This document shows positions 1 to 64,000 of a DNA stretch of 64,000 bases, one piece after another (the first letter of the stretch is position 1; every line of letters starts with the position of its first letter). The translations under genes and the position numbers were made by a program. Below the pieces are notes generated by a model. The model saw only the letters and a program-made list of their open reading frames with translations, had not been told where the DNA came from and did no database searches. Source of the stretch: Chloroflexota bacterium (GTDB lineage: Bacteria; Chloroflexota; Limnocylindria; Limnocylindrales; CSP1-4); the NCBI GenBank assembly GCA_046045415.1, contig JBJOLT010000042.1:17468-81467 (forward strand). The letters run 5' to 3'.

Positions 1-1
1 C

Positions 2-670
2 GACATGCGGGCGATCCAGCCCGACCTCCTCGGCCTCCAGGAGGTCGTCTACCCGCTCCAGCAGGACCGCCTCCTCGGCGCGGCGGGGGAGGGCCGGTAC
101 GAGACCCATCGGGCGTGGGCGACGCGGGTGGAGTGGGGGAACGCGGTCCTCGTGAAGGCGCCGCTCGTCGTCGGGGGCGAGCCCGAGCGGCTCGACCTCT
201 CGCACGGGCGCTCGGCGCTCCGGGCGATCGTCCCGCTCCCGTCCGGCCGGCGGCTCGCCTTCGTCACGACGCACCTCCATCACCCGCCTGACGCGAGGGC
301 GGAGCGGGACGAGCAGGCGGCCGCCCTCCTCGCGTGGCTCGACGCCGGGCCGCCGGCCGACGCACTCGTCCTCACGGGCGACTTCAACGCGAACCCGGGC
401 GAGCCAGCCTACCGGCGGATCGCCGGGGCCGGCCTCCGCTCGGCCTTCGTCGAGGTGGCGGGGGCCGAGCCCGCGGTCACGTGGCCGTCCGGCCTCGACG
501 CGCCGCAGAAGGACACCGACGGCGATCCCGCCTGCCTCGACTACGTCTGGCTCCGCGGCGCCGTCAGGGCGACCGGTGCGCGGCTCGCCTGGGATCGGCC
601 CGCAGCCGGCGATCCGACGCTCTACCCGTCCGACCACCTCGGGATCGTCGCGGAGGTGACCGTCGGATGA
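2..670 (+). CDS. endonuclease/exonuclease/phosphatase (EEP) family protein; 5' end probably cut by the window edge
   Basis: ORF 5..670. Translation shows EEP landmarks: PDLLGLQEV near the start, LVLTGDFN, and YPSDHLGI near the C-terminus. The frame is open back to base 2, and EEP proteins usually have about 30 aa before the LQEV motif. The stop overlaps the next start (ATGA 667-670). Confidence 0.75.
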   Translation, partial: DMRAIQPDLLGLQEVVYPLQQDRLLGAAGEGRYETHRAWATRVEWGNAVLVKAPLVVGGEPERLDLSHGRSALRAIVPLPSGRRLAFVTTHLHHPPDARAERDEQAAALLAWLDAGPPADALVLTGDFNANPGEPAYRRIAGAGLRSAFVEVAGAEPAVTWPSGLDAPQKDTDGDPACLDYVWLRGAVRATGARLAWDRPAAGDPTLYPSDHLGIVAEVTVG

Positions 671-1377
671 GCGGCACGCCGCGCGACCCGTCCGACCCGC
701 TCCGGCTCGCGCACCGGGGCGACCACCGCGCCGCCCCGGAGAACACGCTCGAGGCCTGTCGCGCCGCGCTCGCCCTCCCCGACGTCGACGGGCTCGAGTT
801 CGACGTCCGCCTCGCGGCCGACGGCGTCCCGATCCTCCTGCACGACGAGACGCTCGCGCGGGTCCAGGGGCGGCCCGACCGGGCGGGCGATCTGACGGCC
901 GCCGAGCTCGCCCGTCACGGGATCCCGACGCTCGCCGAGCTCCTCGTCGTCGCGCCGGCGCCCGCCTTCCTCGACGTCGAGCTGAAGGAGGACTGCGGCG
1001 CGGCGGCGGTCGAGGTCCTCGAGCGGGCCCGCGGCGCGTCCCTCGAGCGGGCGGTCGTCTCCTCGTTCGAGCCGGCCGCGCTCGAGACGGTCCGCCGCCT
1101 CCGTCCCGCATGGGGATGCTGGCTGAACGTCGAGGACCTCGCGCCGGCGACGATCGCCGCCGCGGTCGCGCTCGGCTGCCGGGGGGTCTCGGCGGAGCGG
1201 ACCGCGATCGACGCCGCGAGCGCCGCGCGCGTGCGCGCCGCCGGACTCGAGCTCGCCGCCTGGACCGTCGTCACCCACGCGGAGTGGGACCGGCTCGCCG
1301 CGCTCGGGGTCCGCGCGATCTGCGTCGAGCGCGAGGCGCTCAGCCGCCGCGGAGCCCCTCGAGGAACCGCTGGATGA
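667..1377 (+). CDS. glycerophosphodiester phosphodiesterase (GDPD) family protein
   Basis: In-frame ATG at 667 inside ORF 334..1377; the upstream part is Arg/Gly-rich junk. From the ATG, LAHRGDHRAAPENTLEA...GLEFDVRLAADGVPILLHDETL matches the GDPD catalytic N-terminus. Confidence 0.8.
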   Translation: MSGTPRDPSDPLRLAHRGDHRAAPENTLEACRAALALPDVDGLEFDVRLAADGVPILLHDETLARVQGRPDRAGDLTAAELARHGIPTLAELLVVAPAPAFLDVELKEDCGAAAVEVLERARGASLERAVVSSFEPAALETVRRLRPAWGCWLNVEDLAPATIAAAVALGCRGVSAERTAIDAASAARVRAAGLELAAWTVVTHAEWDRLAALGVRAICVEREALSRRGAPRGTAG

Positions 1378-1915
1378 GCTCGCTCCGGTCGACGTTCGCG
1401 ACGTGGGTGAAGTACTCGTCCTGGAGCTTGTAGACGACGATCGCCGCCCCGATCGGGAGCCGGTGCCGCGCGAGGAGCTCGAAGCCGTGCTCCCGCCAGT
1501 CGGCACGCCGCCGCACCGTCCGCTGGAAGGCGTGGATCGAGACGGCGACGAGGAAGACCGGCTCGAGGAAGTTGGGGAACGCGGCGAGGAAGAGCTCCTC
1601 CTTCGTGACGAGGAACCCGATCTGGCCGATCGAGCGGAAGAGGAAGAGGGCGAGGCAGAGCCGCCGGATCGGCCAGCCGCCGCGGTACGCCGCGGCGACG
1701 ATCATCGCGTACGTCACCCAGTCCGACGACTTGTCGATCGTCTGGTAGAGCGGGTCCGGGAGGCCGAGCGGCACGAGGAGGTCGCCGTCGACCGAGTCGA
1801 GGACGAAGTTCGCCCAGCCCGCCGCGAACGGCGCCCGGAGGAAGAGGAGCGGGAGTCCGAACTTCGCGGCGACGACCGCTCCGATCGCGACGACCGCCGG
1901 GACCGACAGGCTCAT
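1340..1915 (-). CDS. small polytopic membrane protein with a divergent CDP-alcohol phosphotransferase-like motif
   Basis: Internal ATG at 1915 of ORF 1340..2299. Hydrophobic segments run throughout. LDSVDGDLLVPLGLPDPLYQTIDKSSD fits the DxxDG-x16-D-x3-D spacing of the CDP-alcohol phosphotransferase signature but lacks the Ala-Arg pair and the second Gly. Confidence 0.55.
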   Translation of the reverse strand: MSLSVPAVVAIGAVVAAKFGLPLLFLRAPFAAGWANFVLDSVDGDLLVPLGLPDPLYQTIDKSSDWVTYAMIVAAAYRGGWPIRRLCLALFLFRSIGQIGFLVTKEELFLAAFPNFLEPVFLVAVSIHAFQRTVRRRADWREHGFELLARHRLPIGAAIVVYKLQDEYFTHVANVDRSELIQRFLEGLRGG

Positions 1916-2044
1916 CGCACCCCCCGCGATGGATCCGGGGCCGGACCGCGCCCGGCATCCCGCCACCCGGATGATGCGCCCGTCGCGCCTGCTGCCACAG
2001 GGCCGAGGGTCACGGCGTCGACGGTCGACCCGGCACCGGACGGC

Positions 2045-2088
2045 CTTTACCGCACGTTCACATCGCGGCCATCGGCCCTTCACGACAC
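2045..2088 (+). promoter_or_regulatory. candidate PHO box: four 11-nt direct-repeat units upstream of pstS
   Basis: CTTTACCGCAC GTTCACATCGC GGCCATCGGCC CTTCACGACAC read directly at 2045-2088, 66-109 nt upstream of the pstS ATG. Three of the four units carry a TTCAC/TTTAC core like actinobacterial PhoP 11-nt repeat operators. Confidence 0.45.
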
Positions 2089-2153
2089 GAGGCGACGCTC
2101 CCATCGTCAACGCGCGAACATACCGGTCGAAGCCGGTCAGACGGAGGGAACCG

Positions 2154-3107
2154 ATGTCGACAGTCCGGACGCGGCGCCTCGGCGCACTCCTCGCAACGAG
2201 CCTCCTCGTGGCGGCCTGCAGCGGCGGGTCGCCGAGCGAGGGTGGCGGCGGGGCGGGCGACCAGCTCGCCGGAGCGATCTCGATCGACGGCTCGAGCACG
2301 GTCTACCCGGTCACCGAGGCGGTCGCCGAGGAGTTCCAGATCGCGAACCCCGGGGTCAAGGTGACGGTCGCCTTCTCCGGGACCGGCGGCGGCTTCAAGA
2401 AGTTCTGCGCCGGCGAGACCGACATGAACAACGCCTCTCGCCACATCAAGGACGAGGAGGCCGAGCTCTGCGCCTCCGGCGGCGTCGAGTACCTCGAGCT
2501 CGGTGTCGCGACGGACGCGCTCTCGGTCGTCGTCAATCCGGCGAACACCTGGGCGGCGTGCCTGACGGTCGACCAGCTCAAGTCGATCTGGGACGAGGGG
2601 AGCACCGTGACGAAGTGGTCCGACGTCGACCCGGCGTTCCCCGCCGAGCCGATCACGCTCTTCGGCCCCGGCGCCGACTCCGGCACCTTCGACTACTTCA
2701 CCGAGGCGATCAACGGGAAGTCGAAGCAGAGCCGCGCCGACTACACGCAGTCCGAGGACGACAACGCGCTCGTCACCGGGATCGCCGGCGACACGTACGC
2801 GCTCGGCTACTTCGGCTTCGCGTACCTCGAGGAGAACCTCGACAAGGTCCGTGCCGTCGCGGTGGACGGCGGGAGCGGGTGCGTCGAGCCGTCCGCCGCC
2901 TCGGTCGCGGACGGGACCTACACGCCGCTCGCCCGGCCGCTCTACGTCTACCCGTCGCTCGCCTCGCTCCAGCGACCCGAGATGGCGGCCTTCATGACGT
3001 ATTACCTTGAGAACGTGAACGCGTTCGTCGAGGATGTCGGCTACATCGACGCCACGGCCGAGGTGCTCGACGCCTCCCGTGCGGCGCTCGACGCGGCGCT
3101 GAAGTAG
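2154..3107 (+). CDS. pstS: phosphate ABC transporter substrate-binding lipoprotein PstS
   Basis: ATG 2154 within ORF 1929..3107, preceded by GGAGGGA. Lipoprotein signal LLVAACSGG. IDGSSTVYPV and FSGTGGGFKKF are typical PstS motifs. It is followed by pstCAB. Confidence 0.9.
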   Translation: MSTVRTRRLGALLATSLLVAACSGGSPSEGGGGAGDQLAGAISIDGSSTVYPVTEAVAEEFQIANPGVKVTVAFSGTGGGFKKFCAGETDMNNASRHIKDEEAELCASGGVEYLELGVATDALSVVVNPANTWAACLTVDQLKSIWDEGSTVTKWSDVDPAFPAEPITLFGPGADSGTFDYFTEAINGKSKQSRADYTQSEDDNALVTGIAGDTYALGYFGFAYLEENLDKVRAVAVDGGSGCVEPSAASVADGTYTPLARPLYVYPSLASLQRPEMAAFMTYYLENVNAFVEDVGYIDATAEVLDASRAALDAALK

Positions 3108-3111
3108 CCGG

Positions 3112-4026
3112 ATGACCACCCGCCCGGCGATCCTCCCGCGACCGCGGCGGATCGGCGAGACGATCATCGAGGCGGCCCTCTTCGGGGCCGCCTCGATCGG
3201 CGTCATCACGACGCTCGGGATCGTCGCCGTCCTCATCGTCGAGGCGGCCGGCTTCTTCTCCCAGGTCCCGCTGACGGACTTCCTCTTCGGGACCGTCTGG
3301 TCGGCGACGATCGAGCCGGTCCGCTTCGGCGTCCTCCCGCTCGTCGCGGGCACGTTCCTCGTCGCCGCGATCGCCCTCGTCATCGCGGTCCCGCTGGGGC
3401 TCCTCGCGGCGATCTACCTCGCCGAGTACGCGAGCCTCCGCGTCCGGAACCTCGTGAAGCCCGTCCTCGAGACGATCGCCGGGATCCCGACGATCGTCCT
3501 CGGCTTCTTCGCGATCGGCTTCGTGACGCCGAACCTCCTCAAGCCGATCCTCGGCGACTCGATCGGGACCTTCAGCGCCCTCGCCGGCGGGATCGTCGTC
3601 GGGATCCTCATCGCCCCGCTCGTCGCGTCGCTCTCCGAGGACGCGCTCCGGGCGGTCCCGCGGAGCCTCCGGGAGGGGGCGTACGCGCTCGGTGCGACCC
3701 GCTGGGAGGTCGTCCGCTCGGTCGCCCTCCCGGCCGCGATCTCCGGGGTCATGGCGTCGGTCATCCTCGCGGCCTCGCGGGCGATCGGCGAGACGATGGC
3801 CGTCGTGCTCGCCGTCGGGACGAACCCGCAGCTCACCCTCGATCCGCGGGAGAGCATCCAGACGATGACGGCGTTCATCGTCCAGATCAGCCTCGGCGAC
3901 ACGCCGCAGGGCTCGATCCAGTTCCTCGCGCTCTTCGCGGTCGCGCTCGTCCTCTTCCTCCTCACGTTCGGCCTCAACGTCGTGAGCAACCGGATCGTCG
4001 AGCGCATCCGGGAGCGGTACGCATGA
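3112..4026 (+). CDS. pstC: phosphate ABC transporter permease PstC
   Basis: 304 aa, multi-TM, with an EAA-like loop ([25 protein letters not shown]). Position between pstS and pstA. Confidence 0.9.
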
Positions 4027-4928
4027 GCGCCCCGATCGCCGGCGCGGTGGCGGCCGGGACGGCGCGCTTCGAGCCGCGGCTCGCCCGTCGGCGCCTCTAC
4101 GGGGCGATCCTGCTCGGCGCGTGCATCGGCGCCCTCGCGATCCTCATGCTCGCCCTCGTCCTCCTCCTCGTCGACGTCCTCGGGAAGGGGCTCCCGTGGC
4201 TCGACCCGCAGTTCCTCTCCGGCGTCCCGTCCCGGAAGCCGGAGCGGGCCGGGATCCTTCCCGCGCTCGCCGGATCCGTCCAGATCACGATCCTCGTGGC
4301 GCTCTTCACCTTCCCGACCGGCGTCGCCGCGGCGATCTGGCTCCAGGAGTACGCGCGCGACTCGCGGCTCACCCGCCTCCTCCGCCTCAACATCTCGAAC
4401 CTCGCCGGCGTCCCGTCGATCATCTACGGGATCTTCGGACTCGCCCTCTTCGTCCGGGCGCTCGGGCTCGGCTACTCGCTCGTCGCGGGGGCGCTCACGC
4501 TCTCGCTCCTCATCCTCCCGGTCGTCATCGTGGCGACCATCGAGGCGCTCCGCGCCGTCCCGAACTCCCAGCGGGAGGGGGCGTGGGCGCTCGGGGCGAC
4601 GCGATGGCAGGTCGTCCGCGGCGCCGTCCTCCCGGCCGCGGCGCCCGGGATCCTCACCGGGGTGATCCTCGCGATGGCCCGGGCGATCGGCGAGACGGCA
4701 CCGCTCATCCTCGTCGGCGCGGTCACGTTCGTCACCTTCCTCCCCACCCCGTTCGAGGAGGGCTACACGGTCCTCCCGATCCAGATCTTCCAGTGGGCGA
4801 GCCGGCCGCAGGAGGGGTTCCAGGCGATCGCCGCCGCCACGATCGTCGTCGTCCTCGCACTCATGCTCACGCTCAACCTCATCGCGATCGTCCTGCGCGC
4901 CCGTCTCTCGAGGAACGTCCAGTGGTAG
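4023..4928 (+). CDS. pstA: phosphate ABC transporter permease PstA
   Basis: 301 aa, multi-TM, with the loop [28 protein letters not shown] overlap with pstC. Confidence 0.9.
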
Positions 4929-4939
4929 AGGAGTCGTCG

Positions 4940-5821
4940 ATGCTCGCCCAGAGCGATCCGTCCAAGGCTGCGGGCTCGCCGTCCGTCACGGAGCGTCCGG
5001 CCGTCGCGATCGACGTCGCCGGCGGCCTCGCCCGCCGTGACGAGCCGGGCGCGTCCGCCTCGATCGCGATCGAGCTCGGCGAGGTCGGGTGCCACTACGG
5101 GAGCTTCCGCGCGGTCCGCGACGTGACGCTCGCGATCCGGGCGCGCGAGGTGACCGCGCTCATCGGGCCGTCGGGCTGCGGGAAGTCGACGCTCCTGCGG
5201 ACCCTCAACCGGATGAACGACCTGATCCCCGGCTTCCGCGTCGACGGGCGGGTCGTCGTCGACGGCGAGGAGATCTACGGCGCCGCCGCCGATCCGGTCC
5301 TCCTCCGGCGGAAGGTGGGGATGGTCTTCCAGAAGCCGAACCCGTTCCCGAAGTCGATCTACGACAACGTCGCCTTCGGCCCCCGGATCAACGGCTTCCG
5401 CGGCGACCTCGACGGGCTCGTCGAGTCGAGCCTCCGCCGGGCGGCGCTCTGGGACGAGGTGAAGGAGAAGCTCGGGTCGCCCGCGCTCTCGCTCTCCGGC
5501 GGCCAGCAGCAGCGGCTCTGCATCGCACGCGCGATCGCCGTGGAGCCCGCGGTGATCCTCATGGACGAGCCGTGCTCCGCGCTCGACCCGCGGGCCACGC
5601 TCCAGATCGAGGAGCTGATGGCGGAGCTCCGCGAGTCGTACACGATCGTCATCGTCACGCACAACATGCAGCAGGCGGCGCGCGCGTCGGACACGACCGT
5701 CTTCATGACGATGGGGGACGACCGGGCGGGCCGGATCGTCGAGACCGGACCGACGCTCCAGATCTTCACGAACCCGCGCGAGCGGCTGACGGAGGACTAC
5801 ATCTCCGGCAGGTTCGGATAG
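4940..5821 (+). CDS. pstB: phosphate ABC transporter ATP-binding protein PstB
   Basis: ATG 4940 in frame within ORF 4121..5821. Walker [10 protein letters not shown], signature LSGGQQQRL, Walker [12 protein letters not shown], and the PstB-typical [15 protein letters not shown]. Confidence 0.92.
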
Positions 5822-5830
5822 GAGGCGGCG

Positions 5831-6607
5831 ATGGGCGAGCGTGATGACCGGCCGGCCGACGCGATCCGCCGGGACGTCGAGGAGATCCTCCGGCGCGCCG
5901 ACGGGTCCGAGGCGCCGGTCGGGGCGGCATCGGCCGGGGCGGGGGTCGGCGCGGTCCGGGGCACACTCGATCGCGAGCTCCGCGAGGTCCGGGCCGCGAT
6001 CCTCCGGATGGGGCTCCTCGTCGAACAGTCGATCCGCGCGGCCGTCGATGCGCTGAGCCGCCACGACGCGGCGGCGGCGGAGGCCGTCATCCATGGCGAC
6101 CGAGCCGTGAACGAGATGCAGCGGGAGATCGCCGCGCTCATCACCGCGACGATCGCGACGCAGGGGCCGGTCGCCCGCGACCTCCGCTTCCTTCTCGCGC
6201 TCGATCACGTGACGTACGAGCTCGAGCGGATCGGGGACCACGCCGGGAGCGTCGCGAAGCAGGCCCGGAAGCTCGCCCCGTTCCCGCCGGTGGCGCGCGC
6301 CGTCCTCGTCGAGGAGATGGGAGAGCTCGCGGCCCGGATCCTCCACGACATCCTCCGGGCGCTCGTCGACGTCGATGCGGCGGCGGCCCGCGAGGTGGCC
6401 GCGAGGGACGACGAGATCGACCATCGCTATCACCAGCTCTTCGACGAGATGGTCGTCGCGATGCGTGGCGATCCGGAGCTCGTGGAGCCCGGGACGCGCC
6501 TCCTCTTCGCCGCCCACTACGTCGAGCGGATCGGCGACCGGGTGACGAACATCGCCGAGGACGTCGTCTTCCTGGAGACCGGGCAGGCCGAGGACCTGAA
6601 CCAGTGA
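5831..6607 (+). CDS. phoU: phosphate signalling regulator PhoU
   Basis: 258 aa. Two PhoU repeats with the E(R)IGDH motif: YELERIGDHAGSVAK and HYVERIGDRVTNIAE. Lies directly after pstB. Confidence 0.88.
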   Translation: MGERDDRPADAIRRDVEEILRRADGSEAPVGAASAGAGVGAVRGTLDRELREVRAAILRMGLLVEQSIRAAVDALSRHDAAAAEAVIHGDRAVNEMQREIAALITATIATQGPVARDLRFLLALDHVTYELERIGDHAGSVAKQARKLAPFPPVARAVLVEEMGELAARILHDILRALVDVDAAAAREVAARDDEIDHRYHQLFDEMVVAMRGDPELVEPGTRLLFAAHYVERIGDRVTNIAEDVVFLETGQAEDLNQ

Positions 6608-7137
6608 GGGCCGGGGCGGGGTCGGGCGAGCGGCAGGGGCAGCCGGTCGAGCTCTACCTCGTCCGCCACGCGCACGCGGGCGATCCGGCGCGCTGGAGCG
6701 GCGACGACGCGGCCCGGCCGCTCTCCGGGAAGGGGCGGCGGCAGGCGGCCCGGCTCGGTGAGCTCCTCGCCGCCGCCGACCTCCGTCCGGGCGCGATCGT
6801 CTCTTCCCCGAAGACGCGCGCGAGGGAGACCGCCGAGATCGTCGCCGAGCGACTCGGCCCCCGGGTCGCCGTCACGCTCGACGCGCGGGTCGCCGACCGG
6901 TTCGACCTCGAGGCGCTCGCCGCGATCGTCGACGAGCAGGGCCGCCCGCCGCAGGTCGTCGTCGTCGGTCACGACCCGGACCTGAGCGACCTCGTCGCCG
7001 CGCTCGTCGGCGTCGAGTTCCTCCCGATGCGCAAGGGGGCGCTCGCCCGGGTCGACGTCGCGGGCTTCCCGTCGCCGGGAGCGGGCCTCCTCCACTGGTT
7101 CATCTCGCCCGATCTCTACCTCGGGTCGGACGACTAG
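6604..7137 (+). CDS. sixA: SixA-type phosphohistidine phosphatase (histidine phosphatase superfamily)
   Basis: GTG 6604 overlaps the phoU stop (GTGA). ELYLVRHAHAG carries the RH catalytic motif; also LSGKGRRQA, SSPKTRARETAEI and VVVVGHDPDL. 177 aa, the size expected for SixA. Confidence 0.7.
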   Translation: MRAGAGSGERQGQPVELYLVRHAHAGDPARWSGDDAARPLSGKGRRQAARLGELLAAADLRPGAIVSSPKTRARETAEIVAERLGPRVAVTLDARVADRFDLEALAAIVDEQGRPPQVVVVGHDPDLSDLVAALVGVEFLPMRKGALARVDVAGFPSPGAGLLHWFISPDLYLGSDD

Positions 7138-7144
7138 GGGTCGA

Positions 7145-7498
7145 TCACGCCCGCGGCGGCTTCGCCCTCCGGAGCACGACCTCGACCGGCTCGAGCGTCA
7201 CGAGCCCGCCCGCGACCATCGACCCGAGCTCGTCGAGGAGCGGCCGGATGACGCCCGGATCGTCGACCGCCTCGACGACGATCGGGAGGTCCTCGGAGAG
7301 GCGGAGGAGCCGGGTCGTGTGGATCCGCGAGCTCGCCCCGAACCCCTCGATCCCCCGGAGGACCGTCGCGCCGGCGACCCCACGCTCGCGGAGGAACTCG
7401 ACGAGCGCCTGGTAGAGCGGTCGGCCGTGCCACGTGTCCGCCTCGCCGACGTACACCCGGAGCCGGAGCGCCTCGCCCCGGCCGGCCGCATCGCCCAT
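7145..7498 (-). CDS. DUF190 (PII-like, CrcB-associated) protein
   Basis: Last 117 aa of long ORF 7145..9736, starting at ATG 7498. LRVYVGEADTWHGRPLYQALVEFLRERGVAGATVLRGIEGFG is the DUF190 pattern. One-nt overlap with the crcB stop (TGATG). Confidence 0.75.
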   Translation of the reverse strand: MGDAAGRGEALRLRVYVGEADTWHGRPLYQALVEFLRERGVAGATVLRGIEGFGASSRIHTTRLLRLSEDLPIVVEAVDDPGVIRPLLDELGSMVAGGLVTLEPVEVVLRRAKPPRA

Positions 7499-7869
7499 CA
7501 GATCGCCCTCCCGATCGCCAGGCCGGCCCAGACCGCGACGAGCCCGAGCACGGATGAGATCCCGAGGTTCGCGAGCGCCCCGACGAGCGCACCGTCCTCC
7601 CCGAGCCGCCAGGTCTCGAGCATGAGCGTCGAGAAGGTCGTGTACGCGCCGAGGAACCCGACGGCGAGCGGGATCCGGATGTCGGGCGAGAGGAGCGCGC
7701 GCTCCGTCGATGCGGCGAAGAGGATCCCGAGAATGAACGAGCCGGAGAGGTTCACGACGAGCGTCCCGTACGGGAACGACTCCCCGACGACGGTAGCGAC
7801 CCAGCCGCCGACGAGGTAGCGGGCGACGGCGCCGGCGGCCCCGCCGATCCCGATCAGCGCGAGCGTCAT
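7498..7869 (-). CDS. crcB: fluoride channel CrcB/FluC
   Basis: 123 aa with four hydrophobic helices. GGAAGAVARY, FPYGTLVVNLSGSFILG and GFLGAYTTFSTL are CrcB signatures. Confidence 0.88.
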   Translation of the reverse strand: MTLALIGIGGAAGAVARYLVGGWVATVVGESFPYGTLVVNLSGSFILGILFAASTERALLSPDIRIPLAVGFLGAYTTFSTLMLETWRLGEDGALVGALANLGISSVLGLVAVWAGLAIGRAI

Positions 7870-7916
7870 CGACCGAGGATAGCGAGGGGCGGGCGGGCCG
7901 GTACCATCGCCCGGTC

Positions 7917-8909
7917 ATGGACGAGCCCGCCTCCACGGCACCGATCCGCGTCGGCGCGGCGATCGACATCGGGTCGAACTCCGCGCACCTCCTCGTCGCG
8001 GCCGTCGGGGCGGGGGGCGGCAGCCCGCTCGTGCCGCTCGTCGACGAGTCCGTCTTCCTCGGGCTCGGCGAGCGCGTGGCCGCGACCGGGGCGCTCGGCG
8101 CCGAGGCCCGGGAGGCGACCGTCGCGGCGCTCGCCGGCTTCGCCGCGACGGCCCGCTCGCGCGGGGTCGCCGACGACGCACTCCTCCTCCTCGGGACCGA
8201 GCCGGTCCGCCGCGCGGCCGACGGTCCGCTCCTCGCCGCCGAGGTGGAGGCGGCGCTCGGCGTCCCGCTCCGCATCCTGGACCACGACGAGGAGGCGTGG
8301 CTGACGGCGCTCGCGATCACCGGTGGCCGCACCCCGGCCGGCCCGCTCGTCATCGTCGACAGCGGCGGCGGGAGCACCGAGGTCGCGCTCCTCGCCCCCG
8401 GGCGCGCTCCCGTCGCGAGCGGGTTCCGCCTCGGGACGGCGTCGCTCACCGCGGCGGTCGCACCGGCGGACCCCCCGACCGCGGACGACCTCGCGCGGCT
8501 CGAGACGGCCGCCGCCCGGATCCTCGCGGGGCTCGCACCCGTCCCGGGGGCACGGGTCGTCGGCCTCGGCGGGACGGTCTCGAATCTCGCGAAGCTCCTC
8601 CCCCCGCCCGGTGCCGGCGGGGCGGACGCGGCCGACCGGCGGCTCACGGGCGACCTGCTCCGCCCGATCGAGGCCGAGCTTCTCGCGACACCCGCCGCGG
8701 CGCTCGTCGCAGGTCGCGGCCTGAATCCCCGCCGGGCGCCGCTCATGGCGGCGGGACTTGCGATCGTCCGGGCGCTCCTCGCGCGGCTCGGGGCCGACGC
8801 GATCGAGGTCTCGGAGGCGAGCTGTCGCGAGGGGGCGATCGTCGCCCGGGCGCTCGCCGGCGTGGCGTGGCGGGAGCGGCTCGCGTCGCTCGTCGCCGGC
8901 GGGGACTGA
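7917..8909 (+). CDS. ppx: Ppx/GppA family exopolyphosphatase (short two-domain form)
   Basis: 330 aa. ASKHA-fold motifs AIDIGSNSAHLLV, VDSGGGSTEV and GLGGTVSNL. Confidence 0.8.
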   Translation: MDEPASTAPIRVGAAIDIGSNSAHLLVAAVGAGGGSPLVPLVDESVFLGLGERVAATGALGAEAREATVAALAGFAATARSRGVADDALLLLGTEPVRRAADGPLLAAEVEAALGVPLRILDHDEEAWLTALAITGGRTPAGPLVIVDSGGGSTEVALLAPGRAPVASGFRLGTASLTAAVAPADPPTADDLARLETAAARILAGLAPVPGARVVGLGGTVSNLAKLLPPPGAGGADAADRRLTGDLLRPIEAELLATPAAALVAGRGLNPRRAPLMAAGLAIVRALLARLGADAIEVSEASCREGAIVARALAGVAWRERLASLVAGGD

Positions 8910-8988
8910 GCCGCCCCGGCGGGGACTGAGACGCCCCGGCGGGGACTGAGCCGCCCCGGTCGGATCGCCCCGGTCAGATCGCCCCGGT
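8901..8988. repeat. tandem repeats in the convergent ppx / CYTH-CHAD junction: 3 x 20 nt, then 2 x 14 nt
   Basis: Read directly. GGGGACTGAG(C/A)CGCCCCGG(C/T) occurs at 8901-8920, 8921-8940 and 8941-8960. It is followed by C(G/A)GATCGCCCCGGT at 8961-8974 and 8975-8988. The first unit holds the ppx stop (TGA 8907-8909). The CYTH-CHAD stop (8974-8976) straddles the junction of the two 14-mers. Confidence 0.9.
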
Positions 8989-10542
8989 CACCCGCCCGAG
9001 CGCCGCACGGAAGTCGGTCCCGCCCACCCCGGCCCACGCCCCGCCGATCCCGGCCCGCAGCCGCTCGACCTCGCGCTCCCGGCTCGCCACGTACCGGCCG
9101 ATCGCGATCGCCGCCCCTTCGTCGAGGCCGTCGGCCCGCTCGCCGGCGAAGCGACGCGCGAGTTCGCCCGCGACGACGGCGTCGTTCAGCTCGCCGAGAT
9201 GGTCCTGGAGGACGACGAGCCGGGCGACGAGCTCGTCCGCCTCCGCCGGAAGGACCTCGCGGAGGAACTCGATCGTGTAGCGGAGTCGCTTCGCCGCGAT
9301 CCGCAGGTCGTGGAGCGTCTCGTCGTCGGCGGCGCCGAGGAGCGGCTCGAAGGCGCGGACCCCCTCGTACGCCGACCAGAGCGCCGATGCGGCCGTCTCG
9401 CGGATCCGCGACGGCGTCCCGGGTACGGGCCGGACGCTCGCCGCGCCGTCGGTCGTCACGAACGCGCGGAACTCGTCGAGCCAGCGACGGTGCTCCTCGG
9501 CGTCGAGCTCGCGGACGAGGTCGAGCCGCGCCTGCCAGCGCTCGTGACGGAGCTCCTCGACGAACGGCTCCAGCCCGATCCGTTCCGCCGGCGGGAGCGG
9601 CTCGAGATGGCGCTCCAGCCCCGCGAGGAGGACGTCGCGGTCCCGTACCGCGCCGAGGAGGTCGCCGAGCGTCTTCAGCCGCTTCCGGAGCGTGCGGGTC
9701 CGCCCGTCGCGCCACCCGGCCTCGAAGACGCGCCACGCCGCGCGGAGCCGCCGCGTCGCGACCCGCATCGCCTTCAGCTCGCCGGGATCCTCGCCGAGCC
9801 GGGTCCCCGCCTCCCGCGCGACGAGCCGGTCAAGCTGGATCCGGAGCACCTTCCGGCCCGCCTCGGCGACGGTGTCGTCCGGTCGGATCCCCGGCCGCCG
9901 CGGTGGGACCGCCCCGGTCGCCTCCAGCGTCCGCTCCATCTTCGAGCGGACCGCGTGGACGAGCCCCGGCGCCGCGTCGAGGATCGCCGCGAGCTCGGCG
10001 AGCCGCCCCTCCGATCCGTCGCGGAGCTCGGCCTCGAGCTCGACGAAGCGGAGGACCGTCCGGCCGCCGGCGAGGACCTCGACCTCGTCCACCGTCGCCT
10101 CGACCCGGGCATCGTCCGCGACCAGCTCGTACGGGGTCCGGCGTTGCCGGGCGGCGCCGAGGACGACGAGCGGCGCCTCGCCGACGAGCTCGACGAGGAT
10201 CGCCCGCGGGCCGGACGGCGGCCACTCCCCGGGGAGGAGCGACGGACCGGCCGGCGCCTCGTGCTCGATCCGGCGGTGCTCCGCGCCGTCCCGCGTCGCG
10301 ACCGACTTCAGCGTGAGGAGCGTCGCCCCATCGCGCTCGCGGAGACGGGCGACCCAGCCGCCGGCGAGGAGCCGCCGGTCGGCGGTGTCGACGTAGCGGT
10401 CGTGCGTCTCGTACGGGGTCCCCGCGGGGCCGACGGCGAAGGGACCGAGCCTCCCTGCCGCGAGCGGCGCGGCCGCCGTCGCCGCGTCCGGGGCCTCGTA
10501 CTTCAGCTCGATCTCGACCGGCCGTCCCTCCGCGTCGATCAC
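8974..10542 (-). CDS. CYTH-CHAD two-domain protein (triphosphate tunnel metalloenzyme-like plus polyphosphate-granule-associated CHAD domain)
   Basis: GTG 10542 overlaps the ppk stop (GTGA); it is the C-terminal part of ORF 8974..12609. N-terminal VEIELKYE is the CYTH ExExK motif. The C-terminal half is helical and Arg-rich, CHAD-like (MRVATRRLRAAWRVF, LRIAAKRLRYTIEF). Confidence 0.8.
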   Translation of the reverse strand: MIDAEGRPVEIELKYEAPDAATAAAPLAAGRLGPFAVGPAGTPYETHDRYVDTADRRLLAGGWVARLRERDGATLLTLKSVATRDGAEHRRIEHEAPAGPSLLPGEWPPSGPRAILVELVGEAPLVVLGAARQRRTPYELVADDARVEATVDEVEVLAGGRTVLRFVELEAELRDGSEGRLAELAAILDAAPGLVHAVRSKMERTLEATGAVPPRRPGIRPDDTVAEAGRKVLRIQLDRLVAREAGTRLGEDPGELKAMRVATRRLRAAWRVFEAGWRDGRTRTLRKRLKTLGDLLGAVRDRDVLLAGLERHLEPLPPAERIGLEPFVEELRHERWQARLDLVRELDAEEHRRWLDEFRAFVTTDGAASVRPVPGTPSRIRETAASALWSAYEGVRAFEPLLGAADDETLHDLRIAAKRLRYTIEFLREVLPAEADELVARLVVLQDHLGELNDAVVAGELARRFAGERADGLDEGAAIAIGRYVASREREVERLRAGIGGAWAGVGGTDFRAALGRVTGAI

Positions 10543-12701
10543 GCGCGGGGGTCCATCGACCCCGCCCCGGCGCCCGGCCGGTGCGGGGCCGACGAGGCGT
10601 CCTCTCCTTCGAGCGCGGCGTCCTTCAGGGCGGCGAACGTGTCGACGAGGCCGGCGCGGGCGTCGAGCTCCTCGGTCCGCCGCCAGCGGCCGTCCGAACC
10701 GAGCTGCCACGAGCGGCGGTCGTCGGCGAGCATCGTCTCGACGATCTCGGCGAGCCGACCCTGGGCCGCCGAGTCCTCGATCGGGGTGACCGCCTCGACC
10801 CGTCGGTCGAGGTTCCGGTCCATCAGGTCGGCGGAGCCGATGTACCACTCCCGGTTCCCGCCGTTGAGGAAGCCGAGGATCCGCGAGTGCTCGAGGAACT
10901 CGCCGACGACCGAGCGGACCCTGATCGTCTCGCTCAGCCCCTCGACCCCGGGGACGAGCGAGCAGATCCCCCGGACGATCAGGTCGACCCGGACGCCGGC
11001 CTGGCTCGCCCGGTAGAGGGCCTCGATCGTCGGGACGTCGACGATCGCGTTCACCTTCAGGACGACGTGCGCCGGACGGCCGGCCTGCGCATGGCCGATC
11101 TCCCGCTCGATCAGCTCGAGGATCCGCGAGCGGAGGCTGTGCGGCGCGACGAGGAGGCGCCGGAAGGTCCGCTGTCGCGAGAGCCCCGTGAGGACGTTGA
11201 AGAGGTCGGTGACGTCCGCGCCGAGCTCGGGGCGGCAGCTGAGGAGGCCGAGGTCGACGTAGAGGTTCGCCGTCTTCGGGTTGTAGTTCCCGGTCCCGAT
11301 GTGGACGTAGCGACGGAGCGTGCTCCCCTCGCGCCGGACGACGAGGCAGACCTTCGAGTGGGTCTTGAGGCCCACGAGCCCGTAGACCACGTGGGCGCCG
11401 GCCTGCTCCAGCTTCCGCGCCCAGACGATGTTCGCCTCCTCGTCGAAGCGGGCCTTGATCTCGACGAGGACGACGACCTGCTTCCCCCGCTCCGCCGCCC
11501 GGATCAGGTTCCGGACGATCGGCGAGTCGCCCGAGGTCCGGTAGAGCGTCTGCTTGATGGAGAGGACGTCGGGGTCGTCGGCCGCCTGCTCGATGAAGCG
11601 CTCGACGGAGGCGACGAAGCTCTCGTACGGGTGGTGGACGAGGATGTCGCCCGCCCGGATCGCGGCGAAGACGTCGGCCGGCTCGTCCTCGTCGGGCGGC
11701 ACGAGGCGCGGCGGGACGACCGGGGTCCAGGCGGGGTCGCGGAGCTCCGGGATGTCGAGCTCGGCGATCGCGGCGAGCCCGGTGAGGTCGAGCATCCCGG
11801 CGATCTCGTAGCACGCCTCCGGCTCCAGCCCGATCCCCCGGAGGAGGAGCGCGCGGGTCGCCTCCGGCATCGAGCGCTCCACCTCGATCCGGACGGCGTC
11901 GCCGAAGCGCCGTCGCCGGAGCTCCTCCTCGATCGCGAGGAGGAGGTCGTCCGCCTCGTCCTCCTCGATCGCGAGGTCCGCGTCGCGCGTGACGCGGAAG
12001 CAGTGGGTGTCGACGATCTCCATCCCGCTGAAGAGGAGATCGAGGTTCGCCTCGATCACCTGGTCGACGAGGACGTACGTCCGGGGCTCCACCTCGAGGA
12101 GGCGGGGGAGGAGCGGCGGGACCTTCACCCGCGCGAAGCGGCGCTCGTTCGTCTCCGGGTCGCGGAGCCCGACGGCGATCGAGAGGCTGAGCGTGCTGAT
12201 GTACGGGAACGGGTGGCCCGGATCGACGGCGAGCGGCGTGAGGACCGGGAAGATCTCGTCCGTGAAGCGGCGGCGAAGCTCCTCGTGGTGCTCGGTCAGA
12301 TCGCCGTAGTCGACGAAGCGGATCCCGGCGGCCGCGAGCTCGCCGCGGATCCCGGCGAAGATCGCCGACTGCTCCTCGATCAGCTCGCGGACCCGCGGCC
12401 TGATCGCGGCGAGCTGCTCCTGGGCGTTCCGACCGTCCGGCGAGACCTGCACCTTCCGGGCGGTCGCCTGCTTGCGGAGACCGGAGATCCGGACCTGGAA
12501 GAACTCGTCGAGGTTGCTCGAGAAGATCGAGAGGAACTTCACGCGCTCGAGGAGCGGGTTCCGCCCGTCGCGGGCCTCGTGGAGGACGCGCGCGTTGAAG
12601 TCGAGCCACGAGAGCTCGCGGTTCAGGTACGGGAGCCGCTCCGGCACGCGCTTCGCGCGCCTCGCGGTCCTCGTCGCGGCGGTCGACCTCACGGCGGTCA
12701 C
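10539..12701 (-). CDS. ppk: polyphosphate kinase 1
   Basis: 720 aa. YLNRELSWLDFNARVL, FLSIFSSNLDEFFQVR and the HSKVCLVVR phospholipase-D-like repeats are typical of PPK1. Confidence 0.93.
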   Translation of the reverse strand: MTAVRSTAATRTARRAKRVPERLPYLNRELSWLDFNARVLHEARDGRNPLLERVKFLSIFSSNLDEFFQVRISGLRKQATARKVQVSPDGRNAQEQLAAIRPRVRELIEEQSAIFAGIRGELAAAGIRFVDYGDLTEHHEELRRRFTDEIFPVLTPLAVDPGHPFPYISTLSLSIAVGLRDPETNERRFARVKVPPLLPRLLEVEPRTYVLVDQVIEANLDLLFSGMEIVDTHCFRVTRDADLAIEEDEADDLLLAIEEELRRRRFGDAVRIEVERSMPEATRALLLRGIGLEPEACYEIAGMLDLTGLAAIAELDIPELRDPAWTPVVPPRLVPPDEDEPADVFAAIRAGDILVHHPYESFVASVERFIEQAADDPDVLSIKQTLYRTSGDSPIVRNLIRAAERGKQVVVLVEIKARFDEEANIVWARKLEQAGAHVVYGLVGLKTHSKVCLVVRREGSTLRRYVHIGTGNYNPKTANLYVDLGLLSCRPELGADVTDLFNVLTGLSRQRTFRRLLVAPHSLRSRILELIEREIGHAQAGRPAHVVLKVNAIVDVPTIEALYRASQAGVRVDLIVRGICSLVPGVEGLSETIRVRSVVGEFLEHSRILGFLNGGNREWYIGSADLMDRNLDRRVEAVTPIEDSAAQGRLAEIVETMLADDRRSWQLGSDGRWRRTEELDARAGLVDTFAALKDAALEGEDASSAPHRPGAGAGSMDPRA

Positions 12702-12797
12702 GGGTGACGGGGCTCCTCGACAGGACGTCGCGTCCCGGGCGCGACGGGCGGCGACGATAGCACGGACGTGCAGCGGCGCCCTCTGGCGCGAAGGTAC

Positions 12798-12834
12798 CGC
12801 CCGCTCAGGACCCGCGCCCGCTCAGGACCCGCGC
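12798..12834. repeat. perfect 17-nt tandem duplication (2.2 copies) spanning the stop codon of the DUF971 gene
   Basis: CGCCCGCTCAGGACCCG occurs at 12798-12814 and 12815-12831, followed by CGC. The functional stop (TCA on +, 12822-12824) lies in copy 2. Confidence 0.9.
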
Positions 12835-13172
12835 GCCGCCGTGCACGCCGGGCAGGGACACCGTTCGCGGAGGAGGGCGAACGTGTAGAAGCCGGTCGCG
12901 TGGCCGTCGCCCCACGTCGGGGCGACGGCGTAGCTCCCGACGAGCGCGAGGTCCGTGAGCGTCGTCTGCGCCTCGCTCAGGGTCGGGGCCGAGTCGAGCC
13001 AGCCCGGGAGCCCCGCCTCGCCCCGGCAGTAGGCGCACGGGCAGAGCCAGCGGAGCGCGGTGAAGTCGTAGGCCGAGCGGTGGCCGTCGGCCCAGTCGAT
13101 CTCCAGCGTGCGTATCGCGCGCTCGACGCGGAAGGCGACCGGAGCGGGCCGGCCGGGTGCGGGGGTCGTCAT
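12822..13172 (-). CDS. DUF971 family zinc-binding protein
   Basis: Last 116 aa of ORF 12822..13781, starting at ATG 13172. LEIDWADGHRSAYDFTALRWLCPCAYC and GDGHATGFYTF match the DUF971 (gamma-butyrobetaine hydroxylase N-terminal-like) pattern. Confidence 0.7.
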   Translation of the reverse strand: MTTPAPGRPAPVAFRVERAIRTLEIDWADGHRSAYDFTALRWLCPCAYCRGEAGLPGWLDSAPTLSEAQTTLTDLALVGSYAVAPTWGDGHATGFYTFALLRERCPCPACTAARGS

Positions 13173-13230
13173 CACCCGATCGTAGCCGCCCCGCGCCATC
13201 CCCGCGGCGGCCGGGTCGGGGAAGATAGGG

Positions 13231-15819
13231 GTGATGACCGGCCACCTCCTCCCGCGCGGCGCCACCGCCGACGGATCGATCGCCAGCCGCGCGCACACCC
13301 TCCCGGCGTTCGACGTCGCGGCGGAGCTCGACGTCGACCCGGCGACGGGGCTCCAGGGGCCGCAGGTCGCCCGGCGCGCGGCCGAGTCCGGTCCGAACGC
13401 GCTCGAGCGGGCGGAGCGGACCTCCCTCCCGCGACTGATCGGCGAGGCGGCGACCGAGCCGTTCGTCCTCCTCCTCGCGGCGGCGGGGCTCCTCGCCGTG
13501 CTCGTCGGCGAGGTCCGCGACGGGCTCCTCGTCCTCGCGGGCCTCATCCCGATCGTCGGCGCCGACGTGATCACGGAATACCGCGGCGAGCGGGCGCTCG
13601 AGGCGCTCCGCGACGCGTCGGCGCCCGTCGCGCTCGTGCGGCGCGACGGGATCGTCGGGACCGTCCGGGCGGAGACGCTCGTCCCCGGCGACGTCGTCCT
13701 CCTCTCCACCGGGAGCGTCGTGCCGGCCGATCTCCGCCTCACGAGCGTCGACCGGATGCTCGTCGACCGGGCGGTCCTCACCGGCGAGTCCGTCCCGGAG
13801 CCCCCGTCGGTGGACCCCGACGCGGACGGGGCGCCGATCGCGCTCCGCCGGAGCGTCGCCTACGCCGGGACGAGCGTCGTCGGCGGACGTGGCGAGGGGG
13901 TCGTCGTCGCGATCGGCCGGGCGACCGAGCTGGGGCGGATCGCCGGCGGGCTGACCGACCGCCGCCGGCGCCGGTCGCCCCTCCAGCGCGAGCTGGACCG
14001 GCTCGTCCGGATCCTCCTCGTCGTCGCGGTCGCGCTCATCGCGGTCACGAGCGGTGCCGGCTTCATCCGCGGGAACGAGCTCGGGGCGAACGTCCTCGCC
14101 GGCATCTCCGCCGCGATCGCCGCGATCCCCGAGGAGCCGCCGATCCTCCTCGCGGTCATCCTCGGGCTCGGCGCGTACCGGCTCCTCCGCCGCGGCGTCC
14201 TCGTCCGGCGGCTGAACGCCGAGGAGACGCTCGGCGCCGTCGACCTGATCCTCACCGACAAGACCGGGACGCTGACGCGGAACCGACTCGAGGTCAGCTC
14301 GCTCCGGACCCTCGCGGGGAGCGTCGAGGCGCCGGACCGCCGGCGCGACCTGCTCCTCGCCGCGCTCCGCGCGGAGGAGGACGCGTGGCCGCGGGAGGGG
14401 GTCTCGCCCGGCTCGTTCACCCGCGCGCTCATCTTGGCGGTCGAGGCGGCCGGCGGCTCGGCGCGGCTCGATCCGGGCGAGCTCGTCGACGCGACCCCGG
14501 CCTCCGACCGGCTCCCCGTCTCGATGACCCGGAGCCTCCGCGGCGGCGAGGTCGTGACGGAGGCGCTCGGCGCGCCGGAGGCCGTCCTCGGGCTCGTCCT
14601 CCAGGCCGGGGCCGCGGCGACGGACGACGAGCGGCGGGAGCGGGAGGGATGGCTCGCGCTCGTCGATGCCGCCGCCGCCGACGGGGAGCGGCTCGTCGCG
14701 CTCGCCGCCCGGCTCGGGGAGGAGCCGTGGGAGATGCTCGCGGTCGTCGGGTTCGCGGACCCGATCCGCGACGGGATCGGCGAGGCGATGGCGACCGCCG
14801 CGCGCGCCGGCATCCAGACGATCGTCGTCACGGGCGACCACCCGCGTACCGCACTCGCGATCGCCCGCGCCGCCGGCCTCCGCGCCGAGCGGGCGATCAC
14901 CGGGGAGGAGCTCGCGGGCTGGAGCGACGAACGGCTCGCGGCGGAACTCCCCGGGCTCCACGTCGTCGCGCGCTCGACGCCGGACCAGAAGGAGCGGCTC
15001 GTCCGCGTCGCCCGTGCCGCCGGCCGGACGGTCGCGGTGACCGGCGACGGGGTGAACGACGCGCCGGCGCTCCACGGCGCCGATGTCGCCGTCGCGATGG
15101 GGAGCGGCACGGCGGTCGCGCGCGAGGCGTCGGACCTCGTCCTCGGCGACGACTCCTTCTCGACGCTCATGTACGGCCTGATCGAGGGGCGCCGGATCGT
15201 CGACAACGTCCTGAAGGGCCTCGTCTTCCTCGTCTCGACCCACGTCGCGTTCCTCGGCTTCATCCTCGTCTCGACGCTCGCCGTCGGGGACGAGCAGGTC
15301 CTCCTCCCGCTCCAGATCCTCTGGATGGAGCTCTTCATCGACCTCTCCACCTCCGTCGCCTTCGAGCGCGAGGGACCGGAGCCGAACCTCGCCGACCGCC
15401 GCCCCCGCCGGCCGGACCTCCCGCTCCTCACGTCGGGGCTCCTCGTGAGGATCGCGGGCGCCGGCTCCTTCACCGCGCTCGCCGCCCTCGCGGTGCTCCT
15501 CGCCGACGACGGCGGCTTCGTCCACGCGAGCTGGCTCGCCTACACGACGCTCGTCGTCTCGCAGGCGGTCCGCGCGTTCGCCAACCGGAGCCTGACGACC
15601 CCGGTCCGCCGGCTCCGCCGGAACGGGTTCCTCCTCGTCGCGATCGGCGTCGTCCTCGCGATCCAGGTGGCGATCCCGTACATCGGGCCGCTCGCCGACG
15701 CGTTCCGGGCGACGCCGCTCGACGGCGACGACTGGCTCCTCGTCGCGGCGATCGCGCTCGCCCCCCTCGGCCTCGCGGAGCTCGTCCGGTCCCGGACCGG
15801 GCGCGCCTGGGTCGCCTGA
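13231..15819 (+). CDS. cation-transporting P-type ATPase (type II-like)
   Basis: 862 aa. LTGESVPE is the TGES actuator motif and LTDKTGTLT the phosphorylation site; also VTGDHPRTA and the VTGDGVNDAPAL hinge. Multiple TM helices at both ends. Confidence 0.88.
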   Translation: MMTGHLLPRGATADGSIASRAHTLPAFDVAAELDVDPATGLQGPQVARRAAESGPNALERAERTSLPRLIGEAATEPFVLLLAAAGLLAVLVGEVRDGLLVLAGLIPIVGADVITEYRGERALEALRDASAPVALVRRDGIVGTVRAETLVPGDVVLLSTGSVVPADLRLTSVDRMLVDRAVLTGESVPEPPSVDPDADGAPIALRRSVAYAGTSVVGGRGEGVVVAIGRATELGRIAGGLTDRRRRRSPLQRELDRLVRILLVVAVALIAVTSGAGFIRGNELGANVLAGISAAIAAIPEEPPILLAVILGLGAYRLLRRGVLVRRLNAEETLGAVDLILTDKTGTLTRNRLEVSSLRTLAGSVEAPDRRRDLLLAALRAEEDAWPREGVSPGSFTRALILAVEAAGGSARLDPGELVDATPASDRLPVSMTRSLRGGEVVTEALGAPEAVLGLVLQAGAAATDDERREREGWLALVDAAAADGERLVALAARLGEEPWEMLAVVGFADPIRDGIGEAMATAARAGIQTIVVTGDHPRTALAIARAAGLRAERAITGEELAGWSDERLAAELPGLHVVARSTPDQKERLVRVARAAGRTVAVTGDGVNDAPALHGADVAVAMGSGTAVAREASDLVLGDDSFSTLMYGLIEGRRIVDNVLKGLVFLVSTHVAFLGFILVSTLAVGDEQVLLPLQILWMELFIDLSTSVAFEREGPEPNLADRRPRRPDLPLLTSGLLVRIAGAGSFTALAALAVLLADDGGFVHASWLAYTTLVVSQAVRAFANRSLTTPVRRLRRNGFLLVAIGVVLAIQVAIPYIGPLADAFRATPLDGDDWLLVAAIALAPLGLAELVRSRTGRAWVA

Positions 15820-15827
15820 GGCCCGCC

Positions 15828-17501
15828 GTGTCGCGCCGCGTCCGCCTCCGCCCCTGGCAGCACGAGGCACTCGGGCGCTTCGCCGCCTCCTCCCGGCGCG
15901 ACTTCCTCGCCGTCGCGACGCCGGGCGCCGGCAAGACGACGTTCGCGCTCGCCGTCCTCCGGACGCTCCTCGGGGAGCGGCCGGCGCGGGTCGTCGTCGT
16001 CGCCCCGACCGCCCACCTGAAGCTCCAGTGGTCCTCGGCGGCCGCCGGACTCGGCCTCCACCTCGACCCGGCCTGGTCGCCCGGCGACGGGCCGCCGCCC
16101 ACCGACATGCACGGCGTCGTCACGACCTACCAGCAGGTCGCGCTGAGCGCCCCGGCGATCGCCCCGTACGCGCGGGACGCGTACGTCGTGCTCGACGAGG
16201 TCCACCATGCCGGGGACGAGCAGGCGTGGGGCGCGTCGCTCCGCGCCGCCTTCGACGGGTCGGCGCGGCGGCTCGCCCTCTCCGGGACGCCGTTCCGGAG
16301 CGACACGCGGGCGATCCCGTACGTGCGCTACGAGGGCGACGAGGCGGCCCCCGACTACGAGTACGGCTACGGCGACGCGCTCCGCGAGGGCCGGGTCGTC
16401 CGGCCCGTCTACTTCCCGCGGATCGGCGGCGCGATGGAATGGTCGGCGCCAGACGGGAACGTCCACGCGGCCACATTCGACGACCCGCTCGCGACCGAAC
16501 TCGCCAACCAGCGGCTCCGGACGGCCCTCTCCCTCGACGGGGAGCTCCTCCCGACGCTCGTCGGCGAGGCGGTCGGACGGCTCCGCGACGTCCGGCGGCT
16601 CCACCCCGATGCGGCCGGGCTCGCGATCGCGATCGACCAGGAGCATGCGCGCGGCCTCGCGGAGCTGCTCCGCCGCCGGGGCGTCGACCCGGTCGTCGCA
16701 CTCTCGGACGACCCGGACGCGTCGCGCCGGATCGCCGCGTTCGGCCGGGGGAGCGGCGAGTGGCTCGTCGCCGTCCGGATGGTCTCCGAGGGGGTCGACA
16801 TCCCGCGGCTCCGGGTCGGGATCTTCGCGACGACGACGACGACCGACCTCTTCTTCCGCCAGGCGGTGGGCCGCTTCGTCCGCTGGGTCCCCGGGATCCG
16901 CGACCAGCGGGCGTGGCTCTACCTTCCGGACGACCCGAGGCTCCGTCTCCGCGCCGCGACGATCGCGGAGCAGCGGCGTCACTCGCTCCGGCGCGACCGG
17001 GACGGCGACGCCGACGCCCCGCCGCCGGTCCGGCCGGTGGACGACGGGGAGCAGCTCTCCCTCTTCGCGGCGCTCTCCGCGACCCCGACCGGCGAGGTCG
17101 GCGGGGCGGCGCCGTGGCACGAGCCGCTCCCCGACGACTGGCTCGACGGGAGCGCCGGGGCGGCGGGAGCCATCGAGGTCGACCTCGCGCCGCCGCCACC
17201 GACCGGGGCCTTCGCCGGCACGGGCGTGGGCGATCACGGGGCGGACGGCGGAGGTGCCGGTGGCGGGGCGTCGGGTCCCGGGCTCGGCGGCCGCTCGCTC
17301 GCGCAGGTCCGCGCGCACCTCCGGACGGTGAACGCCGACCTCGCGCGCGACCTCGTCCGGGTCACCGGCATGACGTACGCCCAGGTCAATCTCGAGCTGA
17401 ACCGGAAGGCGGGCATCGGCCGGATCGACGACGCGACGGTGGATCAGCTGAGCGAGCGGCTCGTCGCGGCGCAGCGGTGGCGGGAGCGGCTCGTCCGCTG
17501 A
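15828..17501 (+). CDS. superfamily 2 DExH-box helicase (type III restriction Res-like core) with Gly-rich linker and C-terminal tail
   Basis: GTG 15828 in frame within ORF 12768..17501. Motif I ATPGAGKTT, motif II VLDEVHH, motif III LSGTPFRSD, motif V SEGVDIPR, motif VI QAVGRFVR. Confidence 0.8.
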   Translation: MSRRVRLRPWQHEALGRFAASSRRDFLAVATPGAGKTTFALAVLRTLLGERPARVVVVAPTAHLKLQWSSAAAGLGLHLDPAWSPGDGPPPTDMHGVVTTYQQVALSAPAIAPYARDAYVVLDEVHHAGDEQAWGASLRAAFDGSARRLALSGTPFRSDTRAIPYVRYEGDEAAPDYEYGYGDALREGRVVRPVYFPRIGGAMEWSAPDGNVHAATFDDPLATELANQRLRTALSLDGELLPTLVGEAVGRLRDVRRLHPDAAGLAIAIDQEHARGLAELLRRRGVDPVVALSDDPDASRRIAAFGRGSGEWLVAVRMVSEGVDIPRLRVGIFATTTTTDLFFRQAVGRFVRWVPGIRDQRAWLYLPDDPRLRLRAATIAEQRRHSLRRDRDGDADAPPPVRPVDDGEQLSLFAALSATPTGEVGGAAPWHEPLPDDWLDGSAGAAGAIEVDLAPPPPTGAFAGTGVGDHGADGGGAGGGASGPGLGGRSLAQVRAHLRTVNADLARDLVRVTGMTYAQVNLELNRKAGIGRIDDATVDQLSERLVAAQRWRERLVR

Positions 17502-17518
17502 CCGGCCCGCGCCGGGCG

Positions 17519-18307
17519 TCAGTCGCCGAGCGGCAGCCGCTCGAAGACCGCGATGATCGGCCGGACGGGCATCGCGGCGGCGAGGTCGACGGGCGCGCCC
17601 CGGCCAGCATCCCCGGGCACCCCGGCCGCGTCATCCGCCACCTCGTCCGCGGATTCCGCCACCCCGTCCGGCGGGTCGCACGGGACGAAGCGCCACGTCC
17701 GGCTCCGCACGCCCGGGAGATACGGCCCGCGCCGGTGGCGCCCCACGATGCCGTGGAGCCCCTGGGCCGTCGCCGCCCGGTGGAGGTCGATCCCGGCACC
17801 GGCGATCGCCGGGACGACGACGAGGGAGCCGGCCGGAGTCGCGCCCGGGCCCGACGCGACCGTCGCGAGGAGGAGCTCCCGGCGACGCTCGAGCGGGAGC
17901 GCGAGGAGCGGCCGCCCGTCGAGGTCGAGGATGTCGAAGACGAGGTAGGCGGCGGCCGGTCCGGCCATGCCGGCGATCCGCGCGGCGAGCGCGACCGGGT
18001 CCGCCCGTCCGGCCGCGTCCGCGACGACGAGCTCGCCGTCGAGGAGCGCCGAGGCCGCGCCGACCGACGTCCCGAGGTCCGCGAGCTCGGGCAGGTTGGG
18101 AGCGAGGTCGCGACCGCGTGCGTCGTGGAGCCGTGCGGGCCGGCCCGGCGCGACGGCCGCGAGGAGCCGTTCGCCGCCCCACCGCGGCTCGAAGAGATGG
18201 TCCGCCGCGTCGAACGGGGTGCGACCCGGCCGCGCGAGCATCGGGCGGAGCGGCGGCGGGAGGCCCGGCCGGCCCGGCTCGAGGGGGAGGAGGAGCTGGT
18301 CGGCCAT
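17519..18307 (-). CDS. ATP-dependent DNA ligase-like nucleotidyltransferase domain protein with degenerate catalytic motifs (probable pseudo-enzyme)
   Basis: 262 aa. PMLA, LDGELVV, YLVFDILDLDG and LPLERRRELL align with ligase motifs. Motif I reads FEPRWGGER instead of KxDGxR, motif IV reads HGIVGR and motif V reads WRFV. No OB domain follows. Confidence 0.65.
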   Translation of the reverse strand: MADQLLLPLEPGRPGLPPPLRPMLARPGRTPFDAADHLFEPRWGGERLLAAVAPGRPARLHDARGRDLAPNLPELADLGTSVGAASALLDGELVVADAAGRADPVALAARIAGMAGPAAAYLVFDILDLDGRPLLALPLERRRELLLATVASGPGATPAGSLVVVPAIAGAGIDLHRAATAQGLHGIVGRHRRGPYLPGVRSRTWRFVPCDPPDGVAESADEVADDAAGVPGDAGRGAPVDLAAAMPVRPIIAVFERLPLGD

Positions 18308-18365
18308 CGCCGGCCGATGGTACCGGTCGCGCGACCGGCGGGGTCGCCGCTATCCTGACGCCCTG

Positions 18366-19337
18366 ATGCGGAGCGAGACGACCGTCGCCACGGACCGGAC
18401 CTCCGAACTCGTCCGCGCGTGGGACGGGCGCGGAAGTTCGGTGGGGCAGCTGCTCGCGCACGTCACGCCGGTCGACCGGGTGGGCGTCGAGGAGCGGGTC
18501 GCCGCGCTCCGGACGCGGAGCATCAAGCGCGAGTCGAAGCTCTGGGCGCTCGACCTCGCGATCCGGATGATGGACCTGACGACCCTCGAGGGGAAGGACA
18601 CGCCCGGGAAGATCCGCGCCCTCTGCGCGAAGGCCGTCCGGCCGCTCCCCGGCGACCCGTCGATCCCTCACGTCGCCGCCGTCTGCGTCTACCCGGCGCT
18701 CGTCGCCGAGGCGAAGGAGGCGCTCGCCGGGACCGGGGTGAACGTCGCCTCGGTCGCGACCGGCTTCCCGGCTGGCCAGACGTTCACCGAGATCAAGCTG
18801 ACCGAGACGCGCACCGCCGTCGAGGCGGGGGCCGACGAGATCGACATGGTGATCGACCGCGGCGCCTTCCTCGCGGGCGACTACCGGACCGTCTTCGACG
18901 AGATCGTCGCGGTGAAGGACGCATGCGGCCCCGCGCACCTGAAGGTGATCCTCGAGACCGGGGAGCTCGAGACGTACGACAACGTCCGACGCGCCTCGGT
19001 CCTCGCCATGGCGGCCGGGGCGGACTTCATCAAGACCTCGACGGGGAAGGTGCAGCCCGCCGCCACCCTGCCCGTGACGCTCGTCATGCTCGAGGCGATC
19101 CGCGACTTCCACCGGCGGACCGGGCGGATCGTCGGGATGAAGCCGGCGGGCGGGATCCGGACGGCGAAGGAGGCGATCCAGTACCTCGTCGTCCTCTACG
19201 AGACGCTCGGACCCCGCTGGATGACGCCGGATCTCTTCCGCTTCGGCGCGTCGTCGCTCCTGAACGACGTGCTGATGCAGATCGAGAAGGAGCGGACCGG
19301 CCGCTACTCCGACCCCGACGACTACTCGCTCGACTAG
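18366..19337 (+). CDS. deoC: deoxyribose-phosphate aldolase (long actinobacterial-type form)
   Basis: ATG 18366 within ORF 17967..19337. Class I aldolase motifs ADEIDMVI and DFIKTSTGK (Schiff-base Lys); also GMKPAGGIRT. Confidence 0.88.
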   Translation: MRSETTVATDRTSELVRAWDGRGSSVGQLLAHVTPVDRVGVEERVAALRTRSIKRESKLWALDLAIRMMDLTTLEGKDTPGKIRALCAKAVRPLPGDPSIPHVAAVCVYPALVAEAKEALAGTGVNVASVATGFPAGQTFTEIKLTETRTAVEAGADEIDMVIDRGAFLAGDYRTVFDEIVAVKDACGPAHLKVILETGELETYDNVRRASVLAMAAGADFIKTSTGKVQPAATLPVTLVMLEAIRDFHRRTGRIVGMKPAGGIRTAKEAIQYLVVLYETLGPRWMTPDLFRFGASSLLNDVLMQIEKERTGRYSDPDDYSLD

Positions 19338-19352
19338 GAGGACGGGACCGAC

Positions 19353-20879
19353 GTGACGGAGACGAAGGCGACCCCCGCGCCGTGGACCGGTGCCCGGGGT
19401 CCGGCGAGCTGGGGGCTCGGCGGCGGCGCCGCGATCCCCTGGGAGTACGCCCCCGCCCCGGAGTCGCGAGAGCTCGCCCGCCTCAAGCCGCGCTACGGGC
19501 TCTTCATCGACGGGAAGGAGCGCCCCGCCTCGGACGGCGCGGTCTTCGCGACGATCGATCCGTCGACCGAGGAGCCGCTCGCCGAGGTCGCCCGGGCGAC
19601 CGAGGCGGACGTCGAGCGCGCCGTCGCGGCGGCCCGTCGCGCCCAGTCGCGGACGTGGGGCGCGCTCCCCGGCCGCGAGCGGGCGAAGTACCTCTACCGG
19701 ATCGCGCGGATCATCCAGGAGCGGAGCCGGGAACTCGCCGTCCTCGAGTCGATGGACTCGGGCAAGCCGATCCGCGAGAGCCGCGACGTCGACGTCCCGC
19801 TCGCCGCGGCGCACTTCTGGTACTACGCCGGCTGGGCGGACAAGCTCGCCTACGCCTTCCCGGGGAGGGTCGCGCGGCCGCTCGGCGTCGCCGCCCAGGT
19901 GATCCCGTGGAACTTCCCGCTCCTCATGCTCGCGTGGAAGATCGCGCCCGCGCTCGCGGCCGGGAACACCGTGGTCCTGAAGCCCGCCTCCACGACGCCG
20001 CTCACCGCGCTCCGCTTCGCGGAGATCTGCGCCGAGGCGGACCTCCCGCCGGGGACCGTGAACATCGTCCCGGGTCCGGCCGCGATCGGGACCGCGCTCG
20101 TCTCCCACCCGCGGGTCGACAAGGTGGCGTTCACCGGCTCGACCGAGGTCGGCCGGCTCATCGCCCGCGCCGTCGCGGGGACGGACAAGGCCCTGACGCT
20201 CGAGCTCGGCGGGAAGGCGGCGAACATCGTCTTCGAGGATGCGCCGCTCGACCAGGCGATCGAGGGGATCGTGAACGGGATCTACTTCAACCAGGGCGAG
20301 GTCTGCTGCGCGGGCTCGCGGCTCCTCGTCCAGGAGTCGATCGCCGACGGGCTGATCGAGCGGCTCAAGGAGCGGCTCGACACGATCAGGGTCGGCGACC
20401 CGCTCGACAAGAACACCGATGTCGGCGCGATCAACTCCCGGGCGCAGCTCGAGCGGATCGACGAGCTCGTCGCGTCCGGGGTCGCCGAGGGCGCGAGCCT
20501 CTACCAGCCGTCGTGCGAGCTCCCCGGGCGCGGCTTCTTCATGCGGCCGACCCTCTTCACGAACGTCGCGCTCAGCCACCGGATCGCCCGGGAGGAGATC
20601 TTCGGGCCGGTCCTCTCCGTCCTCACGTTCCGGACGCCCGAGGAGGCGATCGAGAAGGCGAACAACACGCCGTACGGGCTCTCCGCCGGCGTCTGGACGG
20701 AGAAGGGGAGCCGGATCCTCATGATGACCCAGCGGCTGAAGGCGGGGGTCGTCTGGGCGAACACGTTCAACCGCTTCGACCCGACGTCGCCGTTCGGCGG
20801 CTACAAGGAATCCGGCTTCGGGCGCGAAGGCGGGCTCCACGGGCTCCACGCCTACGTCCGGCTGGAGGACCCCGCGTGA
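19353..20879 (+). CDS. NAD(P)-dependent aldehyde dehydrogenase
   Basis: 508 aa. VIPWNFPLLM, FTGSTEVG, ELGGKAAN (catalytic Glu) and NQGEVCCAGSR (catalytic Cys). Confidence 0.9.
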   Translation: MTETKATPAPWTGARGPASWGLGGGAAIPWEYAPAPESRELARLKPRYGLFIDGKERPASDGAVFATIDPSTEEPLAEVARATEADVERAVAAARRAQSRTWGALPGRERAKYLYRIARIIQERSRELAVLESMDSGKPIRESRDVDVPLAAAHFWYYAGWADKLAYAFPGRVARPLGVAAQVIPWNFPLLMLAWKIAPALAAGNTVVLKPASTTPLTALRFAEICAEADLPPGTVNIVPGPAAIGTALVSHPRVDKVAFTGSTEVGRLIARAVAGTDKALTLELGGKAANIVFEDAPLDQAIEGIVNGIYFNQGEVCCAGSRLLVQESIADGLIERLKERLDTIRVGDPLDKNTDVGAINSRAQLERIDELVASGVAEGASLYQPSCELPGRGFFMRPTLFTNVALSHRIAREEIFGPVLSVLTFRTPEEAIEKANNTPYGLSAGVWTEKGSRILMMTQRLKAGVVWANTFNRFDPTSPFGGYKESGFGREGGLHGLHAYVRLEDPA

Positions 20880-21796
20880 GCGCGAAGCGGCCGGCGGCGC
20901 CGGCGTCCCGCATCGACGTCCGCAAGACGTACAAGCTCTACATCGGCGGCGCGTTCCCCCGGACGGAATCGGGGCGGACCTACGTCGTCCGCGCCGGCGG
21001 CGTCGCGGCCGGGGACGAGCTCGCGAACGCCTGCCGCGCCTCGAAGAAGGACCTCCGCGAGGCGGTCCGCGCCGCGCGGGGCGCGAGCGCCGGCTGGGCG
21101 TCGCGCACCGCGATGAACCGCGGCCAGATCCTCTACCGGGTCGCCGAGCTGATGGAGGGCCGCCGCGCCCAGTTCGCCGAGGAGGTCGCCGCGGCCGAGG
21201 GGGTGTCGGCGCGGGTCGCGGGCGATCTCGTCGCCCGCGCCATCGACCGCTGGGTCTGGTACGCCGGCTGGGCCGACAAGCTCACCCAGGTCCTCGGGAC
21301 GGTCAACCCGGTCGGAGCCCCCTACTTCGACTTCACGATCCCCGAGCCGACCGGCGTCGTCGGCGTCGTCGCGCCGGAGCGCTCCTCGCTCCTCGGGCTC
21401 GTGTCGCGGGTCGCCCCCGTGATCGTCTCCGGGAACGCGTGCGTCGTCGTGGCGTCGGAGACGCGGCCGCTTCCCGCCGTGACGCTCACCGAGGTCCTCG
21501 CCACCTCGGACGTCCCCGGCGGCGTCGTCAACCTCCTCACCGGGCTGAAGACCGAGCTCGTGCCCGTCCTCGCGGCGCATGACGACGTCGATGCGATCGA
21601 CGTCTGGGGCGTCCCCGCCTCGCTCCGGGAGGCGGCCGAGGTCGCTGCGATCGAGAACATCAAGCGGATCGCCCGCCGCCCGGCCGGCGTCGCGGACGAG
21701 GCGTTCGACTTCACCGACGACCGCCGGGCCGAGCGGCCGGAGTGGATCGCCGCCTTCCTCGAGATGAAGACCGTCTGGCACCCGATCGGCGCCTGA
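20876..21796 (+). CDS. aldehyde dehydrogenase-like protein lacking the catalytic domain
   Basis: GTG 20876 overlaps the upstream ALDH stop (GTGA); it is the last 306 aa of ORF 18419..21796. It has the ALDH N-terminal/cofactor-domain pattern (YKLYIGGAF, VVAPERSSLLG, VSGNACVVVASE, PGGVVNLLTG) and the C-terminal tail (FLEMKTVW). It has no ELGG or Cys motif. Confidence 0.7.
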   Translation: MSAKRPAAPASRIDVRKTYKLYIGGAFPRTESGRTYVVRAGGVAAGDELANACRASKKDLREAVRAARGASAGWASRTAMNRGQILYRVAELMEGRRAQFAEEVAAAEGVSARVAGDLVARAIDRWVWYAGWADKLTQVLGTVNPVGAPYFDFTIPEPTGVVGVVAPERSSLLGLVSRVAPVIVSGNACVVVASETRPLPAVTLTEVLATSDVPGGVVNLLTGLKTELVPVLAAHDDVDAIDVWGVPASLREAAEVAAIENIKRIARRPAGVADEAFDFTDDRRAERPEWIAAFLEMKTVWHPIGA

Positions 21797-21903
21797 TCCT
21801 CCGGCGTCGGCGCCGGTGATCGCGCGCCGGTGAGCGAGCGATCGCACCGGATCCTCGCCCTGTTCCCGCCGGTGGCGAGCGGGGCACCCGGAGCGCACGT
21901 TCG

Positions 21904-22695
21904 TCACGCCCCACGGGAATAGGGCGACCCTCGCGACGACGCCCCCGCACGCCGCCGTGGCGACACCCGTCTGACTGCCGTCGTGGCTCCTCCAACGCCC
22001 CCTGCACGGGAATAGGGCGAGAACGAGAGGGCCCGGAGCGACCCGTGCGGCGACCGGAGCCACGAGCGAACGGCGCGGAACCCGTCCGGAAGGCCGGTCG
22101 CGATCAGGGGACCGGCGGACGCGAGGCGACGCCGGTTCATCGAGGACTCGGCGATGACGACCCAGACGCCGACCGAGGCCGGCCTACTCCAGCCTCGCTC
22201 CTGAGCCACCGCCGGGCCGAGCCGTCGGTACCGGTCGACCTGGGCCAGCAGCCGGCCAGGGTCGGCCAGCTCCGTCTTGACCTCGATCACCAGCAGCGCG
22301 GCAGCGTCGGGGTGCCACGCGAGGACGTCGATCGCGCCCCGTTCGCCGTAGACGGAGAACGTGACCTCCGCTGCGACGACCCACTCACGGGGGAGCAGCT
22401 CGAGGACGCGCCGCTGTAGCCGCACATGGTTGGCGTTGACGAGCCGATCCGAGTCGCCGCCCCGCCAGCGTGCGGACAGGCTCAGCCGCACCTCGAGGAC
22501 GCTCGCGATCGAACGCAGGTCCGCGAGCCGCAGGTCGTCGGCGCCGCCGGTCTCCACGCGCGAGATCTGGGAGCCCGACACGCCAGCCCGTGCCGCCACG
22601 TCCACCTGGCGCCACCCGCGCCCGATCCGGATCGCCCGCAGCAGTCGACCCACCGCGACGTCGTCCATCGGGAGACCGTAGCGAACGGGCCTCAT
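21904..22695 (-). CDS. XRE-family HTH domain fused to a PD-(D/E)xK nuclease-like domain
   Basis: 263 aa; an alternative ATG lies at 22668. N-terminal IRIGRGWRQVDVAARAGVSGSQISRVETG is an HTH_XRE pattern. Mid-region GAIDVLAW...LLVIEVKTEL fits the D...ExK motif. The C-terminal 50 aa are low complexity. Codon usage differs from neighbouring genes. Confidence 0.65.
   Translation of the reverse strand: MRPVRYGLPMDDVAVGRLLRAIRIGRGWRQVDVAARAGVSGSQISRVETGGADDLRLADLRSIASVLEVRLSLSARWRGGDSDRLVNANHVRLQRRVLELLPREWVVAAEVTFSVYGERGAIDVLAWHPDAAALLVIEVKTELADPGRLLAQVDRYRRLGPAVAQERGWSRPASVGVWVVIAESSMNRRRLASAGPLIATGLPDGFRAVRSWLRSPHGSLRALSFSPYSRAGGVGGATTAVRRVSPRRRAGASSRGSPYSRGA
21912..22020. repeat. two perfect 16-bp direct repeats, 93 bp apart
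   Basis: CACGGGAATAGGGCGA occurs at 21912-21927 and 22005-22020, read directly. Both copies are locally AT-richer than their surroundings and lie in the 3' tail of the HTH gene ORF. Confidence 0.9.
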
Positions 22696-22783
22696 CGACC
22701 GGTCGACTCGGTCGCTTCGTCACCGGCGAGCCCGCCACCCCACGGACTACGATCGTGGCACCGGACTTCCGACGAGGTGCCCC

Positions 22784-23693
<910 letters not shown>

Positions 23694-23704
<11 letters not shown>

Positions 23705-25364
23705 CGCCGCGGCCCGTCCGGCGATCCCGCTCCACCGCCGCCTCTACGGCTTCGGGAGCGTCTACGGGAAGACGATCCGCGACTCGCGGCTCTCGGTGAC
23801 GATCGCGTCCGGGCTGCTCGGCGGCCTCTCGCTCGCGATGGGTGCGGCGATCGGGACCGTCTTCCCGACCCCGGAGGCGCGCCTCGAGGTGAACCGCCTC
23901 GTCGGGACGATGCCGGCCGAGATGATGAACCTCTTCGGGAACGCGACGCTCATGGGGGAGCGCCTCGGCACGCTCGGCGGCTACCTCACGTGGAAGTACG
24001 GGGCGATCTTCGCGCTCGGGACCGCGATCTGGTCGATCCTCGCGCTCACCGGGACGCTCGCCGGGGAGGCGGCGCGGGGGTCGCTCGACCTCGTCGCCGC
24101 GACCCCGTTCGGGAAGCGCCGGATCGCGCTCGAGAAGCTCGCCGCGCATCTGACGACGCTCGCGTTCGCCCTCGCGGTCGTCTCCGTCATGGTCGTCGTC
24201 AGCTCGGCCGCCTTCGGCGACGAGGCGCTCGGCGACCGGATCGCCCTCGGGTCCGGGATCGCGTTCGGTGCGTGGATCGGGGCGCTCGCACTCTGCTTCG
24301 GCGGGCTCGCCTTCGCGCTCGCGCCCCTCCTCGGGCGGGGAGGCGCCGCCGCCGTCGCCGGCCTTGCGATGACGCTCCTCTGGCTCGCGAGCGGCCTCGG
24401 GGTCGGCGGCCCGCTCGTCGCCGCGAGCCCCTTCCACTGGACGAGCGGGCACATCCCGCTCGTCGGTCTCGTCGACTGGCCCGGCGTCGTCGCGACCGCG
24501 GCGCTCGGCATCGCCTTCCTCGGCGCGGGGATCGAGCTCTTCGCCCGCCGCGACCTCGGCGTGACCGCCGGGCTCCGGATGCCCCGCCTCCCGGCCGCGG
24601 CGCTCGGCGTCGACGGGCCGCTCGCCCGCGCGCTCGGCGACCAGCTCCCGCGCGCCCTCGCCTGGGGGCTCGGGATCGGGCTCTGGGGGGCGCTCCTCGC
24701 CTCGCTCGTCGGACCGTTCGCGGCGGAGCTCGGGCGCGACTCGACGCTCACCGCGATCTTCTCGTCGATCTTCCCCGGCTACGACTTCGCGACCGCCGGC
24801 GGCTGGCTCCAGCTCTACGCCGAGATCTTCTTCATCGCCGTCGGGTTCGCGGCGACGACCTTCGTCGCCCGCTGGGCGTCGGACGAGACGGACGGCCGGC
24901 TCGAGGCGATCCTCGCGTCGCCGCTCTCCCGGGGCCGCTGGGTCGTCGCCGGGGGCCTCGCGGCGACGATCTCGGTCGGGATCGTCACGCTCTGCTGGAT
25001 CGCCGGCGTCGCGGCCGGCGCGGGGGGCGTCGCCGCGGGAGGGGACGCCTATGCGGGCTCGCTCTCGCTCGGGCTCTTCGGGATCGCGGTCGTCGGGATC
25101 GGCGTCGCGGTCGGCGGGCTCTGGCGGGCCTCGGCGGCCGCGGAGGTCGCCGCGCTCTTCGTCGTCGCGACGTACCTCCTCGATCTCCTCGCGCCGGCGC
25201 TCGATCTGCCGGCCTGGGTCCGGGACCTCGCGCTCACCGCCCACTACGGGGAGCCGATGATCGGGCGCTGGGACCCGGTCGGCGTCGTCGCGTCGATCGC
25301 GATCGCCGTCGGCGGGATCGCGCTCGGGGCGCTCGGGATGGCGCGGCGGGACGTCGCCCGATGA
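23694..25364 (+). CDS. ABC-2 type transporter permease
   Basis: ATG 23694 in frame within ORF 23538..25364, overlapping the ATPase end by 11 nt. About 556 aa with many hydrophobic helices. Confidence 0.75.
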
Positions 25365-25365
25365 G

Positions 25366-25410
25366 CCCCGGGGGGCGGCGCTAGGCCCCGGGGGGCGGCC
25401 CTAGGCCCCG
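25366..25410. repeat. 20-nt tandem repeat (2.25 copies) in the convergent junction, containing the stop of the EamA gene
   Basis: CCCCGGGGGGCGGC(G/C)CTAGG occurs at 25366-25385 and 25386-25405, followed by CCCCG. The minus-strand stop (CTA 25401-25403) lies in copy 2. Each unit has a CCCCGGGG palindromic core. Confidence 0.9.
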
Positions 25411-26291
25411 ACGGCGACGAGGACGGCCCCGGCGACGACGATCGCCGCCCCAGCCGTCCGGCGGAGCCCGTCGCGGAGGTCCGACGCCTCGCCCATCCGG
25501 AACGAGGCGTACGCCGACCCGAGGACGATCGCCGACTCGCGGAGCGGCGAGACGATCGCGAGCGGCGCGACCGAGTAGGCCGTGAGGATCAGCACGTAGC
25601 CGCCGAGCGAGAAGAGGCCGGCGAGCGTCGCCCGGCCCCACGGCGCGGGCGCCCCGCGGACGCGGCCGTCGCCGAGCCGGGGGTCGACGAACCGCGCCCA
25701 CGCGACGAGGAGGACGGCGCCGATCGGGTAGAAGAGCCACGCGTAGAGCCACGCGGGGACCGTCTTCGCCCCGACGCTGTCGACCGCCGAGTAGACGGCG
25801 ATCGAGACGCCGGTCGCGACCGCGAAGGCGACCGCAGGATCGGCCGAGACCCGCCGCTCGCTGAGGACCCGCCACGGCCGGAGGATCGCGAGGATCCCCG
25901 CGAAGAGGAGCCCGACGCCGCCGATCGCGACCGGGCCGAGCCGCTCGCCGAGGACGAGGACGCCGATCGCGACCGTCATGAGCGGCGCCGAGCCGCGGGC
26001 GATCGGGTAGACGACCGAGACGTCGCCCCGCCGGTACGCGGCGGCGAGGAGGACGAAGTAGACGACCTCGAGGACGCCGGAGATCGTCGCGAGGACGAGC
26101 GCCTCGGGCGGGATCGGCGGGCGGCCGGCGACGAGATAGGCGATCCCCCCGACCGGGAGGAAGACGAGCGCCGAGGCGACGATCGCGCGCTCCGCCGTGA
26201 GGAGCGGGTCGCCGGACGTCTTGAGCAGGACGTTCCACGTCGCGTGGAGGACCGCCGCGACCGCGACGAGCCCGATCACCTCCGCCGGCAT
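25401..26291 (-). CDS. EamA/DMT family transporter
   Basis: 296 aa, about 10 TM helices, with two EamA-like halves (VVYPIARGSAPLMT, SPLRESAIVLG). Confidence 0.8.
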   Translation of the reverse strand: MPAEVIGLVAVAAVLHATWNVLLKTSGDPLLTAERAIVASALVFLPVGGIAYLVAGRPPIPPEALVLATISGVLEVVYFVLLAAAYRRGDVSVVYPIARGSAPLMTVAIGVLVLGERLGPVAIGGVGLLFAGILAILRPWRVLSERRVSADPAVAFAVATGVSIAVYSAVDSVGAKTVPAWLYAWLFYPIGAVLLVAWARFVDPRLGDGRVRGAPAPWGRATLAGLFSLGGYVLILTAYSVAPLAIVSPLRESAIVLGSAYASFRMGEASDLRDGLRRTAGAAIVVAGAVLVAVGA

Positions 26292-26298
26292 CGGGGCC

Positions 26299-27225
26299 TC
26301 AGGCGCCCCGGCCGAGGAGCTTCCGCGTCCCGAACCGGCTGTTCACGAGCCCGATCCCGCCGATGACGAGCGCCGTCCCGGCGAGGAGCCGGGCGTCGAC
26401 CGTCTCGCCGAGGACGAGGAACCCTCCGACGATGCCGACGATCGGCAGGATGTAGGCGACCATCGACGAGCGGGTCGAGCCCCACCGCGCGAGCAGGTGG
26501 TAGAAGCAGAGGTACGCGAGCCCGGACCCGAAGATCCCGAGCCAGACGACCGAGAAGGCGGCCTCCGGGACGAGCGCGACCTCGGCGGGCCGCTCGAAGA
26601 CGAGCGCGAGCAGGAGCGTCGTCGCGAAGGCGAAGCAGACCTGGAAGAAGGCGGGGATGAGCGGGTCCTGTCCCCGAAGCGTCCGGCGGGCGAAGACGTT
26701 CCCGACGGCGTACGACGCGGACGAGCCGAGCATCGCGAGCTCGCCGAGGATGCTCGAGTCCGTCGCGCCGGTGAGACTCCCGCTCGTCAGGACGACGATC
26801 CCGACGAAGCCGACGCCGAGCCCGGCGAGCCGGTTCACCGTCATCGGCTCGTCGTGGAGGACGAGCGCGGCGAGGACGATCGTGAAGAGCGGGACCGTCG
26901 CGTTGAGGATCGACGCGAGCGCGGAGTCGATCGAGCGCTCCCCCCACGTGATGAGCGAGAAGGGGAAGGAGATGCTGAAGATCGAGAGGACCGCGAGGTA
27001 GAGGTAGATCCGTGGCTCGCGGGGGAGGTGGACCCGGCGGAGGAGGAGGGCGACCGCGAGGACGAGCGTCCCGATCCCGAGGCGGCCCGCGATGAGCGTG
27101 AAGGTCGGGAGCGTCTCGACGGCGATCTTGATGAAGAGGTAGCTCGTCCCCCAGAAGAGCCCGAGGAGGCCGAACACGGCCCAGTCGCCGGGCGTCCCGG
27201 AGCGGGGAGGGGATGCCGCGGCCAT
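26299..27225 (-). CDS. EamA/DMT family transporter
   Basis: ATG 27225 inside ORF 26299..27855. 308 aa. LFWGTSYLFIK, NATVPLFT and SMVAYILPIVG are typical of EamA repeats. Confidence 0.8.
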   Translation of the reverse strand: MAAASPPRSGTPGDWAVFGLLGLFWGTSYLFIKIAVETLPTFTLIAGRLGIGTLVLAVALLLRRVHLPREPRIYLYLAVLSIFSISFPFSLITWGERSIDSALASILNATVPLFTIVLAALVLHDEPMTVNRLAGLGVGFVGIVVLTSGSLTGATDSSILGELAMLGSSASYAVGNVFARRTLRGQDPLIPAFFQVCFAFATTLLLALVFERPAEVALVPEAAFSVVWLGIFGSGLAYLCFYHLLARWGSTRSSMVAYILPIVGIVGGFLVLGETVDARLLAGTALVIGGIGLVNSRFGTRKLLGRGA

Positions 27226-27388
27226 GGAGCCGGATGGTAGCGCAGGGCGGCGGCCGGAACGGGGCTCGCGCGCATCGCCCGCGCCGGCGGCCCGCGCGGC
27301 CGGTCCGCGCCCGTAGAATCGCCGCGCGACCACGCCGCGGCCCGATCGGCCGCGGGACCGGTGGGCGCCGGGACCCTGGGAGGTGGCG

Positions 27389-28801
27389 GTGCGGCTCTGG
27401 GGCGGACGGTTCTCGGGGACGACCGACGAGCGGGTCGCCGCGTTCACCCGCTCGATCGAGCTCGACGCCGCGCTCGCCCTCGACGACCTGACCGGCTCGC
27501 TCGCGCACGTCCGCGGGCTCGGCCGAGCGGGGCTCCTCGCCGACGACGAGGTGCGCGCGCTCGTCGCGGGGCTCGAGGGGCTCCGTGCCGAGGTGGAGGC
27601 CGGCACGCTCGCGTGGGACCCGGCGCTCGAGGACGTCCACATGAACCTCGAGGCGGCGCTCGCCGCCCGGATCGGGCCGGTCGCGGGGAAGCTCCACACC
27701 GGCCGGTCCCGGAACGACCAGGTCGCGACCGACCTCCGGCTCTGGCTCCGCCGCTCCGTCGATCGGCTCGACGACGGGATCGTCGCGATGGAGCGGGCGC
27801 TCGTCTCGCTCGCGGAGCGCCATCCGGCGGCGGTTCTCCCGGGGACCACCCACATCCAGCCGGCGCAGCCGGTCCTCCTCGCCCACCACCTCCTCGCGTA
27901 CGTGGAGATGCTCGAGCGCGACCGCGGCCGGCTCGCGGACGCCCGTCGCCGGGCGAACGTCTCGCCGCTCGGGTCGGGGGCGCTCGCCGGGGCCGGCTAC
28001 CCGCTCGACCGCGAGGCGACGGCGCGCGAGCTCGGCTTCGACGGCGTCACCGCGAACTCCCTCGACGCGGTGAGCGACCGCGACTTCGTCGTCGAGACGG
28101 TCGCGGCGATCGCGCTCGCCATGGTCCACCTCTCCCGGCTCGCCGAGGAGATCACCTGGTGGTCGAACCCCCGCTTCGGGTTCGTCCGGGCGGCGGACGC
28201 GTTCTCGACCGGCAGCTCGATGATGCCGAACAAGAAGAACCCCGATCCGGCCGAGCTCGTCCGGGGGCGGGCGGCGCGGGTCGTCGGGTCCCTCACCGGG
28301 CTCCTCGCGCTCCTCAAGGGGCTCCCGCTCGCGTACCAGCGCGACCTCCAGGAGGACAAGGCGCCGCTCTTCGAGGCGGTCGCGACGCTCGAGGCCTCGC
28401 TCGACGTGATGGCCGGGATGGTCGCGACGCTCGCCGTCGACGCCGACGCGATGCGGGCGGCCGCCGGGGAGGGGTACGTGACGGCGACGGCGGTGGCGGA
28501 CGCGCTCGTCCGGCGGGGGCTCCCGTTCCGCGACGCCCACCATGCCGTCGGCGCGCTCGTCGCCGCGTGCGAGGCGGCGGGCATCGGGCTCGAGGCGGCC
28601 CCGGACGCGGCGATCCGCGAGGCGCTCGCCGGGGCGGGGGCCGCGGCCGCGGCGATGGCGGGCGAGCCCGGCCTCCCGGCGGCGCTCCGCGAGGCGGCGG
28701 GGATCGACGGCGCGCTCGCGAGCTGCGACGTGGTCGGCGGGACGGCACCCGGCCGGGTCGCCGCCGCGCTCGCCGCGGCACGGACGCGCCTCGGCCGCTA
28801 G
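27389..28801 (+). CDS. argH: argininosuccinate lyase
   Basis: ORF 27383..28801. LWGGRFSG N-terminus and the GSSMMPNKKNPD signature. Start placed at the second GTG (27389) because GGGAGG at 27378-27383 gives 5-nt spacing; GTG 27383 is also possible. Confidence 0.92.
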   Translation: MRLWGGRFSGTTDERVAAFTRSIELDAALALDDLTGSLAHVRGLGRAGLLADDEVRALVAGLEGLRAEVEAGTLAWDPALEDVHMNLEAALAARIGPVAGKLHTGRSRNDQVATDLRLWLRRSVDRLDDGIVAMERALVSLAERHPAAVLPGTTHIQPAQPVLLAHHLLAYVEMLERDRGRLADARRRANVSPLGSGALAGAGYPLDREATARELGFDGVTANSLDAVSDRDFVVETVAAIALAMVHLSRLAEEITWWSNPRFGFVRAADAFSTGSSMMPNKKNPDPAELVRGRAARVVGSLTGLLALLKGLPLAYQRDLQEDKAPLFEAVATLEASLDVMAGMVATLAVDADAMRAAAGEGYVTATAVADALVRRGLPFRDAHHAVGALVAACEAAGIGLEAAPDAAIREALAGAGAAAAAMAGEPGLPAALREAAGIDGALASCDVVGGTAPGRVAAALAAARTRLGR

Positions 28802-28816
28802 GGACCCGGGCCGCCG

Positions 28817-29347
28817 TCAGCGAGCGGCGCGCTCCGCGAGCGCGGGGCTCAGCTCGATCCGGCTCCCGAGCGCGAGGAAGCGCTCGAGCCACCGCTCGAG
28901 GCGCCCCTCGTCGGCGAAGAGGACGAGGACCGTGTTGTCGCCCGCGATCGTCCCCTCCTGCTCGTCGAGCGACGATTCGTCGATCGCCTGGGCGACGATG
29001 TTCGCCGTCCCCGCCGTCCCGACGAGGAGGAGCGTCAGGTCGCTCCGCCCCACCCGGATCGGGACGTCGGCGAGGATCCGCCGGAGCCGGCCGTCGGTCG
29101 TCCGGCCGCCGCTCCCGTTCGGGCCGGTGCCGTCCGCGAGGTCCTCCGGGAAGAGGTAGGCGTGCCGCTCGCCGCGGGCGACGCGGACGAGCCCCAGCTC
29201 CGCGATGTCCCGGCTGATCGTCGCCTGCGTCACGCCGAAGCCCCGGTCGCGGAGGACGGCGGCGAGCTCCTCCTGGCTCCCCGAGAAGCCCCTGGCGACG
29301 AGATCGCGGATCGTCCGCTGCCGCTCGCGCTTGATCCCCGTCGTCAC
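28817..29347 (-). CDS. argR: arginine repressor ArgR
   Basis: GTG 29347 overlaps the argB stop (GTGA). 176 aa. Winged-helix region QEELAAVLRDRGFGVTQATISRDIAEL and C-terminal GTIAGDNTVLV arginine-binding motif. Confidence 0.85.
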   Translation of the reverse strand: MTTGIKRERQRTIRDLVARGFSGSQEELAAVLRDRGFGVTQATISRDIAELGLVRVARGERHAYLFPEDLADGTGPNGSGGRTTDGRLRRILADVPIRVGRSDLTLLLVGTAGTANIVAQAIDESSLDEQEGTIAGDNTVLVLFADEGRLERWLERFLALGSRIELSPALAERAAR

Positions 29348-30117
29348 CGGGCGGCCCCCGCGGTGATCCGCGTCCCGAACGATCGGTCCGCGAGCGCACG
29401 CTCCAGCGCGCCGGGCGCGGCGGAGTCGGCGATGATCGCCTCGCCGTCCCCCCACGCGAGCGCGGCGAGCGCGGCCCGGACCTTCGGGACCATCCCGCCG
29501 GCGACGACGCCGTCCGCGATGAGCGCCTCCGTCTCGGCGACGGTGAGCGAGTCGATCCGCCGCCCGTCGGCGCCCCGGACGCCGTCGACGTCGGTGAGGA
29601 GGACGAGCTGGCGCGCCCCGAGCCCCGCGGCGAGCCCCGCGGCCGCGTCGTCGGCGTTCACGTTGCAGACGGCGCCCGACTCGTCGAGCGCGAGCGGCGC
29701 GACGACGGGGACGCCGCCGCCGACGAGGATCGCGTCGAGGAGGTCCCGCCGGACCCCGACGACGTGGGCGACGAGGCCGAGCCCGGCGACCCGCTCGGCG
29801 ACGAGGAGGCCGCCGTCGACCCCCGAGAGGCCCACGGCGTCGGCGCCGAGCGCGCGGAGCGCGGCGACGAGCTCGCCGTTCACGACGCCGCGGAGGACGG
29901 CGGTCGCGACCTCGAGCGCCGGCTCGTCGGTCACCCGGAGCCCGCCCTCGAACCGGCTCGGGACGCCGAGCCGCTCGAGCCAGTCGGTGAGCCGCTTCCC
30001 GCCGCCGTGCACGACGACGACCGGACGCCGCCGCGCGACCGCGGCGACCTCGCGGAGGACGTGCGCCTGGTCCGCGAGCGTCGTGCCGCCGAGCTTCACG
30101 ACGAGGATCTCGCTCAC
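29344..30117 (-). CDS. argB: acetylglutamate kinase
   Basis: GTG 30117 overlaps the argJ stop. VVKLGGT, VVVHGGG, NVNADDAAAG and GGMVPKV motifs. Confidence 0.9.
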   Translation of the reverse strand: MSEILVVKLGGTTLADQAHVLREVAAVARRRPVVVVHGGGKRLTDWLERLGVPSRFEGGLRVTDEPALEVATAVLRGVVNGELVAALRALGADAVGLSGVDGGLLVAERVAGLGLVAHVVGVRRDLLDAILVGGGVPVVAPLALDESGAVCNVNADDAAAGLAAGLGARQLVLLTDVDGVRGADGRRIDSLTVAETEALIADGVVAGGMVPKVRAALAALAWGDGEAIIADSAAPGALERALADRSFGTRITAGAAR

Positions 30118-31541
30118 GTCGTGTACTCGGAGTTCTCGACCACGTACTCCTCGGTCAGGTCGCAGCCGAACGCCTCGCCGGCGCCGTCGCCGAGCCCGAG
30201 GTCGAGCCGGATGAGCGTCTCGGGCGCGTCGAGGGCGGCGCGCGCCGCCGCGCGGTCGAACGGGACGGGCCCCCCGGCGCGCCCGTCGTAGACGAGGTGG
30301 CCGGCGATCGAGATCCGGAGCCGCGCCGGGTCGAGGCGCGGCTGGGTCCCGGCGCGGGTGGCCGCCGCCGCGGGCGCGAGGCCGCCGGCCTCGAGGATCG
30401 CCGCCGGGGCGAGGCGCGCGTTCCCCGCCGCACCGGCGATCCGGCCCCAGTTCGGGTCGCGGCCGTGGGCCGCCGCCTTGACGAGACTCGACGAGACGAC
30501 CGCCCGCGCGACCGCCCGGGCGTCGGGGTCGTCGGCCGCGCCGGTGACGCGGCAGGTGAGGAGGGTCGTCGCCCCCTCGCCGTCCGCCGCCTGCTGGCGG
30601 GCGAGGTCGCGGGCGACGGCCTCGAGCGCGTCGAGGAACGACGCCTCCGCGTCGCTCCCCGGGACGAGCGGCGCCGCGCCCGCCGCGCCGGAGGCGAGGG
30701 CGAAGACGGTGTCGTTCGTGCTCGTGTCGCCGTCGACGCTCAGCTGGTCCCACGTCCGGACCGTCGCCCGGCGGAGGAGCGAGTGGAGGTGCGCCGGCTC
30801 GAGCGTCGCGTCGGTGACGACGACGGCGAGCATCGTCGCCATCATCGGATGGATCATCCCGACCCCCTTCGCGATCCCCGCGACCGTCGCCGAGACCGGT
30901 GCGCCGTCCGGCGCCGGCAGCGCGAGGGTCGTCGCGGCGAGCTTCGTCCGCGAGTCGGTGGTCCGGAGCGCGACCGCGGCCGCCTCCAGGCCCGACGGCG
31001 TCGGGGCGAGGGCCGGCACGAGCGCCGCGAGGCCTGCCGCCACCTTCTCGAGCGGCAGCCGCGTCCCGATGACGCCGGTCGAGAGGTGGAGGACGCGGTC
31101 GGCCGGGACGCCGAGCGCATCCGCCACGAGCCCGCCGATCCGCTCCTGGTCCGCGAGCCCGGCGGCCCCGGTCGCGGCGTTCGCGCTCCCGCTCGTCGAG
31201 ACGACCGCGTCCGCGCGGCCGTGGCCGCCCCCGCCGTCCGGCGCCGTCGCGAGGAGGTTCCGCCGCGAGACCTGGACGGGCGCGGCGGCGAAGGCGTTCG
31301 GGGTGAAGACGGCCGCCGCCGCCGCGCCGCCGGCGAGGACGCGGACGAGCCCGAGATCCGGTCTCCCGGAGCGCTTGATCCCGGCGGCGAGCCCACCGAA
31401 CGCGAACCCGCCGGGGACGCGCGGCTCGCGGACGACCGGGGGGAGCTCGCGCGGCCAGCCCGGGAGCCCGTCCCCGGCGCCCGGCGCACCGGCCGCCGCG
31501 GGCCGGGTGCTCGCGCCCCCCGCGCCGTCCTCGCCGCTCAC
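30114..31541 (-). CDS. argJ: bifunctional glutamate N-acetyltransferase / amino-acid acetyltransferase ArgJ
   Basis: GTG 31541 overlaps the argC stop. GFAFGGLAAGIK, the autoprocessing context GMIHPMMATMLAV, and DGDTSTNDT. Has a Gly/Ala/Pro-rich N-terminal extension of about 45 aa. Confidence 0.88.
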   Translation of the reverse strand: MSGEDGAGGASTRPAAAGAPGAGDGLPGWPRELPPVVREPRVPGGFAFGGLAAGIKRSGRPDLGLVRVLAGGAAAAAVFTPNAFAAAPVQVSRRNLLATAPDGGGGHGRADAVVSTSGSANAATGAAGLADQERIGGLVADALGVPADRVLHLSTGVIGTRLPLEKVAAGLAALVPALAPTPSGLEAAAVALRTTDSRTKLAATTLALPAPDGAPVSATVAGIAKGVGMIHPMMATMLAVVVTDATLEPAHLHSLLRRATVRTWDQLSVDGDTSTNDTVFALASGAAGAAPLVPGSDAEASFLDALEAVARDLARQQAADGEGATTLLTCRVTGAADDPDARAVARAVVSSSLVKAAAHGRDPNWGRIAGAAGNARLAPAAILEAGGLAPAAAATRAGTQPRLDPARLRISIAGHLVYDGRAGGPVPFDRAAARAALDAPETLIRLDLGLGDGAGEAFGCDLTEEYVVENSEYTT

Positions 31542-32665
31542 GGCGCGAGCGGCAGCTGCTCGAGCCCCGAGGTCTCCGGGAGCCCGAGGAGGAGGTTCAT
31601 CGCCTGGACCCCCTGGCCCGCGGCCCCCTTCACGAGGTTGTCGATGACGCCGATCGCGAGGATCCGCCCGGTCCGCTCGTCGAGCCGGACGTGGACCCGC
31701 GCATGGTTGCTCCCGAGCACGTGCTTCGTCGCCGGGGGCGCCGGGACGACGGAGACGAACGGCTCGTCCGCGTACGCGGCGGCGTAGAGGGCGTCGAGCT
31801 CCCCCTGGTCCGTCGGTCGCGACGGCCGGACGTGGCACGCGGCGAGGATCCCGCGGGTCATCGGGATGAGGTGCGGGACGAAGTCGACGGCGCGCGCCCC
31901 GGGGTTCGGGTCGGCGACGCCGGCCGCACGAGCCGCCGCCCCGAGGCGCCCGAGCTCCTGCTCCATCTCCGCGACGTGGCGGTGGCCGGTCGTGCCGTAC
32001 GCGCGGACGGACTCGTTCACCTCGCCGAAGACGAGGTCCGCCTTCGGCTCGCGCCCCGCGCCGGAGACGCCGCTCTTCGCATCGACGACGAGGTCGCCGA
32101 TCAGCCCGGCGCGGGCGAGCGGCGCGAGGGCGAGGAGCGTCGCCGTCGGGTAGCAGCCGGGGGCGCCGACGATCCGCGGACTCCCGGCCGGGGCGGCGCC
32201 GAGCGCGACGAGCTCGTCGCGATGGAGCTCGGGGAGGCCGTAGACGGCCGCCGGCAGGAGTCCCGGGGCGGGGTGCTCGAGCCCGTACCAGCGCGCGTAC
32301 GCCGCGGGGTCCTCGAGGCGGAAGTCGGCACCGAGGTCGACGACCGCGATGCCGCGCGCGACGAGGTCGGGGACGATGGCCGCCGACGCCCCGTGCGGGA
32401 GCGCGACGAGCGCGACGTCGACGTCGGGGACGGACGAGCCGATCGTCAGGCCGGTCCCGGCGAGGTGGGGATGGGTCGTCCCCACCGGGACGTCGTCACG
32501 GTCCCGGGCGACGAGCGCGGCGATCTCGACCGCCGGGTGCCGGCCGAGGAGGCGGACCAGCTCGCCGCCGACGTAGCCCGTGGCGCCGACGATCGCGGCG
32601 CGGACGGGGCGGCTGCCGCCGGAAGGGGAGCCGCTCGCGCCGCCGCCGCTCCGGCGGCCTACCAT
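31538..32665 (-). CDS. argC: N-acetyl-gamma-glutamyl-phosphate reductase
   Basis: 375 aa. AIVGATGYVGGEL Rossmann motif and the APGCYPTA catalytic Cys context. Confidence 0.88.
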   Translation of the reverse strand: MVGRRSGGGASGSPSGGSRPVRAAIVGATGYVGGELVRLLGRHPAVEIAALVARDRDDVPVGTTHPHLAGTGLTIGSSVPDVDVALVALPHGASAAIVPDLVARGIAVVDLGADFRLEDPAAYARWYGLEHPAPGLLPAAVYGLPELHRDELVALGAAPAGSPRIVGAPGCYPTATLLALAPLARAGLIGDLVVDAKSGVSGAGREPKADLVFGEVNESVRAYGTTGHRHVAEMEQELGRLGAAARAAGVADPNPGARAVDFVPHLIPMTRGILAACHVRPSRPTDQGELDALYAAAYADEPFVSVVPAPPATKHVLGSNHARVHVRLDERTGRILAIGVIDNLVKGAAGQGVQAMNLLLGLPETSGLEQLPLAP

Positions 32666-32764
32666 CCCGCCCCTCGCGGTCCGGGCGACGTCGCGTTCAC
32701 GGACGCGTCCGACCCCTCGCCGGGGGTCACGTCGGTCGAACCACGAGGAACGGAGCTGGTCACC

Positions 32765-32800
32765 GCATGACTATACATCAGGTCTGAATAGTCATGCAAG
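32765..32800 (-). promoter_or_regulatory. candidate arg operon promoter overlapped by a palindromic operator (ARG-box-like)
   Basis: Perfect 10-bp inverted repeat GCATGACTAT (32765-32774) / ATAGTCATGC (32788-32797). On the minus strand there is TTGCAT (32799-32794), an 18-nt spacer, then TATAGT (32775-32770). TGAATAGTCATGCA resembles the TGAAT-N4-ATTCA ARG-box core. This is the only AT-rich patch in the 190-nt region upstream of argC. Confidence 0.5.
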
Positions 32801-32855
32801 TCCCTTCTTTCGCGGGACCGCCACGGGCCCGCGCGCTCCGCCGGGCCGGCGCTCG

Positions 32856-34745
32856 TCAGCGCGCCTCGAACTGCTCGCGGTGGAGCTTCGCGTAGAGCCC
32901 GCCGACGGCGAGCAGCTCGGCGTGCGTCCCGCGCTCCACGATCCGGCCCCGCTCGTAGACGAGGATCCGGTCGGCGCGGAGGATCGTCGAGAGCCGGTGC
33001 GCGATCGCGACCGTCGTCCGGCCCTCCATCAGCCGCTCGAGCGCCGCCTGGATGAGCCGCTCGGAGACGGTGTCGAGCGCCGAGGTCGCCTCGTCGAGGA
33101 TGAGGATCCGCGGGTCCTTCAGGAGGACCCGGGCGATCGCGATCCGCTGCTTCTCGCCGCCAGAGAGCTTGTAGCCGCGCTCGCCGACGACCGTCTCGTA
33201 CCCGGCGGGGAGCTCGGCCACTCGCTCGTGGATCGCCGCCGCCCGCGCCGCGGCCTCGAGCTCGGCGTCCGTCGCCTCCGGCCTGGCGTAGCGGAGGTTC
33301 TCGGCGATCGTCGCGTGGAAGAGATACGTCTCCTGGGTGACGAAGCCGATCGTCGAGCCGAGCGAGTCGAGGGTCAGGCGCCGGACGTCGACCCCGTCGA
33401 TCTCGACCGAGCCGGCCGTCACGTCGTAGAGGCGGGGGATCAGGTACGTCGTCGTGGTCTTGCCCGAGCCGGACGGGCCGACGAGCGCGACGAGCTCACC
33501 CGGTTCCGCGGTGAAGTCGATCGCCTCGAGCGCGAACGGGTGGCCGCGACCGCGTCCCCTGGCGGCCGCCTTCGCCGGCCCCTTCGCGGGCGCCTCCGGG
33601 TACCGGAACGCGACGTCGCGGAAGCGGATCGCGCCGCGGGCGCGCCGCGGGTCGAGCGCGACCGCATCCGGCGCCTCGACGATCTCCGGCTCGAGCCCGA
33701 GGTACTCGAAGATCCGGTCGAAGAGCGCGAGCGCCCCCTGGATCTCGATCTGGACGTTGAGGAGCTGGCCGATCGGGAAGAAGAGCCGGCTCTGGAGCGT
33801 CGTGAAGGCGACGATGTCGCCCGCGGTCGGGGCGTCCGGCGCGCCGTTCATCGCGAGGAAGCCGGCGAGCCAGTAGACGAGCGCCGGGATGATCGAGAAG
33901 ACCGTCCCGACGATCATCCCGAACCACCGTCCCACCATCGTCCGGCGGAGCTGGAGACGGGTGAGCTCGGCGTTGAGCGACCTGAAGCGCCGAAGGCTCT
34001 CCGCCTGCTGGCCGAAGGTCTTCGAGAGGAGGATCCCGCTCACGGAGAGCGTCTCCTCCGTCAGCGCCGTCGTGTCGGCGAGCGTCCGCTGCGTCTCCTC
34101 GCTCACCTCCCGGCGCACCTTCCCGACGCGGTACGTGAGGTAGAGGAAGAAGGGGAGGACGCCGATCGAGAGGAGCGTGAGGCGCCAGTCGATGAGCGCC
34201 ATCGCGGCGATCGTGCTGACGGAGACCGCGACGTTGCTCGTCACCGAGGCCGCCGTGTCGGTGACGACCTGCTGGACCCCGCCGACGTCGTTCGCGAGCC
34301 GGCTCTGGATCTCGCCGGTCCTCGTCTCGGTGAAGAAGCGGAGCGGCATCCGCTGGAGGTGCGCGTAGAGCGCGTCGCGGAGGTCGCGCATCACGCTCTG
34401 GCCGATCACGTTGTTCAGCCAGGTCTGGCCGACCCCGATCAGGCCGCTCGCGATCGGGGTGACGATCATCAGCCCGACGTAGACGTTGAGCAGCTCGTAC
34501 CGGCGGCCCACGATCACGTCGTCGGTGAGGAGCTTGAGGAGGTACGGGTTGATCAGCCCGAGGAGGCTCGTCGCGACGATCGTGGCGAGGACGACGCCGA
34601 CCTGCGCCCGGTAGGGGCGGAAGAAGGCCGCGATCCGGCGGATCGTCGCCCCCCGCCGCTCCGACGGGACCCAGTCGGCGCGGTCGACGGTCTGGCGGGC
34701 GGAGAGGCGGCGCGCGCCGAACCCGCGCCCGCGGCTCCCGGTCAG
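32856..34745 (-). CDS. ABC exporter, fused six-TM permease and ATPase (MsbA/MdlB-like)
   Basis: C-terminal roughly 630 codons of ORF 32856..35906. TM domain followed by GPSGSGKTT, LSGGEKQRIAIAR and ILILDEATSALD. No in-frame ATG/GTG/TTG lies upstream of the first TM; the only junction-compatible start is CTG 34745, so the start is uncertain. Confidence 0.8.
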   Translation of the reverse strand: MTGSRGRGFGARRLSARQTVDRADWVPSERRGATIRRIAAFFRPYRAQVGVVLATIVATSLLGLINPYLLKLLTDDVIVGRRYELLNVYVGLMIVTPIASGLIGVGQTWLNNVIGQSVMRDLRDALYAHLQRMPLRFFTETRTGEIQSRLANDVGGVQQVVTDTAASVTSNVAVSVSTIAAMALIDWRLTLLSIGVLPFFLYLTYRVGKVRREVSEETQRTLADTTALTEETLSVSGILLSKTFGQQAESLRRFRSLNAELTRLQLRRTMVGRWFGMIVGTVFSIIPALVYWLAGFLAMNGAPDAPTAGDIVAFTTLQSRLFFPIGQLLNVQIEIQGALALFDRIFEYLGLEPEIVEAPDAVALDPRRARGAIRFRDVAFRYPEAPAKGPAKAAARGRGRGHPFALEAIDFTAEPGELVALVGPSGSGKTTTTYLIPRLYDVTAGSVEIDGVDVRRLTLDSLGSTIGFVTQETYLFHATIAENLRYARPEATDAELEAAARAAAIHERVAELPAGYETVVGERGYKLSGGEKQRIAIARVLLKDPRILILDEATSALDTVSERLIQAALERLMEGRTTVAIAHRLSTILRADRILVYERGRIVERGTHAELLAVGGLYAKLHREQFEAR

Positions 34746-35830
34746 GTGGAGGCGGCGGCGGGACGGGCCTCCGTCGCGGCCGCACCCCCGGCCGCGCCCT
34801 CGGCCTCGAGCCAGCGCTCGGCGTCGATCGCGGCGCGCGCTCCCTCGCCGGCGGCGGTCACCGCCTGGCGGTACCGATGGTCGTGGACGTCGCCGGCGAT
34901 GAAGACGCCGGGGACCGTCGACATCGTGTGCTCGTCGACCGTCAGGTAGCCCTTCCCGTCCACCGGGAGCCACCCGACGAACGCGTCGGTGTTCGGCCGG
35001 TGGCCGATCGCGATGAAGAGGCCCTGCACGGGGAGCGTCTCCTCCGCCCCCGTCCGACCGTTCCGGAGCCGGAGGCCGGTCACCTGCTCGTCGCCGAGGA
35101 CCTCCTCGACGGTCACGTCGTAGTGGACCTCGATCGCGGGGTTCTCGAGGACCCGCGCGATCATGATCTTGCTCGCCCGGAAGGCGTCGCGCCGGTGGAG
35201 GAGGTGGACCTTCGTCGCGAAGCGCGTCAGGTAGGTCGCCTCCTCGAGCGCGCTGTCGCCGCCGCCGACGACCGCGATCTCCTTCCCCTTGAAGAAGAAG
35301 CCGTCGCACGTCGCGCAGGCGCTCACGCCCTTCCCCCGGAGCCGCGTCTCGCTCTCGAGGCCCAGCCAGAGCGCCGACGCCCCGGTCGCGACGATCACCG
35401 CGTCCGCCCGGTACTCGACGCCGCGCGCCCAGAGCCGGAACGGGCGGGCCGAGAGGTCCACCCGGTCGACGTCGACGTCGACGACCCGCGTCCCGAAGCG
35501 CTCCGCCTGCTCGCGGAACCGGCCCATCAGCTCCGGGCCGAGGATCCCGTCGGGGAAGCCGGGGTAGTTCTCGACGTCGCTCGTCAGCATCAGCTGGCCG
35601 CCCGGTGCCGTCCCCGCGAGGACGACCGGCTCGAGGTTCGCCCGCGCCGCGTAGATCGCCGCGGTGAGCCCGGCCGGTCCCGATCCGACGATGACGATCG
35701 AGGCGGCGACGCCGTCGGCCTGGGCGGCCGCGACGTTCTCCCAGTCGCCGGGCGCGAGCCCGCTCCCGGAGAAGTCGATCGTCAGGCCGCCGAACGGGGC
35801 GGGGGAGGGGGTGGTGGTCGGGTCGCTCAT
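34742..35830 (-). CDS. trxB: thioredoxin-disulfide reductase
   Basis: ORF 34742..35848; start is ATG 35830 or GTG 35848. IVGSGPAGLTAA, the redox-active CATCDG site, VVGGGDSALEEA and FIAGDV. Confidence 0.88.
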   Translation of the reverse strand: MSDPTTTPSPAPFGGLTIDFSGSGLAPGDWENVAAAQADGVAASIVIVGSGPAGLTAAIYAARANLEPVVLAGTAPGGQLMLTSDVENYPGFPDGILGPELMGRFREQAERFGTRVVDVDVDRVDLSARPFRLWARGVEYRADAVIVATGASALWLGLESETRLRGKGVSACATCDGFFFKGKEIAVVGGGDSALEEATYLTRFATKVHLLHRRDAFRASKIMIARVLENPAIEVHYDVTVEEVLGDEQVTGLRLRNGRTGAEETLPVQGLFIAIGHRPNTDAFVGWLPVDGKGYLTVDEHTMSTVPGVFIAGDVHDHRYRQAVTAAGEGARAAIDAERWLEAEGAAGGAAATEARPAAAST

Positions 35831-35936
35831 CGGCGACGATCGTAGCACGGCCGGTATACCCCCGGGGAGTATGCGGTCGGTGCCGTCGCCCGGCGGGGGA
35901 GCGCACGCCCGGCCGCGGGCGCCGGTCCCCCGCGGG

Positions 35937-36710
35937 TCACGGGAAGAGGTCCGCCGCCGGGGGGATGAGGAGCTCGCGGATCGAGCCCTCGCCGAGGGGC
36001 GGCCGCGCCCCCCGGACGATCGCGACCGGCCGGCCGGCGGCCTTCCCGAGGGCGAGCTCGGCGGCCGAGGCGACCTCGTCGGCGACGGCCCGGACCGTCG
36101 ACTGCATCACCCGCCCGTCGGCGTCGGGGACGCCACGGAGGTCCTCGAGCGGGAGGATCCCGCTCACGCCGATCGCGACGTCGACGATCCCCCAGCGCCA
36201 CGGCCGGCCGAACGAGTCGGAGACGACGACCGGGGCGGCGACCCCGAGGCGGGCGCCGAGGGCCGCGCGGATCCGGGCGGCCGAGGCGTCGGCGTCGGCC
36301 GGGAGGAGGAGGACGACCGAGCCGGAGCCGGGCCCGACGTTCGAGGCGTCGACGCCGCCGTTCGCGCAGACGAAGCCCTGCGGCGTCTCGGTGACGATGA
36401 CGCCGTTCGCCATCCGGACGATCCGGCGGGCCTCGCGGAGGACGACCTCGACCTGGCGGGCGTCCCGCTTCCATCGCGCCGCCCAGGCGACGGCCTCCGG
36501 GCGGGGCTCGACGGTCCGCAGGTCGACGACGGCGCCCTCCGCCTTCGAGACGACCTTCGACGTCACGACGACGACGTCGTCGTCGCGAAGCGTGCCGAGG
36601 CCCGGGGTCCGCGCGACCGCGTTCGCGACGATCGCCCCGAGGTCGTCGCCCGGCCGGATCTCCGGGATCCCGTCCGGGACGAGGACGGTCAGCCCGGGAT
36701 CGGCGCTCAC
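35937..36710 (-). CDS. cofE: coenzyme F420-0:L-glutamate ligase (stand-alone CofE)
   Basis: GTG 36710 overlaps the cofC stop. 257 aa. VVVTSKVVSKAEG, CANGGVDASN and VSDSFGRPWRWG. Confidence 0.85.
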   Translation of the reverse strand: MSADPGLTVLVPDGIPEIRPGDDLGAIVANAVARTPGLGTLRDDDVVVVTSKVVSKAEGAVVDLRTVEPRPEAVAWAARWKRDARQVEVVLREARRIVRMANGVIVTETPQGFVCANGGVDASNVGPGSGSVVLLLPADADASAARIRAALGARLGVAAPVVVSDSFGRPWRWGIVDVAIGVSGILPLEDLRGVPDADGRVMQSTVRAVADEVASAAELALGKAAGRPVAIVRGARPPLGEGSIRELLIPPAADLFP

Positions 36711-37357
36711 TCGGCCGACCCCCCGGATCCCGTGAGCCCGCGGATCCCGAGCGCGGCGGCGAGCCGGAGGTCCTCGGGCGTGTCGAGATCGAGCGCGAGG
36801 GGACCGTCGAGCTCCACGTAGGCGACCCCGGCCGCCGTCGCCGCCGCGCGGTGGGCGGCACGGCTCCCGGGCCCGAACGAGAAGTCGATCGCGCCGGGCG
36901 GTGTGAGGAGGAGCGCGTTCGTCCCCTCGCCGTGGCGGTCCGGCGCGAGGACGACCGACGCGCCGTCGGGGCGCGCGGCGATCAGGCCGGCGAGGGCGGG
37001 CGTCGCGGGATCCGCGAGATCGGCGGGGAGGACGAGGAGGCTCGCCGCCCCGAGCTCGAGCGCGACCGCCCGCGCCTCCTCGAGCCCCGGGTTGAGCCCG
37101 CTGCCGCGCTGGCGGATCGGGACGACGGCCGTCCCCGCGCGGCGGGCGAGCGCGAGGACCGCATCGTCGCCGCTCACGACGATCGTCCGCCCGACGCCGG
37201 CGCCGGCGGCCGGGGCGAGCGCGTCGAGCGTCCGCGCGAGGAGCCGCGCGACGAGGTCGCGCCGCTCCCCGGCGTCGAGCGCATCGCCGAGGCGCGACTT
37301 CGCGCCCTCGAGCGCGCGGACGGGGACGACCGCGACGACCGGGCCGGGCGCCGTCAC
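36707..37357 (-). CDS. cofC: 2-phospho-L-lactate (or PEP-derived) guanylyltransferase CofC/FbiD
   Basis: GTG 37357 overlaps the cofD stop. 216 aa. VVPVRALEGAKSRL, GLNPGLEEA and DLDTPEDL. Confidence 0.8.
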   Translation of the reverse strand: MTAPGPVVAVVPVRALEGAKSRLGDALDAGERRDLVARLLARTLDALAPAAGAGVGRTIVVSGDDAVLALARRAGTAVVPIRQRGSGLNPGLEEARAVALELGAASLLVLPADLADPATPALAGLIAARPDGASVVLAPDRHGEGTNALLLTPPGAIDFSFGPGSRAAHRAAATAAGVAYVELDGPLALDLDTPEDLRLAAALGIRGLTGSGGSAE

Positions 37358-38304
37358 CGCGCGACGCCCGCGGCGTCGAGCGCGAGCCGCGCGACGCGGG
37401 CGCGCCCAGCGTCGTCCCGCATGATCGTGTCGCCGACGACCGCACGGATCCCGAGCGCCTCGACCGCCGGTGCGAGCCCCCGGTCCGCCTCGTCGATGAC
37501 GAACGCGTCGACGATCCCCGCGTAGAGGCGGGCGACGCCGAGGGCGGAGACCTCGTGGCCGAGTGAGGCGAGCATCCGGTCCGCCGGCCCCTTGAGCGCC
37601 GCGCCGGCGACGATCGGGCTCACCGCGACGACCGCGACCCCTCGCGCCCGTGCCGCCGCGAGCCGCTCCGTGAGCCCCGGGAGCGCGAGGATCGGCCCGA
37701 TCGAGACGAGCGGGTTCGACGGCCCGATCAGGACCGCCGCGGCGGCCTCGAGCGCGGCGGCGACCTCGGGGGTGGGGCGGGCAGCCTCGACGCCTGCGAA
37801 GCGGAGCTCCCGGACCGCCGGCTCGTGACGGCGGCGGACGAAGTAGTCCTGGAACTCGAGCCAACCGTCGTCCGTCCGGACCTCGGTCCGGACGGGCTCG
37901 TCGCTCATCGGGAGGATCGACGGCGCGAACCCGAGCGCCGCCCGGAGCGCGGCCGCCACCTCGGTCGGCCGCTCGCCCCGCCGGAGCCGCTCCGTCCGGA
38001 AGAGATGGGTCGCGAGGTCGCGGTCGCCGAGGCGGAACCACGGGTCGCCGCCGAGCGCTCCGAGCGCCTCCATCGCGATCCACGTCTCCCCGGCGAGCCC
38101 CCAGCCGCGGTCGCGGTCGTCGCGGCCGGCGAGCGTGTACGCGACCGTGTCGTGATCGGGCGAGACCTCGAGCCCGTGGCGCACGAGGTCGTCCGCCGTG
38201 TTGACGACGACCGTCAGCCGCTCGCCGACGAGCGCCGCGAGCCCGTGGGCGAACTTCGCGCCGCCGACGCCGCCCGCGAGCTCGACGATCGGTCCCGCCG
38301 CCAT
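37354..38304 (-). CDS. cofD: 2-phospho-L-lactate transferase CofD/FbiA
   Basis: ATG 38304 inside ORF 37354..39195. 316 aa. LAGGVGGAKF, WFRLGDRDLATH and IGPSNPLVSIGPIL. Confidence 0.88.
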   Translation of the reverse strand: MAAGPIVELAGGVGGAKFAHGLAALVGERLTVVVNTADDLVRHGLEVSPDHDTVAYTLAGRDDRDRGWGLAGETWIAMEALGALGGDPWFRLGDRDLATHLFRTERLRRGERPTEVAAALRAALGFAPSILPMSDEPVRTEVRTDDGWLEFQDYFVRRRHEPAVRELRFAGVEAARPTPEVAAALEAAAAVLIGPSNPLVSIGPILALPGLTERLAAARARGVAVVAVSPIVAGAALKGPADRMLASLGHEVSALGVARLYAGIVDAFVIDEADRGLAPAVEALGIRAVVGDTIMRDDAGRARVARLALDAAGVAR

Positions 38305-38306
38305 CG

Positions 38307-39269
38307 CTATGGCTCCAGGAGCGCGGCGACCTCGCCGATCCGCGCGAGCGTCTCCGCGTCGTACGGGGCCGGCATCCGGACGATGAAGGTCCCGAAGCCC
38401 ATCGCGAGGTACGGCCTGAGCCGGTCGGCGATCCGTTCCGGCTCCCCGACGACGGTCGGCGGGCCGTCGATCCCCTCGATCCCGTTGTGGGCGCAGAGCT
38501 CGGCGAACCGCCGCTCGGCGGCCGCGAGCGAGTCCCTGACGACGATCGGGAAGCTCGCGGTCAGCTCGATCGTCGCGAGGTCGCGCCCGACGGCGGCGCA
38601 GTGCTCCGCGAGGATCGCGAGCCGCTCCCGGGTCTCCTCGACCTCGCCGGCGGTGTTCCAGCCGTCGCCGTAGCGGGCGGTCGTGCGGAGCGTCTTCTTC
38701 GGCCCGGAGCCGCCGATGAGGATCGGGAGGCGAGCCTGGATCGGCCGGGGGGCGTGGACCGCCTCGTGCATCTCGTAGTGCGCGCCGCGATGCTCGCCGA
38801 TCTCCTCGCCGTCGAGGAGCCGCCGGATCAGCCCCACCGACTCGTCGAGCCGGTCGAGGCGCTCGCCGAAACCGCTCCCGAAGTCGATGCCGTGCGCCTC
38901 GTGCTCCCGCTCGAACCACGCGCCGCCGATCCCGAGGACGGCGCGGCCGTCCGTGACGTGGTCGAGCGTCGTGGCGAGCTTCGCGGTGAGGCCCGGGTTC
39001 CGGAACGTGTTCGCCCCCACCATCAGGCCCACCCGCACCCGCGACGTGAGCGCACCCACCGCGGCGAGCGCCGTCCAGCCCTCGAAGATCGGCTGGCGCC
39101 ACGGGCCGAAGATCGCGAGGAGGTGGTCCCACGTCCAGACCGAGTCCCAGCCGCCGGCCTCCGCCGCGAGCGCGGCGTCGCGGAAGCCCACCCACGAGGT
39201 CGCCTGTGACCAGAGCTGGGCGCCGAAGCGGACCGGCGGTCGGGGCAGAGGCGTCGTCGGGGGTGTCAT
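38307..39269 (-). CDS. LLM-class (luciferase-like) F420-dependent oxidoreductase
   Basis: ATG 39269 inside ORF 38307..39371. 320 aa. FDSVWTWDHL, RVRVGLMVGANTFRNP and LGIGGAWFEREH. First gene of the cofDCE operon. Confidence 0.8.
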   Translation of the reverse strand: MTPPTTPLPRPPVRFGAQLWSQATSWVGFRDAALAAEAGGWDSVWTWDHLLAIFGPWRQPIFEGWTALAAVGALTSRVRVGLMVGANTFRNPGLTAKLATTLDHVTDGRAVLGIGGAWFEREHEAHGIDFGSGFGERLDRLDESVGLIRRLLDGEEIGEHRGAHYEMHEAVHAPRPIQARLPILIGGSGPKKTLRTTARYGDGWNTAGEVEETRERLAILAEHCAAVGRDLATIELTASFPIVVRDSLAAAERRFAELCAHNGIEGIDGPPTVVGEPERIADRLRPYLAMGFGTFIVRMPAPYDAETLARIGEVAALLEP

Positions 39270-39538
39270 GGGCGAAGGATAGGCGGCGGGCCCGGCGGCG
39301 GCGCGCCCGCGCGAGTGGCGGGTGACCGCCTCGCTCACCGCCCGTTTACACATCACCGCTGGAATCCGCACCGGGTTCTGCGCTACCTTTCACGTGCCTG
39401 TCCGGCCGCATCCTTGCGAGCGGTCGTCGTCCGGCGCAGCAAGGAGGGCCCGCCGACCGCCACGGCACCACGACGGCGCTCGCGCGCCGGCGCCGGGCCT
39501 CGGCCGACGGGACCCCGCAAGCAGAGGAGACCGTCGAA

Positions 39539-40705
39539 TTGCGCACTGACCGGTCACTGACCCGCATCGTCGCCCTCGGGGCGGTCACGGCGATCCTCGT
39601 CGCGGCCTGCTCGTCGGGTGGCGCGACCCCGGCCCCGTCGGAGGAGGCGAGCGCCGCCCCGACCGCGGCCCCCACGGAGGCGCCCGCCGACCCGATGGCG
39701 GAGCTCGTCGCCGCCGCCCAGGCCGAGGGGACGCTCACGACGATCGCCCTCCCGGACGACTGGTGCAACTACCGCGAGGTGATCGACACCTTCAAGGCGA
39801 AGTACGGCCTCGCGGTGAACGAGCTCGACCCGAACGCCGGCTCGAACGACGAGCTCGAGGCGATCAAGGCGAACAAGGGGAACACCGGCCCGCAGGCGCC
39901 GGACGTCGTCGACGTCGGCCTCTCGTTCGGCCCGCAGGCGAAGGCCGAGGGGCTCCTCATGCCCTACAAGGTCGCGACCTGGGACACGATCCCGGACGAG
40001 GTCAAGGACCCCGAGGGCTACTGGTGGGGTGACTACTACGGCGTCCTCACCTTCGAGGTGAACACCGCCGTCGTGAAGAACGTCCCGCAGGACTGGGCGG
40101 ACCTCCTCAAGCCCGAGTACAAGAACCAGGTCGCCCTCGCGGGCGACCCGCGCTCGTCGAACCAGGCGATCCAGAGCGTCTACGCCGCGTCGCTCGCGAA
40201 CGGCGGCTCGCTCGACGACGCCGCGCCGGGCCTCGAGTTCTTCAAGAAGCTCGTCGAGGTCGGGAACTTCGTCCCGACGATCGCGAAGCCGGGGACCATC
40301 GCCCAGGGCGAGACCCCGATCACGATCCGCTGGAACTACAACGCCCTCTCGAACAAGGACGCGCTCGCCGGCAACCCGGAGATCGCGGTCGTCGTGCCGC
40401 AGACCGGCCGGTTCGCGGGCGTCTACGTCCAGGGGATCAGCGCGTACGCGCCGCACCCGAACGCGGCGAAGCTCTGGCAGGAGTTCCTCTACAGCGACGA
40501 GGGCCAGCTGCTCTGGATGAAGGGCTACTGCTACCCGATCCGCTACGAGGATCTCAAGGCGAACGGCAAGATCCCGGCGGACCTCGCCGCGAAGCTGCCG
40601 GACGTCACCGGCGCCGTCTTCCCGACGCTCGACCAGCTGAACGCCGCGAAGGCGCTCATCACCGAGCAGTGGGACGCGGTCGTCGGCGTCGACGTCGTCG
40701 AGTAA
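39539..40705 (+). CDS. ABC importer substrate-binding lipoprotein (family 1, PotD/AfuA-like)
   Basis: TTG 39539, 9 nt after AGAGGAG. Lipoprotein signal ILVAACSSG, then a Pro/Ala/Thr-rich linker and a solute-binding-protein-like body. Confidence 0.85.
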   Translation: MRTDRSLTRIVALGAVTAILVAACSSGGATPAPSEEASAAPTAAPTEAPADPMAELVAAAQAEGTLTTIALPDDWCNYREVIDTFKAKYGLAVNELDPNAGSNDELEAIKANKGNTGPQAPDVVDVGLSFGPQAKAEGLLMPYKVATWDTIPDEVKDPEGYWWGDYYGVLTFEVNTAVVKNVPQDWADLLKPEYKNQVALAGDPRSSNQAIQSVYAASLANGGSLDDAAPGLEFFKKLVEVGNFVPTIAKPGTIAQGETPITIRWNYNALSNKDALAGNPEIAVVVPQTGRFAGVYVQGISAYAPHPNAAKLWQEFLYSDEGQLLWMKGYCYPIRYEDLKANGKIPADLAAKLPDVTGAVFPTLDQLNAAKALITEQWDAVVGVDVVE

Positions 40706-40733
40706 CCCGCCGCACCACCGAGACCCAGCACCC

Positions 40734-41633
40734 GTGACCTCCGGGTCCACGGCAGCCGAGGCGCCGGGCATCAGCCCGGCGCCTCGGCGCTTCCCGCTCG
40801 CGTGGCTCGGGGTCGTCCCGTTCTTCCTCTTCGCGATCGGCTTCCTCTTCCTGCCGATCAGCTACCTCGTCATCGGGAGCTTCCAGGATCCCGCCGGCGC
40901 GCCGACGCTCGCGAACTACGGCGGGCTCTCCACCGAGATCGTCCTCAAGGCGTACCAGAACAGCGTCCTCATCAGCGCGATCACCGCGCTCGGCGGCGGG
41001 ATCTTCGGGTTCCTCCTCGCCTGGTCCGTGATTCTCGGGGGGCTCCCGCGGTTCCTGCGGACCGCCCTCACGACCTTCTCCGGGGTCGCCTCGAACTTCG
41101 CGGGCGTCCCGCTCGCGCTCGCCTTCGTCTTCACGATCGGGAACAACGGCCTGCTGACGATCCTCCTCCAGGAGCAGCTCGGGTTCAGCCTCATCGACGC
41201 GGGCTTCACGATCTACTCGATCTGGGGGATCGCGATCGTCTACATGTACTTCCAGTTCCCGCTCATGGTGCTGATCATCGCGCCGGCGATCGACGGCCTG
41301 CGGCGCGAGTGGCGGGAGGCCGCCGAGAACATGGGAGCGACCCCGTTCCAGTACTGGACCGGCGTCGGGCTCCCGATCCTCATGCCCTCGATCCTCGGCA
41401 CGGTCATCCTGCTCTTCGGGAACGCGTTCGGCGCCCAGGCGACCGCCTTCCAGCTGACCGGCGGGACGATCCCGATCGCCCCGGTCGTCATCGGCGCGCA
41501 GATCCGCGGCGACGTCCTCCGGAACCCCGGCCTCGGCTACGCGATGGCGATGGGGATGGTCGCGATCATGACCGTCTCGATCTCCGTCTACGTCTGGCTC
41601 CAGCGCCGGTCCGAGCGGTGGCTCCGCTCGTGA
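40734..41633 (+). CDS. ABC importer permease
   Basis: GTG 40734. 299 aa, multi-TM, with an EAA-type loop (IDGLRREWREAAENMGATPFQ). Confidence 0.85.
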   Translation: MTSGSTAAEAPGISPAPRRFPLAWLGVVPFFLFAIGFLFLPISYLVIGSFQDPAGAPTLANYGGLSTEIVLKAYQNSVLISAITALGGGIFGFLLAWSVILGGLPRFLRTALTTFSGVASNFAGVPLALAFVFTIGNNGLLTILLQEQLGFSLIDAGFTIYSIWGIAIVYMYFQFPLMVLIIAPAIDGLRREWREAAENMGATPFQYWTGVGLPILMPSILGTVILLFGNAFGAQATAFQLTGGTIPIAPVVIGAQIRGDVLRNPGLGYAMAMGMVAIMTVSISVYVWLQRRSERWLRS

Positions 41634-42505
41634 GCGGCGCCACCCGCCCCTCCCGCGGTCAGGGGCCCGGCGCGCGCCGCCGGCGCGGCCTCGGCTCGCC
41701 GATCGCGTGGGTCGTCTTCGTCCTCGGCGTCGCGTACTTCCTCATCCCGCTCCTCTCCACCTTCGAGTTCTCGCTCCGCGCGGCGATGAAGGACCCGGTG
41801 ACCGGCGAGATGATCAAGCCGTCCTTCCAGGCCTACGCGCTCGTCTTCAAGGACTCGAAGTTCGTCGACGCGCTCGCGTACTCGTTCCGGATGGCGCTGA
41901 CGACGATCGCCGTCAGCCTCCTCCTCATCGTCCCGACCGCGTACTGGGTCCGGCTCCGGCTCCCGCGGCTCCGGCCGGTCGTCGAGCTCGTGACGCTCAT
42001 GCCGTTCGTCATCCCGCCGGTCATCCTCGTCTTCGGGCTGATCCGGACCTACAGCGGCGAGCCGCTCGCCCTGACGAACTCGGAAGCGGGCGCGGACCTC
42101 CTCCTCATCGGGGCGTACGTCGTCCTCTCGTTCCCGTACATGTACCGCGCGGTGGACACCGGCCTCGCCGCGATCGACGTCCGGACGCTCACCGAGGCGG
42201 CCCAGAGCATGGGCGCGAGCTGGCCGCGGATCATCTGGGCGGTCATCTTCCCGAACCTCCGCTCCGCGATCCTCTCGGGGGCCTTCCTCACGATGGCGAT
42301 CGTCATCGGCGAGTACACGATCGCGAACTTCCTCGTGGGGCAGAAGCCGTTCGGGCCGTACCTCTCGCTCCTCGGCCAGAACAAGGCGTACGAGCCCGCC
42401 GCGGTCTCGCTGATCAGCTTCGGCATCACGTGGGCGGCGATGTTCGCGCTCGCGCTCGTCGGTCGAGGGACCCGCGGACGGGTCCAGGTCGCCGGCGCCA
42501 GGTAG
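41630..42505 (+). CDS. ABC importer permease
   Basis: GTG 41630 overlaps the upstream stop (GTGA). 291 aa, with the loop IDVRTLTEAAQSMGASWPR. Confidence 0.85.
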   Translation: MSGATRPSRGQGPGARRRRGLGSPIAWVVFVLGVAYFLIPLLSTFEFSLRAAMKDPVTGEMIKPSFQAYALVFKDSKFVDALAYSFRMALTTIAVSLLLIVPTAYWVRLRLPRLRPVVELVTLMPFVIPPVILVFGLIRTYSGEPLALTNSEAGADLLLIGAYVVLSFPYMYRAVDTGLAAIDVRTLTEAAQSMGASWPRIIWAVIFPNLRSAILSGAFLTMAIVIGEYTIANFLVGQKPFGPYLSLLGQNKAYEPAAVSLISFGITWAAMFALALVGRGTRGRVQVAGAR

Positions 42506-42517
42506 ACGAGGGAGACG

Positions 42518-43621
42518 ATGGCCTTCCTGACCCTCTCCGGGATCCGCAAGGAGTTCGGGGCGTTCACCGCGGTCGAGCGGTTCGACCTCGAGGCGGAGCG
42601 CGGCGAGTTCATCTCGTTCCTCGGGCCATCCGGCTGCGGCAAGACGACGACGCTCCGGATGATCGCGGGCTTCGAGGCGCCGACCGCCGGACGGATCCTC
42701 CTCGACGGGGCGGAGATCACGAGCGTCCCGGCGAACCGCCGGAACGTCGGGATGGTCTTCCAGTCGTACGCCCTCTTCCCGAACATGACGGTCGCCGAGA
42801 ACATCGCCTTCGGCCTGAAGGTCCGCCGCCGCCCGAAGGACGAGATCCGCCGGAAGGTCGACGAGCTCCTCGGCCTCATCCACCTCGGCGGGAAGGGCGG
42901 GAAGTACCCGTACGAGCTCTCGGGCGGGATGCAGCAGCGGGTCGCGCTCGCCCGCGCCCTCGCGATCGAGCCGGGGATCCTCCTCCTCGACGAGCCGCTC
43001 TCGGCGCTCGACGCGAAGATCCGCGTCGCGCTCCGCCAGGAGATCCGCTCGATCCAGCGCCAGCTGGGGATCACGACCGTCTACGTGACGCACGATCAGG
43101 AGGAGGCGCTCTCGCTCTCCGACCGGGTCGTCGTCATGAGCGAGGGGCGGATCGAGCAGATCGGGACGCCGTTCGAGGTCTACAACTTCCCGACGACGGG
43201 GTTCGTCGCGAAGTTCGTCGGGACCCTCAACGTCGTCGAGGCGACGGTCGTCGACGCGGCGGCGGGCGTCGTGAGCGCCGTCGGCCAGCAGCTTCGCGCC
43301 GCCGGTCCGATCGCCGGCGCCGCGGCGGGCTCCCCGGTCTCCGTCGCGCTCCGGCCGGAGCGGGTGGTGCTCGGGGACGGGGGCGGCCCGAACCGCCTGA
43401 CCGGGACGATCCGCGACGTCATGTTCCTCGGCTCGGTGGTCCGGCTCCGGGTCCGCCTCGCCGACGGGACGCCGCTCCTCTTCGACACGTTCAACGATCC
43501 CCACCTGACGCTCCCGGCGCGCGACGACGAGGTGACCGTCTCCTTCCCGACCGAGGCGTGCCTCGTCCTCGGGCGGGAGGTCGCGGAGCGCGGACCGGAC
43601 ATCGTGGAGGTCGAGGGCTGA
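42518..43621 (+). CDS. ABC importer ATP-binding protein (PotA/FbpC-like, with a C-terminal regulatory domain)
   Basis: 367 aa. GPSGCGKTTT, LSGGMQQRVALAR and LLLDEPLSALD. Confidence 0.92.
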   Translation: MAFLTLSGIRKEFGAFTAVERFDLEAERGEFISFLGPSGCGKTTTLRMIAGFEAPTAGRILLDGAEITSVPANRRNVGMVFQSYALFPNMTVAENIAFGLKVRRRPKDEIRRKVDELLGLIHLGGKGGKYPYELSGGMQQRVALARALAIEPGILLLDEPLSALDAKIRVALRQEIRSIQRQLGITTVYVTHDQEEALSLSDRVVVMSEGRIEQIGTPFEVYNFPTTGFVAKFVGTLNVVEATVVDAAAGVVSAVGQQLRAAGPIAGAAAGSPVSVALRPERVVLGDGGGPNRLTGTIRDVMFLGSVVRLRVRLADGTPLLFDTFNDPHLTLPARDDEVTVSFPTEACLVLGREVAERGPDIVEVEG

Positions 43622-44376
43622 CGCCTCAGGGCGCCGGGCCCCGCCGGCTCGAGCGGTACGCGTTCGACCCGGCGGCGATCTCGCTCGCGATCTTCGACAA
43701 GGACGGGACCCTCATCGACTTCGACGCGATGTGGGCGGGCTGGGTCGTCGGGCTCGCGGGCGGGCTCGAGGCGGCCCTCGGCCGGCCGCTCCGCGACGAG
43801 CTCTACCTCGCGCTCGGCTTCGACGCCGCCGCCGGCCACGCGATCGCCGGCGGGCCGCTCGCCGCGACCCCGATGGCGGAGATCCGCGAGCTCACCCGCC
43901 GCTGCGTCCGCGGGCTCCCCGGGGTCGACGACGCCGCCGCGGACGCTGCGGTCGCGGGCGCCTGGACCGCCCCGGATCCCGTCGCGAGCGCCGCGCCGCT
44001 CACGGACCTCCCGGCGCTCCTCGGCGGCCTCCGTCGCCGCGGGATCGGGGTCGCGGTCGCCACGTCGGACGACCGGGCGCCGACGCTCGCGACGCTCGAG
44101 GCGCTCGGGATCGCCGCGCTCGTCGAGGGGATCGTCTGCGCCGACGACGGCCTCCCGGTGAAGCCGCGCCCGGACGCCGTCCATGCCCTCTGCGCGCGGC
44201 TCGGCGTCCCTCCCGCGCGGGCCGCGGTGATCGGCGACTCGCCGGCCGACCTCGGGATGGCCCGCGCCGCCCGGGTCGGCCTCTCGATCGGGGTCCTCTC
44301 CGGCGTCGGGAGCGCCGACGACCTCGGGCCCCTCGCCGACCTCCTCCTCCCCTCGGTCGCCGCGCTCGAGTCCTGA
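43618..44376 (+). CDS. HAD-IA family hydrolase; start uncertain
   Basis: Last part of ORF 41707..44376. Motif I is IFDKDGTLID, motif II VATSD and motif IV VIGDSPADL. There is no ATG or TTG near motif I. The candidates are CTG 43618 (CTGA junction) or GTG 43558 (64-nt overlap with the ATPase). Confidence 0.7.
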   Translation: MTPQGAGPRRLERYAFDPAAISLAIFDKDGTLIDFDAMWAGWVVGLAGGLEAALGRPLRDELYLALGFDAAAGHAIAGGPLAATPMAEIRELTRRCVRGLPGVDDAAADAAVAGAWTAPDPVASAAPLTDLPALLGGLRRRGIGVAVATSDDRAPTLATLEALGIAALVEGIVCADDGLPVKPRPDAVHALCARLGVPPARAAVIGDSPADLGMARAARVGLSIGVLSGVGSADDLGPLADLLLPSVAALES

Positions 44377-44386
44377 GCCGTCCCGC

Positions 44387-44785
44387 TCAGAGCTCGACGT
44401 GGATCGCGTCGGGGGCGAGCCGGAAGCTGATCCGCTCCTCCGTCCGGAAGCGCTCGATCATCGCGTCCGCGACGTCGGGGGCGTGGCGGCGGGCCATCGC
44501 GGCGATGTCCGCGAGCGCGACGGCGCGGTCGTCGACGACCGTCACGCGGCCGCGGAGGCCCACCCAGCCGCCCCCCTCGGCGACGGCGAACGAGAGCCGC
44601 GGATCGCGGAGCAGGTTCGACGGCCAGCGGCGGCCGAGCGCGCTGTTCACGACGACCTCGTCGCCGTCGCGGAGGTACCAGACGTACGCCTGGTGCGGCC
44701 ACCCGTCCGGGCCGACGGTCGCGATCGTCGCGTGGCTCCCGCGGTCGAGGAACGTCCGGACCTGGTGGGGGAGCGGCAGGCTCAT
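44387..44785 (-). CDS. pyridoxamine 5'-phosphate oxidase-like (PPOX-class, probably F420/FMN-binding) protein
   Basis: ATG 44785 inside ORF 44387..45112. 132 aa. FLDRGSHATIATVGPDGWPHQAYVWY and LRGRVTVVDD form the split-barrel pattern. Confidence 0.75.
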   Translation of the reverse strand: MSLPLPHQVRTFLDRGSHATIATVGPDGWPHQAYVWYLRDGDEVVVNSALGRRWPSNLLRDPRLSFAVAEGGGWVGLRGRVTVVDDRAVALADIAAMARRHAPDVADAMIERFRTEERISFRLAPDAIHVEL

Positions 44786-44828
44786 CGCGGCGGATGGTAC
44801 GCGAGAAACATGGCAGGATTCCCCGGCG

Positions 44829-45305
44829 ATGAGCGCCACCCCTCGCCCGACCGTGGAGCCGACGCATCCGTGCGTCCGGTGCGGCGTCGCCGTCCCGCTC
44901 GACGTCGCGCTCTGCGAGTACTGCAACCCGCTCGGCCTCCCGCAGCCGGCGAGCAGCCAGGTCCACGGGACCGTCTTCGTCGCCGTCTTCGTCGCCGTCG
45001 CCGCCCTCGCGATCCTCGGCCGGCTCGCGCTCTCGGGGATCGGCCCGTTCTCCGGCCGGGTCGTCGACGTCGCGACGAGCGGTGCCGCGCTCGACGTGAC
45101 GCTCTCGGTCACGAACGAGGGTGAGTCGGCCGGTGCGGCGACCTGCCGGATCTACGACCCGGCGCAGGGGGAGGCGCTCGGCCCCGACTCCGCGTTCGTC
45201 ACCAGCCCGCGGATCCCGGCGGGCGGGACGGTCGCCTTCCTCGAGCGGATCACCGAACTCGGCGGGCAGGAGCGGCAGCTCGCCGTCGCGTGCACCGGAC
45301 CGTGA
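44829..45305 (+). CDS. hypothetical zinc-ribbon / single-TM protein
   Basis: ATG 44829 within ORF 43731..45305. 158 aa. CVRCG...CEYCN ribbon, one hydrophobic helix (VFVAVFVAVAALAILG), then a beta-rich ectodomain. Confidence 0.5.
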   Translation: MSATPRPTVEPTHPCVRCGVAVPLDVALCEYCNPLGLPQPASSQVHGTVFVAVFVAVAALAILGRLALSGIGPFSGRVVDVATSGAALDVTLSVTNEGESAGAATCRIYDPAQGEALGPDSAFVTSPRIPAGGTVAFLERITELGGQERQLAVACTGP

Positions 45306-46129
45306 GCGGCGCCGGAAGGAGCCGCTGGGCGGCCGAGCTCGACTTCGCGATCCGCGCGGCACGGGACGCGGGCGCGATCGTCATGGAGCGCTACGAGCGG
45401 CTCGAGCGGATCGAGGCGAAGGGCGCGAAGGGCTCGAAGGACGTCGTCACCGAGGCGGACCACGCCTCGGAGGAGGCGCTGATCAGGGCGATCCGTGCGA
45501 CCTTCCCCGGCGACGCGGTCTTCGCCGAGGAGTCCGGGGCGCACGACGGGGGCGAGGGTTCGGCGACCGGCGGTCGCGGGCGGACGTGGATCCTCGACCC
45601 GGTGGATGGGACCGTGAACTATGCGAACGGGATCCCCTTCTTCGCCGTCTCCGTGGCGCTCGCGGTCGACGGGCGACCCACCGTCGGGGTGGTCCTCGAC
45701 CCGGCGCGAGACGAATGCTTCGCCGCCGCGGTCGACGGCCCGGCGACCCTGAACGGCCGCGAGATCGGCGCGAGCCCGAAGGAGCGGCTCGGCGACGCGG
45801 TGATCGCGCTCGGCCTGAGCGGCCGAGCGGTCGTCGCCCGGACCCGCGCCGCCCGGAAGGCGGTCCGCGTCTCCCGCTCGATGGGCTCGTCCGCGCTCTC
45901 GCTCGTCTACGTCGCGAACGGCCGCTTCGACGCGTTCGCCCAGGAGAGCGGCCAGTCCGCGTGGGACGTCGCGGCCGCCGGCCTGATCGCCGAGCGCGCC
46001 GGGGCGACCGTCACCGACTTCGCCGGTGCGTCCTGGTTCGAGATCGCCCGTCGCTCCGGGTCGTGGGGGGTCGTCGGCGCCGGCGAGCGGATCCACGCGC
46101 CGCTCCTCGAGCTCGTCCGGCCCCGCTGA
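45302..46129 (+). CDS. inositol monophosphatase family protein
   Basis: ORF 45290..46129. GTG 45302 gives a GTGA junction. FAEESG, WILDPVDGTVNY and WDVAAAGLI motifs. Confidence 0.82.
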   Translation: MSGAGRSRWAAELDFAIRAARDAGAIVMERYERLERIEAKGAKGSKDVVTEADHASEEALIRAIRATFPGDAVFAEESGAHDGGEGSATGGRGRTWILDPVDGTVNYANGIPFFAVSVALAVDGRPTVGVVLDPARDECFAAAVDGPATLNGREIGASPKERLGDAVIALGLSGRAVVARTRAARKAVRVSRSMGSSALSLVYVANGRFDAFAQESGQSAWDVAAAGLIAERAGATVTDFAGASWFEIARRSGSWGVVGAGERIHAPLLELVRPR

Positions 46130-46138
46130 CGAGGGCGG

Positions 46139-47062
46139 CTACGTCCGCCAGCGGTGCGGCCGGTCCGCGAGCCGCGTGAGCCCCATCTCGTCGCAGAAGG
46201 CGCGCCATCCGTCGCGCGGCGTCCCGAGCCAGCGGAGCTCGTCGGGGTCGCGCTCGGGCAGCGGCGAGTCGCGGCGGAGCGTCGCGAGCTCGCGGAAGAG
46301 GAGTGCCTCGTCGAAGCGCTCGCGGAGCGTCGCCGCGAGCCGTTCGGCGCCGCGGACCGGCACCTCCCACGCCGCCGCGTCCCGCGGGATCGCCTCGAGC
46401 CGGCCGTAGCGCGCGAGGACCGCGGCAGCGCTCGTCGCACCCCAGCCGGGGAGCCCGGGGTATCCGTCGGCCGCGTCGCCGACGAGCGCGAGGAGGTCCG
46501 GGATCGAGGCGGGCGGGACCCCCCACTTCGCGCGGACGGCCGCGTCGTCGTACGTGAGGTCGCGGCGCCGGTCGCGGAGGACGACCCGCCCGTCGACGAC
46601 GCACTGGGCGAGATCCTTGTCCGGCGTGCAGATGAGGACGCGCTCGACGCCCGCGGCCGGGCCGCGCCCCCCGGATCCGCCCCCGCCGGGGCTCCCGTCG
46701 CCGCCCCACCGCGCCGCGGCGGTCGCGAGCGCGTCGTCCGCCTCGTGCTCCACCATCGCCCACGAGACGACCCCGAGTGCGACGATCGCTCGCTCGGCGA
46801 TCGGGAACTGCGCGAGGAGCTCGGGCGGGACGCCGGCGTCGGTCTTGTAGCCCGGGTACAGATCGTTCCGGAACGAGGCGACGACGCGGTCCGTCGCGCA
46901 CGCGACGTGGGTCGCGCCCTCGTCGCGGAGGAGGGCGAGGAGCGTGGCGACGAGCCCGGCGACCCCGGTGAGGAGGATCCCGTCGCGGCCCCGGACCGGC
47001 GGACGCGGCGTGTGGTGCGCGCGGAAGAGCTCGTACGTCGCGTCGACGAGGTGGAGCTCCAC
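46139..47062 (-). CDS. 5'-3' exonuclease / flap endonuclease (Pol I N-terminal domain-like)
   Basis: 307 aa. LVDATYELFRA, EHEADDALAT and the H3TH region LALVGDAADGYPGLPGWG. Confidence 0.8.
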   Translation of the reverse strand: MELHLVDATYELFRAHHTPRPPVRGRDGILLTGVAGLVATLLALLRDEGATHVACATDRVVASFRNDLYPGYKTDAGVPPELLAQFPIAERAIVALGVVSWAMVEHEADDALATAAARWGGDGSPGGGGSGGRGPAAGVERVLICTPDKDLAQCVVDGRVVLRDRRRDLTYDDAAVRAKWGVPPASIPDLLALVGDAADGYPGLPGWGATSAAAVLARYGRLEAIPRDAAAWEVPVRGAERLAATLRERFDEALLFRELATLRRDSPLPERDPDELRWLGTPRDGWRAFCDEMGLTRLADRPHRWRT

Positions 47063-47075
47063 CCGTCCCGGCCCG

Positions 47076-47633
47076 CTAGTCGCGGAGCGGGAGCTCGCCC
47101 GCTTCGACGAGCTCCTTGAGCCGGACGAGGTCCGCCTGGAAGATCCGGCCGAGGATCGGCCGCTGGACGATCGCGCCGAGCTGCGGGAAGAGGGGCGGGA
47201 CGAGCCGCTCGTCCCACGTGACGAGCGTCGTCGACCCGTCGGCGCCGGGCCGGAGCTGGATCAGCCCCTCCCCGGTGAAGCGGCCCGCGTGACGGATCCC
47301 GAAGCGGACGGGCGGCTCCCAGACGGCGATCTCGACCGGGTCGGTGACGCCGATCCCGAAGATCCGGACGTCCGCCTCGCCGCGCGTCCCGACGCCGACC
47401 GGGCCGTCGCCCTCGAGGCGGACCGCCTTCATCTCGTGCATCCAGCGCGGCTGCGACGGGATGTCGGAGACGGCGCGCCAGACGAGCCCCATCGGCGCGG
47501 CGATCTCGATGACGCTCCGGATCGGCCGGTCCACCGGGGAGCCGGCCACGAACGGGTCGAGGTCGAGGATCCGGTCGAGGAGCGCAGCGACCCCGAGCGC
47601 CGCCGCCGCGGCGCCGAGGAGGCGGCCGATCAT
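47076..47633 (-). CDS. SRPBCC (polyketide cyclase/dehydrase-like) family protein
   Basis: ATG 47633 overlaps the upstream stop (ATGA). 185 aa. IEIAAPMGLVWRAVSDIPSQPRWM is the typical SRPBCC start. Confidence 0.7.
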   Translation of the reverse strand: MIGRLLGAAAAALGVAALLDRILDLDPFVAGSPVDRPIRSVIEIAAPMGLVWRAVSDIPSQPRWMHEMKAVRLEGDGPVGVGTRGEADVRIFGIGVTDPVEIAVWEPPVRFGIRHAGRFTGEGLIQLRPGADGSTTLVTWDERLVPPLFPQLGAIVQRPILGRIFQADLVRLKELVEAGELPLRD

Positions 47634-48310
47634 CGGACGGCCCCGGCCCGGGCGGCCGCGTCGGGCGCGGTCCCGGCCACGGCGGCCAGCAGCCGTGCGG
47701 CCTCGGCGAGCACCACCCCCGCGGCCTCGAGGCGGGCGATCGTCCGCTCCCCGTCCCCGGGCGAGAGGTCGACGGCGCGGATCGCGTCGACGAGGAGCGT
47801 CGTCCGGAACCCGAGGGCGACGGCGTCCTCCGCGGTCGCCCCGACGCAGTAGTCGGTCGCGAGCCCGCAGACGAGGATCCGCTCGACGCCGCGACCCCGG
47901 AGGAGCGCCTCCAGCCCGGTCGGGACCGTCGCGCCGCTCGTGGGGTCGCGCATCGTGAAGCCCGAGTAGCCGTCCTCGCCGTTCGCCCCCTTCCGGATGA
48001 CCGGGCCGGCGACGTCGAGCCCCGCCACCAGCTCGGCGCCCCACGTCCCCTTGACGCAGTGGGGCGGCCACGCCCCGCCGAACGCCGCGAAGTGGGGCGT
48101 CTCCTCGGGATGCCAGTCCTGGGTGTAGACGACGAGCGCGCCGGCGTCGCGGGCGCAGCCGACGAGCCGGTCGACGATCGACACGAGGCCCTCGCCGCCG
48201 GCGACGTGGAGGCTCCCCGCGGGATCGGCGAAGTCGTTCTGGAGGTCGGTGACGACGAGGGCCGTCCGCCCGTCGAAGGGGAGGGCCGCCCGGCCGCGCT
48301 GCTCGCTCAT
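47630..48310 (-). CDS. pncA: isochorismatase-family hydrolase, nicotinamidase-like
   Basis: ATG 48310 inside ORF 47630..48376. LVVTDLQNDF, YTQDWHP and VCGLATDYCV (catalytic Cys). Confidence 0.78.
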   Translation of the reverse strand: MSEQRGRAALPFDGRTALVVTDLQNDFADPAGSLHVAGGEGLVSIVDRLVGCARDAGALVVYTQDWHPEETPHFAAFGGAWPPHCVKGTWGAELVAGLDVAGPVIRKGANGEDGYSGFTMRDPTSGATVPTGLEALLRGRGVERILVCGLATDYCVGATAEDAVALGFRTTLLVDAIRAVDLSPGDGERTIARLEAAGVVLAEAARLLAAVAGTAPDAAARAGAVR

Positions 48311-48433
48311 CAGGGATACCCTAGCGCCACGCGGGCGGATCTGCGCTACGCTCTCGCCCGCCCGCCGGACCCGCATCGGCGGCCCAGCCCGAACCGGTAC
48401 CGTCCGCGGACCTCACGGAGCGCGTCGCGACCG

Positions 48434-51118
48434 ATGATCTTCGACGAGTTCAAGCAGCAGCTCCCCGACATCGACCCGGCCGAGACCGACGACTGGCTCG
48501 ACTCGTTCGACCAGGTCGTCGACGGCGAGGGCGAGAACCGCGCGCGCTTCCTCGTCTACAAGCTCCTCAAGCGGGCGCGGCAGCGTCACGTGGGCCTCCC
48601 GCCGCTCACCCAGACGCGCTACATCAACACGATCAGCCCGGAGCAGGAGCCCTACTTCCCGGGCGACGAGGACCTGGAGCGCCGGATCCGCCGGCTCGTC
48701 CGCTGGAACGCGGTCGCGATGGTCCTCCGCGCGAACAGCCGCTTCCCCGGGATCGGCGGGCACCTCTCCACCTACGCGAGCTCGGCGAGCCTCTACGAGG
48801 TGGGCTTCAACCACTTCTTCCGCGGGAAGGACGCCGAGGGCGGCGGCGACCAGATCTTCTACCAGGGTCACGCCGCGCCCGGCATCTACGCCCGGGCCTT
48901 CCTCGAGGGCCGGCTCAGCGCCGAGCAGCTCGACCTCTTCCGGCGCGAGGTCGCGGGAGCGGGTGCCGGGCTCAGCTCGTACCCCCATCCGCGGACGATG
49001 CCCGACTTCTGGGAGTTCCCGACCGTCTCGATGGGGCTCGGGCCGATCTCGGCGGTCTACCAGGCGCGGTTCAACCGGTACCTCGAGAACCGCGGCCTGA
49101 AGCCGACGGGCGCCCAGCGCGTCTGGGCCTTCCTCGGCGACGGCGAGATGGACGAGCCCGAGGCGACGGCCGCGCTCTCGCTCGCCGCCCGCGAGGGGCT
49201 CGACAACCTCACGTTCGTCATCAACTGCAACCTCCAGCGCCTCGACGGCCCGGTCCGCGGGAACGGGAAGGTGATCCAGGAGTTCGAGGGGCTCTTCCGC
49301 GGCGCGGGCTGGAACGTCATCAAGGTGATCTGGGGCCGCGAGTGGGACGAGCTCCTCGCCCGCGACGTCGACGGCGTCCTCGTCAACCGGATGGGGGAGA
49401 CCCTCGACGGTGAGTTCCAGAAGTACTCGGTCTCCGACGGTGCGTATCTCCGCGAGCACTTCTTCGGGACCGATCCGCGGCTCCGCGCGCTCGTCGAGCA
49501 CCTCTCGGACGAGCGGCTGACGAAGCTCCGCCGAGGCGGCCACGACTACCGGAAGCTCTTCGCGGCGTACAAGGCGGCGACCGAGTACCGCGGCGCGCCG
49601 ACGGTGATCCTCGCGAAGACGATCAAGGGCTGGACGCTCGGCGGGATGGCGGAGGGCCGGAACTTCACCCACCAGCTGAAGAAGCTCTCCGAGGCCGAGC
49701 TGAAGGTCTTCCGCGACCGGCTCGAGCTCCCGATCCCCGACGCCGAGCTCGCGGAGGCGCCCTACTTCCACCCGGGCCCGGACTCGCCCGAGGTCCGCTA
49801 CCTCGAGGAGCGGCGGGCGGCGCTCGGCGGCCCGCTCCCGCGCCGGGTCGTCCGCTCGAGCCCGCTCCCCGCGCCGGAGCCGGTGGTCGACGCCGAGTTC
49901 GCCGGCGGGAGCGAGATCGCCGTCAGCACGACGATGGCGTTCGGGCGGCTCCTCCGGAACCTGATCCGCGACCCCGGGCTGGGCCGGCGGATCGTCCCGA
50001 TCATCCCGGACGAGGCGCGGACCTTCGGGATGGACCCGCTCTTCAAGGAGGTGGGGATCTACGCGGCGCTCGGCCAGCGCTACGAGCCGGTCGACTCCGA
50101 CCTCGTCCTCTCGTACCGCGAGGCGACCGACGGCCAGGTCCTCGAGGAGGGGATCACCGAGGCGGGGTCGATGGCCTCGTTCCAGGCCGCCGGGACCGCG
50201 TACGCGTCGCACGGGATCGCGACGATCCCGTTCTACATCTTCTACTCGATGTTCGGGTTCCAGCGGACCGGCGACCAGGCATGGGCGTTCGCCGACGCGC
50301 GCGGCCGCGGGTTCATGATGGGCGCGACCGCCGGCCGGACGACGCTCGCCGGCGAGGGGCTCCAGCACGACGACGGCCACTCCCACGTCCTCGCCTCGGT
50401 CGTCCCGACGCTCCGCGGCTACGACCCGGCGTACGCGTACGAGCTCGCGACGATCGTCCGCGACGGGATCGGGCGGATGTGGGGCGGCGAGGGCGAGGAC
50501 CTCCTCTACTACATCACGCTCTACAACGAGAACTACCCGATGCCGGCGAAGCCCGCCGGGGTGGACGACGGGATCGTCCGCGGCCTCTACCGGCTCGCCG
50601 AGGCGCCGTCGCTCGGGAAGCGCGGCACCGCAACGGCGCGCCTCGTCGGGAGCGGCTCGATCCTCGCCGAGGTCGTGAAGGCGCGGGACCTGCTCGCCGA
50701 GCGGTACGGCGTCGCCGCCGAGGTCTACAGCGCGACCTCGTTCCAGCTCCTCCGCCGCGACGCGCTCGAGGCGGAGCGGTGGAACCTCCGGAACCCGGCG
50801 AAGCCGGCCCGGACGCCGTACGTCGCGACGCTCCTCGGGGCGGACGGCGGGCCGATCGTCGCCGCGACCGACTGGATCCGGGCGCTCCCGGACATGGTCC
50901 GAGCCTGGCTCCCGCGCGACTACGTGACGCTCGGGACCGACGGGTTCGGGCGGAGCGACACCCGCGAGAACCTCCGCGCCCACTTCGAGGTCGACGCCGC
51001 GCACGTCGCCGGGGCGACGCTCGCCGCGCTCGCGCGCGCCGGGACGATCACCGCGAAGCAGGCGGCGACGGCGCTCGACGAGCTCGGGATCGACCCGGAG
51101 CGCCCGGCCCCCTTCTGA
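48434..51118 (+). CDS. aceE: pyruvate dehydrogenase E1 component, homodimeric type
   Basis: ATG 48434 within ORF 48059..51118. 894 aa. GGHLSTYASSASLYEVGFNHFFRG and the TPP-binding motif FLGDGEMDEPE. Confidence 0.93.
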   Translation: MIFDEFKQQLPDIDPAETDDWLDSFDQVVDGEGENRARFLVYKLLKRARQRHVGLPPLTQTRYINTISPEQEPYFPGDEDLERRIRRLVRWNAVAMVLRANSRFPGIGGHLSTYASSASLYEVGFNHFFRGKDAEGGGDQIFYQGHAAPGIYARAFLEGRLSAEQLDLFRREVAGAGAGLSSYPHPRTMPDFWEFPTVSMGLGPISAVYQARFNRYLENRGLKPTGAQRVWAFLGDGEMDEPEATAALSLAAREGLDNLTFVINCNLQRLDGPVRGNGKVIQEFEGLFRGAGWNVIKVIWGREWDELLARDVDGVLVNRMGETLDGEFQKYSVSDGAYLREHFFGTDPRLRALVEHLSDERLTKLRRGGHDYRKLFAAYKAATEYRGAPTVILAKTIKGWTLGGMAEGRNFTHQLKKLSEAELKVFRDRLELPIPDAELAEAPYFHPGPDSPEVRYLEERRAALGGPLPRRVVRSSPLPAPEPVVDAEFAGGSEIAVSTTMAFGRLLRNLIRDPGLGRRIVPIIPDEARTFGMDPLFKEVGIYAALGQRYEPVDSDLVLSYREATDGQVLEEGITEAGSMASFQAAGTAYASHGIATIPFYIFYSMFGFQRTGDQAWAFADARGRGFMMGATAGRTTLAGEGLQHDDGHSHVLASVVPTLRGYDPAYAYELATIVRDGIGRMWGGEGEDLLYYITLYNENYPMPAKPAGVDDGIVRGLYRLAEAPSLGKRGTATARLVGSGSILAEVVKARDLLAERYGVAAEVYSATSFQLLRRDALEAERWNLRNPAKPARTPYVATLLGADGGPIVAATDWIRALPDMVRAWLPRDYVTLGTDGFGRSDTRENLRAHFEVDAAHVAGATLAALARAGTITAKQAATALDELGIDPERPAPF

Positions 51119-51200
51119 GCCTCGGTCGGGAACCGCCGGGGCGCGTCGCGCGTCTTGGCCTCGAGACGGCCGCCGTGCCGGAGAGCCCCGAGGACCCACG

Positions 51201-51977
51201 ATGAACGCTTCGCCGACCCCCGCCCACGCCGACCGGACCCGCTGGCTCGTGATCGGTGCCCTCATCGGACTCGCGGTCGCGATCGTCGCGAGCCCCGCCT
51301 TCCCCGAGCGGACCTCGATCGCCGTCGACGACGGGACGAGTGCCGCCGAGCACACGATCTCCGTCGCGGCGACCGGCCGCGTGACGGTCCGGCCCGACGT
51401 CGCGGACGTCCGGATCGGCGTCTCCGTCACCCGCGAGACCGCGACCGAGGCGCGCGACGTCGGCGCCTCGCAGATGGCGAAGGTCGTCGCCGCGATCAAG
51501 GCGGCGGGCGTCGCCGACCGCGACCTCCAGACGAGCTCCCTCTCGCTCCAGCCGGTCTACGACTACTCGATCTCCGGGAGCGCGCCGCGCCTCACCGGCT
51601 ACCAGATGACGAACGTCGTCACCGCGACGGTTCGCGACGTCGAGACGGTCGCGGCGGTGATCGACGACGCGACCCGTGCCGGCGCGACGACGATCGACTC
51701 GATCTCGTTCCGCATCGACGACCCGACCGGGCCGGAGAACGAGGCGCGGAAGCTCGCGATGGCGGAGGCGAAGCGGCGCGCCGAGGCGCTCGCCGCCGAG
51801 GCGAACGTCCGGGTCGTCGGGGTCGTCTCCATCGCCGAGTCGTCCGGGAACGTGACCCCGCCGGTCTACTACGAGAAGGCGATGGCCGGCGACACGAGCC
51901 TCGGCGACGCGACGAACATCCAGGTGGGGACGAACGAGGTGACGCTCACCGTCTCCGTCGTCTACCTGATCGACTGA
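51201..51977 (+). CDS. SIMPL/DUF541 domain protein with an N-terminal TM anchor
   Basis: 258 aa. TVRPDVADVRIGVS, LSLQPVYDY, GYQMTNVVTATVRD and AMAEAKRRAEALA form the SIMPL pattern. Confidence 0.8.
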   Translation: MNASPTPAHADRTRWLVIGALIGLAVAIVASPAFPERTSIAVDDGTSAAEHTISVAATGRVTVRPDVADVRIGVSVTRETATEARDVGASQMAKVVAAIKAAGVADRDLQTSSLSLQPVYDYSISGSAPRLTGYQMTNVVTATVRDVETVAAVIDDATRAGATTIDSISFRIDDPTGPENEARKLAMAEAKRRAEALAAEANVRVVGVVSIAESSGNVTPPVYYEKAMAGDTSLGDATNIQVGTNEVTLTVSVVYLID

Positions 51978-51980
51978 CGC

Positions 51981-53324
51981 TCAGCGCGGGGCGAGCTCCA
52001 GGAGCTCGCCCCGCTCGAGGTCGAGGACGAGGATCGTCCCGTCGGCGGCGACGCCGAACGAGGCGATCCGCCGACCGGTCTCGAGGAGGACGCGCGGCGC
52101 CTGCGGGCCGTCCGCGGCGGCGTCGATCGTCCAGATCGTCCCGGAGCAGTAGTCCGCGAAGAGGACGCGGCCGGCGAGGGAGCTGGTCGCGTCGCCGCGA
52201 GCGACCGGCCCGCCGGTGACGGAGCAGCCGACGTCGTGCGTGTAGACGGCCGCCGGGAGCGTCTGGCCGGTCGCGTCGCAGCCGGTCGCCGGGGAGAAGC
52301 AGAGGTCCCCTTCGGTGATCTTCCAGCCGAGGTTCGCGGGCGCGGGCGACCCGGCCCGGACGACCGAGACCTCCTCGACCGCGTTCTGGCCGACGTCGCC
52401 GATCCAGAGGTCGCCGGTCGCCGGGTCGAACGCGAACCGCCACGGGTTCCGGAGGCCGATCGCCCAGATCTCCGCCGCCCCGCCCCCGGAGGCGAACGGG
52501 TTGTCCGCGGGGATCGAGTACGGCCGCGCGGCGGTCGCCCGGTCGACGTCGATCCGGAGGATCTTCCCGAGGAGGCTCGTCCGGTCCTGGCCGTAGCCGT
52601 GCGGGTCGCCGCCGAGCCCGCCGTCGCCGGTCCCGATGTAGAGGAACCCGTCCGGCCCGAACGCGAGGTGGCCGCCGTTGTGGTTCGGGTACGGCTGGTC
52701 GATCCGGAGGAGGATCCGCTCCGTCCCCGGGTCGACCCGGTCGCCGCGCCCGGCATCCGCGACCTCGAGCGAGGCGACGACCGTGTCGCCGGCGAGGTCC
52801 GTGTAGTTGACGAAGAGCCGCGGGTCGGCAGGGAAGCGCGGATGGACGGCGAGCCCGAGGAGCCCCTGCTCGCCCCCGGCGACGAGCCGGTCCGAGAGGT
52901 CGACGAGGACCCCGGGCTCGAGGCGGCCGTCGCGGACGACCCGGATCCGGCCGACCTGCTCGACGACGAGGAGCCGGCCGCTCCCGTCACCCGCGTCGAC
53001 GGCGACGATCGGCGACTCGAGGCCGGCCGCGAGCGGGACGAGCTCGGCGCGCGGCTCCGCGGGCGCCGTCGGCGTCGTCGTCGACGCGGCCGTCCCGGGG
53101 GTGGGGAGCGCCGACGGGCTCGCGCCGCCACCCGCGCCGCCGGTGGGGCCCGGCACGGCGGTCGGGGTAGCCGCCGGGTCGCCGAGCGCGACCGGCTCCT
53201 GCGAGACCCACGGCGGCCGCCCCGCCATCACGAACGAGAGCACCGCGACGAGGACCGCGCCGATCAGCCCGAGGGCGAGCGCGATCCGCGCGACCGCGCG
53301 GGCGATCCGGCCGAGCGCACGCAC
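51981..53324 (-). CDS. PQQ-dependent sugar (glucose/sorbosone) dehydrogenase, membrane-anchored
   Basis: GTG 53324 preceded by GAGGAAGG. 447 aa. NHNGGHLAFGPDGFLYIGTGDGG, GKILRID and GLRNPWRFAFD are beta-propeller motifs. Confidence 0.82.
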   Translation of the reverse strand: MRALGRIARAVARIALALGLIGAVLVAVLSFVMAGRPPWVSQEPVALGDPAATPTAVPGPTGGAGGGASPSALPTPGTAASTTTPTAPAEPRAELVPLAAGLESPIVAVDAGDGSGRLLVVEQVGRIRVVRDGRLEPGVLVDLSDRLVAGGEQGLLGLAVHPRFPADPRLFVNYTDLAGDTVVASLEVADAGRGDRVDPGTERILLRIDQPYPNHNGGHLAFGPDGFLYIGTGDGGLGGDPHGYGQDRTSLLGKILRIDVDRATAARPYSIPADNPFASGGGAAEIWAIGLRNPWRFAFDPATGDLWIGDVGQNAVEEVSVVRAGSPAPANLGWKITEGDLCFSPATGCDATGQTLPAAVYTHDVGCSVTGGPVARGDATSSLAGRVLFADYCSGTIWTIDAAADGPQAPRVLLETGRRIASFGVAADGTILVLDLERGELLELAPR

Positions 53325-53331
53325 GCCTTCC

Positions 53332-53835
53332 TCAGTCCTCGTGCGCCGACGTCCGGCCGACGACCGCCCCGAGGGCGACCGCGACGGCCGCGAGCGAGCG
53401 GGGATCGAGCGCGTCGACGAAGTAGTCGCGGACGCCGCGGAGGTGGGTCGCGGAGGCGCGCCGGAGGAGCTCGAGCCCACGCTCCGTCAGGACCGCGAAC
53501 GTGCCGCGCGCGTCGGACTCGCAGTGGGTCCGCTCGACGAGCCCGTCCTCGACGAGCCGGTCGACGAGCCGGGTCAGCCCGCTCTTCGAGAGGAGGACGC
53601 GGTCGGCGAGGACGTTCATCCGGAGCGTCCGCCCCTCCGCGTGGGCGAGCTGGACGAGCGCGTCGTATTCGGAGATGGAGATGCCGTGCGCCCGCCGGAG
53701 GTCGTCGTCGAGCCGTCGCGTCACGTGCGCATGGGCGACGAGGAACGCGCGCCACGCGTCGAGGCCGGCCGGGGAGATCCCGGCGCGCTCGGCGGCGGTC
53801 GCGATCGCGGTCGGCAGCTCGTGGGTCTCGCGCAT
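53332..53835 (-). CDS. MarR family transcriptional regulator
   Basis: ATG 53835 inside ORF 53332..54621. 167 aa. ISISEYDALVQL, LSKSGLTRLVDRLVEDGLV and DARGTFAVLTERG form a winged helix. Confidence 0.85.
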   Translation of the reverse strand: MRETHELPTAIATAAERAGISPAGLDAWRAFLVAHAHVTRRLDDDLRRAHGISISEYDALVQLAHAEGRTLRMNVLADRVLLSKSGLTRLVDRLVEDGLVERTHCESDARGTFAVLTERGLELLRRASATHLRGVRDYFVDALDPRSLAAVAVALGAVVGRTSAHED

Positions 53836-53866
53836 CGTCCGGATGATACCGCGCCCGGTCGGATAC

Positions 53867-53910
53867 GGTTGACTGTGCAACCATCGGTCGGGTAGAGTCG
53901 TTGAGTCAAC
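53867..53910 (+). promoter_or_regulatory. candidate yceI promoter with two palindromes (possible MarR operators)
   Basis: TTGACT (53869-53874), an 18-nt spacer, then TAGAGT (53893-53898). Palindrome GGTTGACTGTGCAACC (53867-53882) overlaps the -35 element. Palindrome GTTGAGTCAAC (53900-53910) lies just past the -10 element. Confidence 0.45.
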
Positions 53911-53983
53911 AACGAAAGGGGAACCGGCGCAGCTCCAACGAGCCGCGGCGGCGACGGCCCGCCACCTGGAGGCAGACGCACCG

Positions 53984-54511
53984 ATGACGACCTGGAAGAT
54001 CGACCCGGCCCATACCGACGTCCTCTTCTCCGCGAAGCACATGATGGTGACGACCGTCCGCGGGAAGTTCCACGGGGTGGACGGGGAGCTCGAGATCGAC
54101 GAGGCGAACCCGCGGGCGATCCGCGGCGAGATCCGGATCGACGCGACGAGCCTCGACACGGGGACCGCCCAGCGGGACGACCACCTCCGCTCCGGCGACT
54201 TCCTGCTCGCGACGGAGCACCCCTCGATCGTCGGTCGCGTCGTCTCGGTGGAGCCGGACGGCGACGAGTGGAAGGTCGCGGTCGACCTCTCGATCCGCGG
54301 CGTGACGAAGCGGGTCGTCTTCGAGGGCGAGTTCGGCGGGATCGTCCCGGGGATGTCGGGCGCGCGGCACTTCGGCGCGACGCTCGAGGCGAAGATCGAC
54401 CGGCGCGACTTCGGGCTCGTCTGGAACGTCCCGCTCGGCGGCGACGCGGTCCTCGTCGGGAACGAGATCAAGCTCGAGATCGAGGTCGCGGCGGACGAGG
54501 CCGCCGGCTGA
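53984..54511 (+). CDS. YceI family polyisoprenoid-binding protein
   Basis: 175 aa. WKIDPAHTDVLFSAKHMMVTTVRGKF, TGTAQRDDHLRS and SIRGVTK motifs. Confidence 0.88.
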   Translation: MTTWKIDPAHTDVLFSAKHMMVTTVRGKFHGVDGELEIDEANPRAIRGEIRIDATSLDTGTAQRDDHLRSGDFLLATEHPSIVGRVVSVEPDGDEWKVAVDLSIRGVTKRVVFEGEFGGIVPGMSGARHFGATLEAKIDRRDFGLVWNVPLGGDAVLVGNEIKLEIEVAADEAAG

Positions 54512-54632
54512 CGAGCGGCGGGGGGCTCGGAAGGTCCGCCGAAGCGGAGCATCGCGCACGCGCCGGGCTCCGCGCCGTCGGTCGCGGACTGTGACGGTTT
54601 CGTGATGTTCGGGTAGCACATATACTCCGGAC

Positions 54633-54662
54633 CGGCCCCCGCCTTCCCCCCGGCGGGGGCCG
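54633..54662 (+). terminator. strong GC hairpin without a U-tract (possible yceI terminator or leader structure)
   Basis: CGGCCCCCGCC (54633-54643), loop TTCCCCCC, then GGCGGGGGCCG (54652-54662): an 11-bp perfect stem. Lies 122 nt after the yceI stop and 57 nt before the next start. No T-run follows. Confidence 0.35.
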
Positions 54663-54718
54663 TTCCATCCCCGCGGCCGCGCTACGATGCCGCCCATCGT
54701 CATCCGCCGGAGGCCAGC

Positions 54719-56002
54719 GTGACCGCATACGACGTCACCGAGATCCGCGCCCACTTCCCCGCCCTCTCCGTGGAGCTCGACGGCCGGCCGCTCGCCTACT
54801 TCGACGGCCCGGCGGGGACGCAGGTCCCGCAGGGGGTGATCGACGCCGTCGGTCGCTACTACCGCGAGATGAACGCGAACCATGGCGGCCCCTTCCTCAC
54901 GAGCCGCCGGAGCGACGAGATGGCGGACGGGGTGCGCGCCGCGGCGGCGGACTTCCTCGGCGCCGCCTCGCCGGACGAGATCAAGTTCGGCCCGAACATG
55001 ACGACGCTGACGTTCCACCTCAGCCGCTCGATCGCGGCGACGCTCGCGCCGGGCGACGAGGTGATGATCACGACGCTCGACCACGAGGCGAACAAGGGGC
55101 CGTGGGAGGCGATCGCCCGCGACCGCGGGCTCGTCCTTCGGACCATCGACATCCGGACGGAGGACGCGACGCTCGACCTCGCCGACTTCGAGCGCCAGCT
55201 CTCGTCCCGGACGAAGCTCGTCGCCGTCGGCTACACGTCGAACGCCCTCGGGACGGTCAACCCGGTGGCCGAGATCGTCCGTCGCGCGCACGCCGCCGGG
55301 GCGCTCACGTTCGTCGACGCGGTCGCCTGGGCGCCGCACGGCCCGATCGACGTCCGGGCGCTCGGGACCGACTTCCTCATCTGCTCCGCGTACAAGTTCT
55401 ACGGTCCGCACGCCGGGATCCTCTACGGGCGGCGGGAGCTCCTCGACGCGCTCCCCGCGTACAAGGTCCGGCCCGCCTTCGACCGCTACGAGACCGGGAC
55501 CGCGAACTACGAGTGCCTCGCGGGGCTCGGCGCGACCTTCGACCACCTCGAGGGGATCGGGCGGCGCTACGGCGGAGCGGCCGGCGGGAGCCGTCGCGAA
55601 GCGCTCGTCGCCGCGATGGCCGTCGGGCGCGAGCACGAGATGACGCTCTTCGGCCGGCTCATGGACGGCTTCGCCGCGATCCCCGGGCTCCGGGTCTGGG
55701 GGATCGTCGATCGGGCGAGGTTCGATGCGGAGCGCGCCCCGACCGTGGGGATCACGCTCGAGGGAGTCTCGCCCGGCGATGCCGCCGCGACGCTCGGTGC
55801 GCGCGGGATCCCCGTGTGGGACGGCCACTTCTACGCGCAGGGGCTCATCGAGCGGCTCGGCCTCGCGGAGTCGGGCGGCGTCATCCGGATCGGGCTCGCC
55901 CACTACACGACCGCCGGCGAGATCGACCGGCTCCTCGGCGAGCTCGACGCGATCGCCGCCTCGGGACGGGCCGCCGCGCGCGGAGCGGTCGCCCGCGCGT
56001 GA
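54719..56002 (+). CDS. class V aminotransferase-fold PLP enzyme (cysteine desulfurase-like family)
   Basis: GTG 54719, 5 nt after GGAGG. 427 aa. YFDGPAGTQ, TLDHEAN, FVDAVAWAPH and SAYKFYGPH (PLP lysine context). Confidence 0.82.
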   Translation: MTAYDVTEIRAHFPALSVELDGRPLAYFDGPAGTQVPQGVIDAVGRYYREMNANHGGPFLTSRRSDEMADGVRAAAADFLGAASPDEIKFGPNMTTLTFHLSRSIAATLAPGDEVMITTLDHEANKGPWEAIARDRGLVLRTIDIRTEDATLDLADFERQLSSRTKLVAVGYTSNALGTVNPVAEIVRRAHAAGALTFVDAVAWAPHGPIDVRALGTDFLICSAYKFYGPHAGILYGRRELLDALPAYKVRPAFDRYETGTANYECLAGLGATFDHLEGIGRRYGGAAGGSRREALVAAMAVGREHEMTLFGRLMDGFAAIPGLRVWGIVDRARFDAERAPTVGITLEGVSPGDAAATLGARGIPVWDGHFYAQGLIERLGLAESGGVIRIGLAHYTTAGEIDRLLGELDAIAASGRAAARGAVARA

Positions 56003-56985
56003 AGCTCCGGATCGGCTTCAACGTCTGGGGTCAGTTCGCGACCTGGGACGAGCTGATCGAGGCGGGCCGGACGATCGACGGGCTCGGCTTCGACGCCCTC
56101 TGGGCCTCGGACCACTTCATCCCGTCGATCCCGAAGGTCGACGGCGCGGAGCAGGTCGTCCGCGGCCCGATGTGGGAGGGCTGGATGCTCGCCGCCGGCT
56201 GGGCCGCGGCGACGAGCCGGGTGACGGTCGGGACGCTCGTCAGCGCCGCCGGCTATCGGAGCCCGGCGGTGATGGTGAAGATGGCGAGCGCGCTCGATCA
56301 CCTGAGCGGCGGTCGCGCCGTCCTCGGGATCGGGGCCGGATGGTTCGCCGCCGAGCACGCGATGTTCGGGTTCGAGCTCCTCGAGCCCGCCGCGCGGTTC
56401 GACCGCTTCGAGGAGTCGGTCGCCGTCGCGCGGCTCCTCCTCGACGCCGGACCGGGGACGCCGGTGAGCCACGACGGCCGCCACTTCACGCTCCGGGATG
56501 CCGTGAACGACCCCGCGCCGCTCCAGCGGCGGCTCCCGCTCATGGTGGCCGGGGAGGGGGAGCGGCGGACGATCCCGATCGTCGCGCGGTACGCGGACAT
56601 GTGGAACGTCTCCGGCGACCCGGCGACCATCGCGGGGAAGAACAGGCTCCTCGACGAGGCGTGCGCCCGCGCCGGACGCGACCCGCGGGCGATCCGCCGG
56701 ACGGCGCACCGGCGGCCGGCCCTCATCCGCCCGAGCCGGGACGAGGCGATCGCGACGCTCGCGGAGAGCTACGCGCGCCACGCGATCCCGTGGACGAGGG
56801 CGCTCGAGCTCGCCGACGCGTCGCCGAACGTCGGGACCGTCGAGGATGTCGTGACCGCGCTCGCCGACGTCGCACGGGCCGGCTTCGACGAGGTCTCGTT
56901 CGAGCTCCCGCTCCCGTACGACCGCCCGACGCTCGAGGCGCTCGCCGGGCCGGTCCGCGAGCGGCTCGCGGGGTTCCTCGCGTGA
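55999..56985 (+). CDS. LLM-class (luciferase-like) F420-dependent oxidoreductase
   Basis: GTG 55999 overlaps the upstream stop (GTGA). 328 aa. [20 protein letters not shown] and [12 protein letters not shown]. Confidence 0.8.
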
Positions 56986-57860
56986 GCGGTCCCCGCTTCG
57001 CCCGCCACGGGGCGCAGTCGATGACCGCGCCGCTCGTCGAGGTCCTCGTGAAGCGGCCGGGCCCGGCGTTCGGCGCCGCCTTCGACGATCCCGCGCACGG
57101 GTTCCTCCACCCGGTCGACCTCGCGCTCGCGCAGCGGGAGCACGACGCCTTCGTCGAGCTGCTCGGCTCGCTGGGGCCGCGGGTCCACCTCCTCGATGCC
57201 GAGACCGCGAGCCCCGACCTCGTCTACCAGTTCGACCCGCTCCTCGTCACCGATCGCGGCGCGATCCCGCTCCGCTCCGGCAAGCCGAACCGGCGCGGCG
57301 AGGAGCTCCCGGTCGAGGCGTGGCTGAACGAGCGCGGCGTCCCGACGGTCGGCCGGATCGATGCCCCGGGGACGGTCGACGGCGGCGACACGTTCTGGAT
57401 CCGCCCCGACCGCCTCTGCATCGGGCGGAGCCTCCGGACGAACGATGCCGGCGCGCGGGCGCTCGCCGCGATCGTCGGGGGCGACGTCCGGATCTTCGAC
57501 GTCCCGTACTGGAAGGGGGACGCGGAGCTCGTCCACCTCCTCTCGGTCATCTCGCCGGTCGCGGACGACCTCGCGGTCGCCTTCCTCCCGCTGATGCCGG
57601 CTGGGCTCCACGAGCTGACCCGGGAGCTCGGGATCCGGCTGATCGAGGTGCCGGAGGCCGAGTATCCGACGCTCGGCTGCAACGTCCTCGCCGTCCGGCC
57701 CGGCGTCGTCATCCTCGCCGAGGGGAACCCGGCGGTCGCGCGGGCGCTCGCGGCCGCGGGTTGCGAGGTCCACACGTACGCGGCGCGCGAGATCGGGCTG
57801 AACGGATCCGGCGGGCCGACGTGCCTCACCCGGCCGATCCTCCGCGAGACGGTCCGATGA
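56982..57860 (+). CDS. amidinotransferase / dimethylarginine dimethylaminohydrolase-like (guanidino-group-modifying superfamily)
   Basis: GTG 56982 (GTGA junction) or ATG 57021. [17 protein letters not shown] and the C-terminal [10 protein letters not shown] catalytic Cys context. Confidence 0.75.
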
Positions 57861-59158
57861 GCGCCGCAGCCGACAAGACCCCCGGCGCGCTGACGCCGCG
57901 CGAGGCGGCCGTCGTCGCGGCGATCGACGACGCGCTCCTCCTCGCCGATCTCGAGGCGCTCGTCGGGACGGCGAGCGTCACGGGGAGCGAGGAGGCCGTC
58001 CAGGCGCTGATGGAGCGGCTGATCGGCGCGGCGGGGCTCGAGGTGGAGCGGCACGAGCACGATCCAGCGGCGGTCGCCGCGGACCCCGACTTCCCCGGCT
58101 ACGAGATGCCCCGCGAGACGCTCCCCGTCGTCGCCGGCCGGCTCCGCGGCGGGCGCCCCGGCCGGCGGGCGATCCTCCTCGGACACGTCGACGTCGTCCC
58201 GACCGGCGATCCGGCCCGCTGGAGCGGCGATCCGTTCATCCCGCGGGTCGTCGACGGCCGGCTCATCGGGCGGGGCGCGTGCGACATGAAGGGCGGCGTC
58301 GCGGCGGCGCTCGCCGCGATCCGCGCGGTCGCGGCGGTGACCGGCGGCGGACGCGACCTCGCGGGCGAGGCGCTCCTCGTCTCGGTCCCCTCCGAGGAGG
58401 ACGGCGGCGCCGGGACGCTCGCGGCGATCCGCGACGGGTACGTCGGCGACGTCGCGATCATCCCCGAGCCGACCGACCTCGAGATCGTCACCGTCCATGC
58501 GGGGGCGATCACCTTCACGCTCACCGTCCCGGGGAAGAACGCCCATGCGTCCACCCGGCTCGAGGGGGTCTCCGCGCTCGAGAAGCTCGAGTACCTCCAC
58601 GGAGCGCTCCGCGCCGACGAGGCCGCCCGATGCGCCGCGGAGACGCGGCCCGAGATGGTCGCGCTCGGCCTCCCGTACCCGACGATCATCGGGAAGGTCT
58701 CCGGCGGCGACTGGGCGTCGACCGTCCCCGACCGGATCGTCGCCGAGGGGCGCTACGGCGTCCGCGCCGGCCAGACCGCCGAGGCGGCGGCCGAGGAGCT
58801 GTTCGACTGCATCCGCCGCGCGAACGAGGCGGACGAGTTCCTCCGCGAGCACCCGGCGACCGTCGCGATCACGGGCGCCCGCTTCTCGTCGGGGGAGATC
58901 CCGCCCGGCCACCCGCTCGCGGACGGCCTCCTCGCCGCGGTCGCCGACGTCACCGGCCGGTCGACCCGGACGAAGGGGGTCCCGTACGGCGCGGACATGC
59001 GGCTCCTCATCCGCCAGGGCGGGACCCCGACGGTGATGTACGGCCCGGGGACCGTCCGCCAGGCGCATGCGCCCGACGAGAGCGTCCCGCTCGCCGAGGT
59101 CGCCGCGTGCGCCCGGGTCCTCGCCGTCTGGCTCCTCCGGGAGCTCGACGCGAGCTAG
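57857..59158 (+). CDS. M20 family metallohydrolase (ArgE/DapE-like deacylase)
   Basis: ATG 57857 overlaps the upstream stop (ATGA). 433 aa. [19 protein letters not shown] and [11 protein letters not shown]. Confidence 0.82.
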
Positions 59159-59571
59159 CGAGGCGGCAGCGCCGGGAGCACCCGGGACATGAGGCAGAGC
59201 CGCGTCGTCGCGCGCCAGACCTCCGCGGTCAGCGTGTGGGCGGTCGTCCGCGGGACGAGCCGGTTCAGGTGGATCGTCGCGACGCCGTCGGAGCTCGTCA
59301 TCGTCGTCGCGTCCGAGAGCGTCGTCGCGTCGTAGCGGACGAGGAAGCGGACGGTCGAGCGGGTCGTCACGTCCTTCACCTGGATCGTCGCCACGAGGTT
59401 CCACCGGCCGTTCGGCGTGTTCACGATCATGAAGCAGCGCGCGGCGCCCGGCGGCTGGGTCGTGACGATCCTCGTCGCCCCGGACCCGGACCCGGGCCCG
59501 GCGGCGAGCGCGGGGAGCGCGAGGGTCCCGGCGAGGAGCGCGGCGGCGAGCACGGTCGGCAAGCGGGTCAT
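59155..59571 (-). CDS. hypothetical small secreted Thr-rich protein
   Basis: ATG 59571 preceded by GGAGGTG. 138 aa. Signal peptide [19 protein letters not shown]. No recognisable domain. Stop shares CTAG with the convergent M20 stop. Confidence 0.5.
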
Positions 59572-59648
59572 GGAGGCACCTCCGCGGCGATCGTCGCGCG
59601 CGGCCGGCCGGGCGGCCAGTGGCGTTCCGCCCGAACGCGGGGGTCCCG

Positions 59649-61007
59649 CTACCCGAAGAGCTCGTCGAGGGCCGCGGTGAAGACGGCGGTATGGCGGTCC
59701 ACGTCCGCGGCGGTCGTCGCCGGGGAGATGAGCGCCATGTTGTGGAACGGCGTCATGAGGACGCGCCGGTTCATCGCGTAGAGGTGGAGGAGCCGCTCCA
59801 GCGCGGGGTCGGCGTGGTCGTGCTGCTCGCGCCCGTCCCGCGGCGGCGTCCGGAGGAAGTGGTACTCGGCGCGCGCCCCGAGCCGCGTCACGTGCCACGG
59901 GACGCCCCGGGCGGCGATCGCGTCGGCGACGCCCCGCTCCCAGCGCTCCGCGAGCGGGATCATCCGCGCGAACGCGGCCTCGGTGAGGACCTCCTCGAGC
60001 GTCGCCCGGATCGCGGCGAGCGAGAGCGCGTACCCGGCGAGCGTCCCGCCGATCCCCGCGACGTCCGCGTCGTCGACCGGGATGAGCTCGGTGATCCGCG
60101 CGGCGAGCTCCGCGGAGAGGCCGTACGTCCCCGCCGGGATCCCGCCGCCGATCGTCTTCCCGATGACGAGGAGGTCCGGCTCGAGGCCGAGCTCCCCGGT
60201 CATCCCGCCCGGGCCGGCGCAGATCGTGTGCGTCTCGTCGAGGAGGAGGAGGGTGCCGTGCCGGCGGGTCAGCTCCCGGACCCCCGCGAGGTAGCCGGGC
60301 TCGGGGAGGACGATCCCGACGTTCGTGAGCGCCGGCTCGAAGAGGCAGAGGGCGACGTCGCCGGCCGCGAGCTCCCGCTCGAGCGCCGCGAGGTCGTTGA
60401 AGGGGACGACGCGGGTCGTCTCCGCCGGGTCCACCGGCGCCCCGACGCTGCTGGGCCGGGGGACGACGCGGCCCCGGTCGTCGAGGACGGCGAACGTCTC
60501 GTCGACGGTCCCGTGGTAGCACCAGTCGTGGACGAGGACCTTGCGCCGGCCCGTCGCGAGGCGGGCGAGCCGGATCGCGAAGCGGTTCGCGTCGGTCGCG
60601 GTGAGCGTGAACTGCCACGACGGGAGCCCGAAGCGGCGGGAGAGCTCCTCGCCGACCGCGATCGCGTCCTCCGTCGGGAGCATGTGGGTGATGCCGCGCC
60701 GGAGCTGCGCCTCGACGGCGGCGAGCGTCGGCGCCGGACCGTGACCGGCCATCGCCCCGGTGTCGCCGAGGCAGAGGTCCACGTAGTCGTGGCCGTCGAC
60801 GCACGAGAAGTGCGCGCCCGACGCCGAGTCGACGAAGAGGGGGAAGGGGCCGGCCCACTTCACCATCCAGTGCATCGGGACCCCGCCGAGGAGCGAGCCG
60901 GCCGCCCGTTCGTGGAGGGCGCGCGAGCGCGGATGCTCCGCAGCGAAGCGATCGAGCTCGCGCTCGAGGAGGCGGGCGAGCCTCGTCCGGTCGAGCGTCA
61001 CGGCCAT
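59649..61007 (-). CDS. class III aminotransferase (glutamate-1-semialdehyde aminomutase-like)
   Basis: 452 aa. VDLCLGDTGAM, LLLDETHT and VIGKTIGGGIP (PLP Lys). Confidence 0.85.
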   Translation of the reverse strand: MAVTLDRTRLARLLERELDRFAAEHPRSRALHERAAGSLLGGVPMHWMVKWAGPFPLFVDSASGAHFSCVDGHDYVDLCLGDTGAMAGHGPAPTLAAVEAQLRRGITHMLPTEDAIAVGEELSRRFGLPSWQFTLTATDANRFAIRLARLATGRRKVLVHDWCYHGTVDETFAVLDDRGRVVPRPSSVGAPVDPAETTRVVPFNDLAALERELAAGDVALCLFEPALTNVGIVLPEPGYLAGVRELTRRHGTLLLLDETHTICAGPGGMTGELGLEPDLLVIGKTIGGGIPAGTYGLSAELAARITELIPVDDADVAGIGGTLAGYALSLAAIRATLEEVLTEAAFARMIPLAERWERGVADAIAARGVPWHVTRLGARAEYHFLRTPPRDGREQHDHADPALERLLHLYAMNRRVLMTPFHNMALISPATTAADVDRHTAVFTAALDELFG

Positions 61008-61076
61008 GGGGTCCCTCGTCGCGCGGATCTCGTCCGCGCAGCGTAGCGCCCGGCCGCGCGGCCCGGTGCGGTCCCG

Positions 61077-61268
61077 TTACGAGAGGCGGCGGCTGTACCC
61101 GCAGACGGGGCAGACGGCGTCGCCGCGCTCCCGGTCCAGCACGAGGTGCGTCGCGCAGCCGTTCGTCCGGCAGTAGAAGGGATCGGCGATCGCCCGGCGG
61201 CGCATCCGCCGGACGGCGGCGGTCCGCTGGGTGTGGGCGGCCATCCTGGCCGCGTGACGGGTGAGCAT
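61077..61268 (-). CDS. possible small basic zinc-ribbon protein
   Basis: Last 63 aa of ORF 61077..61487. Arg-rich N-terminus, then CRTNGC...CPVCG. Coding status is uncertain in this GC context. Confidence 0.35.
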   Translation of the reverse strand: MLTRHAARMAAHTQRTAAVRRMRRRAIADPFYCRTNGCATHLVLDRERGDAVCPVCGYSRRLS

Positions 61269-61460
61269 CGGTCTCCTGTCCGCCGCCCCCGGACGCATCC
61301 GGGCGGTTCGGCGTCGTGACGCTCGACGGCGATTCGTGCCGGAACGTCGTGGTCTTGTCGCCGGTCGCTGCGCGGGAGCGGAGTCCAGAGGTGCTCTGAC
61401 CTGCGCGCGGTCGGCCTTGCTGCCGATACGATGGGGGAGGTCGGCCGACCTGTCAAACGT

Positions 61461-61491
61461 GACCATCGGCGGGGGACCTCGGACCATCGGC
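61461..61491. repeat. 10-bp direct repeat with 21-bp period upstream of the Lon-like gene
   Basis: GACCATCGGC occurs at 61461-61470 and 61482-61491, read directly. Lies 58-88 nt upstream of ATG 61549. Confidence 0.8.
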
Positions 61492-61548
61492 CCTTCGGCC
61501 GCCGCCCTCCGCGTGGTTCCCTAGGTGCAGACGTCCGAGGAGGGCTCG

Positions 61549-64000
61549 ATGGAGAACGCCGCGCGTCCCGCCGTCCCGGCGGCCCAAGTGTCGCCCCTCG
61601 CCGCCGCGCGCCTCCTCCCGAGCTGCGATCCGGCGTCCCTCCCGTTCGAGACGACCGCCGAACTCCCCGACCTCGAGGAGATCGTCGGTCAGGACCGTGC
61701 GGTGGAGGCGGTCCGCTTCGCGATCGGGATCCGCCGCGAGGGATACAACCTGTTCGCCCTCGGCCCCGCCGGGATCGGGAAGCACACGGTCCTCAGCCAG
61801 TTCCTCGCCGCCGAGGCGCCGACCGAGAAGACCCCGTCCGAGTGGGCGTACGTCCACGACTTCGACCATCCCGAGCGGCCGCGTGCGCTCGAGCTCCCGC
61901 CCGGCCGCGGGATCGCGTTCCGGGACGCGATGGCCCGCTTCGCGACCGAGCTCCGGAGCGTCATCCCGGCCGCCTTCGAGGACGAGCGCTACCGCCAGCG
62001 GCGCGAGGCGCTCGAGGATTCGCTGAAGGGCCGCCGCGATGCGGCGCTCGCGGAGATCGAGAAGGAGGCGAACGAGCGCGACGTCCTCATCGTCCGGACG
62101 CCGGTGGGCGTCGGGCTCGCACCGTCGAAGAAGGGCGAGCCGATCGGGGGCGACGAGTTCAAGGCGCTCCCCGAGGCGGAGCAGGAGCGGCTCCGTGCGG
62201 CGATGAAGGCGACCGAGGCGCGGCTCGAGGAGATGCTCCGCCAGGTCCCGCGCTGGGAGCGCGAGCACCGCGACGCGGTCCGGGAGCTCGACCGCGAGGT
62301 GACCCGCGCCGCCGTCCACCATCCCATCGAGGAGATCCGCGCCGAGTTCGGCACGTACGACGGGATCGCCGGCCACCTCGACGCGGTGGAGAAGGACGTC
62401 CTCGAGAACGCGGGCGCGATCGTCGCCGCGGCGGTGGCCGCGTCGGGCGGCGCCCCGGGGCCGACGGGCGGTGACGACGGCGACATGGAGAGCGTGCTCG
62501 CCTCGGTCCGGCCGACGACCGGCGACGGGGTGATCCTCCGGCGCTACGCGGTCAACCTCCTCGTCGACCGCTCCGGGACGACCGGCGCCCCCGTCGTCCG
62601 CGAGGACCACGCGACGCTCGTCAACCTCGTCGGGCGGGTGGAGTACCTCTCCCGCCTCGGCGCCCTCGTCACCGACCACACGATGATCAAGCCGGGGGCG
62701 CTCCATCGGGCGAACGGCGGCTACCTCGTGCTCGACGCCCGCGACGTCCTCACCCAGCCGTACGCGTGGGAGGGGCTGAAGCGCGCCCTCCGCTCGCGCG
62801 AGCTCCGGATCGAGTCGCTCGGCCAGGCGCTCAACCTCATCAGCACCGTCTCGCTCGAGCCGGAGCCGATCCCGCTCGACGTGAAGGTGGCGCTCGTCGG
62901 CGACCGGCTCCTCTACGGCCTCCTCGTCGAGTACGACCCGGATTTCCCCGAGCTCTTCAAGATCGCCGCCGACTTCGAGGAGGAGGTCGTCCGCTCGCCG
63001 GAGACCGACCTCCTCTACGCCCGGCTCATCGGCACGCTCGCCCGCCGGGAGGGGCTCCGGCCGCTCGACCGGACCGCGGTCGCCCGCCTCATCGAGCACG
63101 CCTCGCGCCTCGCGGCGGACGCCGGGCGCGTCTCCACCCACATGCGGGGGATCACCGACCTGATCCGCGAGGCGGACCACCTCGCCGGCGACTCGGGACG
63201 GGACCGGCTCACCGCCGCCGACGTCCAGCGGGCGATCGACGGCCGCTACCGCCGATCCGGTCGCGTCCGCGAGCGGCTCGGCGACGCGATCCAGGAGGGG
63301 ACGATCCTCATCGCCACGGACGGGGCGACGGTCGGCCAGGTGAACGGCCTCTCGGTCGCGCAGATCGGCGAGGTCGCGTTCGGGACGCCGACGCGGATCA
63401 CGGCGAGCGTCCGGCTCGGCCGGGGCGACGTCATCGACATCGAGCGCGAGGTGGAGCTCGGCGGGCCGATCCACTCGAAGGGGGTCCTCATCCTCGCCGG
63501 CTTCCTCGGCGGCCGCTTCGGGGGCGGACTCCCGCTCGCCTTCCATGCGAGCCTCGTCTTCGAGCAGTCGTACGGCGGGGTCGAGGGGGACAGCGCCTCG
63601 CTCGCGGAGCTCTGCGCGCTCCTCTCGGCGCTCGCGCGCCTCCCGATCCGCCAGTCGTTCGCGATGACCGGCTCCGTCAACCAGCACGGGGCGGTCCAGC
63701 CGATCGGCGGCGTGAACGAGAAGATCGAGGGCTTCTTCGACGTCTGCGCCGCCCGTGGCCTCACGGGCGACCAGGGGGTGATCATCCCGGCGCCGAACGT
63801 CCGCAACCTCGTGCTCCGCCGCGACGTCGTCGACGCGTGCGAGGCGGGCCGGTTCCGGATCCACGCCGTCGCGACGGTCGACGAGGCGCTCGAGCTCCTC
63901 ACGGGCGTCGCGGCCGGGAGCCGCGACGAGTCCGGGAGGTATCCGGAGGGGACGGTGAACGGCCTCGTCGAGGCGCGGCTCGCCGAGCTCGCCGAGAGCG
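61549..64000 (+). CDS. Lon-like ATP-dependent protease (AAA+ module with a long helical insertion, S16 Ser-Lys protease domain); 3' end cut by the window
   Basis: Absent from the ORF track because there is no stop before the window end. ATG 61549, 5 nt after GAGGAGGG, and the frame is open to 64000. Walker A GPAGIGKH, a coiled-coil-like insertion of about 200 aa, GGYLVLDARD, then GVEGDSASLAE (Ser) and GGVNEKIEGF (Lys). Confidence 0.85.
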   Translation, partial: MENAARPAVPAAQVSPLAAARLLPSCDPASLPFETTAELPDLEEIVGQDRAVEAVRFAIGIRREGYNLFALGPAGIGKHTVLSQFLAAEAPTEKTPSEWAYVHDFDHPERPRALELPPGRGIAFRDAMARFATELRSVIPAAFEDERYRQRREALEDSLKGRRDAALAEIEKEANERDVLIVRTPVGVGLAPSKKGEPIGGDEFKALPEAEQERLRAAMKATEARLEEMLRQVPRWEREHRDAVRELDREVTRAAVHHPIEEIRAEFGTYDGIAGHLDAVEKDVLENAGAIVAAAVAASGGAPGPTGGDDGDMESVLASVRPTTGDGVILRRYAVNLLVDRSGTTGAPVVREDHATLVNLVGRVEYLSRLGALVTDHTMIKPGALHRANGGYLVLDARDVLTQPYAWEGLKRALRSRELRIESLGQALNLISTVSLEPEPIPLDVKVALVGDRLLYGLLVEYDPDFPELFKIAADFEEEVVRSPETDLLYARLIGTLARREGLRPLDRTAVARLIEHASRLAADAGRVSTHMRGITDLIREADHLAGDSGRDRLTAADVQRAIDGRYRRSGRVRERLGDAIQEGTILIATDGATVGQVNGLSVAQIGEVAFGTPTRITASVRLGRGDVIDIEREVELGGPIHSKGVLILAGFLGGRFGGGLPLAFHASLVFEQSYGGVEGDSASLAELCALLSALARLPIRQSFAMTGSVNQHGAVQPIGGVNEKIEGFFDVCAARGLTGDQGVIIPAPNVRNLVLRRDVVDACEAGRFRIHAVATVDEALELLTGVAAGSRDESGRYPEGTVNGLVEARLAELAES

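Follow-up and report, generated by a model that had tools for sequence, protein, structure and literature searches.

What is left for a DNA ligase fold to do once its catalytic lysines are gone? A gene for such a protein lies on the reverse strand of a 64,000-nucleotide stretch of DNA from a Chloroflexota bacterium (the window), at positions 17519 to 18307, stop codon included. A preliminary description took the 262-residue product for a retained pseudo-enzyme and suggested that it might work with the helicase encoded beside it. We find that the protein belongs to a class-wide family, in the Limnocylindria (Chloroflexota), of catalytically dead ligase adenylation domains of the LigD type. As far as the literature that we searched goes, this pseudo-ligase family was previously undescribed: we looked for work on pseudo-ligases, on inactive bacterial ligases, and on clamp-binding ATP-dependent ligases and found no description of such a family. 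Judging from its sequence, the protein probably serves DNA repair or replication as an adaptor without catalytic activity.

The ligase fold and its lost active site

The gene appears in the list of open reading frames, matches Pfam PF01068, and has 625 homologues. Its frame opens with ATG, 262 residues is the longest possible reading, and a codon-usage gene caller gives it a positive score. It had been said to follow the motif order of ATP-dependent DNA ligases, and indeed every string that was quoted is in the translation: PMLA (residues 22-25), FEPRWGGERLL (39-49), LDGELVV (89-95), YLVFDILDLDG (121-131), LPLERRRELL (137-146), HGIVGR (185-190), and WRFV (205-208). The nucleotidyltransferase (NTase, or adenylation) domain runs from PMLA to the motif V strand and comprises residues 20-210 (17678..18250, reverse strand), as delimited by Pfam and PDB alignments, an AlphaFold2 model, and Foldseek.

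The assignment to the ligases is far beyond chance. A search with the ligase adenylation-domain profile matches PF01068 (E = 2.6e-12; 47.3 bits, with a cut-off of 26.2), with residues 22-205 covering positions 1-200 of the 204 in the profile. The ligase domain of Mycobacterium tuberculosis LigD (1vs0) is matched at E = 3.9e-16, with 31% identity over about 195 aligned residues. The AlphaFold2 model (pLDDT 82.8 overall and above 90 in the core) has as its best Foldseek matches the LigD structures 6nhx and 1vs0 (E about 4e-14; TM 0.61 normalised on the query), followed by other ATP-dependent ligases only. The generic PF01068 is the sole match, which rules out membership in a named curated family: every NCBIfam model scores below its cut-off, and TIGR02779 (NHEJ ligase) has 95.3 bits against 227.75.

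LigD and the stand-alone LigC are ATP-dependent ligases of NHEJ and BER. The family shares with them the NTase fold, the PMLA start, the order of motifs I, III, IIIa, IV, and V, and the S-x-Y-x-P-G-x-R-S..W segment. Unlike them, it has no adenylatable lysine, it has lost the Asp of motif I, the Glu and Lys of motif IV, and the lysines of motif V, it lacks the OB domain, and it has gained conserved peptides at both ends.

The loss of the catalytic residues was correctly described, as alignments to 1vs0 and within the family agree that motifs I, IV, and V are all replaced. Motif I (KxDGxR) survives as FEPRWGGER (residues 39-47; 18167..18193, reverse strand), opposite FEGKWDGYR of 1vs0, with Arg for the Lys and Gly for the Asp. 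Motif IV (EGxxxK) reads HGIVGR (residues 185-190; 17738..17755, reverse strand), opposite EGVIAK, with His for the Glu and Arg for the Lys. Motif V (WxKxK) reads WRFVP (residues 205-209; 17681..17695, reverse strand), and both of its lysines are lost. We also asked whether the R-W-G-G of motif I is conserved, using an alignment of 121 rows (the window protein and 120 homologues). The Arg is not: the position of the catalytic lysine holds S in 69 rows, W in 21, A in 12, N in 6, R in 4, and T in 4, and never K. The Gly in place of the Asp is conserved (112 of 121 rows). At motif IV, the Glu position holds A, G, P, or H, and the Lys position is invariably Arg; the lysine positions of motif V hold F or L and P or A. 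By comparison, all 69 active-looking representatives have the K and D of motif I, and 67 of them have K at the first position of motif V.

No other lysine could have taken over, because most family members contain no lysine at all. The window protein has none (3.7 would be expected from the window's proteins; Poisson P = 0.024), 77 of the 120 relatives have none either, and the alignment has no conserved lysine column. Given the replaced residues of motifs I, IV, and V and the absence of lysine from most members, the lysyl-AMP chemistry of ligases is impossible in this family. As the window protein has no lysine, we predict that it will neither form a ligase-AMP adduct nor seal nicks.

The rest of the pocket is in better condition. 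Motifs III and IIIa are kept (LDGELVV and YLVFD), with D90, G91, F124, and D125 invariant in the family and E92 in 106 of 121 rows (88%; otherwise C, S, N, or D). The residues that face the adenosine and the ribose are kept: the Gly and Arg of motif I, the Asp and Glu of motif III, and the Phe and Asp of motif IIIa.

A conserved family that is annotated as active

Orthologues are found in about 400 species-level genomes, almost all of them from Chloroflexota/Limnocylindria, which is also the taxonomy in 76 of the top 80 record titles. Family members have 235-290 amino acids. The reading frame is intact in these genomes; close pairs have dN/dS values of 0.06-0.17, and the value for the window protein and a relative with 86% identity (locus L095) is 0.285. 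With the catalytic loss found throughout the family, intact frames, and dN/dS below 1, the view that this is a retained pseudo-enzyme and not a decaying gene was right. It is a clean natural case of a pseudoenzyme, in which the catalytic residues have all been removed and selection still acts on the fold, on part of the pocket, and on two docking peptides.

The sources name these proteins as "ATP-dependent DNA ligase" or "bifunctional NHEJ protein LigD." Naming them as active ligases is wrong. Because of these names, the repair capacity that is inferred for the Limnocylindria, the uncultured class that dominates the matches, is probably overstated.

We also considered whether the protein came from a defence system or a phage. 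This is ruled out, as no PADLOC model matches the ligase-fold protein and no relative of it was found on the viral contigs of IMG/VR.

Terminal peptides and a possible adaptor role

Three features that the preliminary description did not mention are the conserved peptides at the two ends of the protein, the resemblance of one of them to clamp-binding motifs, and relatives that are linked to Ku.

The N-terminal peptide of the window protein, QLLLPL (residues 4-9; 18281..18298, reverse strand), fits the hexapeptide form of the beta-clamp-binding consensus, which is Q-phi-x-[L/M]-[F/L] or Q-phi-x-[L/M]-x-[F/L] (PMC11139829). Across the family the consensus is M-x-DQLSLxLEP: Q4 and L5 are invariant, position 7 is L in 93% of members (plus some M), position 8 varies, and position 9 is L or F in 98%. 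A strict hexamer is present in 112 of 120 members and starts at residue 4 in 85 of these 112; the strict motif is found in 1 of 1012 other proteins. It has acidic residues on its flanks and lies in a disordered terminus (pLDDT below 50 for residues 1-12 in a first model, and coil at 61-66 in a second). A related protein, which is also free of lysine and has an OB domain, begins with MPQLSLF, a canonical clamp-binding pentapeptide. Our model for it is Hda, whose disordered N-terminus contains the hexapeptide QLSLPL (in PAQLSLPLYL) and binds the clamp with a Kd of 0.38 uM (PMC11139829). Hda, which takes part in the regulatory inactivation of DnaA, is an AAA+ protein with an unrelated fold and function, and clamp binding was measured for Hda and is an extrapolation for our family.

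At the other end, an OB-fold domain is absent, as had been noticed: there is no match to PF04679, and no folded domain is modelled past residue 210. The protein was estimated to end about 55 residues after motif V, and we count 54 after WRFV. In place of the OB domain is a variable, acidic, disordered linker (residues 211-246; 17570..17677, reverse strand; pLDDT 49-66), which ranges across the family from 18 to 69 residues with a median charge of -3. The NTase core has a pI of 8.6-10.4. The linker is followed by a hydrophobic helix, PIIAVFERLPL (residues 250-260; 17528..17560, reverse strand), which is a conserved motif and is predicted as a helix in both models (pLDDT about 72-84). Its consensus, PVLALIxRLP[LF] followed by 2-4 mostly acidic residues, is found in 113 of 120 members, with P250, A253, R257, L258, and P259 conserved in at least 95%.

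What could such a protein do? We tentatively favor the idea that an NHEJ ligase gave rise to this protein, which has been retained as a non-catalytic adaptor and is probably tethered to the sliding clamp. It would descend from a Ku-associated end-joining ligase, and its present work would not be catalytic. The mildly basic, dead NTase domain may serve as a binding module for an adenine nucleotide or for a discontinuity in DNA, such as a nick or an end, possibly a 5'-adenylated one. Weak DNA binding is to be expected from an NTase domain that has neither an OB domain nor another domain that binds DNA. Docking to partners would be the task of the two terminal peptides. If the N-terminal peptide (QLLLPL in the window, QLSLxL in the family) is a clamp-binding motif of the Hda type, as we infer from its sequence, then the protein may ride on DnaN, or be recruited by it, at sites of replication or repair. 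A clamp-type peptide on a dead ligase fold yields a concrete prediction that can be checked.

The peptide could also bind Ku or some other partner, or pack on the domain, because the conserved stretch (DQLSLxLEPxLPxLPxxLRPM) is longer than a clamp motif and because a version without the Q is found in a relative from a Ku operon.

There are precedents for parts of this proposal. ImuB follows the same logic, as it combines a dead enzyme fold with a clamp-binding motif and is an adaptor (PMC10421592); unlike our family, it has the fold of a Y-family polymerase, its motif (QLPLWG) is internal or C-terminal, and it has a defined operon and known partners. In eukaryotes, the body of DNA ligase IV helps NHEJ without catalysis, and structural roles for inactive Lig4 are documented (PMC9638927, PMC10858965). 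In that case the inactivity was engineered by mutation into an active enzyme with a full set of domains, whereas inactivity in the Limnocylindria is natural and conserved and the OB domain is missing. Lig E and other minimal ATP-dependent ligases are, like our family, small and without accessory DNA-binding domains (PMC6144786), but Lig E has an NTase domain, an OB domain, and all of the catalytic motifs and is an active enzyme.

The case of ligase IV bears on the strongest alternative, which is that the protein is a non-catalytic accessory factor of NHEJ that binds Ku, LigD, or both and works at double-strand breaks, either as a scaffold or as a regulator. The terminal peptides would then be motifs for docking to Ku or LigD and not to the clamp. 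The nearest relatives outside of the family, which keep the OB domain, include an active ligase and further proteins that lack the motif I lysine, and several of them are encoded directly after Ku. P0159, the active ligase nearest to the family, has a comparable peptide, DQLQIELE, at its N-terminus, and its gene comes after Ku; named matches to this Ku are from Candidatus Dormibacterota. Among the OB-bearing relatives without the motif I lysine, the genes of P0172 (locus L090) and P0213 (L100/L101) overlap the stop codon of Ku, and that of P0192 (L094) also directly follows Ku, with a full LigD next. Furthermore, the C-terminus of Ku contacts the ligase domain of LigD (bioRxiv 10.64898/2025.12.12.693941).

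On the other hand, Ku is absent from the window and from the 10 kb on either side of the gene at the Limnocylindria loci. Also, neither of the Ku-coupled proteins P0172 and P0213 has the N-terminal motif, and P0192 has the version without the Q, LELPLD. A profile search with four Ku sequences gave only Ku of the Dormibacterota type among the best 120 matches listed, which says nothing either way about Ku in the Limnocylindria. The positions that correspond to the Ku-contacting residues D522, K579, and L580 of M. tuberculosis (84, 144, and 145, counted by hand from the 1vs0 alignment) are variable in dead and active representatives alike and so do not discriminate. Overall, we consider an NHEJ factor of this kind to be possible and worth keeping in mind, though rather unlikely.

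The usual account of end joining in bacteria has two proteins, Ku and LigD. The conserved lysine-free family, together with several OB-bearing relatives that lack the motif I lysine and are translationally coupled to Ku or encoded between Ku and LigD, suggests that non-catalytic ligase bodies recur in end joining, as in eukaryotes. A bolder form of the adaptor idea, which strikes us as unlikely, is that the clamp-tethered ligase domain senses nicks or ends without sealing them and so times the access of LigA or LigD, and that lysine-free ligase paralogues, including those of other phyla whose genes lie between Ku and LigD, make up an unrecognised third component of bacterial end joining. If this were true, such a placeholder or sensor on the clamp might, for example, save strand discontinuities for mismatch repair, gate the unloading of the clamp, or pass breaks to end joining.

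Neighbouring genes and less likely roles

We clustered the neighbouring genes at these loci, with genes called by codon usage. Operon partners are ruled out as a source of information here. On the divergent side, the genes that are conserved are for an S9/Tricorn-like peptidase or DeoC, and on the convergent side they are for the permease and ATPase of an ABC-2 transporter; the usual downstream neighbour in the 87 other loci is the ABC-2 permease. Within 10 kb on either side, no conserved neighbour is a repair or replication gene or otherwise concerns DNA.

The gene does lie at the edge of a phosphate or polyphosphate cluster (DUF971-YbjQ-PPK-CYTH/CHAD). In two loci (L088 and L005) it is co-directional with this cluster and 17 to about 110 nt upstream of it. 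This raises the possibility of a regulator that does not act on DNA and instead senses or sequesters a nucleotide (ATP, AMP, NAD, or ADP-ribose) or is linked to the polyphosphate genes. The pattern of conservation in the pocket would suit it, as the base- and ribose-facing residues of motifs I, III, and IIIa are kept and the phosphate, metal, and catalytic residues are lost. But every residue that contacts phosphate is gone, and even the motif III Glu is missing from some of the rows (it is kept in 106 of 121). In most genomes, transporter genes in the opposite orientation lie between the gene and the polyphosphate cluster, and because gene order is conserved over the whole region, this adjacency carries little weight. 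The clamp-type motif also points to DNA. We find this role doubtful.

A partnership with the adjoining helicase was suggested in the preliminary description and does not survive comparison with other genomes. The gene for this SF2 helicase (ResIII/DEAD by Pfam, with a DEVH box; 15828..17501, forward strand) does end 17 bp from the ligase-fold gene, as stated, with its stop codon at 17501. The two genes are convergent, and they are also adjacent in the closest relatives (L095, where the gap is 50 bp, and probably L096-L099), where both are under purifying selection. Against this, gene clustering and tblastn found the helicase within 10 kb at none of the 87 other loci, and in the clustering it is a singleton. 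Genes that converge are not transcribed together. The helicase of the window's lineage stands where other genomes have the ABC-transporter genes, which suggests a local rearrangement. So the helicase is a neighbour only, outside of the conserved unit, and the pairing is ruled out except as synteny that was inherited within a narrow sublineage; a functional link is very improbable.

We are just as skeptical of a cryptic enzyme, in which the ligase fold would work with a nucleophile other than lysine or by some different chemistry. Part of the pocket is conserved, and some supposed pseudoenzymes have turned out to be active (PMC10211241). But the place of the motif I lysine varies without restriction (S/W/A/N/R/T), motif IV has lost its metal-binding Glu and motif V its two lysines, and the only invariant His, Cys, or Ser residues at the pocket are those that active ligases also have.

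Finally, the window copy is divergent at positions that are nearly invariant in the family (S6L, R81S, A174D, and L204T), as might be expected of a decaying pseudogene or a lineage-specific relic, but decay is ruled out by dN/dS well below 1 and intact frames in about 400 genomes, its terminal motifs are identical to those of the 86%-identical relative, and indels keep the reading frame and fall within the linker only (a 6-residue difference between the window and L095), so that we give this explanation almost no credence.

The upstream region

The ligase-fold gene forms a unit by itself and has a conserved promoter-like element of its own. The sequence TACCATCG (18315..18322, reverse strand), which has the form TAnnnT, lies 7 nt before the ATG in the window; in 76 of 88 loci it precedes the start codon by 4-9 nt. 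Because its spacing to the start codon varies out of frame, it is non-coding. It is a probable -10 element, and the promoter would give a leaderless or nearly leaderless mRNA; there is no room upstream of the gene for a Shine-Dalgarno sequence. A strict scan for sigma-70 promoters and terminators found nothing in this region, which is 74% G+C. We wondered if TACCATCG could be an operator that is specific to this gene, and this is ruled out, as the same 8-mer is found 5-8 nt before the start codons of other genes, such as ppx at 7902 in the window.

By inspection, we saw no LexA-type box (GAAC-N4-GTTC) in the aligned upstream regions, and the spacing of the upstream elements presumably does not fit the mycobacterial RecA-independent promoter motif, again by inspection. 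A second element, (A)GTCTAGCGG, emerged from the alignment of 71 distinct upstream regions. The window's version is GGATAGCGG (18347..18355, reverse strand). In most relatives (A)GTCTAGCGG directly abuts CTACCATCG, and in the window and L095 it is displaced by about 20 nt. This element was not seen at other TACCATCG sites and is specific to the ligase-fold gene.

Loss of the catalytic residues

The ligase-fold gene at 17519-18307 (minus strand, from the first possible ATG) encodes a protein of 262 amino acids. PF01068 from Pfam matches residues 22-205 (E=2.6e-12; profile positions 1-200 of 204). Among solved structures, the best match is the ligase domain of M. tuberculosis LigD (1vs0, E=3.9e-16), and in the alignment to it, FEGKWDGYR of motif I stands over FEPRWGGER, EGVIAK of motif IV over HGIVGR, and SWIKDK of motif V over TWRFVP. 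The nearest NCBIfam models are for the NHEJ ligase, at 95 bits against a cut-off of 227.75. An AlphaFold2 model (pLDDT 82.8, core above 90) has LigD (6nhx/1vs0, E ~4e-14) as its top structural matches, followed by other ATP-dependent ligases only. Past the strand of motif V, the model consists of a low-confidence linker and one C-terminal helix, and the protein has no Pfam match to an OB domain. So the preliminary description holds for the nucleotidyltransferase (NTase) fold, the replaced catalytic residues of motifs I, IV, and V, and the missing OB domain; each motif string that it quoted is present, in the order and spacing it gave. The protein has no lysines at all, against an expectation of 3.7 based on the proteins of the window.

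These losses are shared by a family. A homology search returned 625 proteins, and our motif and peptide counts refer to the best 120 of these. Nearly all of the 120 are 235-290 amino acids long, and PF01068 is the sole domain in every one (120/120). At the lysine position of motif I, an alignment of 121 rows (the window protein and these homologs) has S (69), W (21), A (12), N (6), R (4), or T (4); K does not occur there. The aspartate position of motif I is Gly in 112/121 rows. In motif IV, the glutamate position is A, G, P, or H and the lysine position is invariably Arg; the lysine positions of motif V are F/L and P/A. The family keeps Gly and Arg of motif I, Asp-Gly-Glu of motif III, Phe-Asp of motif IIIa, and the LigD-type segment SPYLPGxRSxxW. 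Among the best 120 of 625, 77 members have no lysine and 28 have a single one. With a pI of 8.6 for the family and 10.4 for the window protein, the core domain is mildly basic.

A profile search of 1.84 billion representatives gave two cleanly separate groups, with about 50 short representatives that have the features of the dead family. All of the 69 active-looking ligases that we examined have K and D in motif I and E and K in motif IV, and their motif V has K (at the first position in 67/69). Judging from these motifs, canonical ligase chemistry should be impossible for the dead family, which is a pseudoenzyme branch of the LigD/LigC ligases. Members are named "bifunctional non-homologous end joining protein LigD" or "ATP-dependent DNA ligase" at the source (JGI, NCBI); these names are a systematic mis-annotation, as such proteins should not be capable of being adenylated. 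None of the NCBIfam models is a curated model for the family. Our literature searches found no description of lysine-free bacterial ligase paralogs, of ATP-dependent ligases from bacteria that bind the clamp, or of a "pseudoligase" in the context of NHEJ.

Terminal peptides and Ku-coupled relatives

Although residues 1-12 are modeled without structure (pLDDT below 50), they rank with the best-conserved positions of the family: D3 is found in 93%, Q4 and L5 are invariant, S6 is found in 91% and L7 in 93% (plus M), position 8 is free, position 9 is L/F in 98%, and position 10 is E/D. A second model, of a typical member (108 sequences), has the same unstructured N-terminus. The pattern is the hexapeptide form of the beta-clamp-binding motif, Q-phi-x-[L/M]-x-[F/L], and the window's version is QLLLPL. 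The strict hexapeptide occurs in 112 of the best 120 of 625 members, 85 of these at residue 4, as compared to 1 of 1,012 other proteins from the fetched loci (within the first 15 residues). Also, an OB-bearing, lysine-free relative starts with MPQLSLF, the canonical pentapeptide. At the other end, an acidic and variable linker of 18-69 amino acids leads to the helix P-[VI]-L-A-[LV]-[IF]-x-R-L-P-[LF] (113/120 members), and 2-4 mostly acidic residues close the protein. Both conserved terminal peptides are of the docking type.

We tentatively favor a non-catalytic adaptor. The dead NTase domain would bind a DNA discontinuity or an adenine nucleotide, and the N-terminal peptide would, from its motif, tether the protein to the sliding clamp. 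The best-studied N-terminal clamp motif is that of Hda (PAQLSLPLYL, Kd 0.38 uM), where the N-terminus is disordered and the motif has acidic flanks (PMC11139829); the hexapeptide of the dead family likewise lies in a disordered N-terminus, between acidic residues. ImuB, a dead polymerase fold that carries a clamp motif (PMC10421592), parallels a dead ligase fold with a clamp-type motif.

In the main alternative, which we think less likely, the terminal peptides would dock to Ku or LigD and the protein would be an end-joining scaffold. In its favor, the Ku C-terminus contacts the ligase domain of LigD in M. tuberculosis (bioRxiv 10.64898/2025.12.12.693941), and there is a parallel with the catalytically inactive ligase IV of eukaryotes (PMC9638927, PMC10858965). 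The positions that match the Ku-contact residues of M. tuberculosis LigD are variable in dead and active proteins alike and so favor neither reading. Against the alternative, a search of the window and of the 10 kb around each Limnocylindria locus found no Ku.

Several more distant relatives are coupled to Ku. In a rough neighbor-joining tree, the short dead family groups together; next are OB-bearing proteins with mixed motif I, and then a large clade with K/D. The genes for two OB-bearing proteins, P0172 (FEVLWGGVR) and P0213 (FELMWGGLR), each overlap the stop codon of a Ku gene, and P0192 (FEVNWAGLR) is encoded between Ku and a full LigD (phosphoesterase, ligase, and Prim-Pol domains). The loci of these Ku-coupled relatives without the motif I lysine are L090:671-2502, L100:1731-3655, L101:2-1704, and L094:7137-11763. 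The contig with the Ku-P0192-LigD order looks actinobacterial. No Ku was found near two other OB-bearing relatives, P0220 and P0168. P0159, one of the active ligases that score best with the family profile, has the K/D motifs and an OB domain and follows Ku (L091:7138-9035, L092, and L093); the named matches to this Ku, among the matches listed, are from Candidatus Dormibacterota. Because this active, Ku-coupled protein has an N-terminal DQLQIELE, which resembles the family's peptide, the terminal peptide appears to be older than the loss of catalysis. We infer that the dead family has its ancestry among Ku-associated ligases, and dead ligase paralogs may be a recurrent, undescribed part of Ku operons.

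Distribution, neighbors, and the upstream element

Relatives are encoded in about 400 stretches when one genome per species is scanned, a count that depends on two family-specific peptide patterns. By the labels of the metagenome-assembled genomes, 76 of the best 80 of these are from Chloroflexota, mostly Candidatus Limnocylindria/Limnocylindrales or "uncultured Chloroflexia"; the few others are on short contigs or have the same gene order. The window's G+C content is 74.5%. The CAYLSK01 assembly has two different copies (L008 and L034) with unequal similarity to the query, which are either true paralogs or come from a mixed co-assembly bin.

The window and its relatives have PPK, CYTH-CHAD, Ppx, a DUF971-type gene, a P-type ATPase, DeoC, and two aldehyde dehydrogenases in a common order, which assigns the window to a divergent member of this Chloroflexota lineage. 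When genes are called by a simple codon-usage method and clustered by BLAST, the divergent upstream neighbor is an S9/Tricorn-like peptidase at 42/65 loci and DeoC at 16/65, and the convergent downstream neighbor is an ABC-2 permease (54/67 loci), followed by its ATPase. Database gene calls on five long contigs agree. None of these conserved neighbors has a DNA-related function, and the ligase-fold gene is a single-gene unit. It borders on a phosphate/polyphosphate cluster (pstS-like, permease, ATPase, PhoU, Ppx, CYTH-CHAD, PPK, and DUF971-type; window 2154-13199, L005:8001-14353, and L088:8001-13861). In L088 and L005 it points the same way as DUF971-YbjQ-PPK-CYTH/CHAD and is just 17 to about 110 nt upstream of these genes. 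This position may simply reflect conserved gene order; a nucleotide sensor tied to the polyphosphate genes is a minor alternative.

It was also suggested that the protein might work with the adjacent SF2 helicase (15828-17501, plus strand; ResIII/DEAD, DEVH; 557 amino acids). The two convergent genes' stop codons are indeed 17 bp apart by their coordinates. The helicase is similarly adjacent and convergent in contigs with the closest relative, P0002, and probably also adjoins P0001; in L095, the locus of the 86%-identical relative, it is 50 bp away and 93% identical. It was a singleton in the gene clustering, and tblastn found it at none of the 87 other loci, so the adjacency is a recent arrangement confined to the window's sublineage; it does not point to a functional pair, and a helicase partner is at most a minor alternative. 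The helicase occupies the place of the ABC-transporter genes elsewhere, as if inserted. About 200 amino acids, its C-terminal third, have no domain assignment, and there is weak similarity to PbeA and the Dnd restriction helicase at its N-terminus. Among the annotated genes of the window, just one further DNA-metabolism gene was identified, a stand-alone 5'-3' exonuclease/flap endonuclease (46139-47062, minus strand; 307 amino acids, PF02739 and PF01367). Between the aldehyde dehydrogenase genes and an ABC transporter is a gene for an HTH_31/HTH_3 protein (21904-22695, minus strand; 263 amino acids, with the HTH at the N-terminus), which is missing there in the relatives examined; its C-terminal ~190 amino acids have no Pfam match.

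CTACCATCG lies 4-9 nt before the start codon of the ligase-fold gene at 76/88 loci. At most of these 76, (A)GTCTAGCGG directly abuts it, and at most loci with CTACCATCG, GGGACG is found about 17 nt upstream of TACCAT. The whole element, GGGACG-N17-TACCAT with (A)GTCTAGCGG(G)CTACCATCG, is ~16-45 nt upstream of the gene in L001-L087 and at 18315-18355 (minus strand) in the window, whose copy is split into 18315-18322 and 18347-18355 with about 20 extra nt between the pieces. Because its distance from the ATG shifts out of frame between loci, the element is non-coding. With no room for a ribosome-binding site, it may be a -10 box (TAnnnT) from which a leaderless mRNA is transcribed. Other genes, ppx of the window among them, likewise have the 8-mer TACCATCG 5-8 nt ahead of the start codon (7902-7919, plus strand; also L074:8750, and L015:433 and L017:19777 on the minus strand), so it is probably a -10 signal that leaderless genes of these genomes share rather than a gene-specific one. 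The GTCTAGCGG part is specific to the ligase-fold gene, and with its short palindromic core, TAGC-N0-2-GCTA, it may be an operator.

Retention of the gene

The protein has kept its fold and part of the adenosine pocket. A cryptic enzyme is another minor alternative, and so is decay. Against decay, the motif losses are family-wide, and dN/dS is 0.06-0.17 for close pairs of orthologs and 0.285 for the window's copy against its 86%-identical relative. Between these last two, both terminal peptides are unchanged and the sole indel is in frame and within the linker. Given the low dN/dS, the unchanged peptides, and the in-frame indel, the gene is retained under selection, as the preliminary description had proposed.
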